Positions 1 through 64,000 of a stretch of DNA of 64,000 nucleotides are shown here, piece by piece. The stretch is taken from assembly GCA_044228285.1 (NCBI GenBank), contig JBGAVD010000002.1, positions 225,653-289,652 on the forward strand, read 5' to 3'. The stretch is from Chlorobiota bacterium (GTDB taxonomy: Bacteria; Bacteroidota; Ignavibacteria; Kapaibacteriales; NICIL-2). Below the pieces are notes generated by a model. It searched no databases. It had not been told where the DNA came from and saw only the letters and a list, made by a program, of their open reading frames with translations. The position numbers and the translations under genes were made by a program. How positions within the stretch are numbered: the stretch's first letter is position 1; each line of letters starts with the position of its first letter.

Positions 1-3000
1 AGGAGGCACTTTGCTTCTTGACAATCAAACGACAAACAGTGCATCGCGCTTGGGCACAAGTTCAGCATCCTCAATAAGTTCTCTTGGAGGCAGCTTGATG
101 TTGAAAGCTCATGCAAGTGGAACGACTCAAAACATTGGAGCTGCGGGAAACAAGGCTATCACTTTGAACTGCGGACTTACAACCATTGCTGTTGAATCTC
201 AAAGCGGTGCTAGTTCGAGGGCGCAACTAGGAATAGGCGGACCCAATGCGAACTTCTCGTTGCGAGATAACACGAACATGGTTATCAACTTCGTTGGTCG
301 TGGTGGCACGCTCGGTGGAAGTTCTACCAGCGATCCGCGGATTGTTTTCCTTGGCAGCGGTACTCCTTTTCTGGGTCTTGGTTCACTCCTTGCAAATACC
401 GCGAATACTGGAACTCCAGGTTTTGCAACAGTTAACGGAAACAGTTTTGCTACGTGGACCTCGAATGGCATTAGTGCGGCGAGCTTTAGTACCATAAGTA
501 CTGCGACTCAACTTCAAGCTGCAACAACGAATTCCGTTTTGGACTTTGCACCAACAAGCACACAGACACTGAGTGCAAATTGTAGCGCGGCAGCTCTGAG
601 AATAAGTCCTAATGGAGCGACAAGTCTGCAGATGGCTTCAAGGAATCTCGTCTGCACTGCGTTAATGCTCGACGGCACGAGTGACTTTGCGTTACAGGGC
701 AGCGGAACTATAGGTAACGGGACGAACACGAGATACATTTACATTTGCAAGGAAGGTACAGTCCTCAGTTGTAGCAACCCTTTAGGCTCTACTGCTTCAC
801 CAATCAATAAAGCAGGCTTTGGAATATTGAGTCTCAACGCTTCAGCCAATCAACTTGCCTTTAGCTCTCTCAATAATATCAACGTTTTACAAGGCGTTCT
901 GCGTGTGAACGCTGCTTCTGTGGGAGGAGCATCTTCCTCGGGCTCAGCTCAGTGTAACATTAATCTCCGTGGAGGAATCCTTGAGCTAGATGGCGGAATG
1001 AACTTCGTGCGAGCGATTGATGTCAGTGCTACTGCAAACGGAGGTTCAATTAGCTTCGATCAGTCTTCAACGAATCGCGGCAGCGGAGGCTTCGCAGCAG
1101 TGAATGGAAACTCAAGCGTAAGCCTGGTAACAGCGCCTGGTGGAAGCACAAGTGCTTCGTTGCGATGGAACGACAACAGCTTTATTCCTCATGCTTTCAA
1201 TCTCTTACTAAATTCTCAACGTTCTGATTCAAGAATCACCCTTACGAATGCTATTGCACTAGACCTAAGCAACTCAACTGAGTATGTGGCGAGGGAAGTG
1301 TATGTCTACGACAATCCAAACAGCTCTACCGATTGTGCCCGGCTCAGTGGAGTGATCAGCGGTAGTTCCAATGCAGATCTTGTGAAGAGTGGACCTGGTG
1401 AACTAGAATTGAGTGCTTCTAACTCCTATGCCGGCAACACCTTCGTACTCAAAGGCACCCTTCGATGTGTTACACAGAATACCCTGCCTTCGAGCACGGC
1501 ACTCGTTGTCTTTGGCGGAGCTCAGGTGGAACTCGAAGCGGATCAGCAGGTTCGAGATCTTGTACTCGAACAAGGTGCCGAACTCAAGCTCTCAGACGGA
1601 ACATTGTTTGTTAGTGGTACTTTCTGTAACAAAGGAGCGCACATCATTGGTAATGGAACGCTCTGCTTCAATGGCGATTCGCAACAGTTTATTGGTGGCA
1701 AGCTCGTGGTTGCAGGTTTGCGCGTCGCTAATGCCAAAGGCTTGGTAATGCTGGATGATGTAGAGATTGTACAGCAGCTTCGCTTTGACCAGGGTTTAGT
1801 GTACACAGGCGGACATCATCTTCTCCTCGACACGAATGCAACGAGCATTGGCGCTTCCCAAGAGAATGGCTGGGTGGTTGGCGAGCTTCAGCGCAGAGTG
1901 CGATCCAATAGCTCATCGCTCTTGTTTTGTATTGGCGATACTAACAACTACGCGCCTTGTTCTGTTCATTTATCGCAGATTTCTCATCCTGGAACGCTCT
2001 CTCTTATGACACTGGGCGCAAAGGCAGCTGAGGTAGAGAGTTCAACACTCGATAGTATGAAGCTGCTTCAGCGACACTGGAATCTACGAAGCGATTCTCT
2101 GGTCTGCGCATCTTATTCAGTGCTCGTACATCCAGACATTTCCGAACTTGATAACACCCTCAATGTCAATGAACTGCAAGCCGAAATCTATGACGGTGAA
2201 CAGTGGCAACGCGCAGCACATGTCCAGCCGAGCTCGAGTGGAGTAAGCGCCGACAGTCTAACAAGTTTTGGTATACTTCAATTGGGAGCAGCCCGCTGCA
2301 TGCCTTATCAAGTGAGTTTGCAAAGCTCGAGTGCAGGACATATAAGTCCAGCAGATCGAGTGCAACTTGATTGCGGTGCTTCTCAGACATACACCTTTGG
2401 CGTGGATTCTTGTGCTCATATAGTAGATCTGCGTATTGACGGACAATCAATGGGTCCCATCACCTCGTATACACTAGCGAATGTGCATGAGAATCACAGC
2501 ATTGAGCTCCTGACTCAATCTGATGTTGTGGTACCTGCCGTGAGTATATACTCAGAGAGTTCAGGCGATAGTATCTGCGCCGGCCAACCAATGATACTGC
2601 ATGCTGAAGCAAGCAATGTAGGGATGGCGCACTTTCAATGGACGCTGAACGGTCAGAGTTTTGGCGCTGACAGCGCAGACGTCATTCTTTCTCAGCCAGG
2701 CGACGCCGATCAGATTCGATGTACCGTTCAGTCATCTCTTGCATGCGCCCTGCCATCAACCCAAAGCTCCCAGTTGCTCGTTGTCCATCTTCGAGCACAG
2801 CCTAGTTGCTCCATCGACGTTGAAGAAGGGGCATGGTGTCCGGGCAGCATAAAGAGCTTCAGCACGAGTGCAGATGTAGCTTCGCTTGATTGGACAATCC
2901 ATGGTGCAGCACAGATTGTGGGCCCATCCCACAGCGCGCAGATACAAGTGCTCGCCGATAGTATCGGACCAGACAGCTTGCAGATCGTCCTTCAAACGAC

Positions 3001-5905
3001 AAGCATAGAAGGTTGTGTGTCTCAGTGTAGTGTATCCTTCATCGTGAAGGACACTACGGCTCCTGTGTTGGAGTGTCCTTCAAACTGCACACTCAGTTGC
3101 TCAGCAGACATTCCAACTGCCGCCCATAATCGAAGTGAATTCCTCGCAATAGGTGGGGAATGCTATGACCTTTGCTCCGGTGACAGTGTGACGGTGGACT
3201 TAGTTGAAGAACGAGTGAGTGGCAGTGAGCTAGATAACAGCCTTGTTATCGAACGTCTGTATAGTGCACGCGATGCGTCGTCGAATGCCAGTACAGCTTT
3301 GCAGACAATTTGTATCATTGACGAGATCACTCCCACAATCCTTTGCGCCGACACTCTGCGTTGGTGGTCGACTCTTGCTTTGGACTCAACGTTCAATGCC
3401 CTCGTCTCAGACAACTGCGCCGACGAGATCGAACTGGTCTGGAGCGTGAGTGGTGCTAGCTACCTCAACGGTGAGGATCTGTTGAGTGGGCAGTACCTGC
3501 AGCCAGGCGAGAACAGCATCACCTGGACTGCAAATGATGGCCATGGCAATAGCTCAAGTGCAACGACTTTGGTACATGTTGTTCAAAGTGGAAATGGCAG
3601 CCTAAGTGCAGCAGAGCAGTTCCACAGAAACGCGGAAACCACTACCTGTCGGTACAGAGTACAAGGAAATGAGTTCGACCCGACAGTGAACAACAACTGT
3701 CCGCAATACACTGTTCACAATAGCCTGAATAATCTCTCCACCTTAGATAGCATGGAGTTGGGCGTCGGTGCGACTGTCATCACCTGGACTCTCAGCGATA
3801 TCTGTGGCAGCTCTGCTCAGTGTCAATCGACAGTTGTCATCGAGGACCACAGCCCGCCGCAAGCAAGAGCCAGAGATGTTATTCTCTACCTCGACGAGTA
3901 TGGTGTTGCGCACTTAAGCGCAGACTCTATCAACAACGCCAGCTCTGATGTCTGTGGTCAAGTCCAAGTCACGGCGTCAAAGTCGGTGTTCTACTGCTCG
4001 GATGTCGGACAACAACAAGCGCAACTCATTGTGATTGACCAGAGTGCCAATAGTTCACAATGCACGGCAAATGTGCTGGTGCTCGATACTATTGCACCGC
4101 GCATTCAAGCGCACAACGTTCAGGTGTATCTTGATTCCACAGGTCGCGCAGAAATCGATGTCTCGCAACTTGATGATGGCATACATGACAATTGCTCAGA
4201 GATTGTTGCGACCTTATCAAAGTCGGTGTTTAGCTGTATGGACATCGGTCAACAGAGCATTGTTCTCCGAGTGAACGACTTGAGCTCCAACACCGCGACT
4301 GCGACGGTGATTGTAACGGTTCAAGACACTACTCCGCCCCGTATCAATGTTGTTTCACAGCTCAGTGCATACTGTGTCTCATCGGGATGCTACAGCAATG
4401 TGTTGATACCTGTTTCGGCTTACGACCAGTGCGTATCGGGGATACACATACAAGCTCAAGAAATTGGCTTGCCCAATTCGTCCATCGTTCATGTGGCTCA
4501 CAATGCAACAAACGCAAGTTCGAGCTATGCTGTCTTTCAGCTGGCACGAGGAGTACATACTATCTGTTTTACAGCTATTGATGCTTCTGGCAACAGCGCT
4601 ACGAAGCTGTGTACAGTTGAAGTCCGAGACACAACAGCACCAATTGTTCGTACTCGTAGCGCAACTGTTCAGCTTAACTCTTCGGGCATGGGCAGTTTAA
4701 GTCCTAATAGCATCAATGATGGAAGCACTGATAACTGTGCTATCGTGTCAACCAGCCTGTCGACAGCTGTTTTTCACTGCGCTCACCTTGGCACAAACAC
4801 TGTTCGCTTGCTTGTACTCGATGCAAGTGGTAATAGCGCTACGGCACAGGCCGTCGTGAATGTTGTCGATGCTATTGCACCAGTGGCTAGAGCACGAGAC
4901 TATACACTCAACCTGAGCAATGGAGCGGCGAGCTTGAGTCCACAAATGATCAACAATGCTTCAAGTGATAACTGCGGTATTCAGAGCATGTCCGTCTCAA
5001 AGAGCCAATTTAGCTGCGACGATGTCGGACTAAATCGAGTGCTGCTTCGAGTTCAAGACCTTAGTGGAAACAGCTCAACGGCAGCGTGCACGGTGACAGT
5101 ACCCGAGCCCGCTGAATGTTGGATTAGTAGCACGCGTAGTAATGTACTGTACACCGGGCGCAGTGAACGACATCTCTTCTTAGGATACGGAGCTCAAAGT
5201 GCCATACTGCATGCACATGTCGGTAGCTCACAGTCTCAATCCGGCTGTGGCAGTGGACAGGGTAGTGGCAACACTGGAACGAACAATGCGAGTTCCAATT
5301 ACCAATACGAGTGGTCACCCGCTTCAAACCTAAGTTGTACAAACTGTGCCAACCCAGTCTTTAGTCCGAGCAGCGCGGGTCACTATAGCTACACATTGAG
5401 AGCAACGAATCAGCAAGGTTGCTCAACAACTTCTGAGATTGACTTCTGTGTGCACGACGTTAGAGTAAGTGGTCAGACGGGAAAAGTCCGTCTGCGACAT
5501 GGTTCCAGCGTACAATCGTTAAGTCCTGTCGCAGCTCTCCTTCATTTAGTTCTCCATTCCAATGATCGACTCGGCTCTGCTGCAGATGAGGAGTGCCAAG
5601 ATGAACGCCTAGCTTATGTCGAGAATGATGCTTCTGACTCGGTTGAGAGCATCGATGCGCCATTCACTCCACTCATCACACCAAGTCCCTTCAGTGAAAG
5701 TTGTAGCTTGAGTTGTGTAAGCAACGACAACAACGACTTTCTGTTGCGCTGCTTTGATGTGGAGGGACGTGAGGTTCAACCTGCACTACAGTTCGCATCT
5801 CATCAAGAGGTCTCCCTCGGGGCTAGCTGGCCAGCAGGTAGCTACTATCTCAGCATTGAACAAGGAATCCATAGACGTGTGATTGGGCTGTTGAAAATAC
5901 CTTGA
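1..5905 (+). CDS. Giant cell-surface adhesin-like protein (beta-helix/autotransporter-like repeats, multiple HYR-like Ig repeats, T9SS C-terminal sorting domain); 5'-partial, frame open to window edge
   Basis: 1964-aa ORF with no signal peptide at its N-terminus and a reading frame open back to nt 2, so the true start is probably upstream of the window, although AGGAGG at 1-6 plus TTG at 11 could be a start. At least seven tandem ~85-aa repeats, each with a D-N-C motif and T(A/P)P boundaries (HYR/Ig-like). The C-terminal ~80 aa look like a T9SS C-terminal domain (...SYYLSIEQGIHRRVIGLLKIP). Confidence 0.6.
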   Translation, partial: GGTLLLDNQTTNSASRLGTSSASSISSLGGSLMLKAHASGTTQNIGAAGNKAITLNCGLTTIAVESQSGASSRAQLGIGGPNANFSLRDNTNMVINFVGRGGTLGGSSTSDPRIVFLGSGTPFLGLGSLLANTANTGTPGFATVNGNSFATWTSNGISAASFSTISTATQLQAATTNSVLDFAPTSTQTLSANCSAAALRISPNGATSLQMASRNLVCTALMLDGTSDFALQGSGTIGNGTNTRYIYICKEGTVLSCSNPLGSTASPINKAGFGILSLNASANQLAFSSLNNINVLQGVLRVNAASVGGASSSGSAQCNINLRGGILELDGGMNFVRAIDVSATANGGSISFDQSSTNRGSGGFAAVNGNSSVSLVTAPGGSTSASLRWNDNSFIPHAFNLLLNSQRSDSRITLTNAIALDLSNSTEYVAREVYVYDNPNSSTDCARLSGVISGSSNADLVKSGPGELELSASNSYAGNTFVLKGTLRCVTQNTLPSSTALVVFGGAQVELEADQQVRDLVLEQGAELKLSDGTLFVSGTFCNKGAHIIGNGTLCFNGDSQQFIGGKLVVAGLRVANAKGLVMLDDVEIVQQLRFDQGLVYTGGHHLLLDTNATSIGASQENGWVVGELQRRVRSNSSSLLFCIGDTNNYAPCSVHLSQISHPGTLSLMTLGAKAAEVESSTLDSMKLLQRHWNLRSDSLVCASYSVLVHPDISELDNTLNVNELQAEIYDGEQWQRAAHVQPSSSGVSADSLTSFGILQLGAARCMPYQVSLQSSSAGHISPADRVQLDCGASQTYTFGVDSCAHIVDLRIDGQSMGPITSYTLANVHENHSIELLTQSDVVVPAVSIYSESSGDSICAGQPMILHAEASNVGMAHFQWTLNGQSFGADSADVILSQPGDADQIRCTVQSSLACALPSTQSSQLLVVHLRAQPSCSIDVEEGAWCPGSIKSFSTSADVASLDWTIHGAAQIVGPSHSAQIQVLADSIGPDSLQIVLQTTSIEGCVSQCSVSFIVKDTTAPVLECPSNCTLSCSADIPTAAHNRSEFLAIGGECYDLCSGDSVTVDLVEERVSGSELDNSLVIERLYSARDASSNASTALQTICIIDEITPTILCADTLRWWSTLALDSTFNALVSDNCADEIELVWSVSGASYLNGEDLLSGQYLQPGENSITWTANDGHGNSSSATTLVHVVQSGNGSLSAAEQFHRNAETTTCRYRVQGNEFDPTVNNNCPQYTVHNSLNNLSTLDSMELGVGATVITWTLSDICGSSAQCQSTVVIEDHSPPQARARDVILYLDEYGVAHLSADSINNASSDVCGQVQVTASKSVFYCSDVGQQQAQLIVIDQSANSSQCTANVLVLDTIAPRIQAHNVQVYLDSTGRAEIDVSQLDDGIHDNCSEIVATLSKSVFSCMDIGQQSIVLRVNDLSSNTATATVIVTVQDTTPPRINVVSQLSAYCVSSGCYSNVLIPVSAYDQCVSGIHIQAQEIGLPNSSIVHVAHNATNASSSYAVFQLARGVHTICFTAIDASGNSATKLCTVEVRDTTAPIVRTRSATVQLNSSGMGSLSPNSINDGSTDNCAIVSTSLSTAVFHCAHLGTNTVRLLVLDASGNSATAQAVVNVVDAIAPVARARDYTLNLSNGAASLSPQMINNASSDNCGIQSMSVSKSQFSCDDVGLNRVLLRVQDLSGNSSTAACTVTVPEPAECWISSTRSNVLYTGRSERHLFLGYGAQSAILHAHVGSSQSQSGCGSGQGSGNTGTNNASSNYQYEWSPASNLSCTNCANPVFSPSSAGHYSYTLRATNQQGCSTTSEIDFCVHDVRVSGQTGKVRLRHGSSVQSLSPVAALLHLVLHSNDRLGSAADEECQDERLAYVENDASDSVESIDAPFTPLITPSPFSESCSLSCVSNDNNDFLLRCFDVEGREVQPALQFASHQEVSLGASWPAGSYYLSIEQGIHRRVIGLLKIP

Positions 5906-6151
5906 TGCCGAAGGTGATTCGGTAGTTTGGATTCTGACAAAGTCGTGGCGTGAAGTTCATTCGATGAGCATGTCCATAACCTGTTGTTAAGGTGAGTGAG
6001 CAACAGGCAGCTTAAGCTTTGACTTCACGTCGCGTCTGCGTCACCCTACTATTGCGCAAGAGATTTCAGCTTCCGTGAAGCGGTCATGAAAAGAGAAGTT
6101 CAGTTTCTTCCCAGCCCATGAGAATGAACCTAAGAGACGAAGATGCTAATT

Positions 6152-7120
6152 CTACAAACCGAGACGGTCCATTTCAGCTTCTTCATATTCACTATCCTCG
6201 GCAGGGTAACGAAGGATTGCATCGAAACGTCCACTTTGTTTGGCGAGTGACCAAACCAGGCTCTCACCAGCTGGGACGGAAGAGCTTTCGCTCGTATAGA
6301 ATGGATCTTTGTACGCATCGAGAGTACTGCATACTCTCCAGCCCTTTTTTTCGAAATGCTCAATGAGCTGGTCGAGAAAGAGTGAGGCAGCCAAGTTGTG
6401 ATGGAGAAGTAGAACATGATGGATCTTCCGACCTGTCATTTCCGTCGCCAATGAATCATAGAAGCATGCACGGTCAAACAAGTGCTGGATATAGAACTTC
6501 TCAAAGAGTTTGATATCAGCTGTGGAATCCGTTTCCAAACGTTTTAGCAGGCGAGTATTAACGTACCAGTCTGATGCATCAATGCTTACATGTCCATTGA
6601 GATAAGAGTTTTGTTTAAGAAAGGCTCGAAAGCCATCAACTTTCTCGCGAGTGTTTCCTTCTTTTAAGTAGGGGAAGCGAAAGAAGGGTACAAATCCATC
6701 AAGGTTCTTGAGAAACTGATGATTGAAAAGAAAGTCCTTTTGAAAGGTATCGAGACTGATACGCTTTGACGAAAAGTTGAAGTGGCTATAGCTGTGATTC
6801 GCTATGGAATGTCCTTCGGCAGACCAAGACTTCATTACTGCGCGACCCGCTACGTTGTCCATTCCAGAACCTTTCACAAAGAACATCGCATGCAATTTGT
6901 GCTTCTTCAATGTCGCGAGCAGACGGGCATTCCATTCCGTGTGAGAGTGCCGCGGGTAGTCCGTCGTTGAGCCGTCATCAAAGCTAAATGAAACAATGGG
7001 CTGCTTTGAGGAAGACACTGTAGGAGCTTGTTGCGCACTGAGAATGCAATGCGAAGAGGGACACAGAGTCTGAACGATAACAATGATTGCGAAGCTAAGC
7101 TGATACCTGTTGAATATCAT
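6152..7120 (-). CDS. Polysaccharide deacetylase (NodB-homology / CE4 family), secreted
   Basis: NodB motifs FSFDDGSTTDY and HSYSHF. N-terminal signal peptide if the start is the ATG at 7120 (MIFNRYQLSFAIIVIV...); the ORF tool's TTG at 7180 is less likely. Confidence 0.8.
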   Translation of the reverse strand: MIFNRYQLSFAIIVIVQTLCPSSHCILSAQQAPTVSSSKQPIVSFSFDDGSTTDYPRHSHTEWNARLLATLKKHKLHAMFFVKGSGMDNVAGRAVMKSWSAEGHSIANHSYSHFNFSSKRISLDTFQKDFLFNHQFLKNLDGFVPFFRFPYLKEGNTREKVDGFRAFLKQNSYLNGHVSIDASDWYVNTRLLKRLETDSTADIKLFEKFYIQHLFDRACFYDSLATEMTGRKIHHVLLLHHNLAASLFLDQLIEHFEKKGWRVCSTLDAYKDPFYTSESSSVPAGESLVWSLAKQSGRFDAILRYPAEDSEYEEAEMDRLGL

Positions 7121-7527
7121 AAGAGTTTGAGAATGACTAGTATTCGTAAATGTATATGTAAAAAGTAAATGTAAAAGCAAAAGTAGTAGAGGAGCAAATT
7201 AGTGCCAGTTGATCAAATACCAGAGTTGCACTATAGAAATGTCCGCGATGTAGTTCTAGTCAACAACTCTTAGTTACACATCATCATCCATATAGCTCAG
7301 TATGCGTCAACAAAGCAGGAGTTCTTTGTTGATGCTGTTCATGATGGCAGCTCAATGAAGCCGCTTGCGGTACAACGGATCATAAAGCAGAGTGGACTAA
7401 AGGTGAGTGAGTTGTTACGCATCGTTGATAAGAGGGCTTAATAGCTCACACATACAAGAGACTTTGATCTTCAGTCAGTCGAGAGTAGTTTGCGCACTAT
7501 TCTGTGAACGTGATTCAAAGGAGCAGT

Positions 7528-8466
7528 ATGAGATGGCAAGGCAGACGTGAGAGTGACAATGTAGAAGATCGTCGAGGTGACGATGGGATGTCGTCGGGTG
7601 GTAGTGGTCTTCCAGGTCTTCCTGGCGGTCTCGGCGGTGGTTTTGGTCGTGGTGGTGGAGGAAAGAGTATTGTTGGAGGCGGTTTAGGACTTGTCATCAT
7701 CATTGTGCTGAGTTTGATCACTGGTCAGAATCCTCTGCAGATGCTTGGAGGAGGAGAAGATGGAAGTTCTTTGCAAGGGCCAAGTTCTCAGCGCTCTGCT
7801 TATTCTGGTAGTGCTGAAGAAGAGGAGTTAGCTGGATTTGTAAAAGTGGTCCTTGCAGATAATGAGGATATTTGGTCTGAGATCATGCGTAGAGAGGGAC
7901 ACGATTATCGCTTGCCGAAACTCGTACTCTTTCGCAATGCAACACGCTCTGCATGTGGTGCTGCGAGTTCCCAGACAGGTCCCTTCTATTGTCCCGCGGA
8001 TGAGAAAGTCTACATCGACCTTGAGTTCTACCAACTCATGAAAGACCGCTTTAAGGCAGGTGGCGACTTCGCCATGGCTTATGTGGTGGCGCATGAAGTA
8101 GGACACCATGTCCAGCACGTACTCGGCATTTCTGATAAAGTTCATCGCGCACAGCAGCGCTTAAGCGAAGAGGAAGCAAACAAATTGTCTGTTAAGCTTG
8201 AGCTTCAAGCCGACTTCTTGGCTGGTGTCTGGGCGCATTATGATCAACAAACAAAAAACATACTCGAGCCCGGTGATATAGAAGAAGCACTTCGTTGTGC
8301 GGAAGCCATTGGCGATGATCGACTGCAAATGCAAGCCCAAGGTTACGTGTCGCCGGAGTCATTCACACACGGCAGTTCTAAAGAACGCATGTACTGGTTC
8401 AAACGTGGTTTTGAGAGTGGAGACCTAAAGCAAGGGGATACCTTTGGCAATGGTTTGAACTACTAG
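7528..8466 (+). CDS. Putative neutral zinc metallopeptidase (YpfJ / PF04228-like) with Gly-rich N-terminal region and a TM segment
   Basis: HEVGHHVQH zinc-binding motif; whole-length resemblance to the YpfJ family; AGGAG sits 4 nt before the ATG at 7528 (the ORF tool began at GTG 7504). Confidence 0.7.
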   Translation: MRWQGRRESDNVEDRRGDDGMSSGGSGLPGLPGGLGGGFGRGGGGKSIVGGGLGLVIIIVLSLITGQNPLQMLGGGEDGSSLQGPSSQRSAYSGSAEEEELAGFVKVVLADNEDIWSEIMRREGHDYRLPKLVLFRNATRSACGAASSQTGPFYCPADEKVYIDLEFYQLMKDRFKAGGDFAMAYVVAHEVGHHVQHVLGISDKVHRAQQRLSEEEANKLSVKLELQADFLAGVWAHYDQQTKNILEPGDIEEALRCAEAIGDDRLQMQAQGYVSPESFTHGSSKERMYWFKRGFESGDLKQGDTFGNGLNY

Positions 8467-9058
8467 GTAGCAGGCAAGTCTAATCCTCAGTGCGATGCCA
8501 AACGGAGAGCTCAGCTGCGCTATTGTAGTGCAACTTCACCAATGTTACTATGAAAATAGTCATGTGTCTGGTTCAGAGTTTTCTCTGACTGAGCAAGTGA
8601 AAACGGTGATGAGGGCAGGGAGTTCAGTACAGCACAGGTATCTAACTACTGGGAGGTAATGCAAAGGCGAGGCTCAGATGTGACGTATGGGAGCTGATGG
8701 AGCCTCGTGCAGCGTTTGGCGCCGCAGGCGACAAAGGCTGCGCGTGTAAGAAAACGACTCTTCGTCATTCACAGCGCACGAAGCTTGTAGGATGTTCCTT
8801 TACCAGTGTGCGCCTGCTTCGCAGTCCGCATGCAACGACGCGGTATTTTCGTACTCCTTGGTCCTCCGTTGTTAGCGAAGACTGAAGATCAGAGCGCAAC
8901 CATCCGAAGGGTCTACATGTCTGGGTTTGGTGATTGATTGATGTGGACTGCAATACTCACGAGATGCTCTGCGTCTGCATACCGACTCTCCGAACGAGCT
9001 TGTGGCTCGCAAGACAATTGGGCCTTCATTATCATTCTCCTTCTCCTGCAGTACACAT

Positions 9059-9628
9059 ATGAAAACCATCCCACTTCAACTAGTACTTGTTGCGTTTTGC
9101 GGCATGCTCCTATCGCAGGTTCAGACCAAGGCGCAGAACACCGCGCCACTTAAGGCTATACCAAACCTAGATCTGCAGCGATATCTCGGTACTTGGTTTG
9201 AGATTGCGCGGCTTCCTAATAGCTTTCAAACGAAATGCTCGTGCGATGTTAGCGCTCATTATCAGCTGCGTGAGGATGGTGATATCGATGTTACGAACAG
9301 GTGTCGCAAAGAGGATGGCGAGATGAAACAAAGCACGGGCAAAGCAAAACGCGCTAGTGAATCTGAGCCACTGTCGAAACTGAAGGTCCGATTTGCGCCT
9401 GCCTTCTTAAGCTGGCTCTCAGCTGTATGGGGCGACTACTGGGTTCTTATCCTCGCACCAGACTACAGCTATGCAGTCGTTGGCGAACCAAGTAGAAAGT
9501 ACTTGTGGATACTATCACGCAGCGCTCAAATGAACAACACTACCTACAATGAGTTGTTAGGCAAGATTGCGGCAATGGGATATGATACCCGTCTGATACA
9601 GAAGACCTGTCAAAGTCCATCACGATAA
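9059..9628 (+). CDS. blc: Bacterial lipocalin (Blc-like outer-membrane lipoprotein)
   Basis: Signal peptide MKTIPLQLVLVAFCGMLLSQ, the lipocalin SCR1 motif (LQRYLGTWFEIARLP) and a length typical of Blc. Confidence 0.8.
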   Translation: MKTIPLQLVLVAFCGMLLSQVQTKAQNTAPLKAIPNLDLQRYLGTWFEIARLPNSFQTKCSCDVSAHYQLREDGDIDVTNRCRKEDGEMKQSTGKAKRASESEPLSKLKVRFAPAFLSWLSAVWGDYWVLILAPDYSYAVVGEPSRKYLWILSRSAQMNNTTYNELLGKIAAMGYDTRLIQKTCQSPSR

Positions 9629-10126
9629 TCTCGTTACAAGTAATCGTCAGAAGGGCCTGTGTCCTTTTGTGAATGGATCATCAAGAGGGCGCTTTGCTTG
9701 TTCTCTCTGTCGAGCCTGGTAGACTAGCCTGGATTCAGGCCTTTGCAATCGCGCTCATTTGTTAACAGCGATAAGTAGGTTCTCGCAACGTGTAGCGTTG
9801 CATGAGGATCGATAGTAGTCTTGAACCACAACCTGTGTGCTTTTCATGTGGCTTCGCCCTGCGGATGGAGAAGATTCGTACTGGAGTTGCTTGCCTGCTG
9901 CACTCACGGCATCCATTTAGAAGGTTGACATAGTAAGAATAAGCCAAGGTTTGTCTTAGAAGCCGAGGAATTTCTTGCTAATATTGTTATTGGGCAACAA
10001 GTGACTGACGAACATTATAGTGCCACACTCTCCGATTTCGCTGTAGAGCATCTTTAGATCGCCAGCGCTCTTTGCCCTCATGCGTGCTGCACGCACTTTT
10101 TTGTCACACTTGATCGCTGTCTTCAA

Positions 10127-12235
10127 ATGGAAGTTTGCCTCATCATTGCGTTTTGCGTCTGCTTTTGCTCAAATCTCCTTCACGCTCAAGATCGTGTTGA
10201 TTTTGTGGATGAGTTTAGCTCTAATGCTAAAGGTTGGATGGAGGCAAACAATTCTGATCATGAGTTCGGTGTTCGAGATGGTGAGTACCAATTGAAGAAG
10301 AAGAAGGGTGCTGGTACTTACATGGTGTGGCAAAAAGTTGTCATGGATGACAAACGTGATTGGACTATTGAGGCAACTGTGAAGTTAGTGGATGGTGATG
10401 ATACACGAGGCTATGGCTTGTTGTTTGGAACAGCTAACAGCGATAGCAACTATGCTTTCGTACTCTCAGGTAACGGTTCTGCAGCTGTGTATGCACGCGC
10501 AGGCTCTTGGTTTCAGTTCTTGTTGCCATGGCGCAGTACGGCTGCAAATCGTAAAATCGGACAGTGGAACACACTCAAGATCGTTCGTGAGTATGATGTC
10601 CTGGCTTTCTTCGTAAATGGCACCTGTGTTGGTTCACTCACGGCATCAACCTATCCGAAGCGTGGCGATTATGTGGGTTTTGTGGTCGAGAACGTTATGA
10701 AGGTTGCAATCGACCGAATAGAAGTGAAGTCCTCACCAGCAAATCGTCAACCGCAGGATGTTGGAGATGGTGGGATAGCAATTGAACGTATAAACCTTGG
10801 ACCGAAAGTGAATACAAGCGTTGAAGAGATCGCGCCAATCCCAAGTGCTGATGGCCGAACCATCTATTTTGTTCGACGTCTTCATTCACAGAACACAGGA
10901 TCAGATTTAGCAGACGATATCTGGTACTCTACCAAAGACTCGACAAATAGCTGGTCTGAAGCCAAGAACATGGGCAAGCCTCTGAACAATACCGGCAACA
11001 ACAATGTCATTTCTGTTGCTCCTGATCATAACACTTTGATTATTCAAAACACCTATACCTCTTCTGGTGAGCCTGCCGGAGGTGGATTGTCGATCTCTCA
11101 CCGCACACAAACTGGTTGGGAGATACCGAAAACCATTCGTCTCGACAGTGGATACAATCTCAATCAATATTCAGAGTATTGTCTCTCACCAGATGGCAAG
11201 GTGCTCATTGCCTCCATTGAACAACACGATACAAAGGGTTCAAAGGACTTGTATGCGTTTTTCCGCTTGACCGATACAACGTTCTCGAAACCCAAGCATA
11301 TAACCGAACTCTCAACTCTCGGTTCCGATATGGCTCCCTTTGTTGCTAGTGATAGCAAGACCATGTACTTCAGCTCGAATGGAAGGGCTGGATATGGAGG
11401 CGAAGACATTTTTGTAACACGGCGATTGGATTCAACCTGGCTGCATTGGTCTGAACCTATGAACCTCGGCAACAAGATCAATTCGGAATGGTTTGATGCC
11501 TATTTCCGTACGACGGCCAGAGGTGATTCTGCATACATGATTACCTCGTCAAACAGCCTTGGGGGAACTGATATCGTTCGCTTATCGGTGCCAATGGGCG
11601 CGAGACCTCAGACCGTGAGCTTGATCTCAGGTCATGTGTACGATGCGAAAACGAAGTTGCCACTCGCTGCGACGGTGAAGTATGAAGACCTTTCAACAAA
11701 CCAAGAAGTTGGAATAGCTCGCTCGAATCCAAAAGATGGTGCTTACTCTATCGCGCTTCCAGCCGGCCAATTGTATGGCTTTCGCGCTGAACAGGAGGGA
11801 TACTATCCAGTAAGCGAGCAACTTGATACGCGCTCGCTGAAGGCGTATGAAGAACTGAACAAAGATCTGTATCTCATACCTATTGAAGTTGATGCGAGAA
11901 TTCGTCTGAACAATCTCTTCTTTGATGTTGCGAAGTCTGTTCTCAGACCTGAGTCCGCAAACGAGCTCGATCGCTTGATTGACTTTCTTGTCAGCCACCC
12001 AGCTATACACATCACTATTGAAGGTCATACGGACAACGCTGGCGACGATAAGTCGAACATGCTCCTCTCACAAAACCGCGCTCTTGCAGTACAGAAATAC
12101 CTGTCGAACAAAGGCGTTCAAGTATCTCGTATGAATTCTAAAGGCTTTGGTAAGACCGTTCCGGTGGAACCGAATACCACAGAGCAAGGACGCCAGAAGA
12201 ATCGTCGAGTGGAGTTTGTGATTACGAAAAAGTAG
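10127..12235 (+). CDS. OmpA-family outer-membrane protein with TolB-like (PD40/WD40-like) beta-propeller repeats
   Basis: C-terminal OmpA_C peptidoglycan-binding domain (NNLFFDVAKSVL...TDNAGDDKSNMLLSQNRALAV...NRRVEF); N-terminal signal peptide; central PD40-like repeats. Confidence 0.8.
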   Translation: MEVCLIIAFCVCFCSNLLHAQDRVDFVDEFSSNAKGWMEANNSDHEFGVRDGEYQLKKKKGAGTYMVWQKVVMDDKRDWTIEATVKLVDGDDTRGYGLLFGTANSDSNYAFVLSGNGSAAVYARAGSWFQFLLPWRSTAANRKIGQWNTLKIVREYDVLAFFVNGTCVGSLTASTYPKRGDYVGFVVENVMKVAIDRIEVKSSPANRQPQDVGDGGIAIERINLGPKVNTSVEEIAPIPSADGRTIYFVRRLHSQNTGSDLADDIWYSTKDSTNSWSEAKNMGKPLNNTGNNNVISVAPDHNTLIIQNTYTSSGEPAGGGLSISHRTQTGWEIPKTIRLDSGYNLNQYSEYCLSPDGKVLIASIEQHDTKGSKDLYAFFRLTDTTFSKPKHITELSTLGSDMAPFVASDSKTMYFSSNGRAGYGGEDIFVTRRLDSTWLHWSEPMNLGNKINSEWFDAYFRTTARGDSAYMITSSNSLGGTDIVRLSVPMGARPQTVSLISGHVYDAKTKLPLAATVKYEDLSTNQEVGIARSNPKDGAYSIALPAGQLYGFRAEQEGYYPVSEQLDTRSLKAYEELNKDLYLIPIEVDARIRLNNLFFDVAKSVLRPESANELDRLIDFLVSHPAIHITIEGHTDNAGDDKSNMLLSQNRALAVQKYLSNKGVQVSRMNSKGFGKTVPVEPNTTEQGRQKNRRVEFVITKK

Positions 12236-12674
12236 TGTCGTTTGAGTTTTAGCTCTTGAGCGCCAATCTCGTAGAGAGTGTCGTAGAGTCTAAGTGCACA
12301 GATATCTTCGAAGCTTTAATCAGCTGCATAGCTGAGTATGTTAATTACCCTTGCTTACTGTTTCTTAGGCTGTTAGGTCTACAACACACAGACCTACGCT
12401 CGCGTCCCAGCTATGGAATTTGCTGACAGAATATCTGCATACCTTCTGTCTAGCGGAGAGATTATTGTTGTGTGCAGTCATGCATAACCTATACATAATT
12501 GCAAAAAGCATTAAGAAAAAACTACCGCTAACTCTTTTAGAGAGAAGAAGATAGCCTTGCTTTTCGGTCTTGCGCGGTTATATTTGCCCTACCACCTACC
12601 GCTCGTATCCTACACCACATCACATAGTTAGCTAAGCCGGTTTGTCATACAGGATCCCACTATTAGGAGAGTCT

Positions 12675-14657
12675 ATGTCAAAGGTGTTTCGTTTCCATTC
12701 TCAGTGGAAAGCATTCCAACGCGCAGTGTTGAGATCTTCTTCCCGCTTGCAGCTGATTTGGTTCGCGCTGTGCTCGACAGTCTTTTTCCTGAGTTGTTCG
12801 ACGAACGCTCCAACAGGTCCAAACAATCGCATTAGCGCTGAAGCACCTGTACAAGTGGCTACTCAAAGTATAGGATCTGGAGGTGGAACCTTGCTGTATA
12901 GTGACGCATCTGATTCACTCAGTGGTCTGCGTATTGATGTACCGGCTGGTGCTATCACATCTTCAGCAAGTTTTAACGTTGGTGTGGGAGCAATCCGTCA
13001 GCATGGTTTTCGTTCAGATGTGAAGCTCTTGACCCCTCTTATCAGCTTCTCAAACGGAGGAGTGATGAGCAAGGAACCAATGACGATCACTATTCCGATT
13101 CATAATCCATCGCATCGCTTCGCGCTGCCTTTTCTCTACGATGAACAAACGCATAAACTAGAAGCCCTTTCAGTCGTGGAGCAAGACTCGTCGAAGATCC
13201 GATTCCTCATGAGCAACTTTAGAAATTCGAAGACAGCTGGTATTCTCACGCTTACCGAGGAGACTCATTCAAGTGTTGTGGTACTGAGCACAGATGCTGC
13301 TTTGTTAACAGAGAGCTACGACAGTGGCTTTCAAATGGGCGAGGACAACTGTCAGTTCCTGAATTATGGATCGGAGATTGCACCCAGCGGACACTGCGGT
13401 GGACAAACCATTGCCGCTGCCTGGTACTATCAGGCAAAAAAAAAGAAAGGAAGTCCAGGTCTCTTTGGACTTTACGACAACGACGGCATTCAGCTCACGC
13501 CTAAGATCTGGCAAGATGATCAAGCTCTGTATCGCTACTGTTCACTCATACAAACACACTCCCCATGGTCTGGGCTGAAGTACTGGGACAACAATACCAG
13601 CGAGCGAGATGTACTTAGCTATAAGTCGATTGCATTTGCCATACGTGAAACCGGTTGTCCACAGCCGCTTTACGTCTTCGATGGTGACAAGATCGCTCAC
13701 GCTATCTTGGCAACGCGTGTTTCAAACGGCATCATTGCGGTGGCAGATCCGAACTACTTCACTGAAAGTAAGATTGAGCTCAACAAACGACTGGGTGATT
13801 TCGAACCATACAATCTTTCTCGCTATGTTGGTGACACTCGCTTTAACTGCATTCACATCTATCACGCCTCATTAAGCCAGATAACCGACCTCGAATATTG
13901 CGCTGAGCAGTGGAACAAAGTCTTGGATGGCACCTGCGGTACTGCTGAATTCAGCAAGCCCCGCATTCAGTTACTCAACAAAGCAGGTGAATACGAAACC
14001 GTTGAAAAGGGAAAGGTGATCAAGATCAACGAGCACTCAACACTCGAGCTAAGCCTAAATGGTGCTGCTGTTAACGCAATCGTTTTTGATCGCGCCACAC
14101 AACAGGAGTTGTTCCGTGACCAACGTGATTTCGTGCTTTCGGCTGGAAAGCACACCATTGGTGTGTACTGTTATAGTCCAACACCAAAGAACATCTACGG
14201 TTTGTATATAGGATTTCAATGGATTGATGTCGAGGTGAGCGCAGAGGAGGGTCCGATGTCCGGAGACATTGCGCTCAACCTCAGCATAAATGGAGCAGCT
14301 GCTCAAGTGAAGAAAGCCACTTTCGAGATTCAGGGCGAGCCTGTACATGGGTACTTCTTGGTGATCAACGCAGAACTTTTGAATCCAAACGGTGCCGTTG
14401 ATGGGTTTATGATACACTCCGGCTTACTCGTTGGCGGCACCTACGAAGGTGTGCCACATCCTTTTACTTCTTGGTCTCACTTTGAGAAGATTGACCAGTT
14501 GGCAACTGTTTACGGAGTTTCAGATCGAGCTAGCAGCACCATGAAGGTTCTCGCTTGGCGTCCAGGTGTTCTTGACGGGAGCTTTGATTTTAGTGTTGTC
14601 TCTGAGAAAGATGCAACCAAGCAAGCGCAGTGCAAGGGCTCGTTTCATCTGCCCTGA
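12675..14657 (+). CDS. Hypothetical secreted protein/lipoprotein
   Basis: AGGAG 6 nt upstream of the ATG at 12675; hydrophobic N-terminal segment; no recognisable family. Contains GHCGGQTIAAAWYY, a possible Cys/His active site (speculative). Confidence 0.5.
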   Translation: MSKVFRFHSQWKAFQRAVLRSSSRLQLIWFALCSTVFFLSCSTNAPTGPNNRISAEAPVQVATQSIGSGGGTLLYSDASDSLSGLRIDVPAGAITSSASFNVGVGAIRQHGFRSDVKLLTPLISFSNGGVMSKEPMTITIPIHNPSHRFALPFLYDEQTHKLEALSVVEQDSSKIRFLMSNFRNSKTAGILTLTEETHSSVVVLSTDAALLTESYDSGFQMGEDNCQFLNYGSEIAPSGHCGGQTIAAAWYYQAKKKKGSPGLFGLYDNDGIQLTPKIWQDDQALYRYCSLIQTHSPWSGLKYWDNNTSERDVLSYKSIAFAIRETGCPQPLYVFDGDKIAHAILATRVSNGIIAVADPNYFTESKIELNKRLGDFEPYNLSRYVGDTRFNCIHIYHASLSQITDLEYCAEQWNKVLDGTCGTAEFSKPRIQLLNKAGEYETVEKGKVIKINEHSTLELSLNGAAVNAIVFDRATQQELFRDQRDFVLSAGKHTIGVYCYSPTPKNIYGLYIGFQWIDVEVSAEEGPMSGDIALNLSINGAAAQVKKATFEIQGEPVHGYFLVINAELLNPNGAVDGFMIHSGLLVGGTYEGVPHPFTSWSHFEKIDQLATVYGVSDRASSTMKVLAWRPGVLDGSFDFSVVSEKDATKQAQCKGSFHLP

Positions 14658-14947
14658 GAGTTCAGGTGTTACTCGATCAAACGTGTACTCTGCATCGAGG
14701 GTATCAGGCTTGAAAATGAGACTTCACACAGGGTAGTATCTGTTGACACCAAGTGGGGAGTGACTTGATTGGGTTATCGCTTATGTACGTCGCTCTGCTG
14801 AACAACGGGCGCTCTGTTCATGTGAGTGCTTCGATTGAGCACAGAGACTTCTCATCTTGCCTCCCTTTGCCATTCGCGCTGTTATCGTAAAAGTTGTAAG
14901 CGATTCGATTTTGCTTACCTATCATCTCAATCTTTAGAGGAATAGCT

Positions 14948-16120
14948 ATGCGAGCTTCTCTGCAAGAATGGAAGAAACGCAGCTTTGGAATTTGCATTCT
15001 GCTGGCTGTCACGTGTCTCATACAACCTTTACAATCACAAGTGAGCGTTCACCTCACTCAACCTCCTACCAATCAACTTCGCGTTGCTGATCTCTGGCGT
15101 TTGAGTGTGACGAATTCCAGCGCTTCAATAAAACGAGTGTATATGCAGGGTCTTGTACGCGAACGACAAAGTGGAGAAATTGTCCGCGCAACGACAAAGA
15201 GCTTTGTGTTGAAGCCAGGCGAGAGCAAGGTTTTTAACCCCTCAACTGTTCCCTCCAGCACCGTCCAATGGTCGAATGTTCGATACAAGAACATACTCAC
15301 AACGAGCGGTCAAGCACCATCAGGAAACTACACTATTTGTATCTCAGTGTTTGATGAGTCAACAGCTATCGAGCTAGGGAGCGACTGTATAGAACAGAGT
15401 GTTGAGATTGCATCGTCGATTGAGTTGAGCGCACCGGAAGATGAAGCTGTGCTCTCAGGTAGCACCGAGGTATTCAGTTGGCTACCTCCGAGTGTGAATC
15501 CTGGTCAACTGCGATACGTCCTTAGGATTTACGATTTGCGGAATCAGCAGTCCGCGAAGGAGTTCATTAGCTCAGGTTCTGCCGTCCTGACGAACCAAAA
15601 TGTGAATACCAATTCTTTCGTTCTTGGTATTGCATCACGTGGGCTTCGAGCTGGACGACGTTATGCCTGGCAAGTGGAAGCAAGGTCTGGTGATCTGCTC
15701 ATAGCGTCAAGTGAAGTTCGCTTTTTTAAAGTTGCAGCGGCTGAAAGGAAGATGATCAGTCGTCAAAAAGCCATTGATATCATCTTGAAGACGATTCTGG
15801 TTCCTCCAACATTGAATCATCGGGTAACGGTGTATCTCGGTATGGAAGTGAGTCCGATTGGTGCTGTCGTTCAACCATTCATGATCGACGATAAACGGCG
15901 GACCCTAACACAACCCACATGGTTCGCCTGGATTAACGATGATCCCACAGCGTACTTCGAGCATCCAACTCGCTTCGTCTACATCAATGCGTACACTGGT
16001 GAATTCGAGATACAAAACGAAGGATGGTGGCCCGTGGTGAATGGCGAGTCCTTGTGGATGCACAATGAAGAAAAATCAAATCCAAGCGTGCTCATCTATT
16101 CTGATGTTCACTTAAAGTAG
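14948..16120 (+). CDS. Hypothetical secreted protein
   Basis: Signal peptide (FGICILLAVTCLIQPLQSQ) and coding-like composition; no family recognised. Confidence 0.5.
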   Translation: MRASLQEWKKRSFGICILLAVTCLIQPLQSQVSVHLTQPPTNQLRVADLWRLSVTNSSASIKRVYMQGLVRERQSGEIVRATTKSFVLKPGESKVFNPSTVPSSTVQWSNVRYKNILTTSGQAPSGNYTICISVFDESTAIELGSDCIEQSVEIASSIELSAPEDEAVLSGSTEVFSWLPPSVNPGQLRYVLRIYDLRNQQSAKEFISSGSAVLTNQNVNTNSFVLGIASRGLRAGRRYAWQVEARSGDLLIASSEVRFFKVAAAERKMISRQKAIDIILKTILVPPTLNHRVTVYLGMEVSPIGAVVQPFMIDDKRRTLTQPTWFAWINDDPTAYFEHPTRFVYINAYTGEFEIQNEGWWPVVNGESLWMHNEEKSNPSVLIYSDVHLK

Positions 16121-16165
16121 CGTACTGTGTGACAACACTATTACCAACTCACTGGCCAGACGCAT

Positions 16166-18670
16166 ATGACAAGTATTCCGATACCGATACGACACGCAGC
16201 CCACAAGCGATCAGCACGAACAATTTTGCGGGTCATACTGGCTACGTTGTATATGATTCTCATCGCTGCGACGCCCAAAACCTTGCTTGCAACCACAACT
16301 GGCTTCTTTGTTGATGGTGGTTATTCACCTGGCAAGACTGACTCGGACATGGACAAGACCATAGACAAACGGCTCAAAGAAGCAGAGGACATCCTCAAGT
16401 CAAAAGATCCTGCTGCGCAGACTGGTCAGTATAAAAGCAAAGCTGAGTTTTTGAAAGCTCTCGAGAATACGAACTGCAAGTGCGGTGATGAGATTGTCGT
16501 CTATATGATGGGGCACGGTCGTCCGGGCGGTAAACTGAAATCAGCATTTATGTTTACGAAGGACGGGGAAGGATTAGAGCCAGAAGAACTACGCAAAGCC
16601 TTAACAAAAGCGGCAAAGGAATGTTGTTGCAAAATTCATGTCGTTGTTTTCTCTTGTCATAGTGGTATGTTCCTCGATGAACTGTTTAAAGAAGAACACG
16701 TCATGTCCGTGTACACAAGCAGTGCACAGAACGAACAGTCATATGCTGACGCATACTATGACGGCTCTGCCTTCGTTGACAACGGAGATTGGGCGGCTGG
16801 CTTCAACAAGGATTGGAAGAAAGATACAACCACAGGGAGTTTTAAAAAGGCTCTTGAAAACTCTTCACGTTCCGCCCGCGAAGAGATGCCGCAGGCACCA
16901 GCTGGTAAATCACAAACACCGCAAGGTTGGTCGCGAGGAGAGCATCGTGCTCTGGCACATGTCTCGGCTCGCTCAATTGACAAGAACAAGAAGATTCTGA
17001 AACTGACCATTACCTTTAGAGAACCTATTTTCTTGCGCGGAGTAGAGAAAGAAATTGATGTTCGAGATGTTCGTGTACCTGACAGCGTAAAACGATGCAT
17101 GTGGATAGAGTTCGACATCAGCACTGGTAAACCTAAAGATGCTGTAAAAGCTGTTTCGGAAGTGAAAGTGGTTTCTGCACCAACCGAGAATATCCTAGCT
17201 CACATTGAAGCAATTGGTGACAATAGTATGACGTTGCTAGTGCTAGAACCGAAGCACCTGTATCGAAAAATCATCATTGTCAAAGTGTTGCCTCCTGCCA
17301 AGATTGATAAGAGCAAACTGCGAGTCTGTAACTGGATTCGCCAGAAGATTACAATCTTAGATCCTGATTCCAAAAGTGGATATACAACGTCAGATAACCC
17401 TGTTCCGCATGAGCAGTCGTTCATATGCAAAATCCATGTGTCAAACTATATTCAGAGTAAAGGTGAGATCGAGGCACACTTGCTCGAGCCTGCATGGTTA
17501 CACTGCACGAACAAGACCTTTATCGTCCCGCCAAATGAGCGAGCAGGTCTAGGAAATCTCAAACAGTGCATGAACCTTGTTCTTCATGGCGTGTATCAAC
17601 CAAATGGGCAAATTGACGCTAGTAACGTGCGAGTTATACGATTCATAGAAAGTAATGCCTATTCAATTGATGCATCGATGAATGCTGCGCATCAGCCGGA
17701 GTATAACGAACAAAGTCGATGCTACTATCCGAGTATTGGTTTGACGAATACGGGAACAACAACAATTAACGCTGATATTCAAGCGGTTCTATGCCGACTT
17801 GAGGACAGATCCATCATTGATTCATGGTGGAAGTCAGGTGGCGGACTGCCAACAAGCGTGTGGCAACGCCGTCAACACCTAACGCAAGTTCCCTTCGCGC
17901 AGACACAGGTCGTCGAGTTTGATCGTATCGAGCAAGGTCTAGCTCCAGGCGACTATTGGATAGGATACAAATCGATGGTACAAGGAGACGAGAATCCCTC
18001 GAGTGATACTTCAAGTGTTGTCTTTCACATTGGCGAGGAAGCATCAACACTAGTACCCGGAAACCACGCTCCAGTACTCAGCAATCTAGACCTCCAACCA
18101 ACGCAGGGCCTATCCACGACTCGCTTTCGCTTTCGCATTCGCTATCAAGATGAGGATGGACATAAACCTTCGCATGCAACAGTGCTTATCGACAATATGC
18201 CTTTTGCAATGACGGCAAGTACCACTGATTACAAGAGCGGTGTTGACTATCAATACGAGACAACTCTTGATAGTGGAATTCACAAACACCGCTTCGAGTT
18301 TGCCGATGGCTATGGTGAAGGCGTGCAGACGGATGAGATGACAGGGCCCCTAGTGAACACGAGTTCCACAAATTCTGCTCCTACTATCCAACAAGGCAAT
18401 GTCAATCCAGGCAATGGTACGCAAACGACGATGTTCAAGTACACTGTAGTCTATACAGATGTAGACGGTGACATGCCCTCTCAGGCACAAGTAATCGTGG
18501 ATGGCCAGCCCTTTCAGTTGCAGCCAACAAGCACGAATGCGCGACTCGGTATCCGCTTTGAAACTCAACGAAATCTCGGGACCTCTGCTCATACTTTTCG
18601 CTTTCACTTTGACGACGGACACGGACATGTCGTCGATAGTCCACCGATGAACGGTCCCATTGTGAAGTGA
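16166..18670 (+). CDS. Membrane-anchored caspase-like (clan CD, caspase/legumain/CHAT-type His-Cys dyad) peptidase-domain protein with two tandem ~100-aa C-terminal repeat domains
   Basis: N-terminal positively charged region followed by a hydrophobic anchor. The beta-strand-His-Gly motif VVYMMGHG (His117) and the beta-strand-Cys motif HVVVFSCHSG (Cys164) lie 47 aa apart, as in caspases. Two tandem repeats at aa 634-737 and 738-834 share Y(Q/T)D(E/V)DG(H/D)(K/M)PS...(F/H)RF(E/H)F(A/D)DG(Y/H)G. Confidence 0.5.
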   Translation: MTSIPIPIRHAAHKRSARTILRVILATLYMILIAATPKTLLATTTGFFVDGGYSPGKTDSDMDKTIDKRLKEAEDILKSKDPAAQTGQYKSKAEFLKALENTNCKCGDEIVVYMMGHGRPGGKLKSAFMFTKDGEGLEPEELRKALTKAAKECCCKIHVVVFSCHSGMFLDELFKEEHVMSVYTSSAQNEQSYADAYYDGSAFVDNGDWAAGFNKDWKKDTTTGSFKKALENSSRSAREEMPQAPAGKSQTPQGWSRGEHRALAHVSARSIDKNKKILKLTITFREPIFLRGVEKEIDVRDVRVPDSVKRCMWIEFDISTGKPKDAVKAVSEVKVVSAPTENILAHIEAIGDNSMTLLVLEPKHLYRKIIIVKVLPPAKIDKSKLRVCNWIRQKITILDPDSKSGYTTSDNPVPHEQSFICKIHVSNYIQSKGEIEAHLLEPAWLHCTNKTFIVPPNERAGLGNLKQCMNLVLHGVYQPNGQIDASNVRVIRFIESNAYSIDASMNAAHQPEYNEQSRCYYPSIGLTNTGTTTINADIQAVLCRLEDRSIIDSWWKSGGGLPTSVWQRRQHLTQVPFAQTQVVEFDRIEQGLAPGDYWIGYKSMVQGDENPSSDTSSVVFHIGEEASTLVPGNHAPVLSNLDLQPTQGLSTTRFRFRIRYQDEDGHKPSHATVLIDNMPFAMTASTTDYKSGVDYQYETTLDSGIHKHRFEFADGYGEGVQTDEMTGPLVNTSSTNSAPTIQQGNVNPGNGTQTTMFKYTVVYTDVDGDMPSQAQVIVDGQPFQLQPTSTNARLGIRFETQRNLGTSAHTFRFHFDDGHGHVVDSPPMNGPIVK

Positions 18671-18763
18671 GCTTTAGTACTACCAGTCAAGCTTGTGTAC
18701 TGCTTGCTCAACCTCATGCACTCAGATCTTGCGACTGAGGTGCTGTGTCTGCAATGAAAGACT

Positions 18764-19186
18764 CTACTTCGCTTGCTCAGGTGCCGTTGGTATGCGATAC
18801 TTCAAAAAGAGCAAGACTGTATTGAGATCCGCTGGAGAAATGGTACGAGAGACTTCGTGAATTTTTGGATCCTGCATGACGAAGGCTGCTTCGTATGAGT
18901 CCAGCTGCTTGGATGTAAAATTTGGAATGTTGTCTTGGCCTGCAGTAAAAATTCCATGGCAGCCAGAACACTTGTCTCTGAAGATCAACTTTCCAACTTC
19001 AAGTAAGCTGTCGACCTCTGCTTGCTCTTCTGGGGGTCGCCCAGTAGCTCGATCATACACTATGGTTGGGTTTAAGTACTCTGGCTTTTTGCTTGCGCAA
19101 CTTTCAAGTACCAGGAAAGCTAGAGGAAAAGCAAGAGATAAAACTATAGGTTTGAGCATGAGTGCGGATAATAGGCGAGTGGTCAT
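18764..19186 (-). CDS. Small c-type cytochrome (lipoprotein), mono-haem
   Basis: CSGCH haem-binding motif; lipoprotein-type signal (VLESC); the ATG at 19186 lies 1 nt downstream of the stop of the upstream peroxidase gene, suggesting translational coupling. Confidence 0.65.
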   Translation of the reverse strand: MTTRLLSALMLKPIVLSLAFPLAFLVLESCASKKPEYLNPTIVYDRATGRPPEEQAEVDSLLEVGKLIFRDKCSGCHGIFTAGQDNIPNFTSKQLDSYEAAFVMQDPKIHEVSRTISPADLNTVLLFLKYRIPTAPEQAK

Positions 19187-19187
19187 C

Positions 19188-21122
19188 TTAGTAATCTCCT
19201 CCAACTTTTCTGAACAACAACTGTGGAATGCTGGATGCCGGAAGTCGAGCTGGAGCTGGTTCGATGTTGAGTTCTTCATTGAGACTTGATATGAACTGAA
19301 GTAGATCTCGAATCTCGGAATCTTTCAATTTCAAGGAATCTGCTGACAGCGTTTGATTTTCTACGTGGAGCTTCCTTCCTTGACCACCGCCGGCGTTGTA
19401 AAAACTCATCACTTGATCGAGTGTCCAGAAGACTCCATTGTGCATGTACGGCTTGGTGCGATCGGCATTGCGAATGGTGCCGGTGCGAAACGCATTCTTC
19501 ATTTCATACGCTGGATGCACAAGATAGCGTCCGCTGTCAGCACTTAGCCGAACAAAGTTTGTGTCGGCTGGCACACCAATAACCTCAAACTCTGAACCAA
19601 CGAATGGCGGTTTCACGCCGTTGAATTGTGGTACAAAGTGACAAGTACCGCATTGCGCCTTCGACATAAACAGATTGAATCCCGTGATCGCACGCGGTGA
19701 AAGTGTACCTTGATTATTCATGGCGTGATCAAAGGGCGCTTGAGCATAGCTGAAGTCTGAGTAGTACAGTGTGATCGCCGAGATGATATGATCAAGACTT
19801 ATGCGAGTGTTGTAGGGTGTGTATGTCACGAAACGTTGAAGCGCATTCTTGTATTCATCAACGCTCAGCACTTTTTCGAGGATCTGCTTTTCTGTGCTCG
19901 ACAACTCTTCTTTAGACTTGAGCACTGCTTTGGCTTGGTCGGACAAGGAAAGGTGTTTGCCGTCAAGCATAAGAAGGTGATTGTGCATCACGTTCAGCAG
20001 CGATGGCGAGTTCCTGCTCAAATTGTGGATGCGATCAAAGGCGATGGCACTTGCTCTTGTCGTGTCAGTGAAAAAGCTAGTTGGATTGTGGCACGAGGCG
20101 CAGCTGCGCTGATTGTTTCCCGAGAGAATGGGATCGTAAAACAAGAGTCTGCCGATACTTTTGATCTGCGCTATGACCTTTTCGTCTTCAACTCCTGCAA
20201 ATACCCCTGACGCGTGCTGAGCTCTGTACAAACGCTTGTCGAAAATACTCGTGCTTGCAGAATTCAGGCTATAGTCATTCACATTCCTGCTCGAGAGATC
20301 ATAGTTCTCAATGGCCTCGTGGTTTAGCGCATACAGCGGATTAACAAAGTCACGAATGAAATGGAAGTGATCAAAGGAGTCTCGATCATGGTCGCGCTTT
20401 GATACGTACCGTACTGTACTCTCAAACTTTTCCTTATAACTTCTCGAAAGAGGGTAGTCAGTGAAGGTTGCGTTGTAGGCAGCATAGAGCTCAAGCATTG
20501 AGCTCAGCATGGTGTCGAGTTCGATGATGACGCGCCCAGCATCCGGACACTCAAAACCTGTGGTGTAGATGGCTGCGAGATTGAGAAGAAAAAGTCGATT
20601 TGCATAAAAGAAGTGTTTGTGCGACGATACTTCACGCGTAATGCTGTCGGCTAGATATGTTCCACTCGCCTGATAGGCAGCTCGCACCAGCGCTCGCACC
20701 GAGTCTCTCTGAACTGACTCTTCATCAAGATACATTTCTGCAAGACTAAGTCCTGCACCTTCGCGCTTATAGGGCTTCTCAAACTTCTCAAACACCTCCG
20801 TCTCCCATTCAACTGGTAGAGGCGCATTGACTTTTTTGTATGCAAGAGGATCTAGGTAACGAAGCCAGATGTCGACCCGCTTCATTGCCAAGCGAGCATG
20901 GTGAATGTCTTGCTTGAGCTCTTCCTTTCCTTTTTCAGTGCTACAATCAGCTACCTCAATTCGTGCTAACAGTGTTTGCTGGTCTTGTCTAAACTGTTGA
21001 ATGCGAGTTCGATACAGTGTTCGATACGGAGAATTCTCTGTTGCTTGTTTGTTTGTCGTGATGCAACTCGTAAAGCAGGTGCTGAGAATGATCACTATGA
21101 TACATGAAGTTGTGCTGTGCAT
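19188..21122 (-). CDS. Di-haem cytochrome c peroxidase (CCP/MauG family) with a ~300-aa N-terminal extension
   Basis: Two CxxCH motifs (CASCHNP, CGTCHFVPQFNG) and the conserved YMHNGVFWTLDQV distal-ligand region typical of bacterial CCPs. The likely start is the ATG at 21122 with signal peptide (MHSTTSCIIVIILSTCFTSC); the ORF tool extends to 21341. Confidence 0.8.
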   Translation of the reverse strand: MHSTTSCIIVIILSTCFTSCITTNKQATENSPYRTLYRTRIQQFRQDQQTLLARIEVADCSTEKGKEELKQDIHHARLAMKRVDIWLRYLDPLAYKKVNAPLPVEWETEVFEKFEKPYKREGAGLSLAEMYLDEESVQRDSVRALVRAAYQASGTYLADSITREVSSHKHFFYANRLFLLNLAAIYTTGFECPDAGRVIIELDTMLSSMLELYAAYNATFTDYPLSRSYKEKFESTVRYVSKRDHDRDSFDHFHFIRDFVNPLYALNHEAIENYDLSSRNVNDYSLNSASTSIFDKRLYRAQHASGVFAGVEDEKVIAQIKSIGRLLFYDPILSGNNQRSCASCHNPTSFFTDTTRASAIAFDRIHNLSRNSPSLLNVMHNHLLMLDGKHLSLSDQAKAVLKSKEELSSTEKQILEKVLSVDEYKNALQRFVTYTPYNTRISLDHIISAITLYYSDFSYAQAPFDHAMNNQGTLSPRAITGFNLFMSKAQCGTCHFVPQFNGVKPPFVGSEFEVIGVPADTNFVRLSADSGRYLVHPAYEMKNAFRTGTIRNADRTKPYMHNGVFWTLDQVMSFYNAGGGQGRKLHVENQTLSADSLKLKDSEIRDLLQFISSLNEELNIEPAPARLPASSIPQLLFRKVGGDY

Positions 21123-21721
21123 CAGCGCTCGCCACCAGTCACGCTTGCAGCTTGCTATCTGAGGTAGGGGGCCAGTGCCGAGCTGCATACTTGTGTGTTG
21201 GAAGTTTAAGCCTGTAAGAGACATAGAAACTAAGTTCTGCACTATTCCAAGATTGATGTTGCGAGTTAGCTGTGACCTAATGTGGTCTTCAATGCTGTTG
21301 GGTACAAGAGCTTCGCGCTTGCCGCTTTTGCTTCTTTCCAAGTTTCTTCTATATACTCCCCGAGTTTTCTGCTCGTCAAGTATTCTTCTTTTTCGACTCG
21401 TCTAGAACAAGAAAATTACGCTGCAGTTCCAAGAAGGAGAAGTCAACAATTGGAAACGCGACGGCTGCTGGACCCGAATACAAACAAGAGTAATCGCTGC
21501 CATAGCTTGAGCGACTCGCTTTCAAAATGCCTTTGGCGAGAAGCGAGGTGCTCCTGAGGAACGCGTCAAGACAAAGACGAAACTTCTCGTCGAATCTACC
21601 AAAAGACCTTCCTACTTCGAATGCTTTAGTCTTCCATTCTCATCTGCTACTGAGCCTGATGATTTGCTACGATTTCAGCGAACTGAGTTCATATGCCACC
21701 CTTTTGCATCTGTACTATAAG

Positions 21722-21740
21722 CTGCAGGCGAAGCCTGCAG
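21722..21740. promoter_or_regulatory. 19-bp perfect palindrome CTGCAGGC-GAA-GCCTGCAG in the divergent intergenic region between the peroxidase operon and the haem-uptake-like locus
   Basis: Directly visible in the sequence; candidate dimeric-regulator operator or small hairpin. Confidence 0.3.
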
Positions 21741-22345
21741 GTTGATAAAAACAACTCTAGAGATCTGCACAAAGTCACCAAAACCGACGCTTGCTCTTTG
21801 TCTCTTTAGTGGATCAAGTGCGCTCTAGATGCGCCAGAAAAGACAGATTCTCAGCTGAAATCCGTCTTGACTCAGCCCAAAGAGTGCATCAACAGCGGCC
21901 TCAGCCAAGTCCAAAAGCAAGGATTTGTATGCGCGCCATAGGATATCTGAGTTTGACAAATGTTAAAAAGAGGCAAAAACAGCAAGAAATGAGGGATTAA
22001 CGAAATAAGACTTGCTAGGTCGTATATATCCTGCTAATTTAGACTAAGTCTAAACAAAGATAGACATTCAGTTTGAATTGAGATTGAGCTTCGTAGGGCA
22101 AAGCTGTTCATTGATCTTCAGGACAGTTGGAGTCCTGAAATGCGGCTCACTCAACATCCCAAAAGGTCGGACAGTTTTGAGGCTCAAAAGAGGGTGATGA
22201 GAAGGGCTGAAGGCAGCGCTCGAATCTGGATCCTGATAGAAAAGCACTGGAAACGATCAGCTGCAGAGCTCAGCACTCTGGCTTTGATCGATCGCTCGAG
22301 CGGTTAATAAAGGCAATGATTACTCACAACATTTTTAGGAATACT

Positions 22346-23584
22346 ATGAAACTTTCGGTACTCGTTATCCTTGCTTTGGCAAGCAGTACGACATTATTCG
22401 GCGCAAGTGATTCGGTTCAGCTTGGACCTGGCTATATGAACGATGTGTTCTATCAGTTTGGAACGCAGAAGAAAACGGAACTTCCTTCGAAGAACTGGGA
22501 CATAGCTTTTGAAGTGCCTGGCTTTTCTTCATCAATTATCACGAATAGTGGAAACGGTGTACGACTCTGGGCTGTGCCAAATTCGACGTATGAGTCGTTT
22601 GCGAAGCCAGTTGATACGAATGCGGTCTTTAAGACACCAGAGTTGCACAACTCCTTCACCAATTGGTCGAGCGGAGCTTTCAATCGCGGAATCGATTTCA
22701 ATACCGGAGACTTTGGCTGGGGCGAGTACAACTCGTCAACTCACGCTGTAAGCGGAACAACACTCTTCGTAATTCAACTTCTCGATAAACAGTACCGTCA
22801 AATCCTCATCGACGTACTCCAGAACAAGACCTACACTATCCGTGTGGCAAACATCGACGGTTCAAATGCGCAGAACTATGACATCCGCAAAGACGATTTC
22901 ATGAAACGCAACTTTGCATACTTCTCGCTTGTGAACGCGCAAACAGTACAGCGCGAACCTGTCGCAGAAGAGTGGGATCTTCTCTTCGGAACCTATACGG
23001 GTTTGAGTGGTCAAGCAATGGACACACCTTATCCTGTACGCGGTGTACTTGCGAATCGCAATGTTCAGGTAGCAATGTACAAAGGGCCAAATCGTGAAAC
23101 TATCCAACACTCAACGCTAAGCTTCGACACGAGCTATCAAGCAATAGGCTATGATTGGAAGAGCTTCAATGGCACGGCCTATGATATCGATGCCGAGCGC
23201 GCATACTTCGTGAAGCGTAGTGATGGACGTGTCTTCCGCCTTTGGTTCACCGAGTTCAAAGGTTCCTCGAACGGAAACATTTCCTTTGATACTGAAGAGA
23301 TGATTGGGTCCTCAGTGCGTGATGGAGAATCACCAGTGGCAAGTATGTCGGTCTATCCCAATCCAGCACCTCGTGGTGAGTGCGTTGTTGTGCTGAACGC
23401 AGAACGTAGTGCGGAGCCAGCAGTGCTCAAAGTGTACAACATCCTTGGTGATGAAGTCTCAACACAGTCGCTTACTCTTGGTAAAGAGCTGACGTTGACT
23501 GTACACGATCTGCAATCGGGTGTGTACACCTTGTGCTTACAAGTAGGCAAGAACTTCGTTAGTCGTAAGCTTATTGTTGACTAG
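22346..23584 (+). CDS. HmuY-like haem-binding protein homologue with T9SS C-terminal sorting domain
   Basis: Signal peptide; the WDIAFE motif resembles the WDMALH region of HmuY; paralogous to the 25937 gene; C-terminal ~80 aa are a T9SS C-terminal domain (VYPNPAPRGE...LTVHDLQSGVYTLCLQVGKNFVSRKLIVD). Confidence 0.5.
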   Translation: MKLSVLVILALASSTTLFGASDSVQLGPGYMNDVFYQFGTQKKTELPSKNWDIAFEVPGFSSSIITNSGNGVRLWAVPNSTYESFAKPVDTNAVFKTPELHNSFTNWSSGAFNRGIDFNTGDFGWGEYNSSTHAVSGTTLFVIQLLDKQYRQILIDVLQNKTYTIRVANIDGSNAQNYDIRKDDFMKRNFAYFSLVNAQTVQREPVAEEWDLLFGTYTGLSGQAMDTPYPVRGVLANRNVQVAMYKGPNRETIQHSTLSFDTSYQAIGYDWKSFNGTAYDIDAERAYFVKRSDGRVFRLWFTEFKGSSNGNISFDTEEMIGSSVRDGESPVASMSVYPNPAPRGECVVVLNAERSAEPAVLKVYNILGDEVSTQSLTLGKELTLTVHDLQSGVYTLCLQVGKNFVSRKLIVD

Positions 23585-23593
23585 AGCATTCAG

Positions 23594-23630
23594 GATGCTG
23601 CACCAGCGACAGTTGTACTGGTGCAGCATC
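23594..23630 (+). terminator. Strong hairpin (13-bp perfect stem, 11-nt loop) between the HmuY-like T9SS gene and the TonB receptor gene; possible terminator or attenuator without a U-tract
   Basis: gatgctgcaccag-cgacagttgta-ctggtgcagcatc; not followed by a T run. Confidence 0.4.
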
Positions 23631-23685
23631 GCTCAAGAAACACACTCTCTTCCATTGATCACACCCTTGATACCGAGAACTTGAG

Positions 23686-25935
23686 ATGTTGCGCTGTCTA
23701 GTCATAGTTCTGATCCTGAGTCAGTGTACTTGTCAGCAAGAGATGAGTGCAAGCCCCGTTGCTGGTTCAACGACCATTCATGTTATTGACACGAACAATG
23801 CTCCCATTGAGCGCTGCGCCGTTTCTGTGCTTCCGCTGCGTCGAGCAAAGATTAGTGAACGAGGCAAGATCTACATGACTGATCGAAAAGGGCAAGTAAC
23901 ACTCGTTGATAGTGGTATGCTCTTTATCCGATTGAACCGCATAGGTTATGCTCCTATTCAGGACACAATAGCAGCTGCACAGTCCAAACGCTATGTGTTG
24001 CACGAGGCTGCAGTGCTAGCGCATGAAGTAGTCGTGACCGCACAGTACGCAGCGCAGAACGCTCAGCAGTCAATGTATAAAGTGCAGGTCGTGGGGAGTG
24101 AACAGATTGAGAAGTCAGGATCGAGTAATCTCCGTGATGTGTTACAACAGAGTCTTGGTATTAGACTTTCGCAAGACAACATCCTCGGGGCGAGTGCGAG
24201 TGTGCAAGGTATCTCTGGTGAGAATGTAAAGATTCTCATTGACGGCGTTCCAGTGATTGGACGTCAGAATGGTTCCGTTGATCTACAGCAACTTCCGCTG
24301 CATGCGATTGAGCGTGTGGAGATTGTTGAGGGACCTCTTTCAACAGTCTATGGTACAAACGCTTTAGCCGGCGCTATAAACCTCATCACGAAAAAAGCCT
24401 CTGCTGAACAGCTGACAGCACAGCTGAAATCGTATTGGGAGTCTGTGGGTCCGATAGGACAGATCAACCTTAGCGCAGATCTTCAATCCACTGTCTTCGA
24501 AACAGCCACCGCGCTCAGTTTGGCAAGGAACTTCTTTGGTGGCTATGCAAATCCCGATACCTCTCGTTGGAAACAGTGGAAGCCACGTGAACAGTTGTCG
24601 GGCGTACTGCAACTCTCTCGACGCATCGGTACACTTGATGTACGTCTGCGAAACAGTTACGACTATGATGCCATCACAAGTAGGGGAACGCCTCGTCAGC
24701 CTTATAATGAAACAGCATTCGATGACTACTTTGTAACACGTCGAGTGAACTCGACGCTCGGCATTGAAACTGATCTTGACAGTGCAGCACATCTCAGCAC
24801 AACCCTTGCGTATTCAAGTTACAAGCGACGGAAGAATAGCTACTTCAAGAACCTCGTAACTCTGGAACAGACCTTAAGTGCGAATAGTGGCGACCAAGAC
24901 ACCTCGTTTTTCTCAGCAATTCTCCTGCGTTCAATTCTCTCGCAGAGCAAAGAGACATCGGCGATCAAGTATCAGATTGGTTTGGATGCGAATCTTGAGC
25001 AAGGGGAAGGAGATCGCTTGCTCGATAATCGACAGTTCATTGGCGACTATGCGCTCTTTGCAAGCCTCCAACTGGTGCCTCATCAAACGATTCATCTTCA
25101 ACCGGCACTTCGTGCCGCTTATAATACAGGCTATGCTTCACCAATCATTCCTGCTGTGAACATGAAGTGGCAACTAGGCTCAGACCTGGTGTTGCGTGCG
25201 TCATATGCGCACGGTTTTCGTGCGCCTTCGCTGAAGGAACTCTACCTGTTTTTTGTCGATATCAACCACAACGTTCAAGGGAACTCTGATTTGCGCGCAG
25301 AAAGCTCGAAGTCGGTACTCGGCGGCATTGATCTGCGAACTGCCATCGGCGGAAAGGTCCTGAAACTCGAACTCAATGGCTTCTACAATGCCATTCGTAA
25401 CATGATTAGTCTCGCAACGGTCGACAGTTCACTATACACCTACGTCAACATAGATCAGTATGCGACACTTGGCGGAAATCTCAAAGCACAGTATCTGTCG
25501 ACGGCACTGACAATTGACGCAGGTGTAGCCTATACTGGACGTCGTTCCGCTCTGAGCTCAACTGCCAACAACACTCGCTACCTTTTCTCACCTGAGCTCA
25601 ACACTCAGATCAACGTGCAGCTTTGGTATACTTCCAACATCCGCGCAACGCTCTTTGCGAAGTACACGGGAGCGCTGCCCCAAATGTTCTTGGCTGCTGA
25701 TGGTGTGGTTCGCGAAGGACTGATTGGTGCATACACTATGATGGACTGTAGTCTGCATGCTATGCCATTTGGAGAAGCGTTAAAAGTCAGTGTTGGGTTG
25801 AAGAACTTTTTGAACGTACAGAGCATTCCATCAACGGTAGGTGCGTCATCGGAAGCACATGCAAGTTCCCAAGGGAGCTTGCCGACGAGTTGGGGTCGCA
25901 CGGCCTTCATACAGTTAGCATATCAACTCTACTAG
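23686..25935 (+). CDS. TonB-dependent outer-membrane receptor (HmuR-like)
   Basis: Signal peptide; plug-domain motif (ILIDGVPVIGRQNGSVDLQQLPLHAIERVEIVEGPLSTVYGTNALAGAINLITK); ~750 aa of beta-barrel; aromatic C-terminus. Confidence 0.9.
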   Translation: MLRCLVIVLILSQCTCQQEMSASPVAGSTTIHVIDTNNAPIERCAVSVLPLRRAKISERGKIYMTDRKGQVTLVDSGMLFIRLNRIGYAPIQDTIAAAQSKRYVLHEAAVLAHEVVVTAQYAAQNAQQSMYKVQVVGSEQIEKSGSSNLRDVLQQSLGIRLSQDNILGASASVQGISGENVKILIDGVPVIGRQNGSVDLQQLPLHAIERVEIVEGPLSTVYGTNALAGAINLITKKASAEQLTAQLKSYWESVGPIGQINLSADLQSTVFETATALSLARNFFGGYANPDTSRWKQWKPREQLSGVLQLSRRIGTLDVRLRNSYDYDAITSRGTPRQPYNETAFDDYFVTRRVNSTLGIETDLDSAAHLSTTLAYSSYKRRKNSYFKNLVTLEQTLSANSGDQDTSFFSAILLRSILSQSKETSAIKYQIGLDANLEQGEGDRLLDNRQFIGDYALFASLQLVPHQTIHLQPALRAAYNTGYASPIIPAVNMKWQLGSDLVLRASYAHGFRAPSLKELYLFFVDINHNVQGNSDLRAESSKSVLGGIDLRTAIGGKVLKLELNGFYNAIRNMISLATVDSSLYTYVNIDQYATLGGNLKAQYLSTALTIDAGVAYTGRRSALSSTANNTRYLFSPELNTQINVQLWYTSNIRATLFAKYTGALPQMFLAADGVVREGLIGAYTMMDCSLHAMPFGEALKVSVGLKNFLNVQSIPSTVGASSEAHASSQGSLPTSWGRTAFIQLAYQLY

Positions 25936-25936
25936 A

Positions 25937-26989
25937 ATGTCATTCAGAATGATGATACATGCTTCAGCTACAAATGTCTCAGCGCGCATATACTTCATCG
26001 CATTGATGCTGACTGCGTTGTTCTTGAGCGGATGCTTGCCAGAGGAGAGTCCAATAGCGCCCTATCCCAGAGGAAGTACCAAGACCAAAACGGTCGCAAT
26101 GGGTGCAGACTACCGAATGCAAGTCTTTGTCTGCCTCGACCAGAATTCTGTGGTAGACAGCGTACACATCCTGGAATGGGATATAGCTTTTGAATCTGCG
26201 GGTAATGGCTTCCACTTGTTGCTCAACCAAGCGAAGTTCTGCGGTTCAGCGCGCTATACATCTGGCAATGCGTGGGACTCGCTGTTTCAATCAACCGATG
26301 AGGTAGCCTTGGTCTATGATGCATCCAATGGCAATCTCGATTCAACATCCATTGGTAGTTGGTGGTCTAGCCTAGGTTCAGAAGATGTCTATGGGAAGGG
26401 TGATCTGTACATCCTGCATCTTGGCACAGACGAGAGAGGTCGTTCACTTGGCTATCGCAAGCTGCGCATTGTTTCGTGCAGAGATAACAACTACACCATT
26501 GAGTTTAAGAACCTTGATGGCACGAACTATCACAAGCTCGTCGTTCCAAGACGTAGCGACAAAGCCTTTGTGCATTGTACGCTACGTGACGGAGGACGTA
26601 TTGTTGAGGATGCAGAGCCAGCAAGTGATCGTTGGGATATCGTCTTTACCAAGTACGTCTTCGCCTTCTGGGAGCCTGATTACTATCCTTATTCCGTCGT
26701 TGGAGTATTGCTCAATAGAGAGAACACCCTTGCGGCGGTTGACAGTTCCAAAGACTATGCGGATATCACTGCACAGGACATATCGAACTACACCTTCTCG
26801 AGCGCGCAAGACATCATCGGATACTCGTGGAAAGACTATGATCTCGCGAATGGAATCTATACAGTGTTTCCTCAGGTCAACTACATCATACGAGATTCCA
26901 AAGGCTTTTACTATAAGCTGCATTTTCTAGACTTCTATGATGAGCGAGGCCAGAAGGGTTCGCCGACCTATGAGTTCGCGAAGCTGTGA
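25937..26989 (+). CDS. HmuY-like lipoprotein (putative haem/tetrapyrrole-binding)
   Basis: Lipoprotein signal (LFLSGC); LEWDIAFESAGNGF motif shared with the 22346 paralogue and with HmuY; immediately follows the TonB receptor (stop/start 1 nt apart). Confidence 0.5.
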   Translation: MSFRMMIHASATNVSARIYFIALMLTALFLSGCLPEESPIAPYPRGSTKTKTVAMGADYRMQVFVCLDQNSVVDSVHILEWDIAFESAGNGFHLLLNQAKFCGSARYTSGNAWDSLFQSTDEVALVYDASNGNLDSTSIGSWWSSLGSEDVYGKGDLYILHLGTDERGRSLGYRKLRIVSCRDNNYTIEFKNLDGTNYHKLVVPRRSDKAFVHCTLRDGGRIVEDAEPASDRWDIVFTKYVFAFWEPDYYPYSVVGVLLNRENTLAAVDSSKDYADITAQDISNYTFSSAQDIIGYSWKDYDLANGIYTVFPQVNYIIRDSKGFYYKLHFLDFYDERGQKGSPTYEFAKL

Positions 26990-27114
26990 GTCTATTCCTC
27001 ATGATCATGTGAAGAACACTACAACAGCTCATCTGTACTTGGTGAAGAGAGTGAAGTAGTCGGCTGAAGATCAAGAATCCATAAACACTAGTAACACATT
27101 ATTCTAAACGTACC

Positions 27115-28086
27115 ATGAAATCAAACAAAACAAGTGAGTGGAGAAGAGCATTGTTCGCGACCCTCGGTGTGTGCGCGCTATTGTTCATTAGCTCTTGCAA
27201 GCAAGATGGAAGCCAGCAGAAAACGAGTGCTCAAAGCGGAGGCTCAAAAGTTGGACTCTTATTGGTTAACCATGGCTCTCGGTCTGCAACGTGGAGAAAT
27301 GCCTTGATGGATTTGGAGTCCCGCGTTCGCGATCGCGTTCTCGCCTCAGGTTCTATTCAGGGCATAAAGACGGCGCACATGGAGTACACTGAGCCGTCCA
27401 TTGCAACGAGATTGAAAGAGTTTGACTCACTGGGGTATACAGACATCATCATAGTGCCCATATTCCTCACGGTGAGTCCTCATACCTTCGACGACATTCC
27501 TACCATCATAGGACAGAAAGAAGATTCTCATTCAGCCGAAATGTTGAAGATCGAGAAGATAGAGCGATACACGCCGAAGGCAAAGACGCACCTCTGTCCA
27601 AACTTGGACTTCAGTCAGATATTGAAGAAGAACGTCTTGCGCAGAGCGCAAGACTTATCAAAGAACCCATCGAAAGAGGGCTTGGTACTGATTGGTTATG
27701 GCGACGAAACATATGACAAGGAGTGGGGCGAGTTGTTCGATACGGTAGCGGACTATGTGAAGGCTGAGACAGGCATTTCAGCGCATAGTTATGGTTGGTG
27801 TGGACACATTGCTCACTACAATCCGGAGAAAACAACAGAGGCAATTCATGAAGTGTTGAAGAAGAAAGAAAGTGCCGTTGTGATTCCAGTGCTCGTTGCA
27901 CACGACGAGAATTTTCAAGTCAAGATCATTGGAACTGGTATTCAGAATGTGAAAGACAAGTCTGCCCAAGTCTACTACAAAGGCGATTCCATACTTCCAG
28001 ATGCAAATGTTGAGCAGTGGGTGATTGATATCAGCGCTGAGTTTGCCAAGAAAATCCAATCACAATCCAGTATAGCAGGGCAATGA
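27115..28086 (+). CDS. CbiK/CbiX-type (class II) chelatase-like periplasmic protein
   Basis: Signal peptide; [12 protein letters not shown] chelatase motif; two-domain CbiK-like length; sits in a haem-uptake-type locus. Confidence 0.65.
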
Positions 28087-28655
28087 GCGCTTGGAATCTT
28101 CGGAGAATACGACGATTGAACATTGTCACGCATCGTGATGTTGGGTACATTCTCTCGTCGATGATTCTCATTTACTGTATCTCTGGCTTAGCCCTCAATC
28201 ATATTGATGATTGGAATCCCGATTTCATATTGAAGAAGGATACCGTGAGCTTGGGTAGGAGCTATGTCAAAGACGAAGTTGACAACAAGGCTCTTCACGC
28301 TTTTGCGCAGAAGGTTGGACAAGAGAAGTGGAAGGTCCATGACTTCCCGACTTCCGATCAGCTCAAGGTGTACTTTGATGATGCCTCCCTACATGTGTAC
28401 TTGCTCAAAGGTTATGGAGTCTATGAGCACGTTTCGCGACGACCAATCTTTTATGAGTCAAATGTCTTGCACCGCAACAGCGTGAAAGGATGGAAGTGGG
28501 TATCAGACATCTTTGCCGTGCTCTTGATTGTTGTCAATGTCAGCGGACTGTTCATCCTGCGCGGGAAGACAGGTATCAGCGGTAGAGGGAAGTGGCTCAT
28601 TCTTGGAGGATTGATTCCACCACTGGTGGCAATTGTGGTGCATTCGGTGCTCTAG
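28083..28655 (+). CDS. PepSY-associated TM helix protein (PiuB-like small membrane protein)
   Basis: Two hydrophobic helices ([25 protein letters not shown]... and ...[20 protein letters not shown]); overlaps the upstream gene by 4 nt; typical partner of chelatase/TonB siderophore-haem loci. Confidence 0.55.
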
Positions 28656-28700
28656 GCGGAGACAGAATTTGTAACGCGCAGCCCAGTGACATGGCGGCGA

Positions 28701-30161
28701 TCACTTCTGAATGAAGGATATCAGATCGTCATAGTGCTTAACAATGCCAGCATACGAAGCCGAGTCAAGATTCGCCAGGTCTTTACGGAACAGCAGAAGT
28801 TCCTTTTCAAAGCGACTATACTTTTCCTTGCTTGCAACAGAGTTTAAGAATCGGAGTACAGCTTTCTCGAAAGTTCCAAGGTCTGTGTCTTGAGAGAGGC
28901 TTCGTTGAAAAGCTCTGATTCTAGAAAGTACGAGAGTAGTGTTCTGGAGCTTCCAGTGTAGTAAGATTTCAAGGAGACGAGCGTGGCGTAGTGTTGCCAC
29001 GAAGTTTTGCGACTCCGGATCCGAAAAAAGTCTACAGAGCCACTCAATGCTCTGTGATGTTTTTCCAAGTTTGAAGTATCCTAGGGCAATATTGAACATA
29101 AGGTCCATGCGGCGTACAGTACTAATTTCCTGAATGCGATCCTGATTCTTCTGAACGTATTGGACTGAATCATCAAGGTGTTTGTAGTCTCCTGTCAGAG
29201 CGATTCGATGGAACATCTCAATCAAATGCAATTCAAAACGGACATTCTCTCCACAGCTGCTACTCTCCAGTGCAGAGCGGAGTTGTTGTGCTGCTTGTTC
29301 ATAGAAGCCAATGTCTCCCGTACGATAGGCGAAGGAGAAGGCGTTTTGCAGAATTCTAGAGAAAGACTCAGAGCGAATGCTGCGGTATAGCAGAGGTTGC
29401 TTGCTGTACTCATGAATGAACTGAGCTAAGACGTGAAAAGCCCTCTGAGGCTGATTCTGCATGTAGTAACAAATTGCTTGTGTTGAGCACAATCGTCTGC
29501 GTGTATCCATCAAGAGCTCTTGATCTTGGTATTGATCTAAGTCCTCTAAGAAGCTCTGTATGCTCTGCAACTGTTGAGCATTGGGACGCACACTACACAC
29601 AAGCTCGAGCTCAATCACTGCATAATGAATGTTATACACGTGCACGTCGTGTTTTAAGAGATCAAGATAGTGGTCATAGAGAACATTGAGTGGACGGATG
29701 ATCTCCCAGTGCCCAGATTGAATTTGCATTTCAAGAGCTAGTACCTCGAGTAGCGCTAAGATGCTTTCAGACTCAATGCATTTCTTTTTCAGTTTAGCAA
29801 GTTTGCTTTTCGCTAGGCTCGTAAGATGTTTGCGGAGTAAGAAGTGTATCGCAGCCAATTCAGAGAGTAACTGTTCCTGGAACTGCCCACCACCTTTAGC
29901 AAACTGCATCATAGAGTCGAGAATGTTATCTATGAGGTAGGCTTTGGTTTTCGAGTAATACTTCGAGCAAAGATCGCCAGGAACCTGTGCAATGAGTGCT
30001 TCTTTGTCAAAGTCTTTCATCTGTGCAAGACAGTCGAAGACTTGCATGTACTTTCCAACATCGGCGTTTGCTGTCTTCGAAAAATTCAGCTTAAAGTAAC
30101 GTCGTTCTGTCTTTGTTAGGGAGTGGATGAGACTGAATAGCTCATCGTGTTGAGTCAACAT
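28701..30161 (-). CDS. Hypothetical all-alpha cytoplasmic protein (possible regulator)
   Basis: 486-aa ORF, helical and Leu-rich with no signal peptide; no family recognised. Confidence 0.45.
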   Translation of the reverse strand: MLTQHDELFSLIHSLTKTERRYFKLNFSKTANADVGKYMQVFDCLAQMKDFDKEALIAQVPGDLCSKYYSKTKAYLIDNILDSMMQFAKGGGQFQEQLLSELAAIHFLLRKHLTSLAKSKLAKLKKKCIESESILALLEVLALEMQIQSGHWEIIRPLNVLYDHYLDLLKHDVHVYNIHYAVIELELVCSVRPNAQQLQSIQSFLEDLDQYQDQELLMDTRRRLCSTQAICYYMQNQPQRAFHVLAQFIHEYSKQPLLYRSIRSESFSRILQNAFSFAYRTGDIGFYEQAAQQLRSALESSSCGENVRFELHLIEMFHRIALTGDYKHLDDSVQYVQKNQDRIQEISTVRRMDLMFNIALGYFKLGKTSQSIEWLCRLFSDPESQNFVATLRHARLLEILLHWKLQNTTLVLSRIRAFQRSLSQDTDLGTFEKAVLRFLNSVASKEKYSRFEKELLLFRKDLANLDSASYAGIVKHYDDLISFIQK

Positions 30162-30749
30162 ATCAAACGCAATCTCTTTTGTGTAGCCTTCATCGCAGTT
30201 CTACAAACAATGTTCGGGCAGGTTTATCGATGAAAAAACCGGTTGAACCGCAAAGTGTACGTGTTAATATCTAAGCCCACAATCCTGCCCCTATTCGAAA
30301 ATTACGACAGATTTGAGAGATCAATGAGCTGAGTAGTACACCCAATACAATGAACGGTGCAAATGTTTGCATGAGGTCGATAGAAACCCAAGCTGTAGAA
30401 ACATCGATTGCAAATGCTAAACTCGGAGAATGGTGCGAGCTCTTAGATGTGGATGAGAGCTGGCGTTCAACAAGAGTATGTCGATTTCTATGAATGTATT
30501 CTGAGACTCAGTTGTCCTCTATCAAGCTCCGGAATCTTTGTGAAACTCGGTTTGCCCGAAGGATAGACTAGGTAAGTGGATTCAAGAAAAGAGGCCAAAA
30601 ATGCTAAAAAACGAGGATAGTATATGAAAAAGTGATGGTTAGGATAGGGAATCTAGGACCAATCTTGTCATTGAAGTCGCCTTGCGGCTGATTCTATATT
30701 TGCGTCTACTGTCCAAAATGTAGCGTTCAACTAATCACCGAGGTACTTT

Positions 30750-31925
30750 ATGACCAGAAATATACCCTTTTTGTTTTGCCTTTGCCTCGTTCTTCTGCCA
30801 CTGACTTCAGAGCTAAAAGCCCAGAAAATCACAGCTCGAGTTCAGGTTGAAGGACGAATGCGCGAGTTCATTGTCGTTAGACCCAGTGGTGCTGCCCCAG
30901 CAGGAGGCTTCCCAATGGTATTCATGCTTCACGGTACTGGAGGGGATGGCGAGAAGTTTTACGATATCTCTGGTTGGGTAGAACGCGGCGAGAAAGACAA
31001 GATCGTGGTTGTGTTCCCATCATCATTGACCTGGTGCGTTGTGAGTGAGGAGACTTCGCAGCCACACCAAACGACAAAGTGGGTGAATGGGGACTTGTTG
31101 GATCAGTTTTGCGGTAAGACCAGTGAACTGATATCCGAGGAGCTGTTCTTTCGAAAAATGGTTGATACGATCACCAGCGTTTTGCCTATCGACAAAAAGC
31201 GAATATACCTCGCAGGATTCTCGAATGGAGGATGCATGACTCATAAACTCTTGGTTCAAGCGAGTGACATTTTTGCTGCCTATGGAGCACAAGCGGGATC
31301 ATACAATGTGCTTGATACGGGTAGACTTCGTAGAAAAGTACCAATGATGTTTGCTGTAGGCACACTCGACACTAAGTACATTGACAAAATGGGCATCTCC
31401 GAGATTCCCTTTAACGATAGCTGTTTACGTTATTTCGGCAACCCAATCAAACGCTCTCTGAGTTCGCTCGACCTTACTGAAGACTACACTGTGTATGCTA
31501 ATGACAAAACGCGCAGCTACGTTTTTAACACTCCGATTCCGGGAGCGGAACCCGTTACTTTTATCTTCACGCTCATCAAAGGCGCTCAACACGTCTATCC
31601 CAATGGAAAGCTGCATGAGCTAATGATGGCGGACATTCACTGGGAGTTTTTCAAGACACTTAGACTTCCTGCTTCGCTTGCAACAAGCGTTGAGGAGGAG
31701 CAACTACAGAATCCATTCGTATATCCAAATCCTGCAAGCGACTACATTACAGTTGGAGAACTACCTGTTCACGCACAAACAGTGAGCGTTCTCAACGCTC
31801 TCGGACAAATCGTCCTTCAGCTTCCAAACAAGGATGCAACCACTCTAGATGTTCGGTCTTTAGAGAATGGCTGGTATACTCTTATAGCGGGGACACAAAG
31901 GCGCTGTTTCCTTGTTGCTCGATAG
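30750..31925 (+). CDS. Alpha/beta-hydrolase esterase (PHB depolymerase / LpqC-like) with T9SS C-terminal sorting domain
   Basis: Signal peptide; HGTGGDG oxyanion region and GFSNGG nucleophile elbow (G-x-S-x-G); the C-terminal VYPNPASDYITVGEL... is a T9SS C-terminal domain. Confidence 0.7.
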   Translation: MTRNIPFLFCLCLVLLPLTSELKAQKITARVQVEGRMREFIVVRPSGAAPAGGFPMVFMLHGTGGDGEKFYDISGWVERGEKDKIVVVFPSSLTWCVVSEETSQPHQTTKWVNGDLLDQFCGKTSELISEELFFRKMVDTITSVLPIDKKRIYLAGFSNGGCMTHKLLVQASDIFAAYGAQAGSYNVLDTGRLRRKVPMMFAVGTLDTKYIDKMGISEIPFNDSCLRYFGNPIKRSLSSLDLTEDYTVYANDKTRSYVFNTPIPGAEPVTFIFTLIKGAQHVYPNGKLHELMMADIHWEFFKTLRLPASLATSVEEEQLQNPFVYPNPASDYITVGELPVHAQTVSVLNALGQIVLQLPNKDATTLDVRSLENGWYTLIAGTQRRCFLVAR

Positions 31926-32420
31926 CACATGTACACGTAGCGCAGACTTCAACCTCTGGTAGATGCTTCTTTGCAGTACATTCTTGGATTGGTACGAGCT
32001 ATAAGCACACCTTGCTTGGACAGCACTTCGCAACCGACTCACAGCAAGTTCTAGTCAATGTAGTCCGGGAACCAGACGAATACGATCACATTCATCGTTG
32101 AGCCCAGTCTCTTGCGTTCCAATGCGCCAGAGTACTGGGCTCATTCGTTCTGTGAAAGGGAGTATATCTGTTCGTTGCTAACATAAATACACTACGTGAA
32201 CAGAAGTCATTGTTCGTACTCAGAACAGAGGCCGCCAGGCGTTCTGTCGTGGTCTTGAAGAGCAGAGCGAATGCACTGATGTGCTACCAAAGGTCGCTAT
32301 GTATGCCATTTCAGATCTTCTAAGAGAGTCAAAGATTCGTCATCCGTCGAAAGAATGCCAACTGATGATAGGGAGATCTGTGTATACGAAGAATCCATAG
32401 CCGGCCGATATGTCATTAGA

Positions 32421-35381
32421 CTACTCTTTCAAAAAGCTCTTCGTTGCAACAACCTTCTGACCTGTATCTAACAGGATCAGAGAGTAGCGACCTGGCGCAA
32501 GTGAGGCTACATTTAACTGGACGCTTGTGCCGAGCGTAGTCATATCCGCAATGCTGCGTAGCTCTATTGCACCTTTTAGGTTACAGATGACAATTGTGTA
32601 TTTACCTGAGTGTGAGGGGTCTACCCGAAGGTTGATGTTGTCGCTCACTGGGTTAGGATAGCACTGAAGCCAGGCGATATCGTCAGACTCCGTCTCTACC
32701 TGAACGGCGCTCTCACTGACCCGTGTTGAATCGTCAACGATACCATCGAGATTCGAGTCGATACCAATAGTTACACTCGAGGATGAGCTCCCCGATGAGT
32801 ATGGTTCAATGATATGCGAGCTCCTCGGTGAAAGTGCGATCTTCTTTTGGCTATAGTGTTTGATCTCGTTTGGATACAAGACGTACATGTTGAGGTCATA
32901 ACTCAATGAGCCTTCTTTGGGGTGTGTGATCTGGTAGCAATAGTCGCGTGGCGAAGTGGTGACAAGTGAGTCATTGGCAGCCATGACAAAAGATGAAGCC
33001 GAAACATGCATTGCCTTGTTTGCATCGCCTTTACTTTGGGTGAAAGCACAACTAATGGTCTTCGCGATGTTCTCTGGATTGCCATAGCAGATTGTTCGCT
33101 TTGAGAGTGAGCCGTTGTCATGCTGGTCCAGCTGTGCTTTTCTACTTATGGACATCGACATATTGTCGATGGTTTGGATTACACGCATTTGAAGATCAGC
33201 GTACTTTGAGAGCGAGAATGCTAGACTAGCTGACGTGTCGATCATGAAGTTCAGCGGAAGGTATGCTTTTACACCGCTCGTTTTTACATCAATGAGGTCT
33301 GCGATGCCATTAGTGTACAGCTTACCATTGCGGGAACAGATCTCTGCTGCTTTTCGCAGAGTATAGTCTGATTTTCTGCTAAATGAAAACCGATAGCGCT
33401 TTTGTTTTGTGACTGCAGCAATTTCATGTCCGTGACCTTGCGAAGAAGTTTTCTGCGGGAACGTAAAGGGAGTACTGAAGAGTTCCGTGTAGGTGGGTCG
33501 ATCGAAATGAATGATACTGAGATTATTTTTTGGTGAGTAGAGACCTGTGTTTACCAACGCATTCTTGTCAGAGCGGACTTGAATGAACTCGCCAGGCGAA
33601 TCGGCAAAGTTAGGATCGTAAATGATGATCGTATCTGCTTCCATCTGCAAAGTAACTGGGTTCTTGAAAGGTAGCTTCTTAGGCGTGTGTATGTGATGCG
33701 GGAAAACGGCGTGTCCCCATAGAGAACCGTCCTCGTATCCGAGAACTCCAATGGTGCGGATGTTAACTTTCTGAAGTGTGTCGAGCATATATGTTTTCGT
33801 CCTGTACAGACCATACCACTGCGGGATTCGAAAACTTGTTGTGAGAAAGTACTTTTCATGGAGGATGTCATTGTGTTGTCTGAACTGCGCACGAACAATA
33901 GCGCGTTTAGAAAGTGAATCCATGTTCGTGAAGCTGAAGAGATTGGCATTTCTTGGAATATTGAACCAATCATGCAGTAGATCAGGATTTACATAGTGCA
34001 ACAAGCTGAGCGAGGTAAAGCCAAAGCAGTCGCCGTAAAAGTACTCTGTCGAATCTTCGGGTGTGTCGATCCATGTAAGCCATTCCTCGAAGTACATCTT
34101 CTTAAGGATCTTTTTGTAGTAGTCCTTGTCTGCCATACTCCCCATGAGCGTGAAGTTGTTATCAGCTTCAATACAGTAGCTCTTCCAATCCAAGTGACTT
34201 CTGTTTGATATTGAGTCCAAACTAAATGTTGCTTTCATTTCCGAGTCGAGTAGAGGTTTACCGTCATTGAGATAAGTGTCATAACGGTTGTAGTCGATAT
34301 AGGTATCACAGAAGTCTTTGTTCCAGTGAGCAAACTGGTTTCCTGGCTCAGCACTTTCGGTGTTCTCAAAGGAAAATGTATGATGTTTATAACCACCGTC
34401 CTCATAGAAGCCCTTGTATCCATATCGCTCTTGTCCTGGTCGATAAATGAAGCCTTTCCAAGTTTTGGTGTTTGGATCTAGGAATTGTCCAACTACGTGT
34501 CCTTTGTCATTTATCCCATTCGCAACCGACGCAATATTCTTCGAGTGAAATATGTACTCGAGAGAAGTTGTTTGCAGTGTGGAGCCTTGTACTTCACCAA
34601 CAAAGGCCATGTACACCCCGTTAGAAAGTTGTGTTTCTCCAACAAGCACCTGGGCATTGTTCATGTCCCACACTTTTGTCTTCGATGGGGCGATTAGCTT
34701 CTTGTAGCTATCTGTGTTTGCATTGTAGATGAAGGGATAGAAGTTGGGGGAGTTGTTGTAGAATCCTGCGATGACATTGTTTGTGTCCATTCCGCAACCC
34801 CAGGTATTGTACCAAGTAGAACCTTCCATGTATCTGCTCGCCTGCCATGCAGGTTTGCCGGGCGGGACAATGCTGTCGTGGAGTATAAACAGCCATCGAC
34901 TATTCTGACCTTGATACCAGCCACTTATGTCATTCCGATTGTTAATCTTTAGTGCATTCACTGTCTTCATCGTAATCCCTTCGACTTTTACGAGGGCAGA
35001 CATTTGTTCATCGCCCATGTATACCTTCCACAGCGTTGTCTCACCAGCACTCTGGGAGCTAACGAGAGCAACATCACGATCATTGATCGATACCACTTTG
35101 TTGTCGGTACTGCCTGTCACCGACACATCAATATCAAAATGAACACCCTTGCGAGTAACCACATACCCAACATTCTCTTTGAGTGAGTTCGTGTAGTATC
35201 CGCAGAAATAGCCTCGATTGTTGATATCAAGAACATAGGTGTTATACTCTTGTATGCCATCTGCAGGACTCATGTCCACCTGTTCGAGAGTATAACTTGG
35301 TTGAGCAAGAGCAACGATGGAAGCACAGGTACAAACCATGAAGGTGCACAGGAACAGGTTGCGCAGTGATCGAGACAGCAT
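32421..35381 (-). CDS. Large secreted protein of unknown function with T9SS C-terminal sorting domain
   Basis: Signal peptide if the start is the ATG at 35381 (MLSRSLRNLFLCTFMVCTCASIVALAQ); ~985 aa; C-terminal LQCYPNPVSDNINLRV...GRYSLILLDTGQKVVATKSFLKE is a T9SS C-terminal domain. Confidence 0.6.
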   Translation of the reverse strand: MLSRSLRNLFLCTFMVCTCASIVALAQPSYTLEQVDMSPADGIQEYNTYVLDINNRGYFCGYYTNSLKENVGYVVTRKGVHFDIDVSVTGSTDNKVVSINDRDVALVSSQSAGETTLWKVYMGDEQMSALVKVEGITMKTVNALKINNRNDISGWYQGQNSRWLFILHDSIVPPGKPAWQASRYMEGSTWYNTWGCGMDTNNVIAGFYNNSPNFYPFIYNANTDSYKKLIAPSKTKVWDMNNAQVLVGETQLSNGVYMAFVGEVQGSTLQTTSLEYIFHSKNIASVANGINDKGHVVGQFLDPNTKTWKGFIYRPGQERYGYKGFYEDGGYKHHTFSFENTESAEPGNQFAHWNKDFCDTYIDYNRYDTYLNDGKPLLDSEMKATFSLDSISNRSHLDWKSYCIEADNNFTLMGSMADKDYYKKILKKMYFEEWLTWIDTPEDSTEYFYGDCFGFTSLSLLHYVNPDLLHDWFNIPRNANLFSFTNMDSLSKRAIVRAQFRQHNDILHEKYFLTTSFRIPQWYGLYRTKTYMLDTLQKVNIRTIGVLGYEDGSLWGHAVFPHHIHTPKKLPFKNPVTLQMEADTIIIYDPNFADSPGEFIQVRSDKNALVNTGLYSPKNNLSIIHFDRPTYTELFSTPFTFPQKTSSQGHGHEIAAVTKQKRYRFSFSRKSDYTLRKAAEICSRNGKLYTNGIADLIDVKTSGVKAYLPLNFMIDTSASLAFSLSKYADLQMRVIQTIDNMSMSISRKAQLDQHDNGSLSKRTICYGNPENIAKTISCAFTQSKGDANKAMHVSASSFVMAANDSLVTTSPRDYCYQITHPKEGSLSYDLNMYVLYPNEIKHYSQKKIALSPRSSHIIEPYSSGSSSSSVTIGIDSNLDGIVDDSTRVSESAVQVETESDDIAWLQCYPNPVSDNINLRVDPSHSGKYTIVICNLKGAIELRSIADMTTLGTSVQLNVASLAPGRYSLILLDTGQKVVATKSFLKE

Positions 35382-36732
35382 ATGGATGTAGAATATGTGA
35401 TTGGATGTGTCGTATGAATGATGCAGAGAGCATAGTGCTACTGTTGAAGACAATGTGCACGCACAGGTACTAGAACCCAAATGCCTAGAGTGGCAGTATG
35501 TGTGCACCACAATGAATGAGCTGCACACATGGCACGAACTCGCGGAACCTTGAGAAGTTTCTAGCGGGTCACTCTCATGCGTACGCCGAGTTTGTCTCGA
35601 GATAGTAGTGCAAAAAAGTTAGAGCCCCCTAACACAAGAATTTCGTTTGGTTTTCTAAGGCGTACTCATGTTCCCATTTTCACCGCAGTATTTGAAGAAA
35701 CCAGTATGTACCAACAACTTCTCAGGACTGATTATTCTCCAACCACGGCTTCGCCGTGTGGTACGTGCGGAGAGCAACGCCAGTTTCGTAGGTCTTCGTT
35801 AACTCACTTCACAACGCGTCTCAAAAGAGCGAATCATTGCGCTAAAGAAGAGCAGAGGCACGCGCTAATGTAGTCTTGCAACAGTTATTGACGCCTCGTC
35901 ATTGTCGTTCTAGACGTTCAAGGCTAGGCACGAAGACAACGACAAACTTAGTCTGAGCGTAATGCCAGCTCACTACGTATTTAGTACGTAGTGGCAAAGT
36001 TGTAGGGGGTAGTTACTTATGTCATCCAAAGAGTAGATTGTCTGATTCACTGCGCTCAAGCGCTTTGAATAGACATTCAAGAAGGATGCGTCGTTTTGTT
36101 CCACGGTTCAATGACAAGCCTGAAGCTGGCAATCAGAGAATCGCATACGATTACTGAACGTGAGATACTACGAGGCTGAACGAAGGAACAAAGGCCATTG
36201 CGCACAAGGATCAGCGATGCTGATTGTGGCAGACGGATTGAATCACAAGCTTTCGGGATAGCCACTCGCGATTCTCGAGCTCCAAGACCTTCGTTCAGTT
36301 TGAATCTTGACGAGAGAACCGTGGCTACAGTCTTCTATTTCAACAAAAGTGAAGGTCAGAACTTGCCATGAATGACTCGTGGCACCATTGATACAGCTGT
36401 AGCGAACTGTCATTGTAGACCGAGTTTCTAAGCGATAGGGTTAGAGAACGAATGGTGTCGTTATACAGTAATCTTCTGGAGTACAAACAAGATCAAAAAA
36501 TCTTGTTTACATCGCCCTTAACGAACATGCCAGCGTCTGACTGCGCGCAGATGCCAGAAGACCCCCAATTCGCTATTTTGCTTAAGCGACGATAGTCACA
36601 TGAGAGCAATGCGCTTTGCCATGAGCATGCAGGACCGTCTTGCAGCAGATTACATTGATCTGAGTCGATGGATTTTGTAGATTGTCGAGTACACCTAACC
36701 CAGAGAACTGTTACCAATAGAGGAGTAATCAC

Positions 36733-38175
36733 GTGGTGAATCATGTCCAGAGAATGTCGATCCTTGCAATATTGTTTCTTGTGAGTAGCACTGCCTACGC
36801 CCAACCGAAAAAGCCAGTGATTGATACCTTGAATGTCGGCTGGGGTTGGTTCGAGCTTTCTCTCTCAAACACAGACGCAGGTATACGGAACACTCAGTGG
36901 ATTGTGCTCGATGCAGGGGATACCGCGGTGTTTGACTCACGTCGAACATTGCCATGTATTTATGACAATTGTGAAATCATCAAAAGCTACAGCGCTGATA
37001 CGCGTGATCTTACGCATAAGCGAATTATCGGTTGTTCAGCTGGACAAACTCTACGCGCCAGAGCGCGGTACAATCTTGGGAATGATAACTGGTCAGAGTA
37101 TAGCAATACTATTGAGTTCCGATTACCAGACGAACCTGTGCGCACTGCAGATACGGTACGCGTGATTCTTTGGGGACAGTCGCACCTGCGCTGGGGCGAC
37201 GAATGCATGAAGGCGTGGCAGTTCATTTCTCCGTACGTGGATAACAATCGATACGCCGATGGTTATGAGTTATCCGAAAACTATGAGAATGACACGTACG
37301 GACATGCACTGCAAACTGAGTTGCGACGTATCATTCCTGGTGTACCTGTTGTCCTGTTGAACTACGGGAAATCAGGTTCCATGCTGGATTCAGGCTGGCT
37401 TCATCACAATACCTCCGATCCGATACTGAACGTCTCCAATATCACCATGTATGATCCAGGTCAGATGTTCGGTGATACGAAGAAGTTTCCCATCGCGGTC
37501 TTCTTTCACAGTAACAACGATGAGTATGCAATTAGCGCAACGCGCTACGCACAGGTTGTGGATTCCGCTATACATCGTCTGACAGATCTCGGTGTGAAAG
37601 TCGTGTTCAACTCTGTACACTACTCATCCCCGTTTCAAGATTGTTATGCCGGACATTCCGATTCCATTCAGCAAGAGTTCTTCGATGCCTGGGATAGGCA
37701 GCTCAACCAGGATGTGGCGAAGTATCCCGGAAAAGTATGGAAAGGCGCCGATCTCTTTCATCTGTTGAAGGCCGACACAGCACGCTTCTGGGCAGTGGAT
37801 GGTCAGCATCCGAATACTTCCGAAGGAGTCGATGCTATTGTCAGCTTGGTTGCACCTATCATTCGCAACGCAATACTTGCAACTACAGATGTATCGTCAA
37901 CAGATGACCCCAACATTGAGTTCTATACAACGAGCAACGATGGTACTGCTTCAAAGTTTCTAGAGTATAGAATCCCAGCTGGCATGAATGCTACACTTGA
38001 GCTGTATGATGTGAACGGAGCAGCTGTGTCGTCAATGCAAAGCAACTCAATGATCACAGGTTCAGGGCGTATTGATTTACAGCGCGAACATTTGAACACT
38101 GGTCTGTATTTCGGTGTTCTAAAGTGTGGAACGCACATGGTGGTGAAAAAGGTATTGGTTGTTGGGGCTAAGTGA
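36733..38175 (+). CDS. SGNH/GDSL-type hydrolase-like secreted protein with T9SS C-terminal sorting domain
   Basis: AGGAG 7 nt before GTG 36733 (alternative ATG at 36754); signal peptide; a DGQHP block V (DxxH) with carbohydrate-esterase-like composition; C-terminal ~75 aa look like a T9SS C-terminal domain. Confidence 0.5.
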   Translation: MVNHVQRMSILAILFLVSSTAYAQPKKPVIDTLNVGWGWFELSLSNTDAGIRNTQWIVLDAGDTAVFDSRRTLPCIYDNCEIIKSYSADTRDLTHKRIIGCSAGQTLRARARYNLGNDNWSEYSNTIEFRLPDEPVRTADTVRVILWGQSHLRWGDECMKAWQFISPYVDNNRYADGYELSENYENDTYGHALQTELRRIIPGVPVVLLNYGKSGSMLDSGWLHHNTSDPILNVSNITMYDPGQMFGDTKKFPIAVFFHSNNDEYAISATRYAQVVDSAIHRLTDLGVKVVFNSVHYSSPFQDCYAGHSDSIQQEFFDAWDRQLNQDVAKYPGKVWKGADLFHLLKADTARFWAVDGQHPNTSEGVDAIVSLVAPIIRNAILATTDVSSTDDPNIEFYTTSNDGTASKFLEYRIPAGMNATLELYDVNGAAVSSMQSNSMITGSGRIDLQREHLNTGLYFGVLKCGTHMVVKKVLVVGAK

Positions 38176-38962
38176 GGCTATGATGGTCTGACTCATGTCG
38201 GAGATCAGATCTACCGTGTATTTACGCACGTGTCGCAATGTCCTTTATTCGCATTGAAGCTAAACAACGATCGTGTTATGAGGATTGCGACGCGCTTTTC
38301 TGATAAGTTGCGCGATGAGAACTTGCGTCGTAGCACGATAGAGTGCTTTGCTTGATGAATTGTAAATTCCGACTGCTTTTTATGTGCGTGTTGGACGCGC
38401 CGCGGAAGACACGCCTTTGCCGAACCAAACTTTTTACTTCTGCGCAATTTGACTGTTTTGCGATGAATATGAGTGTGTCATTCGGTTCGGCCTTTCCAAG
38501 TTATCTACTAGAAGAGTAAATGATGAATGATGATGAGCATCCAGATTGGCTTCCTTATCATCCACGACTGAAGCACAACTTTGTCGTTGAGGTCTCTGCA
38601 ACTGCGCCAGCTCATCTGAACCCCGGAACGCAGGGATGGCTTGTTTCGTGGCTGGTGGCGAACAATGAATCAAGTTGTGAAAAGTATGGGGTCGATATTG
38701 GAACTTTTGTCTGTACAGTTGAGAAAATAGATGGATTTGACATTGTCGTTCCCGAACCGTACTTGATTTATCCCGATGACGAATCGGTTGTTAGTGTTAA
38801 GTGAAAACGCAAATCTATGCTTGTTTTATTACGGCTATGCGCTGTGAGACTCTATGCTTGGAACTCAACGGTTGTCGGTACCAGCACAGCATGGGAAGGA
38901 GTTCTAATGTATCAAAACACAAAACCCATTAGCTGTCTTTATTATCTGGAGATCCTTATAAA

Positions 38963-40939
38963 ATGAGAACCATGCATTTTTCTGCATGTAGCGCGCTATC
39001 GTTTCTGATCTTCGTTACTGGAGCACTGTTCGCGCAAAATTATAGTAGTATGAGATTAGACGGGGATCTGCTAAGAGTAGGCATGGTAGCGCCAGGAGTC
39101 GCCATGATTTACGGAACAAATGGTGTAGTCTTAAGAACAACAAACAATGGTGCCGAGTGGAAACAGGTGCCAATGAGAACGACTGAAAACTTCATAACGT
39201 TTGCAACAGATAATAAAGGGGAATGTCTATTGTTTGGTTCGGATACTTCGCTTTTCATTTCACGAGACTGGGGTGTACACTGGGATCGAGTTCTGTTGAG
39301 TGGAGCAGGTGGCTTTGTACGCTGCGCGTTGAACCTGACTGATTCTCGATACGTTTTGGGATGTTCGGATGGAAAGATATACACTTATGATTCAAGAAGA
39401 AATGAACTGAGTCCACGCATGCAAGATTCGGATACGTACGTATACGATATATGTTGCTACGATTCACTGCAGTTAATAGCAGTAAGCAAAGCGAACATAT
39501 TGCATAGTGACGATGGTGGAATTACCTGGGCAAGCCTAGCAGTACAGCCTGCTATCGATACGTCGTCAACGCCATTGTTTGTCTCACTCAGCCCGCACTC
39601 GAAATGCCTTGTCGTCCAGTACTACGACTTGAAGACAAAAAATGGATATGCAATGATTTCCAATGATACTGGTGCAAGCTGGTCAAGGAAAACCTTTTCG
39701 GCGTTGACCTCAAAGGCATCTTGGATAGATGATTCGACTGCTATCGTTGGATTCGGTTTGAACGAAGTCGAACTTATTTCAGGAATCAATACTAGTTCAA
39801 GTACGAAGATCAATCGCATAGACATCGACCCGGAAAGAAAGGCGCATTACAGCTTTATCAATTCTGCCTTTGTTCTTGATTCCGCGCACTATGTTGTAGT
39901 GGGTACCTCAAAGACTGTGTACGTGACCAGTGATAAAGGTACAACGTGGAGGATTGAGTCTTATCTATGTAACGGATCATATTCAGGAAAGCCGGGTAAC
40001 AGCGACTGGACTAGTACTAGAGTACTCGGCATCGATAATTGGATATACGCTTCCCATAGTCAGGAAGTGTTTCACACTACAAATGGTGGTGACACTTGGT
40101 TACCCTCAACTTTCCCTGAGGGTAGAGCTTCTTATCCAGCAACTGTGACGAATCTCATAGTATTGCCTAAGGGGCAGGTTGTCGTGAACACAACTGGGAG
40201 TACGTACTACAGCTCTATTGATTCCGGACTGACCTTTCTCCGGCATGCTAGAAGTTCTCAGCAATACGATGACGGCAGCTTTGGCCTCGCTTCACTTGAA
40301 CTTCGTAAAGTCTATCGCACCACAAGCTTTGGGTCTAACAGGGTCGAGGTCATTATTGATAGCGGGAGGAATTGGACTTACCTGCCAGATCAGTTTAAAG
40401 CTCGACGTATCGGATCACTTAAGTATGAGTGTATCCCTACAGACATCGTTCTTTTGGGCGAGTCATCACTATTCATTAGCCTCTACTACAGCATTACAAA
40501 CACCGATCAGAACACAAGTGAGTCAGGAATGCTGATAGTGGTTTCAGATGACGAACTTACGTCCTTAGATACCGTACTTATCTTACCTGGATACAATTCT
40601 GCGTCAATAAAAAGCAACGGGCGCTTGAACGCTTACATCATCGCAAATGGCTATGAGCCAGGTGCGGTCTCTACCGTCTACGAAACACGTGACGCTGGCA
40701 CTAGCTGGAAAAAGGTCGCGATAGCACCTGATGATGTTGAGTATTACAGCTACAGGATACTCGAAAGTGGATTCGGAGTTCGATCTGGCAAGCCGAACAT
40801 CATTGAGATTACAAAGGACCATGGGAAGACATGGCGCAACATTGCACCTCCTGACACAGCAGCTTATGCCTATTCAACACAAGTGTCAACACCTAATCGC
40901 ATTCTTGCGTTCACGGTAGACCCAAACAACATGAAGTAG
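38963..40939 (+). CDS. BNR/Asp-box repeat beta-propeller protein (sialidase-like / Ycf48-like fold), body portion of a T9SS cargo whose C-terminal domain is frame-shifted off
   Basis: Signal peptide; at least 8 Asp-box motifs S/T-x-D-x-G-x-T-W (SDDGGITW, SNDTGASW, TSDKGTTW, TNGGDTW, TRDAGTSW, TKDHGKTW...). Confidence 0.7.
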   Translation: MRTMHFSACSALSFLIFVTGALFAQNYSSMRLDGDLLRVGMVAPGVAMIYGTNGVVLRTTNNGAEWKQVPMRTTENFITFATDNKGECLLFGSDTSLFISRDWGVHWDRVLLSGAGGFVRCALNLTDSRYVLGCSDGKIYTYDSRRNELSPRMQDSDTYVYDICCYDSLQLIAVSKANILHSDDGGITWASLAVQPAIDTSSTPLFVSLSPHSKCLVVQYYDLKTKNGYAMISNDTGASWSRKTFSALTSKASWIDDSTAIVGFGLNEVELISGINTSSSTKINRIDIDPERKAHYSFINSAFVLDSAHYVVVGTSKTVYVTSDKGTTWRIESYLCNGSYSGKPGNSDWTSTRVLGIDNWIYASHSQEVFHTTNGGDTWLPSTFPEGRASYPATVTNLIVLPKGQVVVNTTGSTYYSSIDSGLTFLRHARSSQQYDDGSFGLASLELRKVYRTTSFGSNRVEVIIDSGRNWTYLPDQFKARRIGSLKYECIPTDIVLLGESSLFISLYYSITNTDQNTSESGMLIVVSDDELTSLDTVLILPGYNSASIKSNGRLNAYIIANGYEPGAVSTVYETRDAGTSWKKVAIAPDDVEYYSYRILESGFGVRSGKPNIIEITKDHGKTWRNIAPPDTAAYAYSTQVSTPNRILAFTVDPNNMK

Positions 40940-41223
40940 CTGCCCATGTGAGCGTGAGCGCTCTCTATCCAAATCCAAGTGGCAACGTGCAGTATCTTAC
41001 TGTTTCAAAACCATCGAACACAGACTACGGTCTCGTTCAATTGAGAGTCTATGATCTTAGAGGAATGCTTGTCAAAGATCTAAGCTCACTCTACAGAGAA
41101 TGTTATGCGGGAGAGCTAACGACTCTGCAATGGAGTAGTAAAGAGTTGTCTACAGGAGTGTACATGATAAAAGTGTCTGCTGGCGGTGAGTCGCAGACAA
41201 ATCTCTTTACGAAGCTACCGTAG
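40897..41223 (+). pseudogene. Detached T9SS C-terminal sorting domain, +1 frame relative to the BNR gene (frameshift within 40897-40939)
   Basis: ...LYPNPSGNVQYLTVSKPSNTDYGLVQLRVYDLRGMLVKDL...GVYMIKVSAGGESQTNLFTKLP is a canonical T9SS C-terminal domain, but it lies in frame 1 while the BNR body ends with TAG at 40937-40939 in frame 2. The C-terminal-domain frame is open from 40897. Confidence 0.6.
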
Positions 41224-41748
41224 TAGATTACTGTTTGTTTTAAGGCGGTATCGTAAGGGAGGCTCTGAGGGAATGCTTCACTTTTCAAGTGTACACTCGC
41301 CAGCTTTTCAGTGACCATGTTTGATGGTGTATACAGGGATCCGATCCAGAATCCTTTACACGCGCCCGACACAGACAAGGGGAGTTCTGAAGATTGATAT
41401 TCTGCCCGCAGTTGTTGCGGTCATAGAAATATGCGTCCAGGAACTGAAGCTGCCAACGATTAGCACCCAAATAGCCAACGACTACTTTAAAGAGATTTGT
41501 AAGTTAGCGGAGAGTAGTGAACCCGTCCCGTATACTCGACATTGCAGTAAGGAGCGCATTCATGACGCTAAATCGAAAGATGAGTTCATTGGCACACATT
41601 CTGCGCGCCCAACCTTCGTGACCCTGTCGGTGGAAAAGTGAGTACGTCGGGAAGTCTTGATGGAGCTTGCGGGGCACGAGGATGTAAGATCATTGATGGA
41701 ATAAGCGCCTATTGACGAACAGGTCGCGACTAGGGACATGACGAACGC

Positions 41749-42609
41749 GTGGAGCTAGGAGTAGTTTGTACAACTGGAGTAAGATCTGTGACCTGTGTGG
41801 TTGGTCCACACGTATTGGAACCTTCAATTGAAACGATTTCAGACGACATGAGGCAATCAGGTCGATACATAGTAAGAATGGCCTGGGCGCTTATCCCTGA
41901 GTATTACCGAGAACAGTCGCAGCGAATTGCGCCAACACCCTTTTATCGCAGACTTTTTAACATATTGAGCGGACAGAAGAGGCCTGCTTCCAATGCTTTT
42001 CAACTGTGGCACGGTCAACTTCGAGAAACGCTTCATTTCATGGAGCCAGAAAACTACCGAGGCATAGGGCGCGGCTACTTGCGCTCGGGTATTAGCTATG
42101 GTGTTGACGAAGAGGTGTCGAGAATAGAGGCTTTTTACGGAATTGATTTCTCCCCTAAAGATAATCTTCGAGCTCGTGAGTATATGGCTAAACTTGAGGA
42201 GAGGTATCAGTACGACACACAAGTTATTGTTCCGTGCCAGTATAGCGCGGCGGAATTGCTAAAGGCCTATGACCTGCTCGATAGTAAACATGAGTATGAG
42301 ATTATTGAGGTGACAGAAGGCAAAAAAGTATCTGACATTTCAACCCTTGGTTTTGATGTTGGAAGCTTGTCATACGGATACTCTGTAATTGCCGACGCTG
42401 CAATCATGCCGAACTCGTACCCTCCGGTGATTGACGCCATGGCGGATATTGTGGAGCAATTGAAGAAACTCAACCAGCATTGCTTGTTTTCCAAATATCA
42501 AGATGCCAGTGATTACTTAGCTTTGTACAACAGAAAGGTATTGGGGGCTAAAGGAGAATACTGTGTTGTACAAGTGCGGCTATTAATGCCTGAATCCTTG
42601 CAAAACTGA
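41749..42609 (+). CDS. Hypothetical protein (unknown family), first gene of the defence island
   Basis: 286-aa ORF with coding-like composition and no recognisable motifs; the start is uncertain (alternative Met at MRQSGRY / MAWALIPEYY). Confidence 0.45.
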   Translation: MELGVVCTTGVRSVTCVVGPHVLEPSIETISDDMRQSGRYIVRMAWALIPEYYREQSQRIAPTPFYRRLFNILSGQKRPASNAFQLWHGQLRETLHFMEPENYRGIGRGYLRSGISYGVDEEVSRIEAFYGIDFSPKDNLRAREYMAKLEERYQYDTQVIVPCQYSAAELLKAYDLLDSKHEYEIIEVTEGKKVSDISTLGFDVGSLSYGYSVIADAAIMPNSYPPVIDAMADIVEQLKKLNQHCLFSKYQDASDYLALYNRKVLGAKGEYCVVQVRLLMPESLQN

Positions 42610-42935
42610 ACAATAAGGAAAGCACGAAAGTAGCATGCGGTACAAAAGTGAAAGTGTATTTTGTGCTATCCGACACTGGAAACACTGTGCTTAGCTACGC
42701 GCACGTGTTCATCGCTAATATGCGAAATCGTTTTGAAAACTAATTCTAATGTCTGGCGAAATCGCGTCGACTGGTTCAGCGCGGCCAAGAATAATGAGTT
42801 GTCTTTCCGAAAGTCAATACAGCAATTTAGTGAGGCGCGTGGCAGTCAGTATCACAGTCGTTTCAACTCTTTGGACGCACAGTTGCACCCGGAAAGAGAT
42901 GTAGAATTCAGATAATATAATATGAGTGATATAGA

Positions 42936-45557
42936 ATGACTAAAATAGAGACGACATTTGTACCAATAGTCCTGCAACTTGATCGGGCTTATAACTCTAT
43001 TGATGATTCGGATATAGCTGGATTTTATGACTTGTTGCACCTAGGAGAAATGATTTCTAAAATCATTACATTATCTCTAGTTGCCGCCATTAAGAGCGAT
43101 TCTTTGCGCACACGATACAGTTTGCACTACGAATTAGTCCGGGCAGACAGTATTGGAGTATGGGCCGATGTACTCAGTAGAACCCTTGTCGGCCCTGCTC
43201 AGCAGCTACTTGATCGTCAATATCGAGATAACGAACTTAAAGAATTAACAATAAAAGTAAGTAGTGGGTGGCAATACGAAGCGCTTCAAAACTTAAACAC
43301 AGCATTAAATATATTTAGACGTGCAGGAAGCCTCCCAAGTAAAGTCCAGTTTCGCAACTGGTTTGCTATGTTTGTCCAGTTGCGCAATGCTACCCGCGGA
43401 CATGGTGCTCCATCAGGTGAGCAGTGCGCGGCGGCAATTGTACCACTACATGAGTCGCTGAAATATATCATCGAGAATTATTGTCTCTTTGGAAGAGAGT
43501 GGGCTTATTTACATGAAAGCTATTCAAAGAAATACAGAGTAACGGCTCTAAACGGTTCATCTATTTACTTTGACCACCTAAGAAAGAGTAAGGAGTACAG
43601 CACACGATACAAAGATGGTTTGTACGTTTACTACTCAGATATTACGACAGTTGACTTGATCTACTCTTCGGTGGATGCTATAGACTTTCACTTCGCCAAT
43701 GGTTCATTTGGTAGTAAGTATTTTGAAGCAATATCGTATTCATCGAATAGTACGATTGAGTGTGAAAGCGAGAATTATAAAATTCCTGTAATGGAATTGC
43801 AACAAAGTACAACTGATGGCTCTCAAACATTAAGCATCGAAGGCAACGTATTTACAAACAAGCCTGTTACTCCACCAGATTTGATCGACAGGACGGATCT
43901 TGAAGCTAGACTTAATTATGTATTGAGCGAAGTAAATCGTTACCCAATTGTTACCCTGCACGGTCGCGGTGGAATTGGAAAGACTTCACTCGCGCTGAAA
44001 GCACTTGCCGAAATAGTTACAACATCTCGCTATGATATAGTTTTGTGGTTTAGTAGTCGCGATATTGACCTTTTGCCTGAAGGCATTAGGCATGTACAAC
44101 CTGCTATTCTTAATGTGGAAGACATTGCGACATCGTTTATCAAAATGACTGGATCTATCGGCTTAGTAAATGAAACTCCAGTCGAATTGTTGGCTCGTCA
44201 TATGAAATCAAGTGAACTAGGGAGAATACTGTTTGTGTTCGACAATTTCGAAACCGTTGACAACCCCGCTGAGTTGTTCGCATGGATCAATAGTCACATT
44301 GAGAATCCAAACAAAGCGCTGATAACATCTCGAATAAGCAGTACATTTGTTGCGGATATTCCGATTGAGGTTGCTGGAATGTCAGAGGAGGAATGTCGTA
44401 ACTTGATAGAAGCATCTACAAAAACTCTGAGCATTCCACTAGAAGAAGATGTAATTAGAAATATATTGGATCAGTCAGATGGTCACCCGTACATTGTGAA
44501 AATACTCTTGGGATATTTTGCACTTAATCCAGAGCGCAGAAATGTTGAACAGGTGCTCGCATCTAAAGATGAACTATTGAACGCCCTCTTCAGTCGAACT
44601 TATAATTCATTGACAGTTGCGGCAAGAAGAGTGTTCCTGACCCTTTGTAGCTGGCGGATGATCATTCCACAATTAGCATTGGAGGCGGTTCTCTTGCGAC
44701 CCGAAAACGAGTACATGGATGTTGAGGAGGCTATAGAAGAGCTTCGTAAATCATCTCTCATTGAAATAGTGTACAGTGATGATAGGTATCCATACATTTC
44801 TGTTCCTCTCTCAGCGTTTATCTTTGGAAAGAGGGAATTGCAAGTATCGTATATGCAGACTTCAGTCTTAGCAGACAGGGCGTTGTTGCAGGAATTTGGT
44901 ACTAACAGTGCAGGTGCGCAATATTATGACATTGAACAGCGCGTTCTACAAAAAATAAAGATGGTTGCACGTCACGCTTCTGGAGATGTACATGAACTTA
45001 ATAAACGGTTGCCAACTTTAGAATATATTGCGCGCAGATATAATAAAGCGTGGAAGTATTTAGCAGATATGATGTACGATGTGGGGGAAAACGTCCGTGC
45101 ACATCAATATATAACAGAGTATCTGAAGACACCGATTGATCCTGATGAATCATATATAGTATGGAACAAGGTTGCAAAATGGAGTGCGGAGTCCCATGAC
45201 GTATTAAATGAAGTAAACGCCATGAATCATATTTGCAAGTCGATAAGGGCATCATCTAAGGAAATATTCAATATTGCTAGGAAAATCGACCTGTATATTA
45301 GAGAAAAGAAAATGTCTATGGGCGATTCTTCGTATGAAATTCATATGGAGACAATCGTGCGTGATATAATTACAGTATGTGACAAGCACATATATCGCAC
45401 TGGTACTGCAGATGACTATCTTGTGCTAGGAGAGCTCTCTCTTGTTCTAGGCGATCATTCAAGGGCAAAAAATTACATAGAGAAGGGACTCGAAAGATTT
45501 CCAACTTCAGGTAGATTGAAGAAGGCATTATATGCGACTGGAGCCTACTCTGCATAG
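42936..45557 (+). CDS. STAND-class P-loop NTPase (NB-ARC/AP-ATPase-like; Avs-like architecture): ~330-aa uncharacterised N-terminal domain, NTPase core, C-terminal helical/TPR-like repeats
   Basis: Walker A VTLHGRGGIGKTSLAL (aa ~343-351), Walker B ILFVFDNFE and an hhhTSR sensor-like ALITSRI. The C-terminal ~450 aa are helical repeats. The N-terminal region contains LRNATRGHG (R150-x5-H156), which matches the HEPN R-x4-6-H motif. The gene is AT-rich relative to its neighbours. Confidence 0.7.
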   Translation: MTKIETTFVPIVLQLDRAYNSIDDSDIAGFYDLLHLGEMISKIITLSLVAAIKSDSLRTRYSLHYELVRADSIGVWADVLSRTLVGPAQQLLDRQYRDNELKELTIKVSSGWQYEALQNLNTALNIFRRAGSLPSKVQFRNWFAMFVQLRNATRGHGAPSGEQCAAAIVPLHESLKYIIENYCLFGREWAYLHESYSKKYRVTALNGSSIYFDHLRKSKEYSTRYKDGLYVYYSDITTVDLIYSSVDAIDFHFANGSFGSKYFEAISYSSNSTIECESENYKIPVMELQQSTTDGSQTLSIEGNVFTNKPVTPPDLIDRTDLEARLNYVLSEVNRYPIVTLHGRGGIGKTSLALKALAEIVTTSRYDIVLWFSSRDIDLLPEGIRHVQPAILNVEDIATSFIKMTGSIGLVNETPVELLARHMKSSELGRILFVFDNFETVDNPAELFAWINSHIENPNKALITSRISSTFVADIPIEVAGMSEEECRNLIEASTKTLSIPLEEDVIRNILDQSDGHPYIVKILLGYFALNPERRNVEQVLASKDELLNALFSRTYNSLTVAARRVFLTLCSWRMIIPQLALEAVLLRPENEYMDVEEAIEELRKSSLIEIVYSDDRYPYISVPLSAFIFGKRELQVSYMQTSVLADRALLQEFGTNSAGAQYYDIEQRVLQKIKMVARHASGDVHELNKRLPTLEYIARRYNKAWKYLADMMYDVGENVRAHQYITEYLKTPIDPDESYIVWNKVAKWSAESHDVLNEVNAMNHICKSIRASSKEIFNIARKIDLYIREKKMSMGDSSYEIHMETIVRDIITVCDKHIYRTGTADDYLVLGELSLVLGDHSRAKNYIEKGLERFPTSGRLKKALYATGAYSA

Positions 45558-45826
45558 CTTGAGGTGGGCGAGAAGGGAACACTTTGGTAGGAAGTGTATG
45601 AGCGAAATCTGTAATAAGATTATAGGTTCATATCTTTGACACCGACGTGACAGAAGACCTTAAAAAAATGCACTGTTGTCGATGAAGGCGGGCGACTAGT
45701 TACTTGCCTTATACATCAAGCTACGGGTGTAATCTAGAGATAATGTCCTCGCTGAATCTAAGAAACCTCCAAATATTATCAAGAATCGTACAATACTTTG
45801 TAATCATAGCGTAGAAGTTTATAAAA

Positions 45827-48800
45827 ATGCCTCATACCAAAAGCGTCTACGAATCGTCTTCTGACTCTAGGACTAAGCATGTCCGCGAAGAGCACATCGA
45901 ATACGGGTTCATCGATAGACTCCAAGAGCTCAAGTACGAGTATCGCAAGGACATCCGTGACCGCGCCGCCCTCGAACACAACTTCCGCGAAAAGTTCGAA
46001 TCCCTAAATCAAGTCAAGTTGTCGGATGCGGAGTTCGCGCGCCTGCTTGACGAAATCGTCAGCAACGACGTCTTCACCGCCTCCAAGACCCTACGAGAGC
46101 GCAACACCTTCATGCGTGAAGATGGCACGCCTCTGAATTTCACACTTGTCAACATCAAAGACTGGTGCAAAAACACCTTCGAAGTGGTTAATCAGTTGCG
46201 CATGAACACCGCTAACAGCCACCACCGCTATGATGTCATGCTGCTTATTAATGGTGTGCCAGTAGTTCAGATTGAGTTGAAGACTTTGAGCATCAGTCCA
46301 CGCCGTGCCATGGAGCAAATTGTGGACTACAAGAATGATCCGGGCAATGGCTATTCGAAGACTCTGCTGTGTTTCTTGCAGCTTTTCATAGTAAGCAATC
46401 GCTCGGAAACGTGGTACTTCGCCAACAACAACGCCCGACACTTCAGTTTCAATGCGGAAGAGCATTTCTTGCCTATCTATCAGTTTGCCACGGAAGACAA
46501 CAAGAAGGTTACTCACCTCGACATCTACGCCGAGATCTTCCTTGCGAAGTGTTCACTAGCGCAGACCATTAGCCGTTATATGGTACTGGTTGCTTCCGAA
46601 CAGAAGCTGCTCATGATGCGACCCTACCAGGTCTATGCCGTGAAGCATATTGTGGAATGCATTCATACCAACTCCGGTAATGGCTTTGTGTGGCATACCA
46701 CGGGGAGCGGTAAGACCCTGACATCATTCAAAGCTTCAACCCTGCTGAAAGACAATCCGGATATCGAGAAGTGTCTGTTTGTAGTAGACCGCAAAGACCT
46801 CGACCGACAAACCCGCGAAGAATTCAATCGTTTTCAGGAAAACTGCGTCGAGGAGAACACCCATACGAGCACGCTGGTGTCGCGGCTGCTTTCTGACGAC
46901 TACGCCGACAAGGTGATCGTCACCACCATTCAAAAGCTAGGTCTGGCTTTGGATGAAAACTCCAAACGCACTGCTTCTCGTGGTGAACGTGGCGCTAAAA
47001 CCTACAAGGAGCTGCTCGAGCCTCTGCGCAACAAGCGCATTGCCTTCATTTTTGATGAGTGTCACCGCTCACAGTTTGGCGATAACCATCAGGCAATACG
47101 TGATTTCTTTCCCAAAGCGCAGCTTTTTGGTTTTACAGGGACGCCGATTTTTGAAGAAAATGCGAGCGCGCAGAAAATTGAGGGACAACAAGCGTCAATG
47201 CGCACGACGCTGGACCTCTTTGAAAAGCAGCTTCATGCTTATACCATTACCCATGCCATTGAGGACGGAAACGTCCTGCGCTTTCACATCGACTACTTTA
47301 AGCCTGAAGGGCTTAACGATAAACCAAAACCGGGTGAAGCATATGCCAAGAAGGCGGTCATTGAAGCCATTCTGAGCAAGCATGATGCGGCAACGGGTGG
47401 ACGTCGCTTCAACGCTGTTCTTGCCACCTCCTCAATCAACGATGCCATTGAATATCACGCATTGTTTAAATCCATCCAGGCGGAGAAGCTGGCAGCGGAT
47501 CCGGAATTCAAAGCCCTGAACATTGCCTGTGTGTTCTCACCTCCGGCAGATGGTGATGCGGATGTGCGTCAAATCCAAGAAGACTTACCTCAAGAGCAAG
47601 CCGACAATCGCGAGAATCCTGAGGGCAAGAAGGCTGCGCTCATGAGCATATTGGCTGACTACAATGCTCAATATGGCACGAACCACCGCATCTCGGAGTT
47701 CGACCTATACTATCAAGACGTGCAATCTCGTATCAAGGCTCAGCAGTGGCCGAACAATGATTATCCGGCAACACAGAAGATTGATGTCACCATCGTGGTG
47801 GATATGCTACTCACGGGTTTTGATTCCAAGTACCTGAACACGCTCTATGTAGATAAGAATCTCAAGCATCATGGACTTATCCAGGCATTCTCGCGCACGA
47901 ACCGTGTATTGAATGGCACGAAGCCTTACGGGAACATTCTTGATTTTCGTCAGCAACAAGATGCCGTCGATGCAGCCATAGCCTTGTTCTCAGGCGAGAA
48001 GTCGGCCGAGCAGGCGCGCGAGATCTGGTTGGTAGATGAAGCCAGCGTAGTGATTCGCAAGCTGGATACGGCGGTGCAGAAGTTGGATGAGTTTATGAAG
48101 TCGCAGGGACTCGACTGTGCGCCGCACGAAGTCTCGAACCTCAAGGGTGACGAAGCCCGCGCGGCATTCATTACGCATTACAAAGAAGTGCAACGTCTGC
48201 AAACGCAGTTGGATCAGTACACGGATTTGACGACGGAGAACCGCGAGGAGATGGAGAGCATCATTGCGCACGACGACATGCGTGCTTTCAAGGCGCAATA
48301 CCTCGAAACAGCGAAGAAACTTAAAGCCTTGCAGGGCAACGGAGATAGCGATGGCTCTGCGACAAACGTTGCCGAACAGCTCGATTTCGAATTTGTGCTC
48401 TTTGCTTCGGCGGTTGTAGATTACGACTACATCATGAGTCTCATTGCGAAGTTCTCCGCCAAGGAACCGGGTAAGTCCAAGATGAGTCGCGAAGCACTCA
48501 TTGGCCTGATCAGTTCCGACGCGAAGTTCATGAACGAGCGCGACGACATAGCCGAGTACATCAACACGCTCAAAGCCGGTGAAGGTCTGAGCGAAACAGA
48601 GATCCGCGAAGGCTATGTGCGTTTCAAGGCTGAGAAGGAAGCCAAAGAGCTGGCAAGTATTGCAGCCCGACACAAGCTCGCAGCGAAAGCCTTGAAGGAC
48701 TTTGTTGATGGCATTCTGAACCGCATGATATTCGATGGAGACCAACTGAGCGACCTCATGCAACCACAAGACCTCAGTTGGAAAGAACGCACACAAGCAG

Positions 48801-48886
48801 AACTAGCCCTTATGAACGACCTCATTCCACTTCTTCTTAAGCGCGCCCAAGGGCGTGAGATATCGGGGTTGAGTGCGTATGAGTAA
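45827..48886 (+). CDS. hsdR: Type I restriction enzyme R subunit (HsdR)
   Basis: HsdR N-terminal nuclease region; helicase motif I WHTTGSGKTLTSF; motif II FDECHRSQFG (DECH); SF2 helicase C-terminal motifs; 1019 aa. Confidence 0.95.
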   Translation: MPHTKSVYESSSDSRTKHVREEHIEYGFIDRLQELKYEYRKDIRDRAALEHNFREKFESLNQVKLSDAEFARLLDEIVSNDVFTASKTLRERNTFMREDGTPLNFTLVNIKDWCKNTFEVVNQLRMNTANSHHRYDVMLLINGVPVVQIELKTLSISPRRAMEQIVDYKNDPGNGYSKTLLCFLQLFIVSNRSETWYFANNNARHFSFNAEEHFLPIYQFATEDNKKVTHLDIYAEIFLAKCSLAQTISRYMVLVASEQKLLMMRPYQVYAVKHIVECIHTNSGNGFVWHTTGSGKTLTSFKASTLLKDNPDIEKCLFVVDRKDLDRQTREEFNRFQENCVEENTHTSTLVSRLLSDDYADKVIVTTIQKLGLALDENSKRTASRGERGAKTYKELLEPLRNKRIAFIFDECHRSQFGDNHQAIRDFFPKAQLFGFTGTPIFEENASAQKIEGQQASMRTTLDLFEKQLHAYTITHAIEDGNVLRFHIDYFKPEGLNDKPKPGEAYAKKAVIEAILSKHDAATGGRRFNAVLATSSINDAIEYHALFKSIQAEKLAADPEFKALNIACVFSPPADGDADVRQIQEDLPQEQADNRENPEGKKAALMSILADYNAQYGTNHRISEFDLYYQDVQSRIKAQQWPNNDYPATQKIDVTIVVDMLLTGFDSKYLNTLYVDKNLKHHGLIQAFSRTNRVLNGTKPYGNILDFRQQQDAVDAAIALFSGEKSAEQAREIWLVDEASVVIRKLDTAVQKLDEFMKSQGLDCAPHEVSNLKGDEARAAFITHYKEVQRLQTQLDQYTDLTTENREEMESIIAHDDMRAFKAQYLETAKKLKALQGNGDSDGSATNVAEQLDFEFVLFASAVVDYDYIMSLIAKFSAKEPGKSKMSREALIGLISSDAKFMNERDDIAEYINTLKAGEGLSETEIREGYVRFKAEKEAKELASIAARHKLAAKALKDFVDGILNRMIFDGDQLSDLMQPQDLSWKERTQAELALMNDLIPLLLKRAQGREISGLSAYE

Positions 48887-50156
48887 GGGTCTAGATTCTT
48901 CCAAAAATCGATCATCGACATTGCCGGTTCCAAAACTTCGATTTCCTCAGTTTAAAGCAATGCCCGGTTGGATTGACGTACCATTGATCGGCATCACAAA
49001 CAGAGAAGTAAAGTGGAGTTTTACAGGTGGTCCGTTCGGGTCTAATTTAAAGGCCTCCGACTACACCGATTCAGGTATACGTATAATCCAGTTGCAAAAT
49101 ATCGGAGATGGTATATTTCACGATGAATACCACGTCTATACATCGGTAGATAAAGCGGACGAGTTGCGAAGTTCTAATATCTATCCCGGCGAGATAATCA
49201 TGTCCAAAATGGGTGATCCAGTAGGACGCGCATGCTTTGTTCCTGTGGAAAGGGCAAGATATTTGATGTGCTCAGATGGTATTCGTGTGGTAGTTAACGA
49301 GTCTGAACACGATAAGTACTTCATTTACTCGCAAATCAACTCTCAGTCGTTTAGGAAAATCGTAGAAAGCAACGCCACAGGTTCAACTCGAAAACGCATC
49401 GGACTCGAGGAACTAAAAAAACTGTCTCTTGCGATACCTACTAAGGAGGAACAACAAAAAATCGCCCACTGCCTAAGTTCTCTGGACGAGCTGATAGCCG
49501 CCCAAGCCCGCAAAGTGGAGGCGCTCAAGAAACACAAAAAAGGTCTGATGCAACAGCTTTTCCCACGCGAAGGGGAGACAGTGCCGAGGTTGAGGTTTGA
49601 GGAGTTTAGGGGGAGTGGGGAGTGGGAGGTAAAATACTTGTTCAATGTATGTGATATGGGTGCCGGAAAGTTCGTTGCAGCTGCGGAGATATTCGAAATT
49701 TACGGTGCAGGTTGTTATCCGTGCTACGGCGGTAACGGTTTACGCGGGTATACTCAAACTTTCACCCACAGTGGTACATTCCCAATAGTTGGGCGTCAAG
49801 GAGCACTTTGTGGCAACGTTAAACTGGTTCAGGGCCATTTCCATGCTACAGAACATGCAGTAGTCGCAACTCCGAACTCAAATGTGGACGTCTATTGGTT
49901 GTATCACCAACTTGACAAAATGAACCTAAACAGGTATGCAACCGGGCAGGCGCAACCGGGCTTGTCAGTCGACACTATTGGAAAATTGCAGATCCGTGTA
50001 CCATATGCAATTGCGGAGCAGAGAAAAGTTGGCGAAACTCTTAATGCCATTGACGTTGCAATTTTCGAGTGCTCTCAAAAGATAGAATTATTTCATCGCT
50101 TTAAGAGCGGCTTGATGCAAGTCTTGTTCCCAAGTGCACCGATGGCAAAGGAGTAA
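48879..50156 (+). CDS. hsdS: Type I restriction-modification specificity subunit (HsdS), two target-recognition domains
   Basis: Two variable target-recognition domains separated by, and followed by, conserved coiled-coil repeats (LDELIAAQARKVEALKKHKKGLMQQLFP / IELFHRFKSGLMQVLFP). The ATG at 48879 overlaps the hsdR stop (ATGAGTAA). Confidence 0.9.
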   Translation: MSKGLDSSKNRSSTLPVPKLRFPQFKAMPGWIDVPLIGITNREVKWSFTGGPFGSNLKASDYTDSGIRIIQLQNIGDGIFHDEYHVYTSVDKADELRSSNIYPGEIIMSKMGDPVGRACFVPVERARYLMCSDGIRVVVNESEHDKYFIYSQINSQSFRKIVESNATGSTRKRIGLEELKKLSLAIPTKEEQQKIAHCLSSLDELIAAQARKVEALKKHKKGLMQQLFPREGETVPRLRFEEFRGSGEWEVKYLFNVCDMGAGKFVAAAEIFEIYGAGCYPCYGGNGLRGYTQTFTHSGTFPIVGRQGALCGNVKLVQGHFHATEHAVVATPNSNVDVYWLYHQLDKMNLNRYATGQAQPGLSVDTIGKLQIRVPYAIAEQRKVGETLNAIDVAIFECSQKIELFHRFKSGLMQVLFPSAPMAKE

Positions 50157-50195
50157 CTTACTTCCCAGTTGAACACGCCTCCACACAACAGCTTT

Positions 50196-51809
50196 ATGAC
50201 AGACACTAACCAAAAACAACTAGGCACAACTCTCTGGAAGATAGCCGATCAACTCCGCGGCGCCATGAACGCGGACGACTTCCGCGATTACATGCTGTCC
50301 TTCCTCTTCCTTCGCTACCTCTCCGACAACTACGAGACGGCGGCAAAGAAGGAACTGGGCAAGGACTACCCCTTGGTCGATGCAGATGAGCGCCGTGTGC
50401 CCCTAGCAAAGTGGTACGACGAAAATGCGAAGGACGTCGTCGAGTTCGAAAAACAGATGCGTCGCAAGGTGCATTATGTTATACAGCCGCTACACTTGTG
50501 GAACAGTATATCCAATCTGGCGCGTACGCAGGATGGTGAGCTGCTTCACACGCTCCAAGACGGCTTCAAGTACATTGAGACAGAGTCATTCGAGAGCACT
50601 TTCCAGGGGCTGTTCTCTGAGATCGACCTCAACTCTGCCAAGCTAGGGAAGAACTACACTGAACGCAACACCAAGCTTTGCGCCATCATCTCGGAAATTG
50701 CCAAAGGTCTGGCGGAATTCTCGACGGACATCGATGCGCTGGGCGATGCCTATGAGTACCTCATCGGACAATTCGCTGCCGGTTCCGGCAAGAAAGCGGG
50801 GGAATTCTATACGCCGCAGCAGATATCGGATATTTTGTCGGCCATTGTCACCCTCGATAGCCAAGAACCCAAAACCGGCACCAAGCAACGTCTGGAAAAC
50901 GTCCTCGACTTCGCCTGTGGCTCCGGCTCCTTGCTGCTCAACGTGCGCAAGCGCATGAAGAAGTCGGGCGGTACCATTGGCAAAATCTACGGTCAGGAAA
51001 AGAACATCACTACCTACAACCTCGCTCGCATGAACATGCTGCTGCATGGCGTGAAGGACAGCGAGTTTGAGATCTACCACGGCGATACTCTGCTCAATGA
51101 TTGGGACATGATGCGAGAGCTCAATCCTGCCAAAAAGCCTTCGTTCGACGCAATAGTGGCAAATCCACCCTTCAGTTACCGTTGGGATCCCAGCGAAAGC
51201 ATGGCAGATGATGTGCGTTTTAAGAGTCACGGAGTGGCCCCCAAATCCGCCGCTGACTTCGCCTTTTTGCTCCACGGTTTCCATTTCCTGAAGGATGAAG
51301 GCGTCATGGCCATCATTCTCCCGCACGGCGTCCTTTTCCGCGGCGGAGCCGAGGAACGCATCCGCACCAAGCTGCTCAAGGATGGTCATATTGATACCGT
51401 TATTGGTCTGCCTGCAAATCTATTCTACTCAACGGGGATTCCGGTTTGCATCCTTGTTCTCAAGAAGTGCAAGAAGTCTGACGACGTGTTGTTCATCAAT
51501 GCCGCCGAGCACTTCGAGAAAGGCAAACGTCAAAACCAGCTGAAGCCAGAACATATTGCCAAAATCGTAGACACCTATCAAAACCGCAGCGAAGAAGAAC
51601 GCTATGCTAAGCGCATATCCATGCAGCGTATTGAGGAAGAGGGGTACAACCTCAACATCTCACGCTATATCAGCACCGCCGTTGCCGAAGACGAGATCGA
51701 CTTAGCGGCTACGCATGTAGAGTTGGTGAAGATTGAGGCGGTGATTCAGGCGGCGAAGGGGAAGCACAATGCGTTTATGAGTGAGTTGGGGTTGGAGGAG
51801 TTGCCGTAG
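50196..51809 (+). CDS. hsdM: Type I restriction-modification N6-adenine DNA methyltransferase subunit (HsdM)
   Basis: HsdM N-terminal domain (LWKIADQLRG); SAM-binding motif I (LDFACGSGSLL); catalytic NPPF (IVANPPFSYRW). Start chosen at ATG 50196 by alignment to HsdM N-termini (the ORF tool used TTG 50169). Confidence 0.95.
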   Translation: MTDTNQKQLGTTLWKIADQLRGAMNADDFRDYMLSFLFLRYLSDNYETAAKKELGKDYPLVDADERRVPLAKWYDENAKDVVEFEKQMRRKVHYVIQPLHLWNSISNLARTQDGELLHTLQDGFKYIETESFESTFQGLFSEIDLNSAKLGKNYTERNTKLCAIISEIAKGLAEFSTDIDALGDAYEYLIGQFAAGSGKKAGEFYTPQQISDILSAIVTLDSQEPKTGTKQRLENVLDFACGSGSLLLNVRKRMKKSGGTIGKIYGQEKNITTYNLARMNMLLHGVKDSEFEIYHGDTLLNDWDMMRELNPAKKPSFDAIVANPPFSYRWDPSESMADDVRFKSHGVAPKSAADFAFLLHGFHFLKDEGVMAIILPHGVLFRGGAEERIRTKLLKDGHIDTVIGLPANLFYSTGIPVCILVLKKCKKSDDVLFINAAEHFEKGKRQNQLKPEHIAKIVDTYQNRSEEERYAKRISMQRIEEEGYNLNISRYISTAVAEDEIDLAATHVELVKIEAVIQAAKGKHNAFMSELGLEELP

Positions 51810-52242
51810 CCAATATGAGGCGTTAAGTGTTTTCGCAAATGATTAACTTGCTAATCGATCAACTATACAAAGATCATACTCTCAATAATGAAGCTTTGAC
51901 TGTTTAAGGAGTTATATATCGCTTCGCAACTGTTGTCATTGTATCCGATTGTTGCTCTGACTTAATTCGTGTCATTCGGTAGTATAGCATTTATAAAATG
52001 ACAACCGCTATGAGATAAAAGTCAGGGAGAATTCGTAGGACAGACACTGATGCCACAGTATGCCTAATGATTGGCAATCTAAGTATTAAATCGTGCATTT
52101 ATGTGACACATGAGTTGGTGATAGTATTAGTAGCTAGATTAGTTAAGTGCGGGAAATTATAGGGACTCAGCGCATGTACAATTTCATTAAGCCAAGTCGT
52201 AGTAATTTGCTTGCAGCAAATGGAGGTGTCGATAGCATAATA

Positions 52243-52419
52243 TATCACTAGTGTCCCGTTGTTTTAATACCACTGCGCCTGAAACTGTTGCCAGATCTTG
52301 CTTGCAGAGCTTTTTGGAAGCGCCACGATTTGAAATCTACGGTCTGACAAATGTGCCTCATTTGGCTTAGAATCGACGTTTTTTTATTCGTGTTTTAAAA
52401 CTGCGGGACACTAGTGATA
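52243..52419. repeat. 16-bp perfect inverted repeat pair (extends to ~24 bp with 2 mismatches) flanking ~145 bp; MITE-like element or long hairpin
   Basis: tatcactagtgtcccg at 52243-52258 and cgggacactagtgata at 52404-52419 are exact reverse complements. The adjoining ttgtttta / taaaactg extend the match. Confidence 0.6.
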
Positions 52420-52643
52420 ATGTATTGTAAATGACAATAAATGTTGGTCACCGGGTGTGTTACGGTCTAGAAACGTCGTATCGGGATTGTTAGATAGGCT
52501 AACACTTGAGAATGCCTTTACCCATGGCTTGTTGCTTTCATCACTTTTAATGAATCTAAATTACAATCCATTTAATTCATTTTTAATTGAAAATAGATCG
52601 TTTTTGTCTAAAAGAAGAGTATGTCAATCTATATAAAAATACG

Positions 52644-53867
52644 ATGAGTTGCATAATAATTTTAGGCGCTGGTGCGTCGATTCCTTTTTACAGTCCGAAG
52701 CTTACGACTGATTATTTGACTAAGGTCGTGTTAGATACGACCAAGTGGAATGATATTGTCATTAGATATAACAATTCAATCCCGGCACATGCTACCGGCG
52801 TCGACGTTTCTGTTGTGCAGCAGGTATTCCATAATGTTTCCACTGCACATCGTGACTATAACTTTGAACAGATATTAGAAATTGTCGATAAAATTAGTTC
52901 GTTTAGTATTGATCCGTACTCAGATTCGAAAGTACTACATGGGATTTTGCAATATTATAAAGCTCAGGTGTCTGTAAGCTCAGAACACGCATGGGATTGC
53001 GTTCCATTTCTCGCACGACAGATAATAGCAGAAGAGGTGTCTTCTTTGCATATGACGTGTAAGTCTTATGACTATACACGATTGACTCAATTGCAGGAGC
53101 AATTTTTAGCTTCTATTTGTGATGAAGGAGCGGTGAACATATTTACGCTTAATTACGACGAAATAATATTTGACGCCGTCGCTAAATTGGGATTCCAGTT
53201 GGGTTTTGACAGCAATGATCGCTTTGATATCCGTTCATTTATTGCCGCTGATAGAAGTATTTCATTTCCGCACGGTCATTCAAGGTTCAGTTATGATGAC
53301 TACGGTATGTTATATCATCATGGCAGCGAGGATGCAAATAAGTATAGATTAAGTCATATTGGATTAAGTAATATGTCGGAAACCAAGTACTTAACCGACA
53401 GTGCATACTCATATTCGTTCAACACTTTTATTTCAACAGGGCAACAGAAAGAGCCTACATTTGATGTTAATCCATTTGCTGCATATTATCAAAAATTTGC
53501 AAGTGATTGTTTAAAATCGAATAAAATAATTGTCGTCGGATATTCTTTTTCGGATTCGCATTTCAACAGGATGTTGTTGAACTATTTGAGCATTTCGTCT
53601 TCAAACAAAGTAATAATAATAGATTATATTCCTCAAGCTATCGACATACAAGCGGAGTTTGTAACATCAGGCAGTTTTATTAATAGAATGTTCAATCAGT
53701 TGGGAGTGAATTCGATTCCAATGGATGGACTAACGCATAAATATAAATATTATCAGGCTGAGCATGAGTTAAATATGGATGGATATGCAGAGATTTTGCC
53801 GCAAATAGTATTATACAAGAAGGGATACGATGCATATTTGAACGAGTTTAACTCAATTAAGGTGTGA
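52644..53867 (+). CDS. Stand-alone SIR2_2-family (ThsA/DSR-type SIR2-like) protein, putative NAD+-depleting defence effector
   Basis: Begins IIILGAGAS (Rossmann GAGxS). The family motifs TLNYD, HHGS and VVGYSFSDSHF are present in the expected order. Very AT-rich gene preceded by a 780-bp AT-rich spacer. Confidence 0.65.
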   Translation: MSCIIILGAGASIPFYSPKLTTDYLTKVVLDTTKWNDIVIRYNNSIPAHATGVDVSVVQQVFHNVSTAHRDYNFEQILEIVDKISSFSIDPYSDSKVLHGILQYYKAQVSVSSEHAWDCVPFLARQIIAEEVSSLHMTCKSYDYTRLTQLQEQFLASICDEGAVNIFTLNYDEIIFDAVAKLGFQLGFDSNDRFDIRSFIAADRSISFPHGHSRFSYDDYGMLYHHGSEDANKYRLSHIGLSNMSETKYLTDSAYSYSFNTFISTGQQKEPTFDVNPFAAYYQKFASDCLKSNKIIVVGYSFSDSHFNRMLLNYLSISSSNKVIIIDYIPQAIDIQAEFVTSGSFINRMFNQLGVNSIPMDGLTHKYKYYQAEHELNMDGYAEILPQIVLYKKGYDAYLNEFNSIKV

Positions 53868-54342
53868 TGACCTACTGCCTTATAATAATATGTGACCCAA
53901 GTTTAGATAAAGTGATAGGTTATATGGTTGCATTTATGACGCCATTTCTTTGGTCATTTTCTGTGCTGGTTTCAGTGTCAGTATTCGGACTTTTGGAAGC
54001 TCTCATGTTACCATTGATAAGTATGACCTTCCCCCATTGACAGCCACACGAAGTTAAGCTCTTGACGCCGTAGATTTGTTCAACTACAGTGCGGACTACA
54101 AATACGAGCAAGAATGCAGCAAGGCGCTTTTCTCTGCTATGGAGCCTACGAGACGTGTTACACAAACACGTGCACAAGACGCGTTCCCCAGTACCGGAGC
54201 TCGGAGTGAATTTGAAGTACGGATTCTCAGATTCGGAGGCATGTCCGCTGCTTTTAAGTAACACTAAAGAGTAACTTGATGTTCATAGCAGACGCCGAAG
54301 GCGGATGCATGAAGATAAATCTCTTGTTGGTCAGCGAAGGCA

Positions 54343-56373
54343 CTAGTCATCGCTTTCCTCAAAGGCACCCAAGACGTTATGGCGTGGGTTTTGTGGCCGG
54401 TATAGAAATTGTCCCGGATTAATATGTGCGGGGATGACATTGCTATAGATGCGAGTGCTTTGTACCTGACCTGGACTTTCTTTGTAATCTACCACAGCGC
54501 GAATTTTTGTTGAGAGTACACCGCCGTATAATGGTGCTTCGAATTCTACGAGGCGGTGGGGATCCAATGTTCGCTGCTTGTGAGCGTTTCCGCAAAGGTA
54601 GCTGTTGAATGTAAGACGCTCAATGTCTGCCCATTGTCCATCTTCGTTGATTGCTTGGAAAATCAGGGTAAAGCAATCTAACCACGAGTCGAATACAAGG
54701 CTTATGGCAGAGTCATTCACAAGGAGGAGTTTGAATCCTTTGTAATGTCGTTGCCAGGCAGCAGGCTGAATTGGCAGAAGAAGAATACTGGGCACTGATG
54801 GCCTGTATGCAAGCTTACCGTATAAGTGTTCTCTCTGCGGTACACGCTGCAGTGTAACAGAACTGTCGATGTCCACACTTCTGCGTCTTGATACAGAGTA
54901 GCAGGTGTTGTTCATATAGTCTATGTTCAGCTGTTTTCTACCGTCGCAAGAATCCACTAACTTTTCGCGCCACACGATGCGACCCTGGCAATCGATGTAA
55001 CAGAGAGTATCGCCAATACTAGCGGCGAGCGGAAAGCTGAGTTGTGGTCGGAGGTTTATGTCTTCGAATATCGGAGCGATGAACTGTCCACTCATGACAT
55101 TAAGTAAACCATAGTATTGATGGTTGCCACTATCGTTACCGTTGGTATACACTAAGAAACTGAGATAATCACCGTGGCGCCGGTAAACACTTGGTGAGAG
55201 AGAAGTGTAGTATAGGTTGCGGGGACTACGGACATTTCCTAGGGTATCAATCGCAAACCATTCATTATTGTGTTGTACGAACGCGATTCCTTGTAGGAAG
55301 GGCCCGTCTTCAGGGCACCTAGAGAACTGAGATAAAGCAATATCGCTGTAGCTGTCCTTGCCAATTTTGTGCCCACGCAGGTCGCGAAGGGTCCATGCTC
55401 CAGAAGTGTCCTTCGTAAAGAACCTACCACAACTACACGGGCTGATCTTCTCCCACTCTGTAGCCGAGCACAGTAAGTCGCCACTTTTTCCTATGATGCC
55501 TAAAGCCTCTTGTTGTGGTTTATAGCCATTACTAGTAGTTTTATAAGAGTACGTTTTGCGGATAGTGCAGTCTATAAGACCGTCGTTGAGGGACTCTCGA
55601 TCAAGCGCTACTTCCAGATCGCAATCTCCTCTGAAATGGAAGCACTCATATCCTGTAGAGTCGAGAACAACACTTGACCTTTGGTCATGACAAGAATCTT
55701 GAACGAAGCTTCGATAGGGGGCAGGAGTAGCAGAGGCATAGCCACTGTGAAACGTACCGATGAAACTGTAGAGTCCGAACGGAACGATAAAGCGTCCACT
55801 CGAGTCAATAATTGCCCATCTGGCTCGATCAAAGTCAGAGTGGTGCGGTTTTGTTGAGTCGAGAAACATACTACAGACGACGAAAAGACCTCTCTGGTTG
55901 TTTCGGATATAGCTAAAACAGGTATCCGTCAGAGCTCTGCCTTGCCGATTAACGATGCAGTAGCGGTCTGACTTTGTTCGAGCAATTGCACAGCCATGTA
56001 CGCCAAATGGCATTAGTTCTGCGAAGTTGTGCTGAAAGAGAATCTTGGCTTTGGTGTCGATGAAAAAGGGTTTGGAGGCGATATATACCTTGGCAATGCC
56101 GTGATCAAATGCTTCGGCAAAGTCGTAGCGGGCAGCAATGACGAGACGCCCATTCTCATCGATATATCCATAGCGTCCCCCAACACGCACAGCGGCTAAG
56201 CCCTCGCGAAAGGTCGAGGCACTATAGTACTTAGGATGTATAACGAGCTTCGCTGTGGAATCCATATAGCCCCACTTACCATTCTCGCGAATAGGAAAGA
56301 GTCTTGCATGTTGTCCGGAAATAGCGACCCCGCTGCTGATCAGTATTGCGGCGAAGATTAGTGCATGGCGCAT
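54343..56373 (-). CDS. WG-repeat (KWG / WG_beta_rep) containing secreted protein
   Basis: Signal peptide; repeated ...GKWGYMDSTAKLVIHPKY..., ...GRYGYIDENGRLVIAARYDF... units. Confidence 0.6.
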   Translation of the reverse strand: MRHALIFAAILISSGVAISGQHARLFPIRENGKWGYMDSTAKLVIHPKYYSASTFREGLAAVRVGGRYGYIDENGRLVIAARYDFAEAFDHGIAKVYIASKPFFIDTKAKILFQHNFAELMPFGVHGCAIARTKSDRYCIVNRQGRALTDTCFSYIRNNQRGLFVVCSMFLDSTKPHHSDFDRARWAIIDSSGRFIVPFGLYSFIGTFHSGYASATPAPYRSFVQDSCHDQRSSVVLDSTGYECFHFRGDCDLEVALDRESLNDGLIDCTIRKTYSYKTTSNGYKPQQEALGIIGKSGDLLCSATEWEKISPCSCGRFFTKDTSGAWTLRDLRGHKIGKDSYSDIALSQFSRCPEDGPFLQGIAFVQHNNEWFAIDTLGNVRSPRNLYYTSLSPSVYRRHGDYLSFLVYTNGNDSGNHQYYGLLNVMSGQFIAPIFEDINLRPQLSFPLAASIGDTLCYIDCQGRIVWREKLVDSCDGRKQLNIDYMNNTCYSVSRRRSVDIDSSVTLQRVPQREHLYGKLAYRPSVPSILLLPIQPAAWQRHYKGFKLLLVNDSAISLVFDSWLDCFTLIFQAINEDGQWADIERLTFNSYLCGNAHKQRTLDPHRLVEFEAPLYGGVLSTKIRAVVDYKESPGQVQSTRIYSNVIPAHINPGQFLYRPQNPRHNVLGAFEESDD

Positions 56374-56831
56374 TCTTGGTGCCTAGAGATATTATTTTCA
56401 ACAAAAAAACTCTTTGAAAAGCCTCTGGTCAAAAGACGTTGCGGTTCCATGATTGGTTACACTCGAGGACAGGCGTTGCGTAATAGATTTGGGAGGAGTG
56501 ATTGCAAAGAGTGGGCGTGATGGCTTGGCAGACCTCCAGCCGAAGGTGCACCGGACATCAGGAACAAGTAAATGTCTTAGGCTCGTAATCCATTTTGTTT
56601 GTGTGGTCGATTGATGAGAATACACCATCTTTGCAATGATGTTGTCTTGATACACCAGCTTCAGCGACTGACCGTGAATCCAAAATGTCCTCGATCTTTT
56701 GTATTCCGCGAGTGCGCTTTAAGTGAGGATTGCTTTCGGCGTTGATACTACCGGCACAACGTGAACTTCGCGGTAGACGGACTGGGAAACGGTCAGATCA
56801 CTTTCACAACTACTCCATCTTGATATAATGC

Positions 56832-58079
56832 ATGAAGAGTCTAGCTGTGGTCTTCGTCGTATTGGTATACGCAACAAATTGTCTGGCGGCCATGACAAAA
56901 AGCGGTGTGCCCGAGTTAAAAGTCTGGTATGAGCTGGTGAATCAACCATTTGGGTCCGCAATGTCTTTCTTAGCAGGTTTTGACACGAGCCATACTCGCA
57001 GCGCATTAGCGATTGCAGGAAATCCTGCAACTCAAACGTTTACCTGGTATAACAAACATCCATATGATACTTCTGACAGATTCCGTTGGATTGATAGCGC
57101 TCGCGGCCTCATCATTCCTGTAGACTTAAACGGTGATGGCGTTACTGACTATTATGATGGCTCAGGAAACGTATACAGAGGATTGTACAATGGTCGCCCA
57201 CCTCAAAACACGCCCCAGCTCGTTGGACCAGCTTTCGTCCTACGTCCTTTTTTGGGTGACTATGATGGCGATGGTATTTCCGATCTATTGTTTCCGATAA
57301 CCGATGTACTGCAACCACGCAGCTACAAGAATCATATCGGGAAACTGGTATTAGGCAATGCAAACCTAGATTCAGTTCGAACAATTGACATGCCCGTAGT
57401 AGATGACGATTTCCAGCAGCTAGTGGGCGCGTTTGTTGCGAGTGATGGTACACCCAGAATTTTAGCACTTGTATACTATCCAATTTTCAAGGAAGGCGGC
57501 ATCGCCTTGTATAAGCTATTAATCTCAAAAGTTTCTGGAGAGTATGTCGCTAAATACAAAATCATTGATGCGTATTTGAGTCATTTTGCAAAGGTCGATG
57601 AAATGTATGGCCCGGCGAAACTGATATACTCTAGTGACGTGAAAGAACACACCTTTGCATGGCACAAGAGCGTTTTTTCTCTGGAAACTGACAAATTGAT
57701 ACATATTCGAACTTTATCCTCATATGGTGGAATCGGGCGAATCTTGCGAAACAGCTGCGCTGCCGATAGTATACTCTATGAGTTTGTCATACAGGAACCT
57801 GATAGTTTGGGAAATCTAGCACTATGGCTCGCAATTGTAAAGGGCAATCCCCGTTTGGAGATAACACCATTTGCTAAAGTGCCGTTTGGTTGGAAGGAGA
57901 AGAATGACGGCGGCCTAACTCTGGATGAAGAATGCATGATTGGAGATGTCAACGGCGATGGAGTTGAGGATTACGCTTTTCATTACTACGGAATGGATGA
58001 CTTTCGAAGCTTGTCGCGTCTCAGGTTATGTCTAGGAAGAGTTGAAATTAGTGGAGTGAGTGCGACTGGCGAACAATAG
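56832..58079 (+). CDS. FG-GAP/VCBS-like repeat protein (body of a T9SS cargo; C-terminal domain separated by an in-frame TAG)
   Basis: Signal peptide; Ca-binding-like DxNGDGxxD loops (DLNGDGVTDYYD, DYDGDGISDLLF, DVNGDGVEDYAF). Confidence 0.55.
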   Translation: MKSLAVVFVVLVYATNCLAAMTKSGVPELKVWYELVNQPFGSAMSFLAGFDTSHTRSALAIAGNPATQTFTWYNKHPYDTSDRFRWIDSARGLIIPVDLNGDGVTDYYDGSGNVYRGLYNGRPPQNTPQLVGPAFVLRPFLGDYDGDGISDLLFPITDVLQPRSYKNHIGKLVLGNANLDSVRTIDMPVVDDDFQQLVGAFVASDGTPRILALVYYPIFKEGGIALYKLLISKVSGEYVAKYKIIDAYLSHFAKVDEMYGPAKLIYSSDVKEHTFAWHKSVFSLETDKLIHIRTLSSYGGIGRILRNSCAADSILYEFVIQEPDSLGNLALWLAIVKGNPRLEITPFAKVPFGWKEKNDGGLTLDEECMIGDVNGDGVEDYAFHYYGMDDFRSLSRLRLCLGRVEISGVSATGEQ

Positions 58080-58340
58080 CATACGTTTGAGTTGTACCCG
58101 AACAGACTCAGTCAATATGAAGCTTTGCAACTCGCTTACAACGGAAGTTCTGATTGTTATGCTCAGGTTGACCTGTTTGATATTTCAGGCGGACAGTTAG
58201 CGACGTTGTATAGTGGTAAGTTTCAACCAAGTACTACGATAGGCGTTCTTCTTTCGCGTTTTCACCTTGTCAACGGCGTGTACACAGTGCGGGTGGGCTA
58301 TGGAAACAAGATATTCAACAAGACGATTCTCATCTACTAG
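58080..58340 (+). pseudogene. Detached T9SS C-terminal sorting domain in the same frame as the FG-GAP gene, separated by an in-frame TAG (58077-58079)
   Basis: Reading through the TAG gives ...SATGEQ*HTFELYPNRLSQYEALQLAYNGSSDCYAQVDLFDISGGQLATLYSGKFQPSTTIGVLLSRFHLVNGVYTVRVGYGNKIFNKTILIY, a canonical T9SS C-terminal domain. 56832 and 58092 are both 0 mod 3. Confidence 0.6.
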
Positions 58341-58440
58341 TCGCATCATCAACGCAGGTGGAACTTCAGATATCTCCATCATCTCGCCATGACTCAATAC
58401 CAAGTGCATGACGTTGCCCAGAATAGTCTCACATGTAAAC

Positions 58441-58471
58441 AAAAAACCCGCAGCACGATTCATGCAGCGGG
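58441..58471 (-). terminator. Rho-independent terminator downstream of tRNA-Lys
   Basis: Hairpin cccgc-a-gca-[cgattca]-tgc-a-gcggg at 58447-58471, followed on the minus strand by a TTTTTT run (58446-58441). Confidence 0.7.
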
Positions 58472-58487
58472 TTTTGGAAACTGGTTG

Positions 58488-58559
58488 TGATCTCGGGGGG
58501 ACTTGAACCCACGACCCTCTGATTAAAAGTCAGATGCTCTACCACTGAGCTACGAGATC
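58488..58559 (-). tRNA. tRNA-Lys (anticodon UUU)
   Basis: Manual fold of the minus strand: acceptor GATCTCG/CGAGATC (7 bp); U8-A9; D-arm GCTC-AGTGGTAGA-GAGC; anticodon arm TCTGA-CTTTTAA-TCAGA (anticodon TTT); variable loop 5 nt; T-arm GTGGG-TTCAAGT-CCCCC; discriminator A; CCA not encoded. Confidence 0.9.
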
Positions 58560-58694
58560 TACCATTGGTGCGGGCTTTTTGAGGGCTGCGCGCCATAGGA
58601 CAGCAAAAATAGGGGAATTGGGTGGACTGGCCAAGCTTTGTGGAAAGATAGAGCTGCACGAGCCTGGCTCGTCTCTGTTATGTGAGCGTGAACT

Positions 58695-59087
58695 CTAGCT
58701 TTTTAGGCTGTTTATGTTTGGAAAGAGGCTTCGGAGCTTCGACTCTGTGCGCATGAGGAGGGCGATGGCGCAAGCCAGCGCGGAGACAAGAAGGTAGGCA
58801 ACGGGGAAGACTTCTGTTGCTACTGTCCAGCCTACTGCTAAGCCTATGACTATCTGTATCAAGCCTAGACGTATGCTCTCTTGAGCTCCAATCTGTTGGG
58901 CTGCGTCCCAAGTTTCTTGACTCTTCATGGAAGTCGAGGTACGATAGCCATACAGGGCATTCGGCTTCTTTGCCGGGAACTTCTTGAGAAGTAATCCGCT
59001 AAACAAAAAGGCGATGCCTGGCAAGATGGTGATGAAACGGAGAATGTACTCGCCGCTCATGTCGACGTCGGGTAGGGGACTACTCAT
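58695..59087 (-). CDS. Small integral membrane protein (SdpI/YhfL-like family, tentative)
   Basis: 130 aa with 3-4 predicted TM helices; 4-nt overlap with the dxs stop; the family assignment is weak. Confidence 0.4.
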   Translation of the reverse strand: MSSPLPDVDMSGEYILRFITILPGIAFLFSGLLLKKFPAKKPNALYGYRTSTSMKSQETWDAAQQIGAQESIRLGLIQIVIGLAVGWTVATEVFPVAYLLVSALACAIALLMRTESKLRSLFPNINSLKS

Positions 59088-60991
59088 ATCGCAAATTCCT
59101 CTTCCATCATGAACTCACGAACGGTTTGTGCTATTCCCTTGGCGTCGAGTTTCAAATCGCGCCACAACTCTTCTTGTGTGCCGTGATCAACGAAGATGTC
59201 AGCAATGCCGTGCAGCTTTGTTTTTGGTACTCGCTCACAATGCTCAACCATGTACTCAGCAACAGCGGAACCGTAACCGCCATGGATTTGCCCGTCTTCG
59301 ATGGTAATGACACGCTCAAAGCGTTGAGCTATGTCGCACAGAAGTTCTCCATCGAGTGGCTTTACAAAGCGTGCGTTGATGACTTCTGCTTCGATGCCTT
59401 CTGCTGCAAGCAGCTCTGCTGCTTGCATGGAATGACTGACCATGTTGCCTATTGCTAGAATGGCGATGTCGCGACCTTCGCGGAGGATTTCGGATTTGCC
59501 GAGTGGTAGACTCTTCATCGGACCCATTTTGACACCAACTCCGGATCCGCGGGGATAGCGTATGCCAACTGGGCCTGCGGTGTAATCGTTGATAGCGGAG
59601 TAGAGCATGTCGCGCAACTCTTGCTCGTCTTTTGGTGCCATGACCACCATACCTTGAATGATGCGTAGATAGCCGATGTCGAGCACGCCGTGGTGCGTCG
59701 GACCATCTGCACCAACGACTCCCGAGCGGTCCATTGCAAATACAACGTGTAGATGCTGCGTTGCACAATCATGCACAACCATGTCGAAGGCGCGCTGTAA
59801 GAATGAGGAGTATATAGCACAAACAGGAACGATACCTTGGGTTGCCATTCCTGCTGCGAAGGTGACGGCATGTCCTTCAGCTATACCTACGTCAAACACT
59901 CTCTCAGGAAACTTCTTCTGTACGATGTCAATACCAGTACCGTCAGGCATGGCAGCTGTGATGCCGATCACATTCTTTTTCGCTTCCATGCACTCTACTA
60001 ATGCCTCGCCAAAAACCTTCTGGTAGCTTGGGGGAGGTGGTGCTGGAGGAGGTGAAGACAAAGACTTGCCGGTGATCTTGTCGATCTTTCCAATGGCATG
60101 CAAAAACTGCTTGTCGTTCTCTGCGTGCACATAGCCTTTGCCTTTTTGCGTCATGACGTGAAGGAGAATTGGACCCTTCACATCTTTGATCTGCTTCATG
60201 ATGCGCACGAGCTGTCGAACGTTGTGTCCATTGATTGGCCCAAAGTACTTGAAGCCCAATGATTCAAACAACATTCCAGGAGTGATTACCGCCTTAAAGC
60301 CATCTTCGATTTTTCCGACAGCAAAGCGGATACGATCGCCAATACCCGACATCCTGCCTGTAGCCTCTTTGAACTCTCGTCGGAGTTTTAATGCTGTTGG
60401 CTTGGTAAATACTTCAGTAAAGTAGTTAGAGATAGCCCAGACATTTGGTGCGATCGACATATTGTTGTCGTTTAACACAACCATCATGTCGCGCTTCTGT
60501 ATACCACAATTGTTCATTGCCTCGTAGGCTAAGCCACCGGTCATGGCGCCATCACCAATGACCGCTACGACTTTGTAGTCTTCATTATTGAGATCGCGTG
60601 CCGTAGCAATTCCGAGCGCCGCAGAAATACTTGTGGTTGCGTGGCCAGCGCCAAATACATCATAAGCACTTTCACCGCGTTTGAGAAATCCGCTCAGGCC
60701 GCCGTATTGACGGATAGTGTTGAGCTGATCACGACGCCCAGTGAGAATCTTGTGCGGATATCCCTGGTGCCCAGTGTCGATGACGATTTTGTCTTGGGGT
60801 GTCTTGAATACATAGTGCAACGCAACACTCAACTCCACCATACCCAAACCTGCACCAAAGTGTCCGCCGATCTTGGTGATGGTATCCACCATATACTCTC
60901 GCACCTCCGTAGAAACCTGAGGCAAAGCAGATTCTGGCAATGCGCGTAAATCGGCGCTTGAGTTGATGTCGAGCAAATACTGGTAATCCAA
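59084..60991 (-). CDS. dxs: 1-deoxy-D-xylulose-5-phosphate synthase
   Basis: 635 aa; DXS N-terminus (...GGHFGAGLGMVELSVALHYVF...DTGHQGYPHKILTGRR); thiamine-pyrophosphate-binding GDGAMTGG; transketolase-like C-terminal domains. Confidence 0.95.
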   Translation of the reverse strand: MDYQYLLDINSSADLRALPESALPQVSTEVREYMVDTITKIGGHFGAGLGMVELSVALHYVFKTPQDKIVIDTGHQGYPHKILTGRRDQLNTIRQYGGLSGFLKRGESAYDVFGAGHATTSISAALGIATARDLNNEDYKVVAVIGDGAMTGGLAYEAMNNCGIQKRDMMVVLNDNNMSIAPNVWAISNYFTEVFTKPTALKLRREFKEATGRMSGIGDRIRFAVGKIEDGFKAVITPGMLFESLGFKYFGPINGHNVRQLVRIMKQIKDVKGPILLHVMTQKGKGYVHAENDKQFLHAIGKIDKITGKSLSSPPPAPPPPSYQKVFGEALVECMEAKKNVIGITAAMPDGTGIDIVQKKFPERVFDVGIAEGHAVTFAAGMATQGIVPVCAIYSSFLQRAFDMVVHDCATQHLHVVFAMDRSGVVGADGPTHHGVLDIGYLRIIQGMVVMAPKDEQELRDMLYSAINDYTAGPVGIRYPRGSGVGVKMGPMKSLPLGKSEILREGRDIAILAIGNMVSHSMQAAELLAAEGIEAEVINARFVKPLDGELLCDIAQRFERVITIEDGQIHGGYGSAVAEYMVEHCERVPKTKLHGIADIFVDHGTQEELWRDLKLDAKGIAQTVREFMMEEEFAI

Positions 60992-61256
60992 AGCGTGCCT
61001 GCGATATCGTTTATACGGGTGTGGGATGATTCCGTCTACAAAAATAGCTGTCCCCTGGACGTTGAAGCAGTGAAAAGTAGTGTGTGCATGCTCGGTATTT
61101 GTAAATATTTATGAATTCTTGGTCTTTTTTGAGGGAAAAGTGGGTTAGTGTAGGTGTAATGAGGGGGATGGACGTGGAATGCTCTGGGTGGGGATTGGGT
61201 TTTACTGGGTGTTTTCTGTTGCGTGGGTTACTATTCTCGTCTCAGGTAGAGAATGT

Positions 61257-61520
61257 GCAAAGCTCAGCGGCTCATCTTCCTCTGCATCTCTGCGTGAACA
61301 ACTTGTGCCGACTCACGCAGAGCCGCAGAGTCGTGCTGTTCTAACGAGCCGCGGAGCAAATGCAAAGCTCAGCGGCTCATCTTCCTCTGCGTCTCTGCGT
61401 GAACAACACGCGCCTACTCACGCAGAGCCGCGGAGCAACGGCAAAGCTCAGCGGCTCATCTTCCTCTGCGTCTCTGCGTGAACAACTCGTATTTCTCAAG
61501 CAGAGCCGCAGAGCAATTGC
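61257..61520. repeat. Tandem array of three ~79-105-bp direct repeats; each unit carries a 10-bp-stem hairpin (ctctgcgtga/tcacgcagag) whose 10-nt loop core is variable
   Basis: Units start at 61257, 61362 and 61441. Each has the conserved block gcaaagctcagcggctcatcttcctctgcRtctctgcgtgaacaac, then a variable 10 nt (TTGTGCCGAC / ACGCGCCTAC / TCGTATTTC), then tcaMgcagagccgcRgag. The end of each unit pairs with the start of the next (gagccgc/gcggctc, gagc/gctc) to form a second hairpin. Confidence 0.8.
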
Positions 61521-61541
61521 TAAGCTCAACAGCCCACACTC

Positions 61542-62753
61542 TCACTTCACAAACTGAACAGTCCGCGACACATTGCAGCCATTACCAAGAATGTGTAACA
61601 CATAGGTTCCGCTGCGCAGACCATTGAGGGGCAGCCTGACGTCGTTCCCACCACTGCGGTATGGCATGTGAGGTGTTGCCAGGACAGAGCGTCCGCGTAG
61701 ATCGAAGAGCTGGAGTGTGAGTTCAATGTCTTGCTCACAGTGAAAGGTTGCAATGAGGGAGCGCTCTTGAGTGTTTACGAATAGTGAATCGATTCGGACC
61801 GTTGCTGTTCGTGCCACTTCGTTGTCGACTGAGGATGTGAGACGCGAATAGTAATAGAGCTGAGCAGGAGTTTTGGTCGGTGACATCTCAGACACGGTAT
61901 AGTAACCACTTCCCGTGAGATCGAAACAGATAGCCTCGCCTTGTGGCTCCATCTCATAGGCTTGTAGTTGAGGCTCTGCCTTGAGTGCTGCGCTGATTGT
62001 TTGTCCAGTGTTGCGCTTGAAGTAATACACACTCGAATAGTCTTTGATGAGAATCTCTGTACCATCTGTGGAGATATCGCCACCAACTATGAAGGTATAC
62101 GGTAGCACTGCAACTAACTGAATGGTTGCTAAGCCTGTGGTAGCCTGTGGGTAGGGTAGCTGGTACACGTGTATAGAATCTTCGCGCTTTGAGATGATGT
62201 AGAGGTCTTTGGTTTGTGGATCGAACATCAGACACTCTGCGTCGCGCACTCCGTCTGGGTATTCAAAGCTGATTGTCTGGATATCACTGATGGTGTCGAC
62301 CACAGCGCTTGAGCCCGACTTGACTTGTGGCTCAGCAAATCGATAAATCATCTTCGTTGGATATTGGGCGTTGTTATCACCAATCTCACCAACAAAGAGG
62401 TAGGACTTGCCATCAATCATTCCTGAACAGATGTCTTCCCAGTCTCTGTTTTCAATACCTTTCAGATAGTAGGTCGCTACAGCGTGCGCTGCTGAGTCAA
62501 CCGCAAAGACACGTCCTTTATCACCTGAATCGTTGTGTATCCAGAACAGATCAGAACGAATATGTGAACAGGCAATACCTGAGGCTTCATCGATCTCTGC
62601 GTTGTCGACCACACCGCGATCCACCCTGCCGGCAAAGGGCTGTGCGGCAAGCGAAGCTTGCGCACCATGAAGAAGAATCACTAGAGCGATACTCAGTATG
62701 AGACCTGAGAGAGTGCGATGTGTAGTCATTGTTCGTGCTTCGTGCATATGCAA
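61542..62753 (-). CDS. Secreted beta-propeller-like protein of unknown function with T9SS C-terminal sorting domain
   Basis: Signal peptide (LILSIALVILLHGAQASLAAQ); the C-terminus ...TLQLFDLRGRSVLATPHMPYRSGGNDVRLPLNGLRSGTYVLHILGNGCNVSRTVQFVK is a T9SS C-terminal domain. Confidence 0.55.
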   Translation of the reverse strand: MHMHEARTMTTHRTLSGLILSIALVILLHGAQASLAAQPFAGRVDRGVVDNAEIDEASGIACSHIRSDLFWIHNDSGDKGRVFAVDSAAHAVATYYLKGIENRDWEDICSGMIDGKSYLFVGEIGDNNAQYPTKMIYRFAEPQVKSGSSAVVDTISDIQTISFEYPDGVRDAECLMFDPQTKDLYIISKREDSIHVYQLPYPQATTGLATIQLVAVLPYTFIVGGDISTDGTEILIKDYSSVYYFKRNTGQTISAALKAEPQLQAYEMEPQGEAICFDLTGSGYYTVSEMSPTKTPAQLYYYSRLTSSVDNEVARTATVRIDSLFVNTQERSLIATFHCEQDIELTLQLFDLRGRSVLATPHMPYRSGGNDVRLPLNGLRSGTYVLHILGNGCNVSRTVQFVK

Positions 62754-62830
62754 TCAAGAAAGGGAATGAGTAAACTAGAGTCTAAGTGTTTCGTGCGACT
62801 ATACTCTCCGCTCTAAAGAAACCTAAGAGT

Positions 62831-63391
62831 TTAGGCGTCCTCTTTTTGCCAAGCCACATCTGCTATACCGACAAGATGATTTGCCATGCGAGATGCAATG
62901 AAGAGGTAGTCGCTACAGCGATTAAGAAAGATTATTACTTCGGTACCGATGTCTTCACGAGCTGCTAGGCTGACGCAACAACGCTCCGCACGACGACACA
63001 CCGTGCGTGCCAGATGCAGGAATGATGCTGCCTGTGAGCCTCCAGGAAGGATGAAGTTCTTCAAGCTTGGCAGCTCAGCATCATACTCATCAATGAGTTG
63101 TTCCAACCATACCGAGTGTTTGGGTTCTATGCGTGGAATCGCGAAGCTTGGTGGTGGATCGAGTGGTGTTGCGAGATCGCTGCCCAAACTTAAAAGTAGG
63201 GAGCTGAGCGCCTGAATGGATGGGCTTAGCCTTGGCGGACAATCGTGACTGAGAACGAGTCCCAGAACAGCGTTGAGCTCATCAACGGTGCCATACGCTT
63301 CGATGCGAAGATCGTCTTTGGCAACACGTGTGCCTCCGAAGAGACCAGTTGTGCCTTTGTCGCCTGTTTTTGTGTAGAGTGCTAGTGCCAT
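62831..63391 (-). CDS. PduO-type ATP:cob(I)alamin adenosyltransferase
   Basis: N-terminal signature YTKTGDKGTTGLFGGTRVAKDDLRIEAYGTVDELN; 186 aa. Confidence 0.85.
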   Translation of the reverse strand: MALALYTKTGDKGTTGLFGGTRVAKDDLRIEAYGTVDELNAVLGLVLSHDCPPRLSPSIQALSSLLLSLGSDLATPLDPPPSFAIPRIEPKHSVWLEQLIDEYDAELPSLKNFILPGGSQAASFLHLARTVCRRAERCCVSLAAREDIGTEVIIFLNRCSDYLFIASRMANHLVGIADVAWQKEDA

Positions 63392-63468
63392 GGGATGAAA
63401 GCTAAGTTTATCTGTAATGTACTCGACTGAAAGACGTGCGCGAGTGCGAACAGTAGTTGTATACCGTG

Positions 63469-64000
63469 CTACTTGAGAATGAAGCGGTCAATGAATTCGC
63501 GCACCACATGATCTTTGCTTTCGCGCAATTCTTTGGCTGAACCGTCGAACTGCACTGTTCCTTGGTGGAGCATAGCAACGTGGTGAGCAATGTGAAAGAC
63601 CGAAAACATGTCGTGCGTAATGACCAATGACGTAACCTTTAACTTCTCTTGAAGTTCACGAATCAAGATGTCGATTTGTTCTGAGGTAACAGGGTCTAAG
63701 CCAGTGGTTGGTTCATCGTAGAAAATATACTCCGGACTCCCAACCAGCGCACGAGCAACGCCTACACGCTTTTTCATACCACCAGACAGGTCGCTTGGCT
63801 TCTTGTCTTTGAGAATTGCATACTCTCTCTCAAACGCCATACTACCACTTTCTTTGATGTCGGGAATGAGTCCAACAGCAGACAACACTCGTCTGGCTTC
63901 AGCATCCAACACCTCATCATTGCGTTCCCCGTGCTCGTACAAGCTAATGACAACGTTCTCCCACACCGTGAGTGAGTCAAAGAGTGCTGCGCCTTGGAAC
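63469..64000 (-). CDS. ABC transporter ATP-binding protein (3' portion; 5' end beyond window)
   Basis: ABC signature LSGGMKKRV, Walker B IFYDEPTTGLD and H-loop ITHDM; the frame continues open to the window edge. Confidence 0.85.
   Translation of the reverse strand, partial: FQGAALFDSLTVWENVVISLYEHGERNDEVLDAEARRVLSAVGLIPDIKESGSMAFEREYAILKDKKPSDLSGGMKKRVGVARALVGSPEYIFYDEPTTGLDPVTSEQIDILIRELQEKLKVTSLVITHDMFSVFHIAHHVAMLHQGTVQFDGSAKELRESKDHVVREFIDRFILK

Follow-up and report, generated by a model that had tools for sequence, protein, structure and literature searches.

A STAND ATPase gene, a type I restriction-modification operon and a stand-alone SIR2 gene within 12 kb of a Bacteroidota chromosome

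Gene content and composition of the locus

The window, by which is meant the whole 64-kb stretch of DNA that was analysed, includes a 12-kb section of a Bacteroidota chromosome that is made up of a gene for a STAND ATPase, a type I restriction-modification (R-M) operon and a stand-alone SIR2 gene (Table 1). The six open reading frames (ORFs) listed in the initial annotation were all confirmed at the positions claimed for them, five with the spans given in Table 1 and the sixth, which contains the SIR2 gene, at 52587-53867.

Table 1. Features of the locus, with positions counted from the first base of the window
Feature	Position	Strand	Basis
Decayed C-terminal remnant of a tyrosine integrase	41384..41750	+	two in-frame stops; Pfam Phage_integrase match
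286-aa ORF, near-orphan	41749..42609	+	single homologue, no family match
Single-gene STAND NTPase, 873 aa	42936..45557	+	NB-ARC, TPR tail, family-specific N-domain
hsdR, restriction subunit with EcoR124-type C-terminus	45827..48886	+	Pfam, PADLOC, TIGR00348
hsdS, specificity subunit with two target-recognition domains	48873..50156	+	Methylase_S twice; PADLOC Specificity_I, 2.5e-120
hsdM, N6-adenine methyltransferase subunit	50169..51809	+	N6_Mtase, 2.4e-105; HsdM_N; TIGR00497, 3.3e-120
Gene-less AT-rich spacer	51810..52643		GC 0.369, composition like the SIR2 gene
Stand-alone SIR2-family protein, 407 aa	52644..53867	+	NAD-site motifs, fold, family

Base composition was judged against 25 background genes, in which GC is 0.475 ± 0.018 and GC3 is 0.488 ± 0.034. 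The STAND gene (GC 0.407, z −3.8) and the SIR2 gene (GC 0.368, z −6.1), together with the spacer upstream of the latter, are AT-rich and fall far outside the scatter of these genes, in agreement with the mosaic composition first proposed for the region. The same proposal had assigned the composition of the surrounding chromosome to the R-M genes, and this does not hold: GC3 lies above background in both hsdR (0.609, z +3.6) and hsdM (0.676, z +5.6), a shift opposite to that of the STAND and SIR2 genes, and hsdR and hsdM look foreign too because they are GC3-richer than their flanks. The 286-aa gene is background-like in composition. Three compositional classes are present in the island, and these, with an integrase remnant at its left edge, uphold the view of a composite defence island that was assembled piecemeal.

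The remnant that marks this left edge belongs to a tyrosine integrase. The frame of an ORF at 41321-41641 reads on as GTHSARPTFVTLSVEK, a stop, VRREVLMELAGHEDVRSLME, a second stop and AP, and with the stops patched the remnant matches positions 117-169 of the 172 positions of the Pfam Phage_integrase model (E 3.8e-5; 24 bits, which just misses the cut-off of 27.1). The 286-aa ORF that follows has one homologue (P0175) among 5.8 billion clusters, with 42% identity over residues 90-277. Its first ~89 residues lie outside this alignment and begin right after the integrase remnant; position 41848 or 41878 is probably the true start, and the product probably measures ~240-250 aa. The ORF finds no family in any of four HMM libraries (Pfam, PADLOC, NCBIfam and PHROG) and no match among GenBank phages, P0175 gives only a weak hint of Panacea (E 0.011), and no homologue is encountered near the STAND or SIR2 homologues in the 80 STAND and 25 SIR2 loci described below. 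The initial annotation had included this gene in the island, and a defence role is not borne out for a near-orphan whose sole homologue sits amid unrelated genes; the 286-aa gene would seem to be an unrelated passenger, with no evidence of membership in any defence module.

A search for flanking direct repeats or att sites gave short chance-level repeats only, terminator-like sites in the region do not exceed chance frequency, and comparison with Rfam gave a single chance match, to Xist, within the SIR2 gene. Three island proteins were searched against GenBank phages, with no match for any of them. The region was also scanned for sigma-70 promoters, with a model that fits Bacteroidota poorly.

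The STAND protein and its family

The NB-ARC domain of the STAND protein (Pfam, E 1.9e-10) occupies residues 326-545 and carries intact Walker A (GRGGIGKT, 343-350) and Walker B (LFVFD436) motifs. The C-terminal part, up to residue 873, is filled by a winged-helix region and a short TPR tail, in which TPR_14 is recognized at 828-865 (E 5.4e-6); the NB-ARC match and the C-terminal TPR bear out the original call of an 873-aa STAND NTPase. The ~330 aa that follow the ATPase are 37-60% identical across the family, which is evenly conserved along its length and has no hypervariable sensor.

Residues 1 to ~280 form a family-specific N-terminal domain composed of a helical lobe (9-186) and a beta lobe (189-277), and this domain is confidently folded in the AF2 model of the protein (pLDDT 88.5). 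Searches of the N-domain against Pfam (E ≤ 10), by profile against the PDB and by Foldseek against the PDB gave nothing, and the STAND protein has no match among the PADLOC v2 models (E ≤ 0.01), those for AVAST included. The domain contains the motif R150-N-x-T-[RK]-G-H156, in which R150 and N151 are conserved in 100% and H156 in 99% of 217 members. This motif fits the Rx4-6H signature of the HEPN superfamily, the R being followed by a polar residue, and the N-domain is possibly a divergent HEPN RNase.

The family is large, with more than 1216 homologues that align over their full length at ~40% identity, and 300 species matches are distributed patchily across at least 15 phyla at ~35-45% identity. 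A profile of the N-domain recovers 734 clusters; in the best 150 of these, for which positions were read, the domain is N-terminal or nearly so, and full-length members measure ~850-890 aa. At 6 of the 80 loci compared (L030, L050, L076, L083, L104 and L106), or 7 of 81 with the present window, the homologue is co-directional with a type I R-M gene set and either adjoins it or lies within it. These R-M-linked loci represent several separate clades, and the STAND homologue is always AT-richer than the hsd genes. The order in L083 is hsdM-hsdS-STAND-hsdR, with 5 bp between the last two genes, L076 has the same hsdM-hsdS-X-hsdR placement, and in L106 the homologue overlaps hsdS by 4 bp. Another homologue (L115) is carried by a P2-like prophage, where gpA and the portal gene flank it; this is the gpA-portal hotspot defined in PMC9122126. 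Among the immediate neighbours, R-M, GmrSD and integrase genes recur, and the majority are unremarkable genes. Homologues are further present on 9 IMG/VR contigs, and the plasmids with near-full-length homologues are Ralstonia megaplasmids only, in records without annotation. A literature search by the homologue accessions found no citing paper.

The restriction operon and the SIR2 gene

In type I R-M the HsdM2S complex methylates self DNA, and HsdR translocates and cuts unmodified DNA. The genes in the window are arranged in the order R-S-M, in which the start of hsdS overlaps the stop of hsdR by 14 bp and hsdS and hsdM are 12 bp apart. HsdR combines a PD-(D/E)xK nuclease with an SF2 motor; it matches HSDR_N, SWI2_SNF2/ResIII, T1R_D3 and EcoR124_C in Pfam and REase_I in PADLOC (1102 bits), and its motifs D136...E150-x-K152, GSGKT293 and DECH410 are intact. 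HsdM matches PADLOC MTase_I (2.3e-158) and possesses DFACGSG247 and NPPF332. With the three genes adjacent, the matches strong and the motifs in place, the complete type I system that was initially called is confirmed. The operon looks intact from its sequence, and the intact motifs predict that the module works as a standard R-M system.

The start of the SIR2 gene is placed at M20 of the ORF (52644), not at 52587, because homologues of 395-447 aa, some with short N-terminal extensions, align from that Met, and on these alignments it is the true start, giving the 407-aa product. The protein barely passes the cut-off of the SIR2_2 model (24.8 against 24.5 bits); its fold is clearly that of SIR2, and the assignment to this family stands. 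The NAD-site motifs are intact (GAGxS at 8-12, N170-Y-D172, H210-G and GYSFxDxH at 299-306), and GAGxS, NYD and H-G are invariant among ~50 close relatives (E ≤ 1e-60), which are mostly 395-447 aa long. The structural model (pLDDT 92.4) has its best Foldseek matches, over the full length, in the SIR2 subunits of SIR2-HerA (E 1e-10 to 1e-7, TM 0.5-0.57), and a profile match to 8w9l was obtained at 1.8e-8. The best PADLOC models are those for the pAgo-associated Aga_SIR2 (1e-17), which cover the SIR2 core only.

The SIR2 subunit of SIR2-HerA is known as part of a two-gene system. None of the 25 loci with SIR2 homologues has an adjacent HerA or pAgo gene, and no HerA, Piwi or TIR domain is found among the larger ORFs of the window; the HerA-less SIR2 may need an unseen partner whose gene lies elsewhere. 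Small ORFs that might be partners form clusters c32, c81 and c38 in 2-3 loci each, and none has a match beside the SIR2 gene of the window. The neighbours of the homologues include Gabija on a conjugative transposon, ThsA, AbiH, PDC-S49, a type III methyltransferase, TPR-CHAT and a type I R-M operon, and in L008 a homologue lies inside a type I R-M operon, immediately upstream of a NACHT-type STAND. The immune reading of the STAND and SIR2 genes had been staked on the defence association of their homologues, and homologues of both are indeed found in defence contexts. The spacer upstream of the SIR2 gene contains a 28-nt inverted repeat (52243-52270 and 52392-52419; fold z −6.1), and neither an Rfam family nor similarity to the other loci was detected in it.

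Certain named systems were considered for the SIR2 protein and rejected. For Thoeris there is no STALD or TIR match and the TM score to EcThsA is 0.33. DSR1 and DSR2 are proteins of ~1000 aa with a large C-terminal sensor, as against 407 aa here, and the TM score to DSR2 is ~0.3. For SPARSA the Aga_SIR2 match is limited to the SIR2 core, and no pAgo lies in the window or near the homologues.

Independent modules and their likeness to known systems

The question of whether the island encodes one system or several was addressed by tblastn of all island proteins against the 80 STAND loci and 25 SIR2 loci, with ±10 kb on either side. Neither this SIR2 family nor the 286-aa gene is present at any of the STAND loci, the STAND is absent from all 25 SIR2 loci, and all-against-all clustering of ORFs gave no conserved neighbour for either family. 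These results contradict the initial suggestion that the STAND, SIR2 and 286-aa genes may be split parts of an undescribed system; the accompanying remark that STAND and SIR2 fall outside named systems is sustained, as the STAND has no PADLOC match and the SIR2 only partial matches to SIR2 models. A specific form of the joint reading is that STAND and SIR2, perhaps joined by the 286-aa gene, constitute a split Avs5-like SIR2-STAND that acts in trans across the R-M operon. Both genes are AT-rich and lie within 12 kb on the same strand, fused SIR2-STAND proteins exist as Avs5 (PMC12931631), and L008 places a SIR2 homologue directly upstream of a STAND. The latter, however, is of a different, NACHT type and was not recovered among the relatives of this STAND family, the SIR2 fold is nearest to SIR2-HerA with TM values of only ~0.3 to DSR2 and ThsA, and a 6-kb operon of other composition separates the two genes. 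Together with the lack of co-occurrence and of shared neighbours, this largely refutes the split Avs5-like reading, which is scarcely credible.

The region is probably a chromosomal defence island of three mechanistically independent modules that were inserted separately beside a now-decayed integrase. The island as such is ordinary, and R-M systems commonly have other defence genes on their flanks. The modules would be an Avs-like single-gene STAND, an intact type I R-M system and a solo SIR2 enzyme that belongs structurally with SIR2-HerA. In the proposed mechanism, the winged-helix/TPR part of the STAND would bind a phage-derived ligand, and ATP-dependent oligomerization would then gather the N-terminal domains so that the assembled R-N-x-T-[RK]-G-H motifs form a HEPN-like composite RNase site, whose RNA cleavage would halt the infected cell. 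The solo SIR2 would deplete NAD+ as an NADase once the cell is infected, and sensing would be a property of the protein itself or of its oligomer.

Other readings concern the modules one by one. The STAND could be a regulatory or housekeeping protein rather than an immune one, with an N-terminal domain that is not an effector; it has no known effector domain, its TPR part is short, its conservation is even and ordinary genes flank most homologues. Against this, the family has a patchy distribution over many phyla, with identities of ~35-45%, the gene has a higher AT content than its hosts, homologues are embedded repeatedly in R-M operons and occur in a prophage hotspot and on the 9 IMG/VR contigs, no DNA-binding output domain is present and the polar R/N/H motif is invariant, all of which make a non-immune role unlikely. 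The STAND might instead serve the neighbouring type I R-M system as a functionally coupled, PrrC-like back-up, kept latent or informed through the Hsd complex and triggered to cleave RNA with its HEPN-like domain when phage anti-restriction proteins disable Hsd. The hsdM-hsdS-X-hsdR slot is the position of prrC, the STAND and PrrC each join an NTPase to a (putative) HEPN nuclease, and the 7 of 81 R-M-linked loci are co-directional, represent several clades and show tiny gaps in L083 and L106. PrrC is moreover described as occurring almost only inside type I R-M (10.1101/2024.01.29.577857). Nevertheless, 74 of the 80 homologues lack R-M genes beside them, and one of the homologues stands alone in the P2-like prophage hotspot. 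The embedded STANDs differ in composition from hsdM and hsdR in every case, which fits cargo in a permissive slot, and such slots in R-M operons are known for many unrelated systems (10.1101/2024.01.29.577857). In the window itself a gap of 270 bp and a jump in GC3 from 0.37 to 0.61 separate the STAND from hsdR, and the back-up role is improbable here.

For the SIR2 gene, the alternative is that it is inactive, left stranded when a two-gene SIR2-HerA or SIR2-pAgo system lost its partner gene, as the nearest structures, the top PADLOC models and the 834-bp gene-less AT-rich spacer upstream might suggest. This is very unlikely: ~50 close relatives of similar size retain invariant motifs, an adjacent HerA or pAgo is found at 0 of 25 loci and none of the relevant domains among the larger ORFs of the window, and tblastx against the fetched loci detects no coding remnant in the spacer. 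A bolder reading is that the ~870-aa STAND family, which comprises at least 734 clusters at 50% identity and reaches at least 15 phyla, is an undescribed, very widespread antiviral lineage with a new, highly divergent HEPN-type RNase effector as its N-domain, that at least part of the family acts as a PrrC-like guard in type I R-M operons, and that the ~400-aa SIR2 family is a self-sufficient, HerA-independent NADase defence gene; this combination is rather unlikely.

Under the favoured reading of independent modules, STAND and SIR2 are two single-gene defence candidates that the PADLOC v2 models leave unclassified. If the STAND N-domain is an effector, it would be a new output module for bacterial NLR-like immunity, and a link between restriction and an abortive back-up, suggested by the recurrent nesting of the family in type I R-M operons, would be open to test. 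The solo SIR2 would, if the reading is true, be a SIR2-HerA-type NADase able to work without HerA. Both genes are compact enough for direct cloning and test.

The STAND shares with the Avs proteins (Avs1-5; Avs7-21, Lee et al. 2026, PMC13581612) a single-gene layout of an N-terminal non-NTPase domain, a central STAND ATPase and C-terminal TPR-like repeats, as well as a patchy, horizontally spread distribution and defence-hotspot contexts. It differs in that it matches no PADLOC v2 model and its N-domain is not a recognized effector and has no Pfam or PDB relative; its TPR tail of ~330 aa is conserved rather than long and variable, and falls short of the Avs sensors analysed in PMC13581612, which measure 400 aa or more. 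With PrrC/RloC the family has in common the union of an NTPase and a (putative) HEPN nuclease in one polypeptide and, in L076 and L083, the hsdM-hsdS-X-hsdR placement. The ATPase is of the STAND NB-ARC type here, whereas that of PrrC is ABC-type, the majority of STAND members have no R-M link, and no similarity was detected between the sequences.

The SIR2 protein resembles that of SIR2-HerA (Nezha / GAO_19) in its full-length fold (Foldseek E 1e-10, TM ~0.55), its size of ~400 aa and the TNYD, HG and GYSFxDxHIN motifs, but identity is ~15%, the NCBIfam SIR2_antiphage model gives 22 bits against a cut-off of 500, and HerA is not adjacent in the island or at the 25 homologous loci. The R-M operon resembles type I systems whose HsdR has an EcoR124-type C-terminus, with EcoR124_C in HsdR, two target-recognition domains in HsdS and an HsdM subunit, and apart from its R-S-M order nothing unusual was seen. 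Finally, some STAND and SIR2 homologues are inserted within type I R-M operons as cargo of higher AT content, which recalls the cargo slots that Payne et al. 2024 (10.1101/2024.01.29.577857) described for type I R-M, BREX and DISARM operons, whereas the STAND and SIR2 of the window match no PADLOC v2 PDC or HEC model and flank the operon instead of being nested within it.

Layout and composition of the island

The six ORFs of the initial annotation are all present on the plus strand, at the coordinates given there, and Pfam, PADLOC and NCBIfam bear out its reading of an 873-aa NB-ARC/TPR STAND protein and, with very strong scores, a complete type I restriction-modification (R-M) set; the SIR2_2 call for the last gene is a weak match (24.8 bits against a cut-off of 24.5). 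The SIR2 start is corrected here, giving 407 aa, and homologues (395-447 aa, some with short N-terminal extensions) align from that methionine. The leading 286-aa ORF has no match in Pfam, PADLOC or NCBIfam, and its first ~89 residues, which begin directly after a decayed gene, are without support from its only homologue. Outside the island, the genes are for secreted, T9SS-sorted and housekeeping products (dxs, a TonB-dependent receptor, a zinc peptidase and others), which assigns the window to Bacteroidota; the larger ORFs of the 64 kb yielded no HerA, Piwi or TIR domain. Over the ~13.2 kb that it shares with the window, a second assembly of this organism (Logan SRR28480390) differs only by carrying 68 additional bases (window ~40934; L108 7930-7997); there a BNR/T9SS-sorted protein is encoded by one 773-aa gene, which in the window is split into 658-aa and 91-aa ORFs. 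Either a genuine deletion or the assembly accounts for the difference.

Features of the island and its edges, in window coordinates, with base composition
Feature	Position	Strand	GC	GC3	z	Remark
Tyrosine integrase C-terminus remnant	41384-41750	+				two in-frame stops; directly upstream of 286-aa ORF
STAND gene	42936-45557	+	0.407	0.370	-3.8 (GC)	
Type I R-M genes	45827-51809	+				order hsdR-hsdS-hsdM
hsdR		+	0.506	0.609	+3.6 (GC3)	
hsdM		+	0.526	0.676	+5.6 (GC3)	
Spacer	51810-52643		0.369			upstream of SIR2
Inverted repeat, 28 nt	52243-52270 / 52392-52419					within spacer
SIR2 gene	from 52644	+	0.368	0.363	-6.1 (GC)	
tRNA-Lys(TTT) gene	58487-58559	-				~4.6 kb downstream of island

Measured against a background set of 25 genes (GC 0.475+-0.018, GC3 0.488+-0.034), STAND, SIR2 and the spacer upstream of SIR2 all fall below background GC, which upholds the AT-rich mosaic first described, and hsdS and the 286-aa gene are background-like. 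The R-M genes had been taken as chromosome-like, a description that fits only hsdS, as the GC3 of hsdR and hsdM lies well above that of host genes. Since these two deviate in the opposite direction from STAND and SIR2, the R-M operon appears as foreign as its neighbours. The three compositional classes thus point to at least three separate acquisitions and support the proposal of a composite island acquired piecemeal.

The left edge shows a tyrosine integrase reduced to its catalytic C-terminus: translation in the frame of ORF 41321-41641 gives GTHSARPTFVTLSVEK, a stop, VRREVLMELAGHEDVRSLME and another stop. Once the stops are patched, this stretch matches positions 117-169 of 172 of Phage_integrase (E 3.8e-5); it probably marks an old insertion event. 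Direct repeats flanking the island were looked for and not found, and because no repeat connects the tRNA-Lys(TTT) gene to the island edges, that gene is probably not the integration site. The inverted repeat in the spacer (89% complementary, arms 121 nt apart, fold z -6.1) is the only copy in the window and matches no Rfam family; a MITE-like relic and a regulatory structure are both conceivable.

The STAND family and its N-terminal domain

The STAND family is large and uniform, with over 1216 homologues that align along their whole length at ~40% identity and 300 species matches in Bacteroidota, Acidobacteriota, Chloroflexota, Actinomycetota, Pseudomonadota, Planctomycetota, Verrucomicrobiota, Bacillota, Patescibacteria and others. 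The Walker A (GRGGIGKT) and Walker B (LFVFD) motifs are both intact, and mean pairwise identity is 0.45 in the N-terminal ~280 residues (the N-domain), 0.55 in NB-ARC, 0.60 in the region after it and 0.37 in the TPR tail. As initially suggested, the protein has no clear match to a named system (PADLOC v2 gives no recognition), and none of the papers in the literature library searched mentions the accessions of its homologues; Lee et al. 2026 (PMC13581612) describe 198 defence-associated STAND clades, which may already include this one.

The N-domain has no sequence match in Pfam, NCBIfam, PADLOC or PDB. A confident AlphaFold2 model (pLDDT 88.5) divides it into a helical lobe at residues 9-186 and a beta lobe at 189-277, and Foldseek against PDB found nothing (best E 0.21). 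The motif [LIF]-R-N-x-T-[RK]-G-H-G-A is all but invariant across 217 full-length members (R150 and N151 100%, H156 99%). HEPN RNases carry an Rx4-6H signature with a polar residue after the arginine, reportedly set out by Anantharaman et al. in 2013. The N-domain motif fits this signature, polar residue included, and the chances that the domain is an HEPN-type RNase are about even. Searched exhaustively against 1.84 billion representatives, the N-domain HMM profile returned 734 clusters. In the best 150 of these the domain sits at the N-terminus or close to it, and full-length proteins measure ~850-890 aa; within this sample it is confined to the STAND family and is not an adaptor that a separate effector gene also carries. 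As the protein is without a fixed partner, its effector would have to be in cis, which would leave the N-domain as the only candidate.

The R-M operon and the SIR2 enzyme

The R-M operon shows no sign of decay in the motifs or domains of its subunits: HsdR carries D136...E150-x-K152, GSGKT293, DECH410 and an EcoR124-type C-terminus, HsdM has DFACGSG and NPPF, and HsdS has two TRDs, with hsdR and hsdS overlapping by 14 bp.

The SIR2 family is small (53 matches), with invariant GAGxS (8-12), N170-Y-D172, H210-G211 and G299-x-S301...D304, and nearly invariant Y300, F302 and H306. The window protein gives a confident model (pLDDT 92.4), which over its full length is structurally closest to SIR2 subunits from the SIR2-HerA complexes of E. 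coli and Paenibacillus (E 1.6e-10 to 1e-7, TM 0.5-0.57), whereas sirtuins, DSR2 and ThsA reach a TM of only ~0.3; profile alignment shows that it has the TNYD, HG and GYSFxDxHIN motifs in common with these SIR2-HerA subunits. HerA adjoins SIR2 neither here nor in any of the 25 homologous loci. Neighbours of the homologues include Gabija on a conjugative transposon (L002), ThsA (L005), a PDC-S49 KAP NTPase (L007), AbiH (L011), a RiboL-PSP HEPN protein (L010), a type III methylase (L019), a TPR-CHAT protein (L021, L022, L026) and an Eco57I-type methylase with a helicase (L118). Given such varied defence neighbours and no HerA, the family is regarded as defence-associated, as first supposed, and partner-free.

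Probable independent layers and known systems

It had been suggested that STAND, SIR2 and the 286-aa gene might form a split or joint undescribed system. In tblastn searches with every island protein, SIR2 of this family and 286-aa homologues were absent from all 80 STAND-homologue loci (species-representative genomes), STAND of this family was absent from all 25 SIR2-homologue loci (mostly metagenomes), and when 5,827 ORFs were clustered all against all, neither family showed a conserved neighbour. Apparent neighbour clusters proved to be antisense ORFs within the STAND gene and ubiquitous short-chain dehydrogenases at varying positions. A search of 5.8 billion clusters turned up a single homologue of the 286-aa protein (P0175, L001 10001-10678), set among unrelated genes. 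The absence of cross-occurrence and of conserved neighbours, together with the near-orphan 286-aa gene, argues that the three are independent and against a joint system. P0175 gives a weak SocA/Panacea antitoxin-domain match (E 0.011, below threshold), which the window's 286-aa protein does not show.

The island is therefore most likely composed of three independent layers: DNA restriction by the type I R-M system, an Avs-like STAND whose N-domain would act as a putative HEPN-type RNase, and a HerA-independent SIR2, a putative NADase. Of the possibilities that are left, the most interesting has the STAND family, or only its R-M-embedded part, acting as a PrrC-like guard of type I restriction. 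In six of the 80 loci (L030, L050, L076, L083, L104, L106), spread over several separate clades of the family tree, STAND has the same orientation as a type I R-M gene set and sits beside or within it, separated by minimal gaps, as in L083 (hsdM-hsdS-STAND-hsdR, 5 bp before hsdR) and L106 (overlapping hsdS by 4 bp); most members, however, have no R-M neighbour, which speaks against guarding as a general rule.

These R-M-adjoining loci and the wider STAND contexts bear out the suggested defence association of the family. Among 118 immediate neighbours the majority are unremarkable and the most recurrent are R-M methylases, helicases, specificity subunits, GmrSD and integrases; the family also occurs on nine IMG/VR contigs. 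A P2-like prophage (L115 3642-12943) carries STAND (GC 0.33 versus 0.52 for gpA) flanked by the replication gene gpA on one side and by the portal and terminase genes on the other, and the gpA-portal position is a defence hotspot (Rousset et al. 2022, PMC9122126). Near-full-length members (34% identity, 96% coverage) occur in five R. solanacearum megaplasmid records (for example L107, Po82, 128289-130826), and matches in two more cover 71% of the query; PLSDB tables list no gene beneath the megaplasmid match.

A metagenomic locus (L008 7157-19899) reads hsdR, a SIR2 homologue (40% identity), a 1198-aa NACHT STAND, a 206-aa ORF, hsdM, a 383-aa ORF and hsdS; its STAND is unrelated to that of the window and has an HSDR_N_2 nuclease-like N-terminus. 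The same three kinds of component are thus present, but nested within the R-M operon, with both cargo genes much AT-richer. In all six R-M-adjoining STAND loci, as in the window, STAND is AT-richer than hsdM and hsdR, and these loci match the 'embedded cargo' pattern of Payne et al. 2024 (10.1101/2024.01.29.577857).

Follow-up and report, generated by a model that had tools for sequence, protein, structure and literature searches.

The open reading frame at 42936..45557 on the + strand of the window (the whole 64,000-nucleotide stretch of DNA analysed here) encodes a protein of 873 amino acids, which we interpret, with a probability of about two in three, as an Avs-like (NLR-like) stand-alone anti-phage sensor comprising a HEPN RNase (residues 1-187), a beta domain with linker (188-318), an NB-ARC switch (319-640) and a TPR sensor (641-873). 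The front end of the protein, which carries no annotation, very probably represents an RNA-cutting domain of HEPN type; RNase activity and anti-phage activity are inferred. The tripartite layout of effector, STAND NTPase and C-terminal sensor is present in one stand-alone gene.

The reading frame is real (ORF list) and lies exactly at the coordinates given by the first-pass annotation; an identical protein is already on record (P0001), and the N-terminus aligns with the N-termini of homologues. Residues 1-325 are without a match in Pfam, NCBIfam, PADLOC or PHROGs, as the first-pass annotation had supposed for an N-terminal domain of ~330 residues, but this region proved to be three pieces (helical 1-187, beta-rich 188-285 and linker 286-318) rather than one domain. 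Public annotation of the family reads only 'NB-ARC domain-containing protein' or 'hypothetical'. The features of the gene are as follows.

42936..45557, + strand: whole gene, HEPN-like / beta domain / NB-ARC STAND NTPase / TPR; stop codon at 45555-45557
42936..43496, + strand: all-helical HEPN-like domain, predicted RNase effector, residues 1-187
43047..43061, + strand: E38-x3-K42 in the second helix, a HEPN-type E-x3-[KR] motif (motif as in PMC3710099)
43383..43406, + strand: R150-N151-A-T153-R-G155-H156-G157, R-x5-H putative catalytic motif, from conservation in 83 relatives
43497..43790, + strand: beta-rich domain, residues 188-285, with about 8 strands and 1 helix (AF2 secondary structure)
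43791..43889, + strand: lower-confidence linker (pLDDT 60-76), residues 286-318, with conserved L-P-x-S-E-T-x-G (S291, T293) and N308/P310
43890..44345, + strand: nucleotide-binding domain, residues 319-470 (Pfam NB-ARC, E=1.9e-10)
43962-43985, + strand: Walker A, G343-T350
44229-44255, + strand: Walker B, LFVFDNFET, residues 432-440
44316-44333, + strand: sensor-1, ALITSR, residues 461-466
44346..44855, + strand: helical and winged-helix part of the STAND module, residues 471-640 (the NB-ARC match extends to residue 545)
44481-44492, + strand: G516-H-P-Y motif, GLPL equivalent (H517 in 82/83, P518 in 83/83)
44856..45554, + strand: short TPR-like helical repeat region, presumed sensor, residues 641-873 (TPR_14 828-865, TPR_2 827-857)

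The segment FAMFVQLRNATRGHGAPSG (residues 143-161) holds R150 and H156, which the first-pass annotation had picked out as being spaced like the catalytic pair of HEPN RNases. The positions were right, but spacing alone is no better than chance: R-x4-6-H occurs five times in the 873-residue protein against 3.6 occurrences expected from composition, and in a single sequence the motif is therefore at chance level. We take it as real because of its conservation, with the R150/H156 pair found in 83/83 family members and the other four R-x4-6-H pairs in only 1-32 of the 83. These relatives come from GTDB species representatives of more than 15 phyla and are 34-44% identical. R150, N151, H156 and G157 were each present in all 83 (T153 and G155 in 76 apiece) and were likewise invariant in 75 full-length homologues, so that the two residues singled out from the sequence were both borne out. 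A second HEPN hallmark, which the first-pass annotation did not mention, is provided by E38 (83/83) and K42 (82/83, with R in the remaining one). Mean identity across the domain of residues 1-187 is ~39%, against the near-total invariance of these motif residues.

Residues 1-189 were modelled at a pLDDT of 96.9. In the predicted structure E38-M-I-S-K42 lies within helix 26-50, R150-N151 at the C-terminal end of helix 141-154 and H156 in the loop 155-160, before the next helix (161-181), and a helical insert separates core helices 2 and 3. Residues 1-187 are predicted to be all-helical and to form a HEPN-like four-helix up-and-down bundle similar to solved HEPN domains; HEPN chains hold 11 of the top 20 places among the 48,164 chains searched, though they are a small minority of them. 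The HEPN reading thus withstood the structural comparison. By published definition, HEPN families carry R-x4-6-H with a polar residue after the R and, in many but not all of them, E-x3-[KR] in helix-2 (PMC3710099); inserts between helices 2 and 3 are frequent. The motif anatomy seen here agrees with this in the N after R, the helix-3 end/loop position, the helix-2 E-x3-K and the helical insert.

A HEPN-like fold might serve instead as a module for ligand or partner binding, or for oligomerisation as an adaptor, and cleave no RNA, in the manner of the HEPN domains of kanamycin nucleotidyltransferase, GlnE and MtlR. We consider this improbable, as R, N, H and the E/K pair do not vary among the more than 15 phyla represented, whereas non-catalytic HEPN families are those that have lost R-x4-6-H (PMC3710099); the protein also has no other effector domain, and no conserved neighbouring gene that could provide one.

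No named HEPN family was reached by sequence. Pfam HEPN families gave no match at E <=10 to the whole protein, to 22 N-terminal segments or to 29 insert-deleted 'mini-HEPN' constructs, and scans of individual family members against Pfam with the helical domain, beta domain and mini-HEPN returned scattered noise only. Sequence and profile searches of the PDB with the whole protein, helical domain, beta domain and mini-HEPN found no relevant match, and Foldseek against the PDB, a comparison that the first-pass annotation had proposed, returned only aquaporin-type noise. A genuine HepT/DUF86 HEPN gene at locus L066 was found by motif and confirmed by the PF01934 annotation of its homologues; aligned by hhalign with the N-terminal family, HepT/DUF86 (the only HEPN family compared profile to profile) gave a probability of ~1%, so there is no detectable link between the two. 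The helical domain could be unrelated to HEPN and belong to some other four-helix-bundle enzyme or toxin (a new nuclease or phosphodiesterase, for example), with a fortuitous R/N/H cluster and a merely generic bundle likeness. This we hold to be just as improbable as a non-cleaving HEPN, given the share of HEPN chains among the top structural matches and the fit of motif spacing, polar residue after R, helix-3 end/loop position and helix-2 E-x3-K to the HEPN definition. DinB-type bundles work with a His triad, but only one His of the domain is invariant; a DinB-like metalloenzyme was itself ruled out on this count.

Between the predicted effector and the NTPase, the beta domain (residues 188-285) was modelled with high confidence (AF2 pLDDT ~95-98) and has W189, G228, N255 and G256 as invariant residues; it has no Pfam or PDB profile match. 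The linker that follows (286-318) is conserved at S291, T293 and N308 (82/83 each) and at P310 (83/83).

The NTPase core proposed by the first-pass annotation was confirmed, with Pfam NB-ARC (PF00931) matching residues 326-545 at 40.9 bits (cut-off 23.5), while NACHT (E=1.6e-3), nSTAND3 and nSTAND5 all fell below their own cut-offs. GRGGIGKTS (343-351) satisfies the Walker A consensus GxxxxGK[ST], and sensor-1 (A-L-I-T464-S-R466) and the GxP motif (G516-H517-P518-Y) are both present. K349, T350, D436, N437, E439 and R466 are each found in 83/83 relatives. The Walker B had been given as hhhhDD and was misread in that respect: it is LFVFD436-N437-F-E439, in which an invariant Asn replaces the second acidic residue and an invariant Glu stands two further on. 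NACHT proteins have a Walker B of the form D-G-x-D-E, to which D-N-F-E is loosely similar. ATP binding by the STAND module is likely; hydrolysis may be atypical, because the Walker B carries N for the second acidic residue. Residues 319-640 (nucleotide-binding domain with helical and winged-helix parts) are the best-conserved regions of the protein, at 51% mean pairwise identity, and the C-terminal region (641-873) is the least conserved, at 33%. The description of this C-terminus as helical-repeat held, with TPR_14 matching residues 828-865 at 27 bits (Pfam cut-off 23.5) and TPR_2 residues 827-857; homologues are annotated with TPR_2, TPR_8, TPR_14 and TPR_19.

A word-indexed homology search with residues 1-333 alone found no relatives, which was a sensitivity artefact, since an exhaustive HMMER scan gave 522. 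Searching with the full-length protein returned more than 1,200; grouped at 90% identity, the family numbers more than 1,200 clusters. Relatives occur in at least 300 GTDB species genomes, at only 34-44% identity. Their spread is patchy and takes in Bacteroidota, Acidobacteriota, Chloroflexota, Planctomycetota, Verrucomicrobiota, Actinomycetota, Pseudomonadota, Myxococcota, Bacillota and other phyla. No homologue was found in the phage collection. Homologues are carried on megaplasmids of Ralstonia solanacearum, which is culturable.

In the window the gene adjoins a type I restriction-modification operon (hsdR-hsdS-hsdM) and a defence-type SIR2 gene, and its GC content is 41% against 46-50% in the flanks. 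An upstream ORF of 286 amino acids is an orphan. Scans of the surrounding sequence for promoters, terminators, Rfam families and repeats gave background levels only. By all-against-all ORF clustering the gene is solitary and without a conserved partner, the largest neighbour cluster covering 9/86 loci. In a set of 146 flanking genes, the families that recurred most were of restriction-modification or defence type (ResIII, Methylase_S, Eco57I, DEAD, Helicase_C, GmrSD_N and phage integrase), each in only 2-3 of the 146 (raw counts), and type I restriction-modification lay within 10 kb in 6-7/84 loci (about 8%, raw count). Since many homologues stand between housekeeping genes, the defence-island signal is moderate. 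No model in PADLOC-DB v2 matched the protein, with only a sub-threshold P-loop match to TRIP13 (E=0.022).

The setting of several homologues amid ordinary metabolic genes, the few loci with type I restriction-modification nearby and the lack of a PADLOC match would all suit a housekeeping or regulatory STAND, acting in the manner of the signalling ATPases MalT and AfsR, for which the restriction-modification neighbours in the window would be coincidental. This is the least probable of the readings that we weighed. The protein has no DNA-binding or other output domain, its spread over many phyla is patchy at 34-44% identity with a GC content below that of its flanks, its C-terminal region diverges fastest, and the commonest flanking families are restriction-modification, helicase, GmrSD and integrase; an Alicyclobacillus homologue lies amid transposases, reverse transcriptases and a MORC-like HATPase_c_3 protein. 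A transcription-factor STAND was ruled out, there being no DNA-binding domain.

For the preferred reading of an Avs-like sensor with a HEPN effector, we infer an RNA target, a trigger, oligomerisation-driven activation and an anti-phage role. The resting protein would be a closed, autoinhibited monomer, in which binding of a phage- or infection-derived ligand to the TPR region would open the NTPase for ATP binding and oligomerisation. The N-terminal HEPN domains would be paired by oligomerisation, and two R150-N151-x4-H156 motifs together with E38/K42 would then form a composite metal-independent RNase site of the kind typical of HEPN. Cellular RNA, most likely tRNA or mRNA, would be cut as a result, and the infected cell would be arrested by abortive infection. 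Counted against this explanation were the missing sequence link to a named HEPN, the noise returned by Foldseek against the PDB, the many homologues set between housekeeping genes, the ~230-residue sensor, the atypical Walker B and the missing PADLOC model.

The family is large and widespread and has never been named or tested, while the kind of fusion that it represents was already predicted. It would offer a clean single-gene test case for a bacterial NLR with RNase output, with sharply defined candidate catalytic residues (E38, K42, R150, N151 and H156), and a HEPN profile built from it would annotate more than 1,000 proteins and fill a missing model in PADLOC, the sole defence-finder library searched. 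More tentatively, and as something possible rather than probable, the protein may be the founding member of an unrecognised and very widespread RNA-targeting antiviral STAND clade, with a new HEPN family always joined to a beta domain of its own and to an invariant S-x-T motif in the linker, and with a short sensor and D-N Walker B that point to a trigger and switching unlike those of the large shape-complementary sensors of Avs1-21. If so, the sensor might respond to a small ligand or peptide, or to a host factor that has been modified, and the beta domain could act in RNA binding or as an autoinhibitory latch.

Proteins with an N-terminal HEPN, a STAND and TPRs (with or without S1) were catalogued computationally in 2013 by Anantharaman et al. 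(PMC3710099), with Npun_F6454, MED222_16016, Desac_1927 and B. cereus gi 229028907 as examples (Table 1, 'other fusions', beside CXorf38 entries). These share with the present protein an N-terminal HEPN in which R-x4-6-H is intact, followed by a STAND NTPase and TPRs at the C-terminus, and a suicidal or defensive RNase role was predicted for them. Compared by description only, the present family differs in that no Pfam HEPN model, the Swt1-like one included, matches its domain, and in its large insert between helices 2 and 3, its R-x5-H spacing, its obligatory beta domain and its lack of S1/OB. A STAND NTPase is also paired with a HEPN effector in the anti-phage bNACHT family, for which metal-independent RNases of HEPN type are listed among the enzymatic effectors (Kibby et al., bioRxiv 2022.07.19.500537); the NTPase here, in contrast, is NB-ARC (E=1.9e-10), with NACHT below its cut-off at E=1.6e-3. 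The first-pass annotation had proposed a HEPN-effector antiviral STAND outside the characterised sets, of which the HEPN reading and the missing PADLOC model stood, but since HEPN-STAND-TPR and HEPN-NACHT fusions were already described, the novelty is smaller than it implied.

HEPN RNases turned on by ligand-driven dimerisation or oligomerisation are found in RNase L and Ire1 (KEN) and in CRISPR Csm6/Csx1, with which the protein has no detectable sequence similarity and whose sensors are different, being a (pseudo)kinase with 2-5A or a CARF with cyclic oligoadenylate. DARNA/PD-T7-3, ApeA, HepS and PrrC combine an N-terminal HEPN R-x4-H with a helical C-terminal sensor and bring about abortive infection by tRNA cleavage, with HEPN dimers within higher oligomers (bioRxiv 10.64898/2026.02.22.705581). 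Unlike the present protein they have no NTPase switch, being triggered by SSB-bound ssDNA or other cues, and no sequence match to them was detected.

In the literature searched, predictions of HEPN effectors joined to STAND/NLR-like sensors go back to 2013, and the Avs effectors characterised there comprise DNases (Cap4 and Mrr), SIR2 and proteases, with no HEPN among them. Avs proteins activate N-terminal nucleases by tetramerisation once the sensor has bound its target; the families described are Avs1-5 and Avs7-21 (Gao lab; PMC13581612). The present protein departs from them in its sensor, which at ~230 residues is below the 400-residue minimum for the sensor clustering of Lee et al. (PMC13581612), in its D-N Walker B and in being missed by the PADLOC Avs models. 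It resembles them as a single-gene combination of effector, NTPase and TPR sensor; Avs families are horizontally mobile and associated with defence islands, as the present family may be, and in Avs proteins it is target-induced oligomerisation that assembles the effector.

The open reading frame proposed for the STAND NTPase was present in exactly the claimed place, at 42936-45557 on the plus strand (873 aa), and the strings quoted from it were correctly placed (GRGGIGKTS at aa 343-351, ALITSR at aa 461-466 and FAMFVQLRNATRGHGAPSG at aa 143-161, which makes the numbering of Arg150 and His156 right). The NTPase core matched Pfam NB-ARC at aa 326-545 (40.9 bits against a cut-off of 23.5) and the helical-repeat C-terminus matched TPR_14 at aa 828-865, while aa 1-325, described in the first-pass annotation as matching no family it recognised, gave zero matches in Pfam, PADLOC, NCBIfam and PHROGs and no match to PDB by sequence. 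The Walker B motif had been misread as hhhhDD, being LFVFD436-N437 followed by an invariant E439. This element (aa 432-440, window 44229-44255), with D436-N437-F-E439-T440 invariant, differs from the usual hhhhD[DE] and is unusual for a STAND protein scoring as NB-ARC; the D-G-x-D-E Walker B of NACHT recalls its form. The D-N pair suggests, speculatively, that hydrolysis is slow or absent, in which case the switch would be a one-way commitment.

AlphaFold2 modelling with 75 aligned homologues (pLDDT 93.7 for aa 1-333, 96.9 for aa 1-189) divided the N-terminal region, previously taken as a single domain of about 330 aa, into three parts, of which the helical domain is just the first:

aa 9-24, 26-50, 141-154 and 161-181, with a helical insert at 59-127: helices of the all-helical domain
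aa 188-285: beta-rich domain of about 8 strands
aa 286-318 (window 43791-43889): linker, pLDDT 60-76

As the query contains five R-x4-6-H pairs where its Arg and His composition predicts 3.6, a lone pair in one sequence is no evidence. Across relatives, R150 and H156 were both invariant in the 75 homologues and in 83 genome-derived relatives, as were N151 and G157, with T153 and G155 kept in more than 90% of each set independently; the other four pairs were kept in just 1-32 of the 83. This conservation was decisive for the R150/H156 motif being real. A second-helix E-x3-K pair was similarly retained (E38 in 83/83; K42 in 82/83, plus one R).

In the model, the N-terminus formed a helical bundle that was HEPN-like in motif placement, with R150-N151 ending helix 141-154 and H156 in the loop 155-160 before helix 161-181, and with E38 and K42 within helix 26-50. 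In the reference account of the HEPN superfamily (Anantharaman et al. 2013, PMC3710099), R is mostly followed by N, D or H, helix-2 of many families bears an additional E-x3-[KR] motif, and the fold is typically marked by an insert separating helices 2 and 3; all four relevant statements of that paper hold for the predicted aa 1-187 domain, in which aa 59-127 make up the insert. Fold comparison scored the domain against the Roquin N-terminus (7.1 and 6.4), HI0074 (7.0), LsoA (6.4), TTHA0636 (1wwp) and two RnlA entries (6.3 each), HepT toxins 8xdj and 5yep (6.1), Csx1 (5.9), Csm6 (5.8), MtlR and AF0298 (5.6), AbiA and the HEPN toxin 7ae2 (5.5), LAS1L (5.4) and Sacsin HEPN (5.3). A Foldseek check against PDB returned noise alone, HMM and profile tests were all negative, and hhalign against a HepT/DUF86 family assembled for comparison gave about 1% probability; these results speak against the HEPN assignment or at least lend it no support. 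We put at roughly three in four the probability that the helical domain represents a new HEPN family of divergent sequence, recognised by predicted fold and motif and missed by existing profiles. Motif conservation and predicted fold support the proposed HEPN-like effector, for which we infer RNase activity.

The linker motif L-P-x-S291-E-T293-x-G was almost invariant (L288, S291 and T293 each in 82/83), with G295, N308 and P310 also nearly invariant despite the low-confidence prediction, and could be a regulatory latch or modification site. With a mean pairwise identity of 0.42-0.45, the beta domain and linker are about as well conserved as the helical domain (0.39).

A full-length search found more than 1,200 related clusters at 90% identity, the best 120 of which were about 850-900 aa long and 38-45% identical, with query coverage of 86-99% (most 96-99%). 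Scanning 1.84 billion representatives exhaustively by HMMER, with only aa 1-333 as query, gave 522 relatives, nearly all of query-like length or fragments at contig ends; the few longer ones retain NB-ARC and TPR, so the N-terminal module seems tied to a single STAND family. Among GTDB species representatives, at least 300 genomes held a confirmed relative, all 34-44% identical to the query, in groups that include Bacteroidota, Ignavibacteria, Acidobacteriota, Chloroflexota, Planctomycetota, Verrucomicrobiota, Actinomycetota (Micromonospora, Streptomyces), Alpha-, Beta- and Gammaproteobacteria, Myxococcota, Bacillota, Patescibacteria, WOR-3, Omnitrophota, Gemmatimonadota and Deinococcota. A search of the phage collection yielded no homologue. 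Full-length homologues with every motif kept (34% identity) are carried on megaplasmids of the culturable plant pathogen Ralstonia solanacearum (NC_017575.1 128289-130826; NZ_CP051295.1 1851132-1853669). In R. solanacearum NZ_CP155589.1 and NZ_CP155592.1 the match ends at about aa 638, and the sensor region may have been lost or replaced.

The STAND gene is solitary, set between non-coding stretches of 326 bp (upstream) and 270 bp (downstream), and has 41% GC against 46-50% in its flanks. Its surroundings in the window are:

36733-41223: upstream genes with Por_Secre_tail (T9SS sorting) and BNR/sortilin repeats, indicative of a Bacteroidota/FCB-group host
41321-41641: 106-aa ORF ending ...IGTHSARPTFVTLSVEK, like the C-terminal box of tyrosine recombinases
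41749-42609, same strand: 286-aa orphan ORF directly upstream
45827-48886: hsdR (1019 aa), directly downstream, strong Pfam match
48873-50156: hsdS (427 aa), 14 nt overlap with hsdR, strong Pfam match
50169-51809: hsdM (546 aa), strong Pfam match, completing a type I R-M operon in the order hsdR, hsdS, hsdM
52243-52270 / 52392-52419: 28-nt inverted repeat, 89% complementary, arms 121 nt apart, between hsdM and the SIR2 gene
52587-53867: SIR2-like gene (426 aa SIR2_2 protein) in a 36-38% GC patch, PADLOC Aga_SIR2 E=1e-17

The SIR2 protein matches defence-associated SIR2 models, with no Argonaute or other partner adjacent. Its gene is possibly a defence system standing alone, in which case 42.9-53.9 kb would be an island of three such systems. 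The inverted repeat may be a MITE-like element or island junction, and the 106-aa ORF, which matched nothing in Pfam or PADLOC, could be an integrase remnant at an island border. For the 286-aa ORF, searches of Pfam, PADLOC, NCBIfam and PHROGs were all negative, and none of 84 homologous loci has a relative of it nearby.

No recurrent neighbour ORF family was found in 86 loci around homologues (largest cluster 9/86). Among 146 directly flanking genes the commonest Pfam families, each seen 3 times, were ResIII, Methylase_S, Eco57I methylase, DEAD and Helicase_C; GmrSD_N and phage integrase followed with 2 occurrences apiece. Type I R-M components lay within 10 kb of the homologue in 6-7 of 84 loci, by rough estimate about ten times the random-gene level; one homologue sits in an island with a transposon, reverse transcriptase and MORC-like gene, and others amid housekeeping genes. 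Near a Dehalococcoidia homologue (L024, 13952-14461) a 169-aa ORF, without PDB match by sequence, has a HEPN-type motif of the form R-N-x3-H-x-Y (Q-R-N-R-E-A-H-T-Y) and may encode a further HEPN protein not yet classified. The genomic context of the family, its patchy phyletic spread and its C-terminal region, the fastest to diverge (33% mean pairwise identity versus 51% for the NTPase), fit a mobile single-gene defence system; the signal from context is moderate rather than overwhelming.

From a directly observed parts list, we infer a mechanism in which the TPR region would sense an infection cue and the STAND module would take up ATP and oligomerise, as demonstrated for Avs proteins. The N-terminal HEPN domains would then pair, a dimeric composite site being typically needed by HEPN RNases, and cut RNA, tRNA or mRNA being the most plausible substrates, as in PrrC, HepT, ApeA and DARNA (bioRxiv 10.64898/2026.02.22.705581), presumably arresting growth of the infected cell.

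The observation was confirmed and its HEPN-STAND interpretation supported. The suggestion of an Avs-like RNase outside the characterised sets stood in part: the accessible literature yielded no Avs whose HEPN effector had been characterised by experiment and the family is undescribed, but N-terminal HEPN with STAND and TPR(+S1) has been on record since 2013 (Npun_F6454, MED222_16016, Desac_1927 and a B. cereus example; PMC3710099). Bacterial NACHT proteins likewise have HEPN listed as one of their enzymatic effectors (bioRxiv 2022.07.19.500537), and HEPN effectors also occur together with inactive STANDs. The 2026 prokaryotic STAND census (Lee et al., PMC13581612; 589 clades, 198 of them defence clades) clustered only sensors of at least 400 aa, a limit under which the roughly 230-aa sensor of the query family would drop out of the sensor clustering. 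Given the earlier HEPN-STAND and HEPN-NACHT listings, the architecture counts as already known; neither this particular family nor its variant of HEPN or its beta domain has been described or annotated, and the family is an abundant, well-defined and directly testable candidate rather than a conceptual surprise.

Follow-up and report, generated by a model that had tools for sequence, protein, structure and literature searches.

SIR2 proteins in bacterial immunity

Few effectors of bacterial immunity are reused as widely as NADases with SIR2 domains, and to our knowledge all of those that have been characterised derive their trigger specificity either from a fused sensor (as in DSR2, Avs5 and the SLOG domain of ThsA) or from a partner such as HerA or a prokaryotic Argonaute (pAgo). 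The known system closest to the protein described here is SIR2-HerA (Nezha), represented by the E. coli structures 8sub, 8suw and 8j4u and by the Paenibacillus PsSIR2 structure 8w9l. PsSIR2 alone is without NADase activity, and deletion of its small domain activates it (PMC11472057); the inactivity of HerA-type SIR2 alone reflects a block of the NAD+ pocket by the helical small domain and the C-terminal helix. The Δ53–130 and F361A/Q362A variants of PsSIR2 are active, and in the wild type helix alpha15 packs against the small domain. SIR2 domains can also work as ADP-ribosyltransferases, and nuclease activity has been reported for SIR2 within SIR2-HerA. In the long-B pAgo-associated (BPAS) systems the SIR2_2 component, bAgaS, is likewise a separate protein; GbbAgaS is a toxic NADase when expressed alone, and the NADase activity of bAgaS requires the motif Asn, an N155A substitution removing toxicity (PMC10620215).

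The gene and its surroundings

The window (the whole 64-kb stretch analysed) contains, at 52644–53867 on the forward strand (stop codon included), the coding sequence of a stand-alone SIR2_2-type protein of 407 amino acids, recognised from the ORF list, the N-termini of its homologues, Pfam and an AlphaFold2 (AF2) model. The ORF extends from 52587 to 53867 (+), and the ATG at 52644, which gives a 407-residue product with the N-terminus MSCIIILGAGAS, agrees with the family alignment, where the homologues begin at the same point; the reading frame proposed in the first-pass annotation is thus real. The same annotation called the gene extremely AT-rich, which is overstated: its GC content is 36.8%, compared with 46.9% for the window and 50.1% for the adjoining restriction-modification (R-M) genes.

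The gene adjoins a complete Type I R-M operon (hsdRSM) and a STAND gene of the NB-ARC/TPR type, which bears out its placement in a defence cluster, and the next gene downstream, at 54343–56373 (-), is indeed convergent and encodes a WG-repeat protein. Pfam scans of all window ORFs of at least 150 amino acids revealed no SLOG, HerA, pAgo or TIR gene and no DUF87 domain, and a six-frame search with the HerA profile was also empty, in agreement with the earlier statement that no such partner lies in the window. Nor is STAND fused to SIR2, the STAND gene being separate and 7 kb away behind the R-M operon. Two small downstream ORFs were considered as partners and rejected, as neither 53864–54040 (+, 58 aa) nor 53920–54264 (-, 114 aa) has family matches or a counterpart at other loci. 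The Pfam scans also reveal many T9SS sorting domains among the window ORFs, which point to a host of the FCB group.

Active-site motifs

We judged conservation from an alignment of 45 homologues, which extends down to 26% identity. The glycine-rich dinucleotide-binding loop follows strand 1 as GAGAS (residues 8–12; 52665–52679, +); G8 to S12 are at least 90% conserved, and the counterpart in HerA-linked SIR2 proteins is GAGxS. The catalytic Asn/Asp motif is TLNYD (residues 168–172; 53145–53159, +), in which N170, Y171 and D172 are invariant, and in the profile alignments these three residues correspond to the invariant NYD of HerA-linked SIR2 proteins, with N170 and D172 opposite N163 and D165 of PsSIR2, the published putative catalytic residues of that protein. 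The GYSFxDxHxN motif of the SIR2_2 core is present as VVGYSFSDSHF (residues 297–307; 53532–53564, +) and aligns with GYSFGDEHIN of HerA-linked SIR2; G299, S301 and D304 are invariant, and conservation is 90% or higher at Y300, F302, H306 and N308.

These three motifs had been named correctly at the outset, but the fourth, HHGS (residues 225–228; 53316–53327, +), is present without being conserved, its position reading for example HANS or HLSS in homologues. The family alignment and three profile alignments rule it out as a catalytic motif, and its pairing with LHGS is found solely in a single-sequence phmmer alignment, a coincidence with which the profile alignments disagree. The true His-Gly pair is H210-G211, invariant among the 45 homologues and located in FPHGH (residues 208–212; 53265–53279, +), where H210 is the equivalent of the catalytic histidine; by profile alignment the pair corresponds to H212-G213 of PsSIR2 (kLHGS), to KLHGS of HerA-linked proteins and to YLHGS of a phage-borne relative.

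The NAD+-site residues of SIR2_2 (Gly-rich loop, Asn/Asp, His-Gly and GxSxxD) are all invariant or nearly so, and the protein has the NAD-binding Rossmann core with an intact, family-invariant N170/D172/H210 set. The match to the Pfam model itself is marginal (SIR2_2, PF13289: 24.8 bits against a gathering threshold of 24.5), and about half of the homologues have a precomputed PF13289 match.

Relationship to SIR2-HerA and the C-terminal region

By both fold and sequence the protein is closest to the SIR2 subunit found in SIR2-HerA systems. The AF2 model is a single compact unit (pLDDT 94.1, pTM 0.92), and its top 33 Foldseek matches are all SIR2 chains of SIR2-HerA complexes, aligned over their full length with E-values near 1e-10 and TM-scores of 0.55–0.58. 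The rmsd of these matches is 8–9 Å, and this value together with the TM-scores indicates that the predicted structure diverges substantially from the SIR2-HerA subunit. In hhalign, comparison with 31 HerA-linked SIR2 proteins gives a probability of 99.1% and an E-value of 1.7e-18 over residues 127–330. The two proteins are of similar size (about 380–415 amino acids for the SIR2-HerA subunit), and they have in common the N/D/H catalytic set, the GYSFxDxHxN motif, a helical small domain inserted in the Rossmann fold and helices at the C-terminus. The terminal helix of this protein spans residues 395–401. They differ in that the N-terminal ~125 and the C-terminal 77 residues of this protein cannot be aligned in sequence with the SIR2-HerA subunit, and in that this family has a conserved C-terminal LYKKGYxxFL module of its own.

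The protein does not pass the curated models for the SIR2-HerA family. With NCBIfam NF042942, for which the cut-off is 500 bits, it reaches 22.4 bits, and it has at most 37 bits with the PADLOC SIR2 models, which give 168–539 bits for HerA-linked SIR2. Searched in six frames at E<=10, neither the 64-kb window nor 227 kb from about 20 family loci (291 kb in total) contains a match to the HerA profile (PF01935), while positive controls scored 613–943 bits. More distant relatives usually have HerA directly after the SIR2 gene, and it is present at 43 of their 76 loci.

The first reading had assigned about 150 C-terminal residues to a possible novel sensor domain. The homology to SIR2 reaches to about residue 330, where the hhalign match ends, so that the segment beyond homology to HerA-linked SIR2 is only some 77 amino acids long (residues 331–407; 53634–53864, +); the compact single-unit model and the full-length Foldseek alignments to HerA-type SIR2 proteins of about 400 amino acids likewise leave a separate sensor domain unsupported. 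The segment consists of a variable linker (331–370, mean conservation 0.34) and a conserved terminal module (371–407, mean conservation 0.53) with the pattern NxxGYxxxxPQIxLYKKGYxxFL, of which N377, G380, G394, F398 and L399 are conserved. The family-specific part of the C-terminus is this short conserved motif (residues 371–407).

Comparison with other SIR2 groups

Thoeris ThsA, DSR1/DSR2 and Avs5 resemble this protein in having a SIR2_2 core with the Gly-rich loop, N-x-D, H-G and GxSxxD in the same order. The motif set had been described as of the ThsA/DSR type, but it is generic to SIR2_2, and in structure the protein has little in common with ThsA, DSR2 or Avs5: Foldseek gives E-values of 1e-4 to 6e-4 for these structures and TM-scores between 0.31 and 0.37, and there is no sequence-level PDB match to ThsA, DSR1/DSR2 or Avs5. 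In contrast to ThsA (TM 0.36–0.37), the protein has no SLOG domain, and the window has neither a SLOG gene nor a TIR gene that could be ThsB; in contrast to DSR1 and DSR2, which are about 1000 amino acids long and have a large C-terminal sensor of about 700, it has 407 amino acids with 77 after the core (TM to DSR2 0.31–0.34); and unlike Avs5 it lacks a STAND module (TM to the Avs5 SIR2 domain, 9jap, 0.36).

The top PADLOC matches are Aga_SIR2 models (PDLC02414, 8e-18; PDLC02408, 9e-16), and we therefore considered a special kinship with Argonaute-associated SIR2 proteins. This was rejected, as these profiles are generic, HerA-linked SIR2 proteins matching them as well or better (60–93 bits, against 34–63 bits for this family), and as Piwi/pAgo is absent both from the window ORFs of at least 150 amino acids and from the family contexts. 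The protein differs from BPAS and from the short-pAgo SIR2-APAZ systems (SPARSA) in that no pAgo gene accompanies the SIR2 gene and there is no APAZ domain. A housekeeping sirtuin was rejected too: there is no CxxC among the five cysteines in total, no match to PF02146 at E<=1, and a TM-score of only 0.32–0.34 to SIRT2 and SIRT3. The absence of a zinc ribbon, the fact that the best structural matches are anti-phage SIR2 proteins, and the occurrence of relatives on phages, prophages and a conjugative element and in defence clusters uphold the original assignment to the defence-type SIR2_2 proteins.

The remaining group consists of HerA-less SIR2 proteins of 409 amino acids encoded beside accessory genes on about 30 uncultured viral contigs (for example L100, 5920–7149). 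They are the same size as this protein and about 22% identical to it, and have the canonical YLHGS where this family has FPHGH. The LYKKGYxxFL tail motif is common to both, and the profile match between them reaches the C-terminal YKKG[YF]xxF motif (98.8% probability, E 4e-17). The phage-contig group is uncharacterised and thus adds no functional information.

Genomic contexts of the family

The family comprises about 60 proteins of 400–430 amino acids (62 homologues were counted), and an exhaustive search at E<=0.001 yielded 440 representatives; of the 150 matches listed, almost every one is of single-domain size. All-against-all clustering of the neighbours over 16 loci, which represent about 13 independent contexts, put neighbours into a common family only where the loci are copies of one element. 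The family is a distinct clade of about 400-residue proteins without HerA or any other recurrent neighbour.

Defence clusters or mobile elements account for eleven of the 13 contexts. Among these are a prophage (loci L009/L098), a myophage (L015), a viral contig with an Eco57I methylase and a ResIII helicase about 190 bp from the SIR2 gene (L097), and a conjugative element beside Gabija (L002). Elsewhere the gene lies 4 bp from DISARM-like genes (helicase/SNF2/Eco57I methylase) that are accompanied by GmrSD and McrBC (L013), 28 bp from a Type I HsdR gene (L018) and 27 bp from a DO-GTPase/GAP1 operon (L016); other neighbourhoods contain HEPN (L019), CHAT-TPR (L020), or toxin-antitoxin genes (L008), where an AAA_16/AAA_22 ATPase of 397 amino acids is encoded some 5.4 kb upstream. 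The two contexts that remain are not obviously defensive: L005/L017 is a polysaccharide locus, and L011/L012 encodes giant Big_2/fn3 proteins.

Cultured phage records contain no match to the protein, the viral structures of BFVD include nothing close, and among plasmid records there is a single distant match (26% identity). Literature searches returned no description of a stand-alone SIR2 defence protein, and neither PADLOC-DB v2.0.0 (2023) nor NCBIfam release 20.0 matches the family at member level; for the latter reason the clade would add a family to defence-annotation tools.

Proposed function

Because the protein is kin to HerA-type SIR2 and has neither HerA nor a fixed partner, it is probably a one-gene version of an established type of phage defence. 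Our preferred reading, to which we give a probability of roughly 0.55, is that it is a self-contained SIR2_2-type NAD+-consuming enzyme, most likely acting as a single-gene abortive-infection effector against phages or plasmids. By analogy with HerA-type SIR2, the resting protein would be auto-inhibited; an infection cue, which might be a phage protein or an altered oligomeric state, would be sensed by the family-specific helical insert (approximately residues 20–160) together with the conserved C-terminal LYKKGYxxFL module and would lift the block; NAD+ would then be hydrolysed, and the infected cell would halt growth before the phage cycle is completed. Several points count against this proposal. 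Two of the approximately 13 contexts are not obviously defensive; characterised kin depend on HerA for activation, so that a HerA-less protein might be inactive or need an unlinked partner; the predicted structure diverges substantially from that of the SIR2-HerA subunit; SIR2 domains have the other activities named above; and the position of the SIR2 gene as the co-directional last gene behind a module in five contexts could mean functional coupling rather than autonomy.

This last arrangement (seen in the window and at L018, L013, L097 and L016) is the main reason for considering a plug-in NADase, an accessory effector or guard that would dock on or monitor an adjacent NTPase-driven defence module, namely Type I R-M here and DISARM-like helicases, Eco57I-methylase/helicase or DO-GTPase/GAP1 elsewhere, and would fire when that module is engaged or is blocked by a phage anti-restriction protein. 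PrrC, which guards EcoprrI, offers a parallel, as does the driving of SIR2 by the HerA translocase, with which the nearest relatives are obligately paired, and in the window the SIR2 gene does follow hsdRSM. However, the gap of 835 bp from hsdM and the 13-point difference in GC content suggest separate acquisition and a promoter of its own for the SIR2 gene; the upstream modules come from families unrelated to one another, without a recurrent neighbour among them, the members carried by phages and prophages (L009, L015 and the L100 group) are without such a module, and defence genes cluster for reasons besides functional coupling. We regard a guard of this kind as unlikely. An enzyme that is unrelated to defence or has decayed, such as an NAD-dependent ADP-ribosyltransferase or deacylase with a cellular or mobile-element target, an addiction toxin, or an inert former SIR2-HerA subunit that no longer has HerA, seems to us similarly doubtful. 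It would fit the two non-defensive contexts, the weak Pfam and NCBIfam scores and the inactivity of HerA-type SIR2 alone, but the catalytic residues and the full length are under strong purifying conservation down to 26% identity, which argues against decay, and the lack of a zinc ribbon and of a classical SIR2 family match, the low TM-scores to SIRT2 and SIRT3 and the predominance of defensive or mobile contexts do not favour a function outside defence. Far less probable than any of these is the split Avs-like system suggested by the first-pass annotation, in which the NB-ARC/TPR STAND protein (42936–45557) would sense phage and activate SIR2 in trans. Fused SIR2-STAND proteins (Avs5) do exist, and the two genes share a cluster and a below-average GC content (STAND 40.7%, SIR2 36.8%), but the 7 kb that separate them hold a whole Type I R-M operon of three genes that differs in GC content, the STAND protein has an unassigned N-terminal region of 325 amino acids that could be its own effector, and the TM-score to the Avs5 SIR2 domain is low (0.36). 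In the other approximately 12 independent contexts there is no NB-ARC-type STAND gene beside the SIR2 gene, the nearest thing to one being the AAA_16/AAA_22 ATPase at L008.

If a conserved partnerless clade of about 400 residues is functional, it raises the questions of how a near-minimal SIR2 protein stays off and how infection is recognised; as the sister group of HerA-dependent SIR2 proteins it is a natural comparison for the contribution of HerA. The importance is moderate, as there is nothing unfamiliar in the enzyme class, its likely chemistry or the genomic logic. A more speculative and rather improbable extension is that the HerA-less clade is a portable NADase whose insert and LYKKGYxxFL module serve either to sense phage directly or to guard unrelated motor-based defences. 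Under the first option it might be an immune system reduced to a single protein of about 400 amino acids; under the second it might dock on Type I R-M, DISARM-like and DO-GTPase systems and fire when a phage disables them, and the hsdRSM-SIR2 arrangement in the window would then be a PrrC-like back-up of restriction acting through NAD+ depletion.

The upstream low-GC spacer

Between hsdM and the SIR2 gene lies an 835-bp non-coding spacer (51810–52643) of low GC content (36.9%, compared with 50.1% in the R-M genes). Its longest ORF encodes 59 amino acids (52457–52636) and has no family match; it contains a 28-nt inverted repeat (52243–52270 and 52392–52419), and its predicted folding has a z-score of -6.0. 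We considered a conserved upstream regulatory element and rejected it, as the other family loci conserve neither the spacer nor its inverted repeat; the longer arm sequence of the repeat has no exact match among metagenome contigs. Rfam gave no credible match between 51700 and 54500, the sole one being Xist_exon1, inside the coding sequence, with 23.5 bits where the gathering score is 50. The spacer presumably holds the SIR2 promoter, and since it and the SIR2 gene are of like composition they were probably acquired together. Gene and spacer have a GC content of 37%, against 50% in the flanking R-M genes, and on these grounds the SIR2 gene appears to have entered as a low-GC cassette of about 2.1 kb beside the Type I R-M operon.

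Structure and family placement

The SIR2 gene lies in an open reading frame at 52587..53867 (+ strand), in which translation from the ATG at 52644 yields 407 aa with the N-terminus MSCIIILGAGAS; alignment of 45 family members shows this start to be equivalent to those of the homologues. An AlphaFold2 model built from a 45-sequence alignment is a confident single body (pLDDT 94.1, pTM 0.92), and in a Foldseek comparison with the PDB the top 33 chains are all SIR2 subunits of SIR2-HerA (Nezha) complexes, with E values of ~1e-10, TM scores of 0.55–0.58, and the full ~400 aa aligned. The next matches (human SIRT2 and SIRT3, KomC, DSR2, ThsA, and Avs5) have TM scores of only 0.29–0.37; despite the ThsA/DSR-type motifs named in the first-pass annotation, it therefore shows no particular likeness to ThsA or DSR. 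There is no CxxC motif, and it therefore lacks the zinc ribbon of classical sirtuins; both this and the Foldseek ranking place its closest relatives outside the housekeeping sirtuins. A viral structure library contains no close match.

The protein scores barely over the Pfam SIR2_2 threshold (24.8 bits against 24.5) and fails the NCBIfam HerA-type SIR2 model (22 bits; cut-off 500), and neither PADLOC-DB v2.0.0 (2023) nor NCBIfam release 20.0 contains a model that the family matches at member level. Its top PADLOC matches are partial and to 'Aga_SIR2' models (8e-18 and 9e-16). We do not take these as special kinship, because genuine HerA-linked SIR2 proteins match the same models (60–93 bits, compared with 168–539 on their own 'SIR2' models), and the family itself reaches only 34–63 bits. 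A search of 5.8 billion proteins returned 62 homologues, of 400–430 aa save for a few truncated entries; the few with named sources (Cellulophaga, Chitinophagaceae) are labelled just 'SIR2 family protein' or 'hypothetical protein', and genome matches include Paludibacter, Alistipes, Mediterranea, and Ignavibacteriae. HMMER against 1.84 billion cluster representatives gave 440 matches at E≤0.001, 54 of them below 1e-30; among the 150 matches listed, nearly all are of single-domain size and none forms part of a larger fusion protein. Cultured-phage records contain no family member and plasmid records almost none, and we found no description of a HerA-less ~400-aa SIR2 clade in the literature searched.

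Catalytic residues and the C-terminal tail

Three of the four motifs noted earlier, GAGAS (residues 8–12), TLNYD (168–172), and VVGYSFSDSHF (297–307), are present as described; HHGS (225–228) is also present but is not conserved across the family. In the 45-member alignment, with identities down to 26%, G8–S12 is almost invariant and the invariant set includes N170-Y171-D172, H210-G211, G299, S301, and D304. HHGS is ruled out as the catalytic motif because the family profile, which matches PsSIR2, the SIR2 subunit of the Paenibacillus SIR2-HerA system (8w9l), with an E value of 2e-9, pairs FpHGh with the PsSIR2 kLHGS; the register is the same against 31 HerA-linked SIR2 proteins and against a phage-borne relative. 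Counted through the alignment, the putative PsSIR2 catalytic residues N163, D165, and H212 (PMC11472057) correspond to N170, D172, and H210.

Recognisable SIR2 homology ends near residue 330 (Pfam 324, PADLOC 331–346, hhalign 330), leaving 77 aa rather than the ~150 aa previously proposed as a novel sensor. Variability within the protein is greatest in residues 331–370, whereas conservation in 371–407 equals that of the core; this final stretch contains the motif NxxGYxxxxPQIxLYKKGYxxFL. With a pTM this high and structural matches that extend over the full length, the tail is most plausibly an integral C-terminal element rather than a sensor domain in its own right. The C-terminal alpha15 helix of PsSIR2 stabilises that protein in its auto-inhibited state, and the tail here may play an analogous role.

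Absence of HerA and of other partners

As the first-pass annotation had noted, no SLOG, HerA, Piwi, or TIR partner is evident in Pfam scans of all window ORFs of at least 150 aa. Distant relatives, retrieved through the family's own motifs and 22–28% identical, behave differently: at 57 loci, all 31 of the immediately downstream same-strand genes encoding ~600–700 aa are HerA (PF01935), and HerA is present at 43 of 76 distant genome loci. A profile built from these HerA proteins, which scores 613–943 bits on positive controls, has no match at E≤10 either in the 64-kb window or across 227 kb of close-family loci. The family is accordingly a sister group, without HerA, of the SIR2 subunits in SIR2-HerA systems. 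Approximately 30 related uncultured viral contigs (L099–L132; for example L100 5920–7149) also encode a HerA-less SIR2, of 409 aa and ~22% identical to the window protein, which matches the family profile up to the C-terminal YKKG[YF]xxF (hhalign, 98.8% probability, E 4e-17). Its gene adjoins a HigB/HigA-like pair and phage structural genes.

We clustered every ORF neighbouring family members in metagenomes, genomes, and viral contigs. The only neighbours shared lie in duplicate copies (L009 and L098, L005 and L017, L011 and L012), and there are therefore ~13 independent contexts with no recurrent partner. Eleven of the 13 are defence clusters or mobile elements. The gene lies behind Type I hsdR-hsdS-hsdM in the window, 28 bp past a Type I HsdR in L018, 4 bp past a helicase/SNF2/Eco57I-methylase trio and ahead of GmrSD and McrBC in L013, and behind an Eco57I methylase and ResIII helicase in the viral contig L097; in L016 it comes last in an AAA_15/21-Metallophos-DO-GTPase-GAP1 operon. 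It adjoins Gabija-like genes in a conjugative element (L002) and an HTH repressor in a prophage (L009/L098), lies amid myophage tail genes in L015, is followed by HEPN (L019) or CHAT-TPR (L020) genes, and is near SocA_Panacea and HicB genes in L008. A polysaccharide locus (L005/L017) and a locus with giant Big_2/fn3 proteins (L011/L012) are not clearly defensive.

Several of these loci merit description. L013 1–15975 is a dense defence island with a DISARM-like helicase (1720 aa), an SNF2 helicase, and an Eco57I-type methylase (1349 aa). In L016 (32–9254) the family member P0048, 34% identical, closes a co-directional operon in the order AAA_15/21 ATPase, 224-aa unknown, Metallophos phosphoesterase, 312-aa unknown, DO-GTPase2, DO-GTPase1, GAP1-N1, SIR2, which looks like a GTPase-centred conflict system with SIR2 as effector. 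A protein of 241 aa, conserved but matching no Pfam family, is encoded 13 bp downstream of SIR2 in L005 (3557–4282) and L017 (1262–1987), the sole tightly linked downstream gene seen twice; these MAGs carry different taxon labels (Chitinophagaceae, Paludibacter) and have identical polysaccharide-synthesis genes next, and look like copies of one locus.

Possible mode of action

The closest fold is that of the SIR2-HerA NADase subunit, but the family has no detectable HerA gene. PsSIR2 alone does not hydrolyse NAD+, as a small domain blocks its pocket, and deletion of that domain makes it active; bAgaS, a separate SIR2_2 protein, is a toxic NADase by itself and needs its motif Asn. Given the invariant NAD+-site residues, the anti-phage-NADase-like fold, the retained stand-alone size, and the mobile or defence contexts, we favor, with a probability of roughly 0.55, an auto-inhibited NADase. 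The resting protein would be released by an infection cue acting via a family-specific helical insert and the C-terminal module, and would then deplete NAD+ and cause abortive infection.

The main rival, which we consider rather unlikely, would have the protein serve neighbouring motor-based systems as a coupled accessory effector or guard. In five contexts a co-directional helicase, translocase, or GTPase module precedes the SIR2 gene, which comes last, but these modules are mutually unrelated, phage-borne members have none, and in the window an 835-bp low-GC spacer of its own precedes the gene. The earlier suggestion of a split Avs-like system with the window STAND gene (42936–45557, +; 873 aa, NB-ARC at 326–545, C-terminal TPRs, GC 40.7%) we regard as very improbable, as that gene is 7 kb upstream with the full R-M operon between, its product has its own N-terminal region of 325 aa, and NB-ARC-type STAND genes do not recur beside other family members. 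For the 325-aa region there is no match in Pfam or among PDB sequences, and for the protein as a whole none in PADLOC; it is possibly an Avs-like defence protein, as yet unclassified, whose effector domain is novel.

The auto-inhibited NADase reading would make the family a plausible one-protein immune system. SIR2-domain NADase defence effectors are known, and the enzyme class, chemistry, and genomic logic are familiar; what appears new, judging from sequence, is a minimal form, without a partner, that is related to the SIR2 subunit of SIR2-HerA and would offer a useful comparison for understanding HerA dependence.

Flanking sequences

The SIR2 gene (36.8% GC) and the 835-bp non-coding spacer upstream (36.9%) are clearly below the window (46.9%) and the adjacent Type I R-M genes (50.1%), although 36.8% is not the extreme AT-richness first reported. 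The low-GC block at ~51810–53900 looks like a separately acquired cassette. The complete R-M operon (45827–51809, +; hsdR 1019 aa, hsdS 427 aa, hsdM 546 aa), at 50% GC, is above the rest of the window and 13 points over this cassette. The downstream neighbour, encoding a WG-repeat protein (54343–56373, −), is convergent, as noted previously.

Within the spacer is a 28-nt inverted repeat (arms 52243–52270 and 52392–52419, 89% complementary and 121 nt apart); as RNA, 52235–52430 folds at −64.9 kcal/mol, compared with −41.5±3.9 for shuffles (z = −6.0). The spacer has no Rfam match, the repeat is found nowhere else in the window nor at other family loci, and an exact 25-mer of it is absent from metagenome contigs. 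Elsewhere in the window, an FCB-group (Bacteroidota/Ignavibacteriota-like) host is indicated by two features: a cluster at 22316–28655 resembling haem or cobalamin uptake genes (HmuY-like proteins, a TonB-dependent receptor, CbiX, PepSY_TM) and the T9SS C-terminal sorting domains present on many proteins, both there and scattered.
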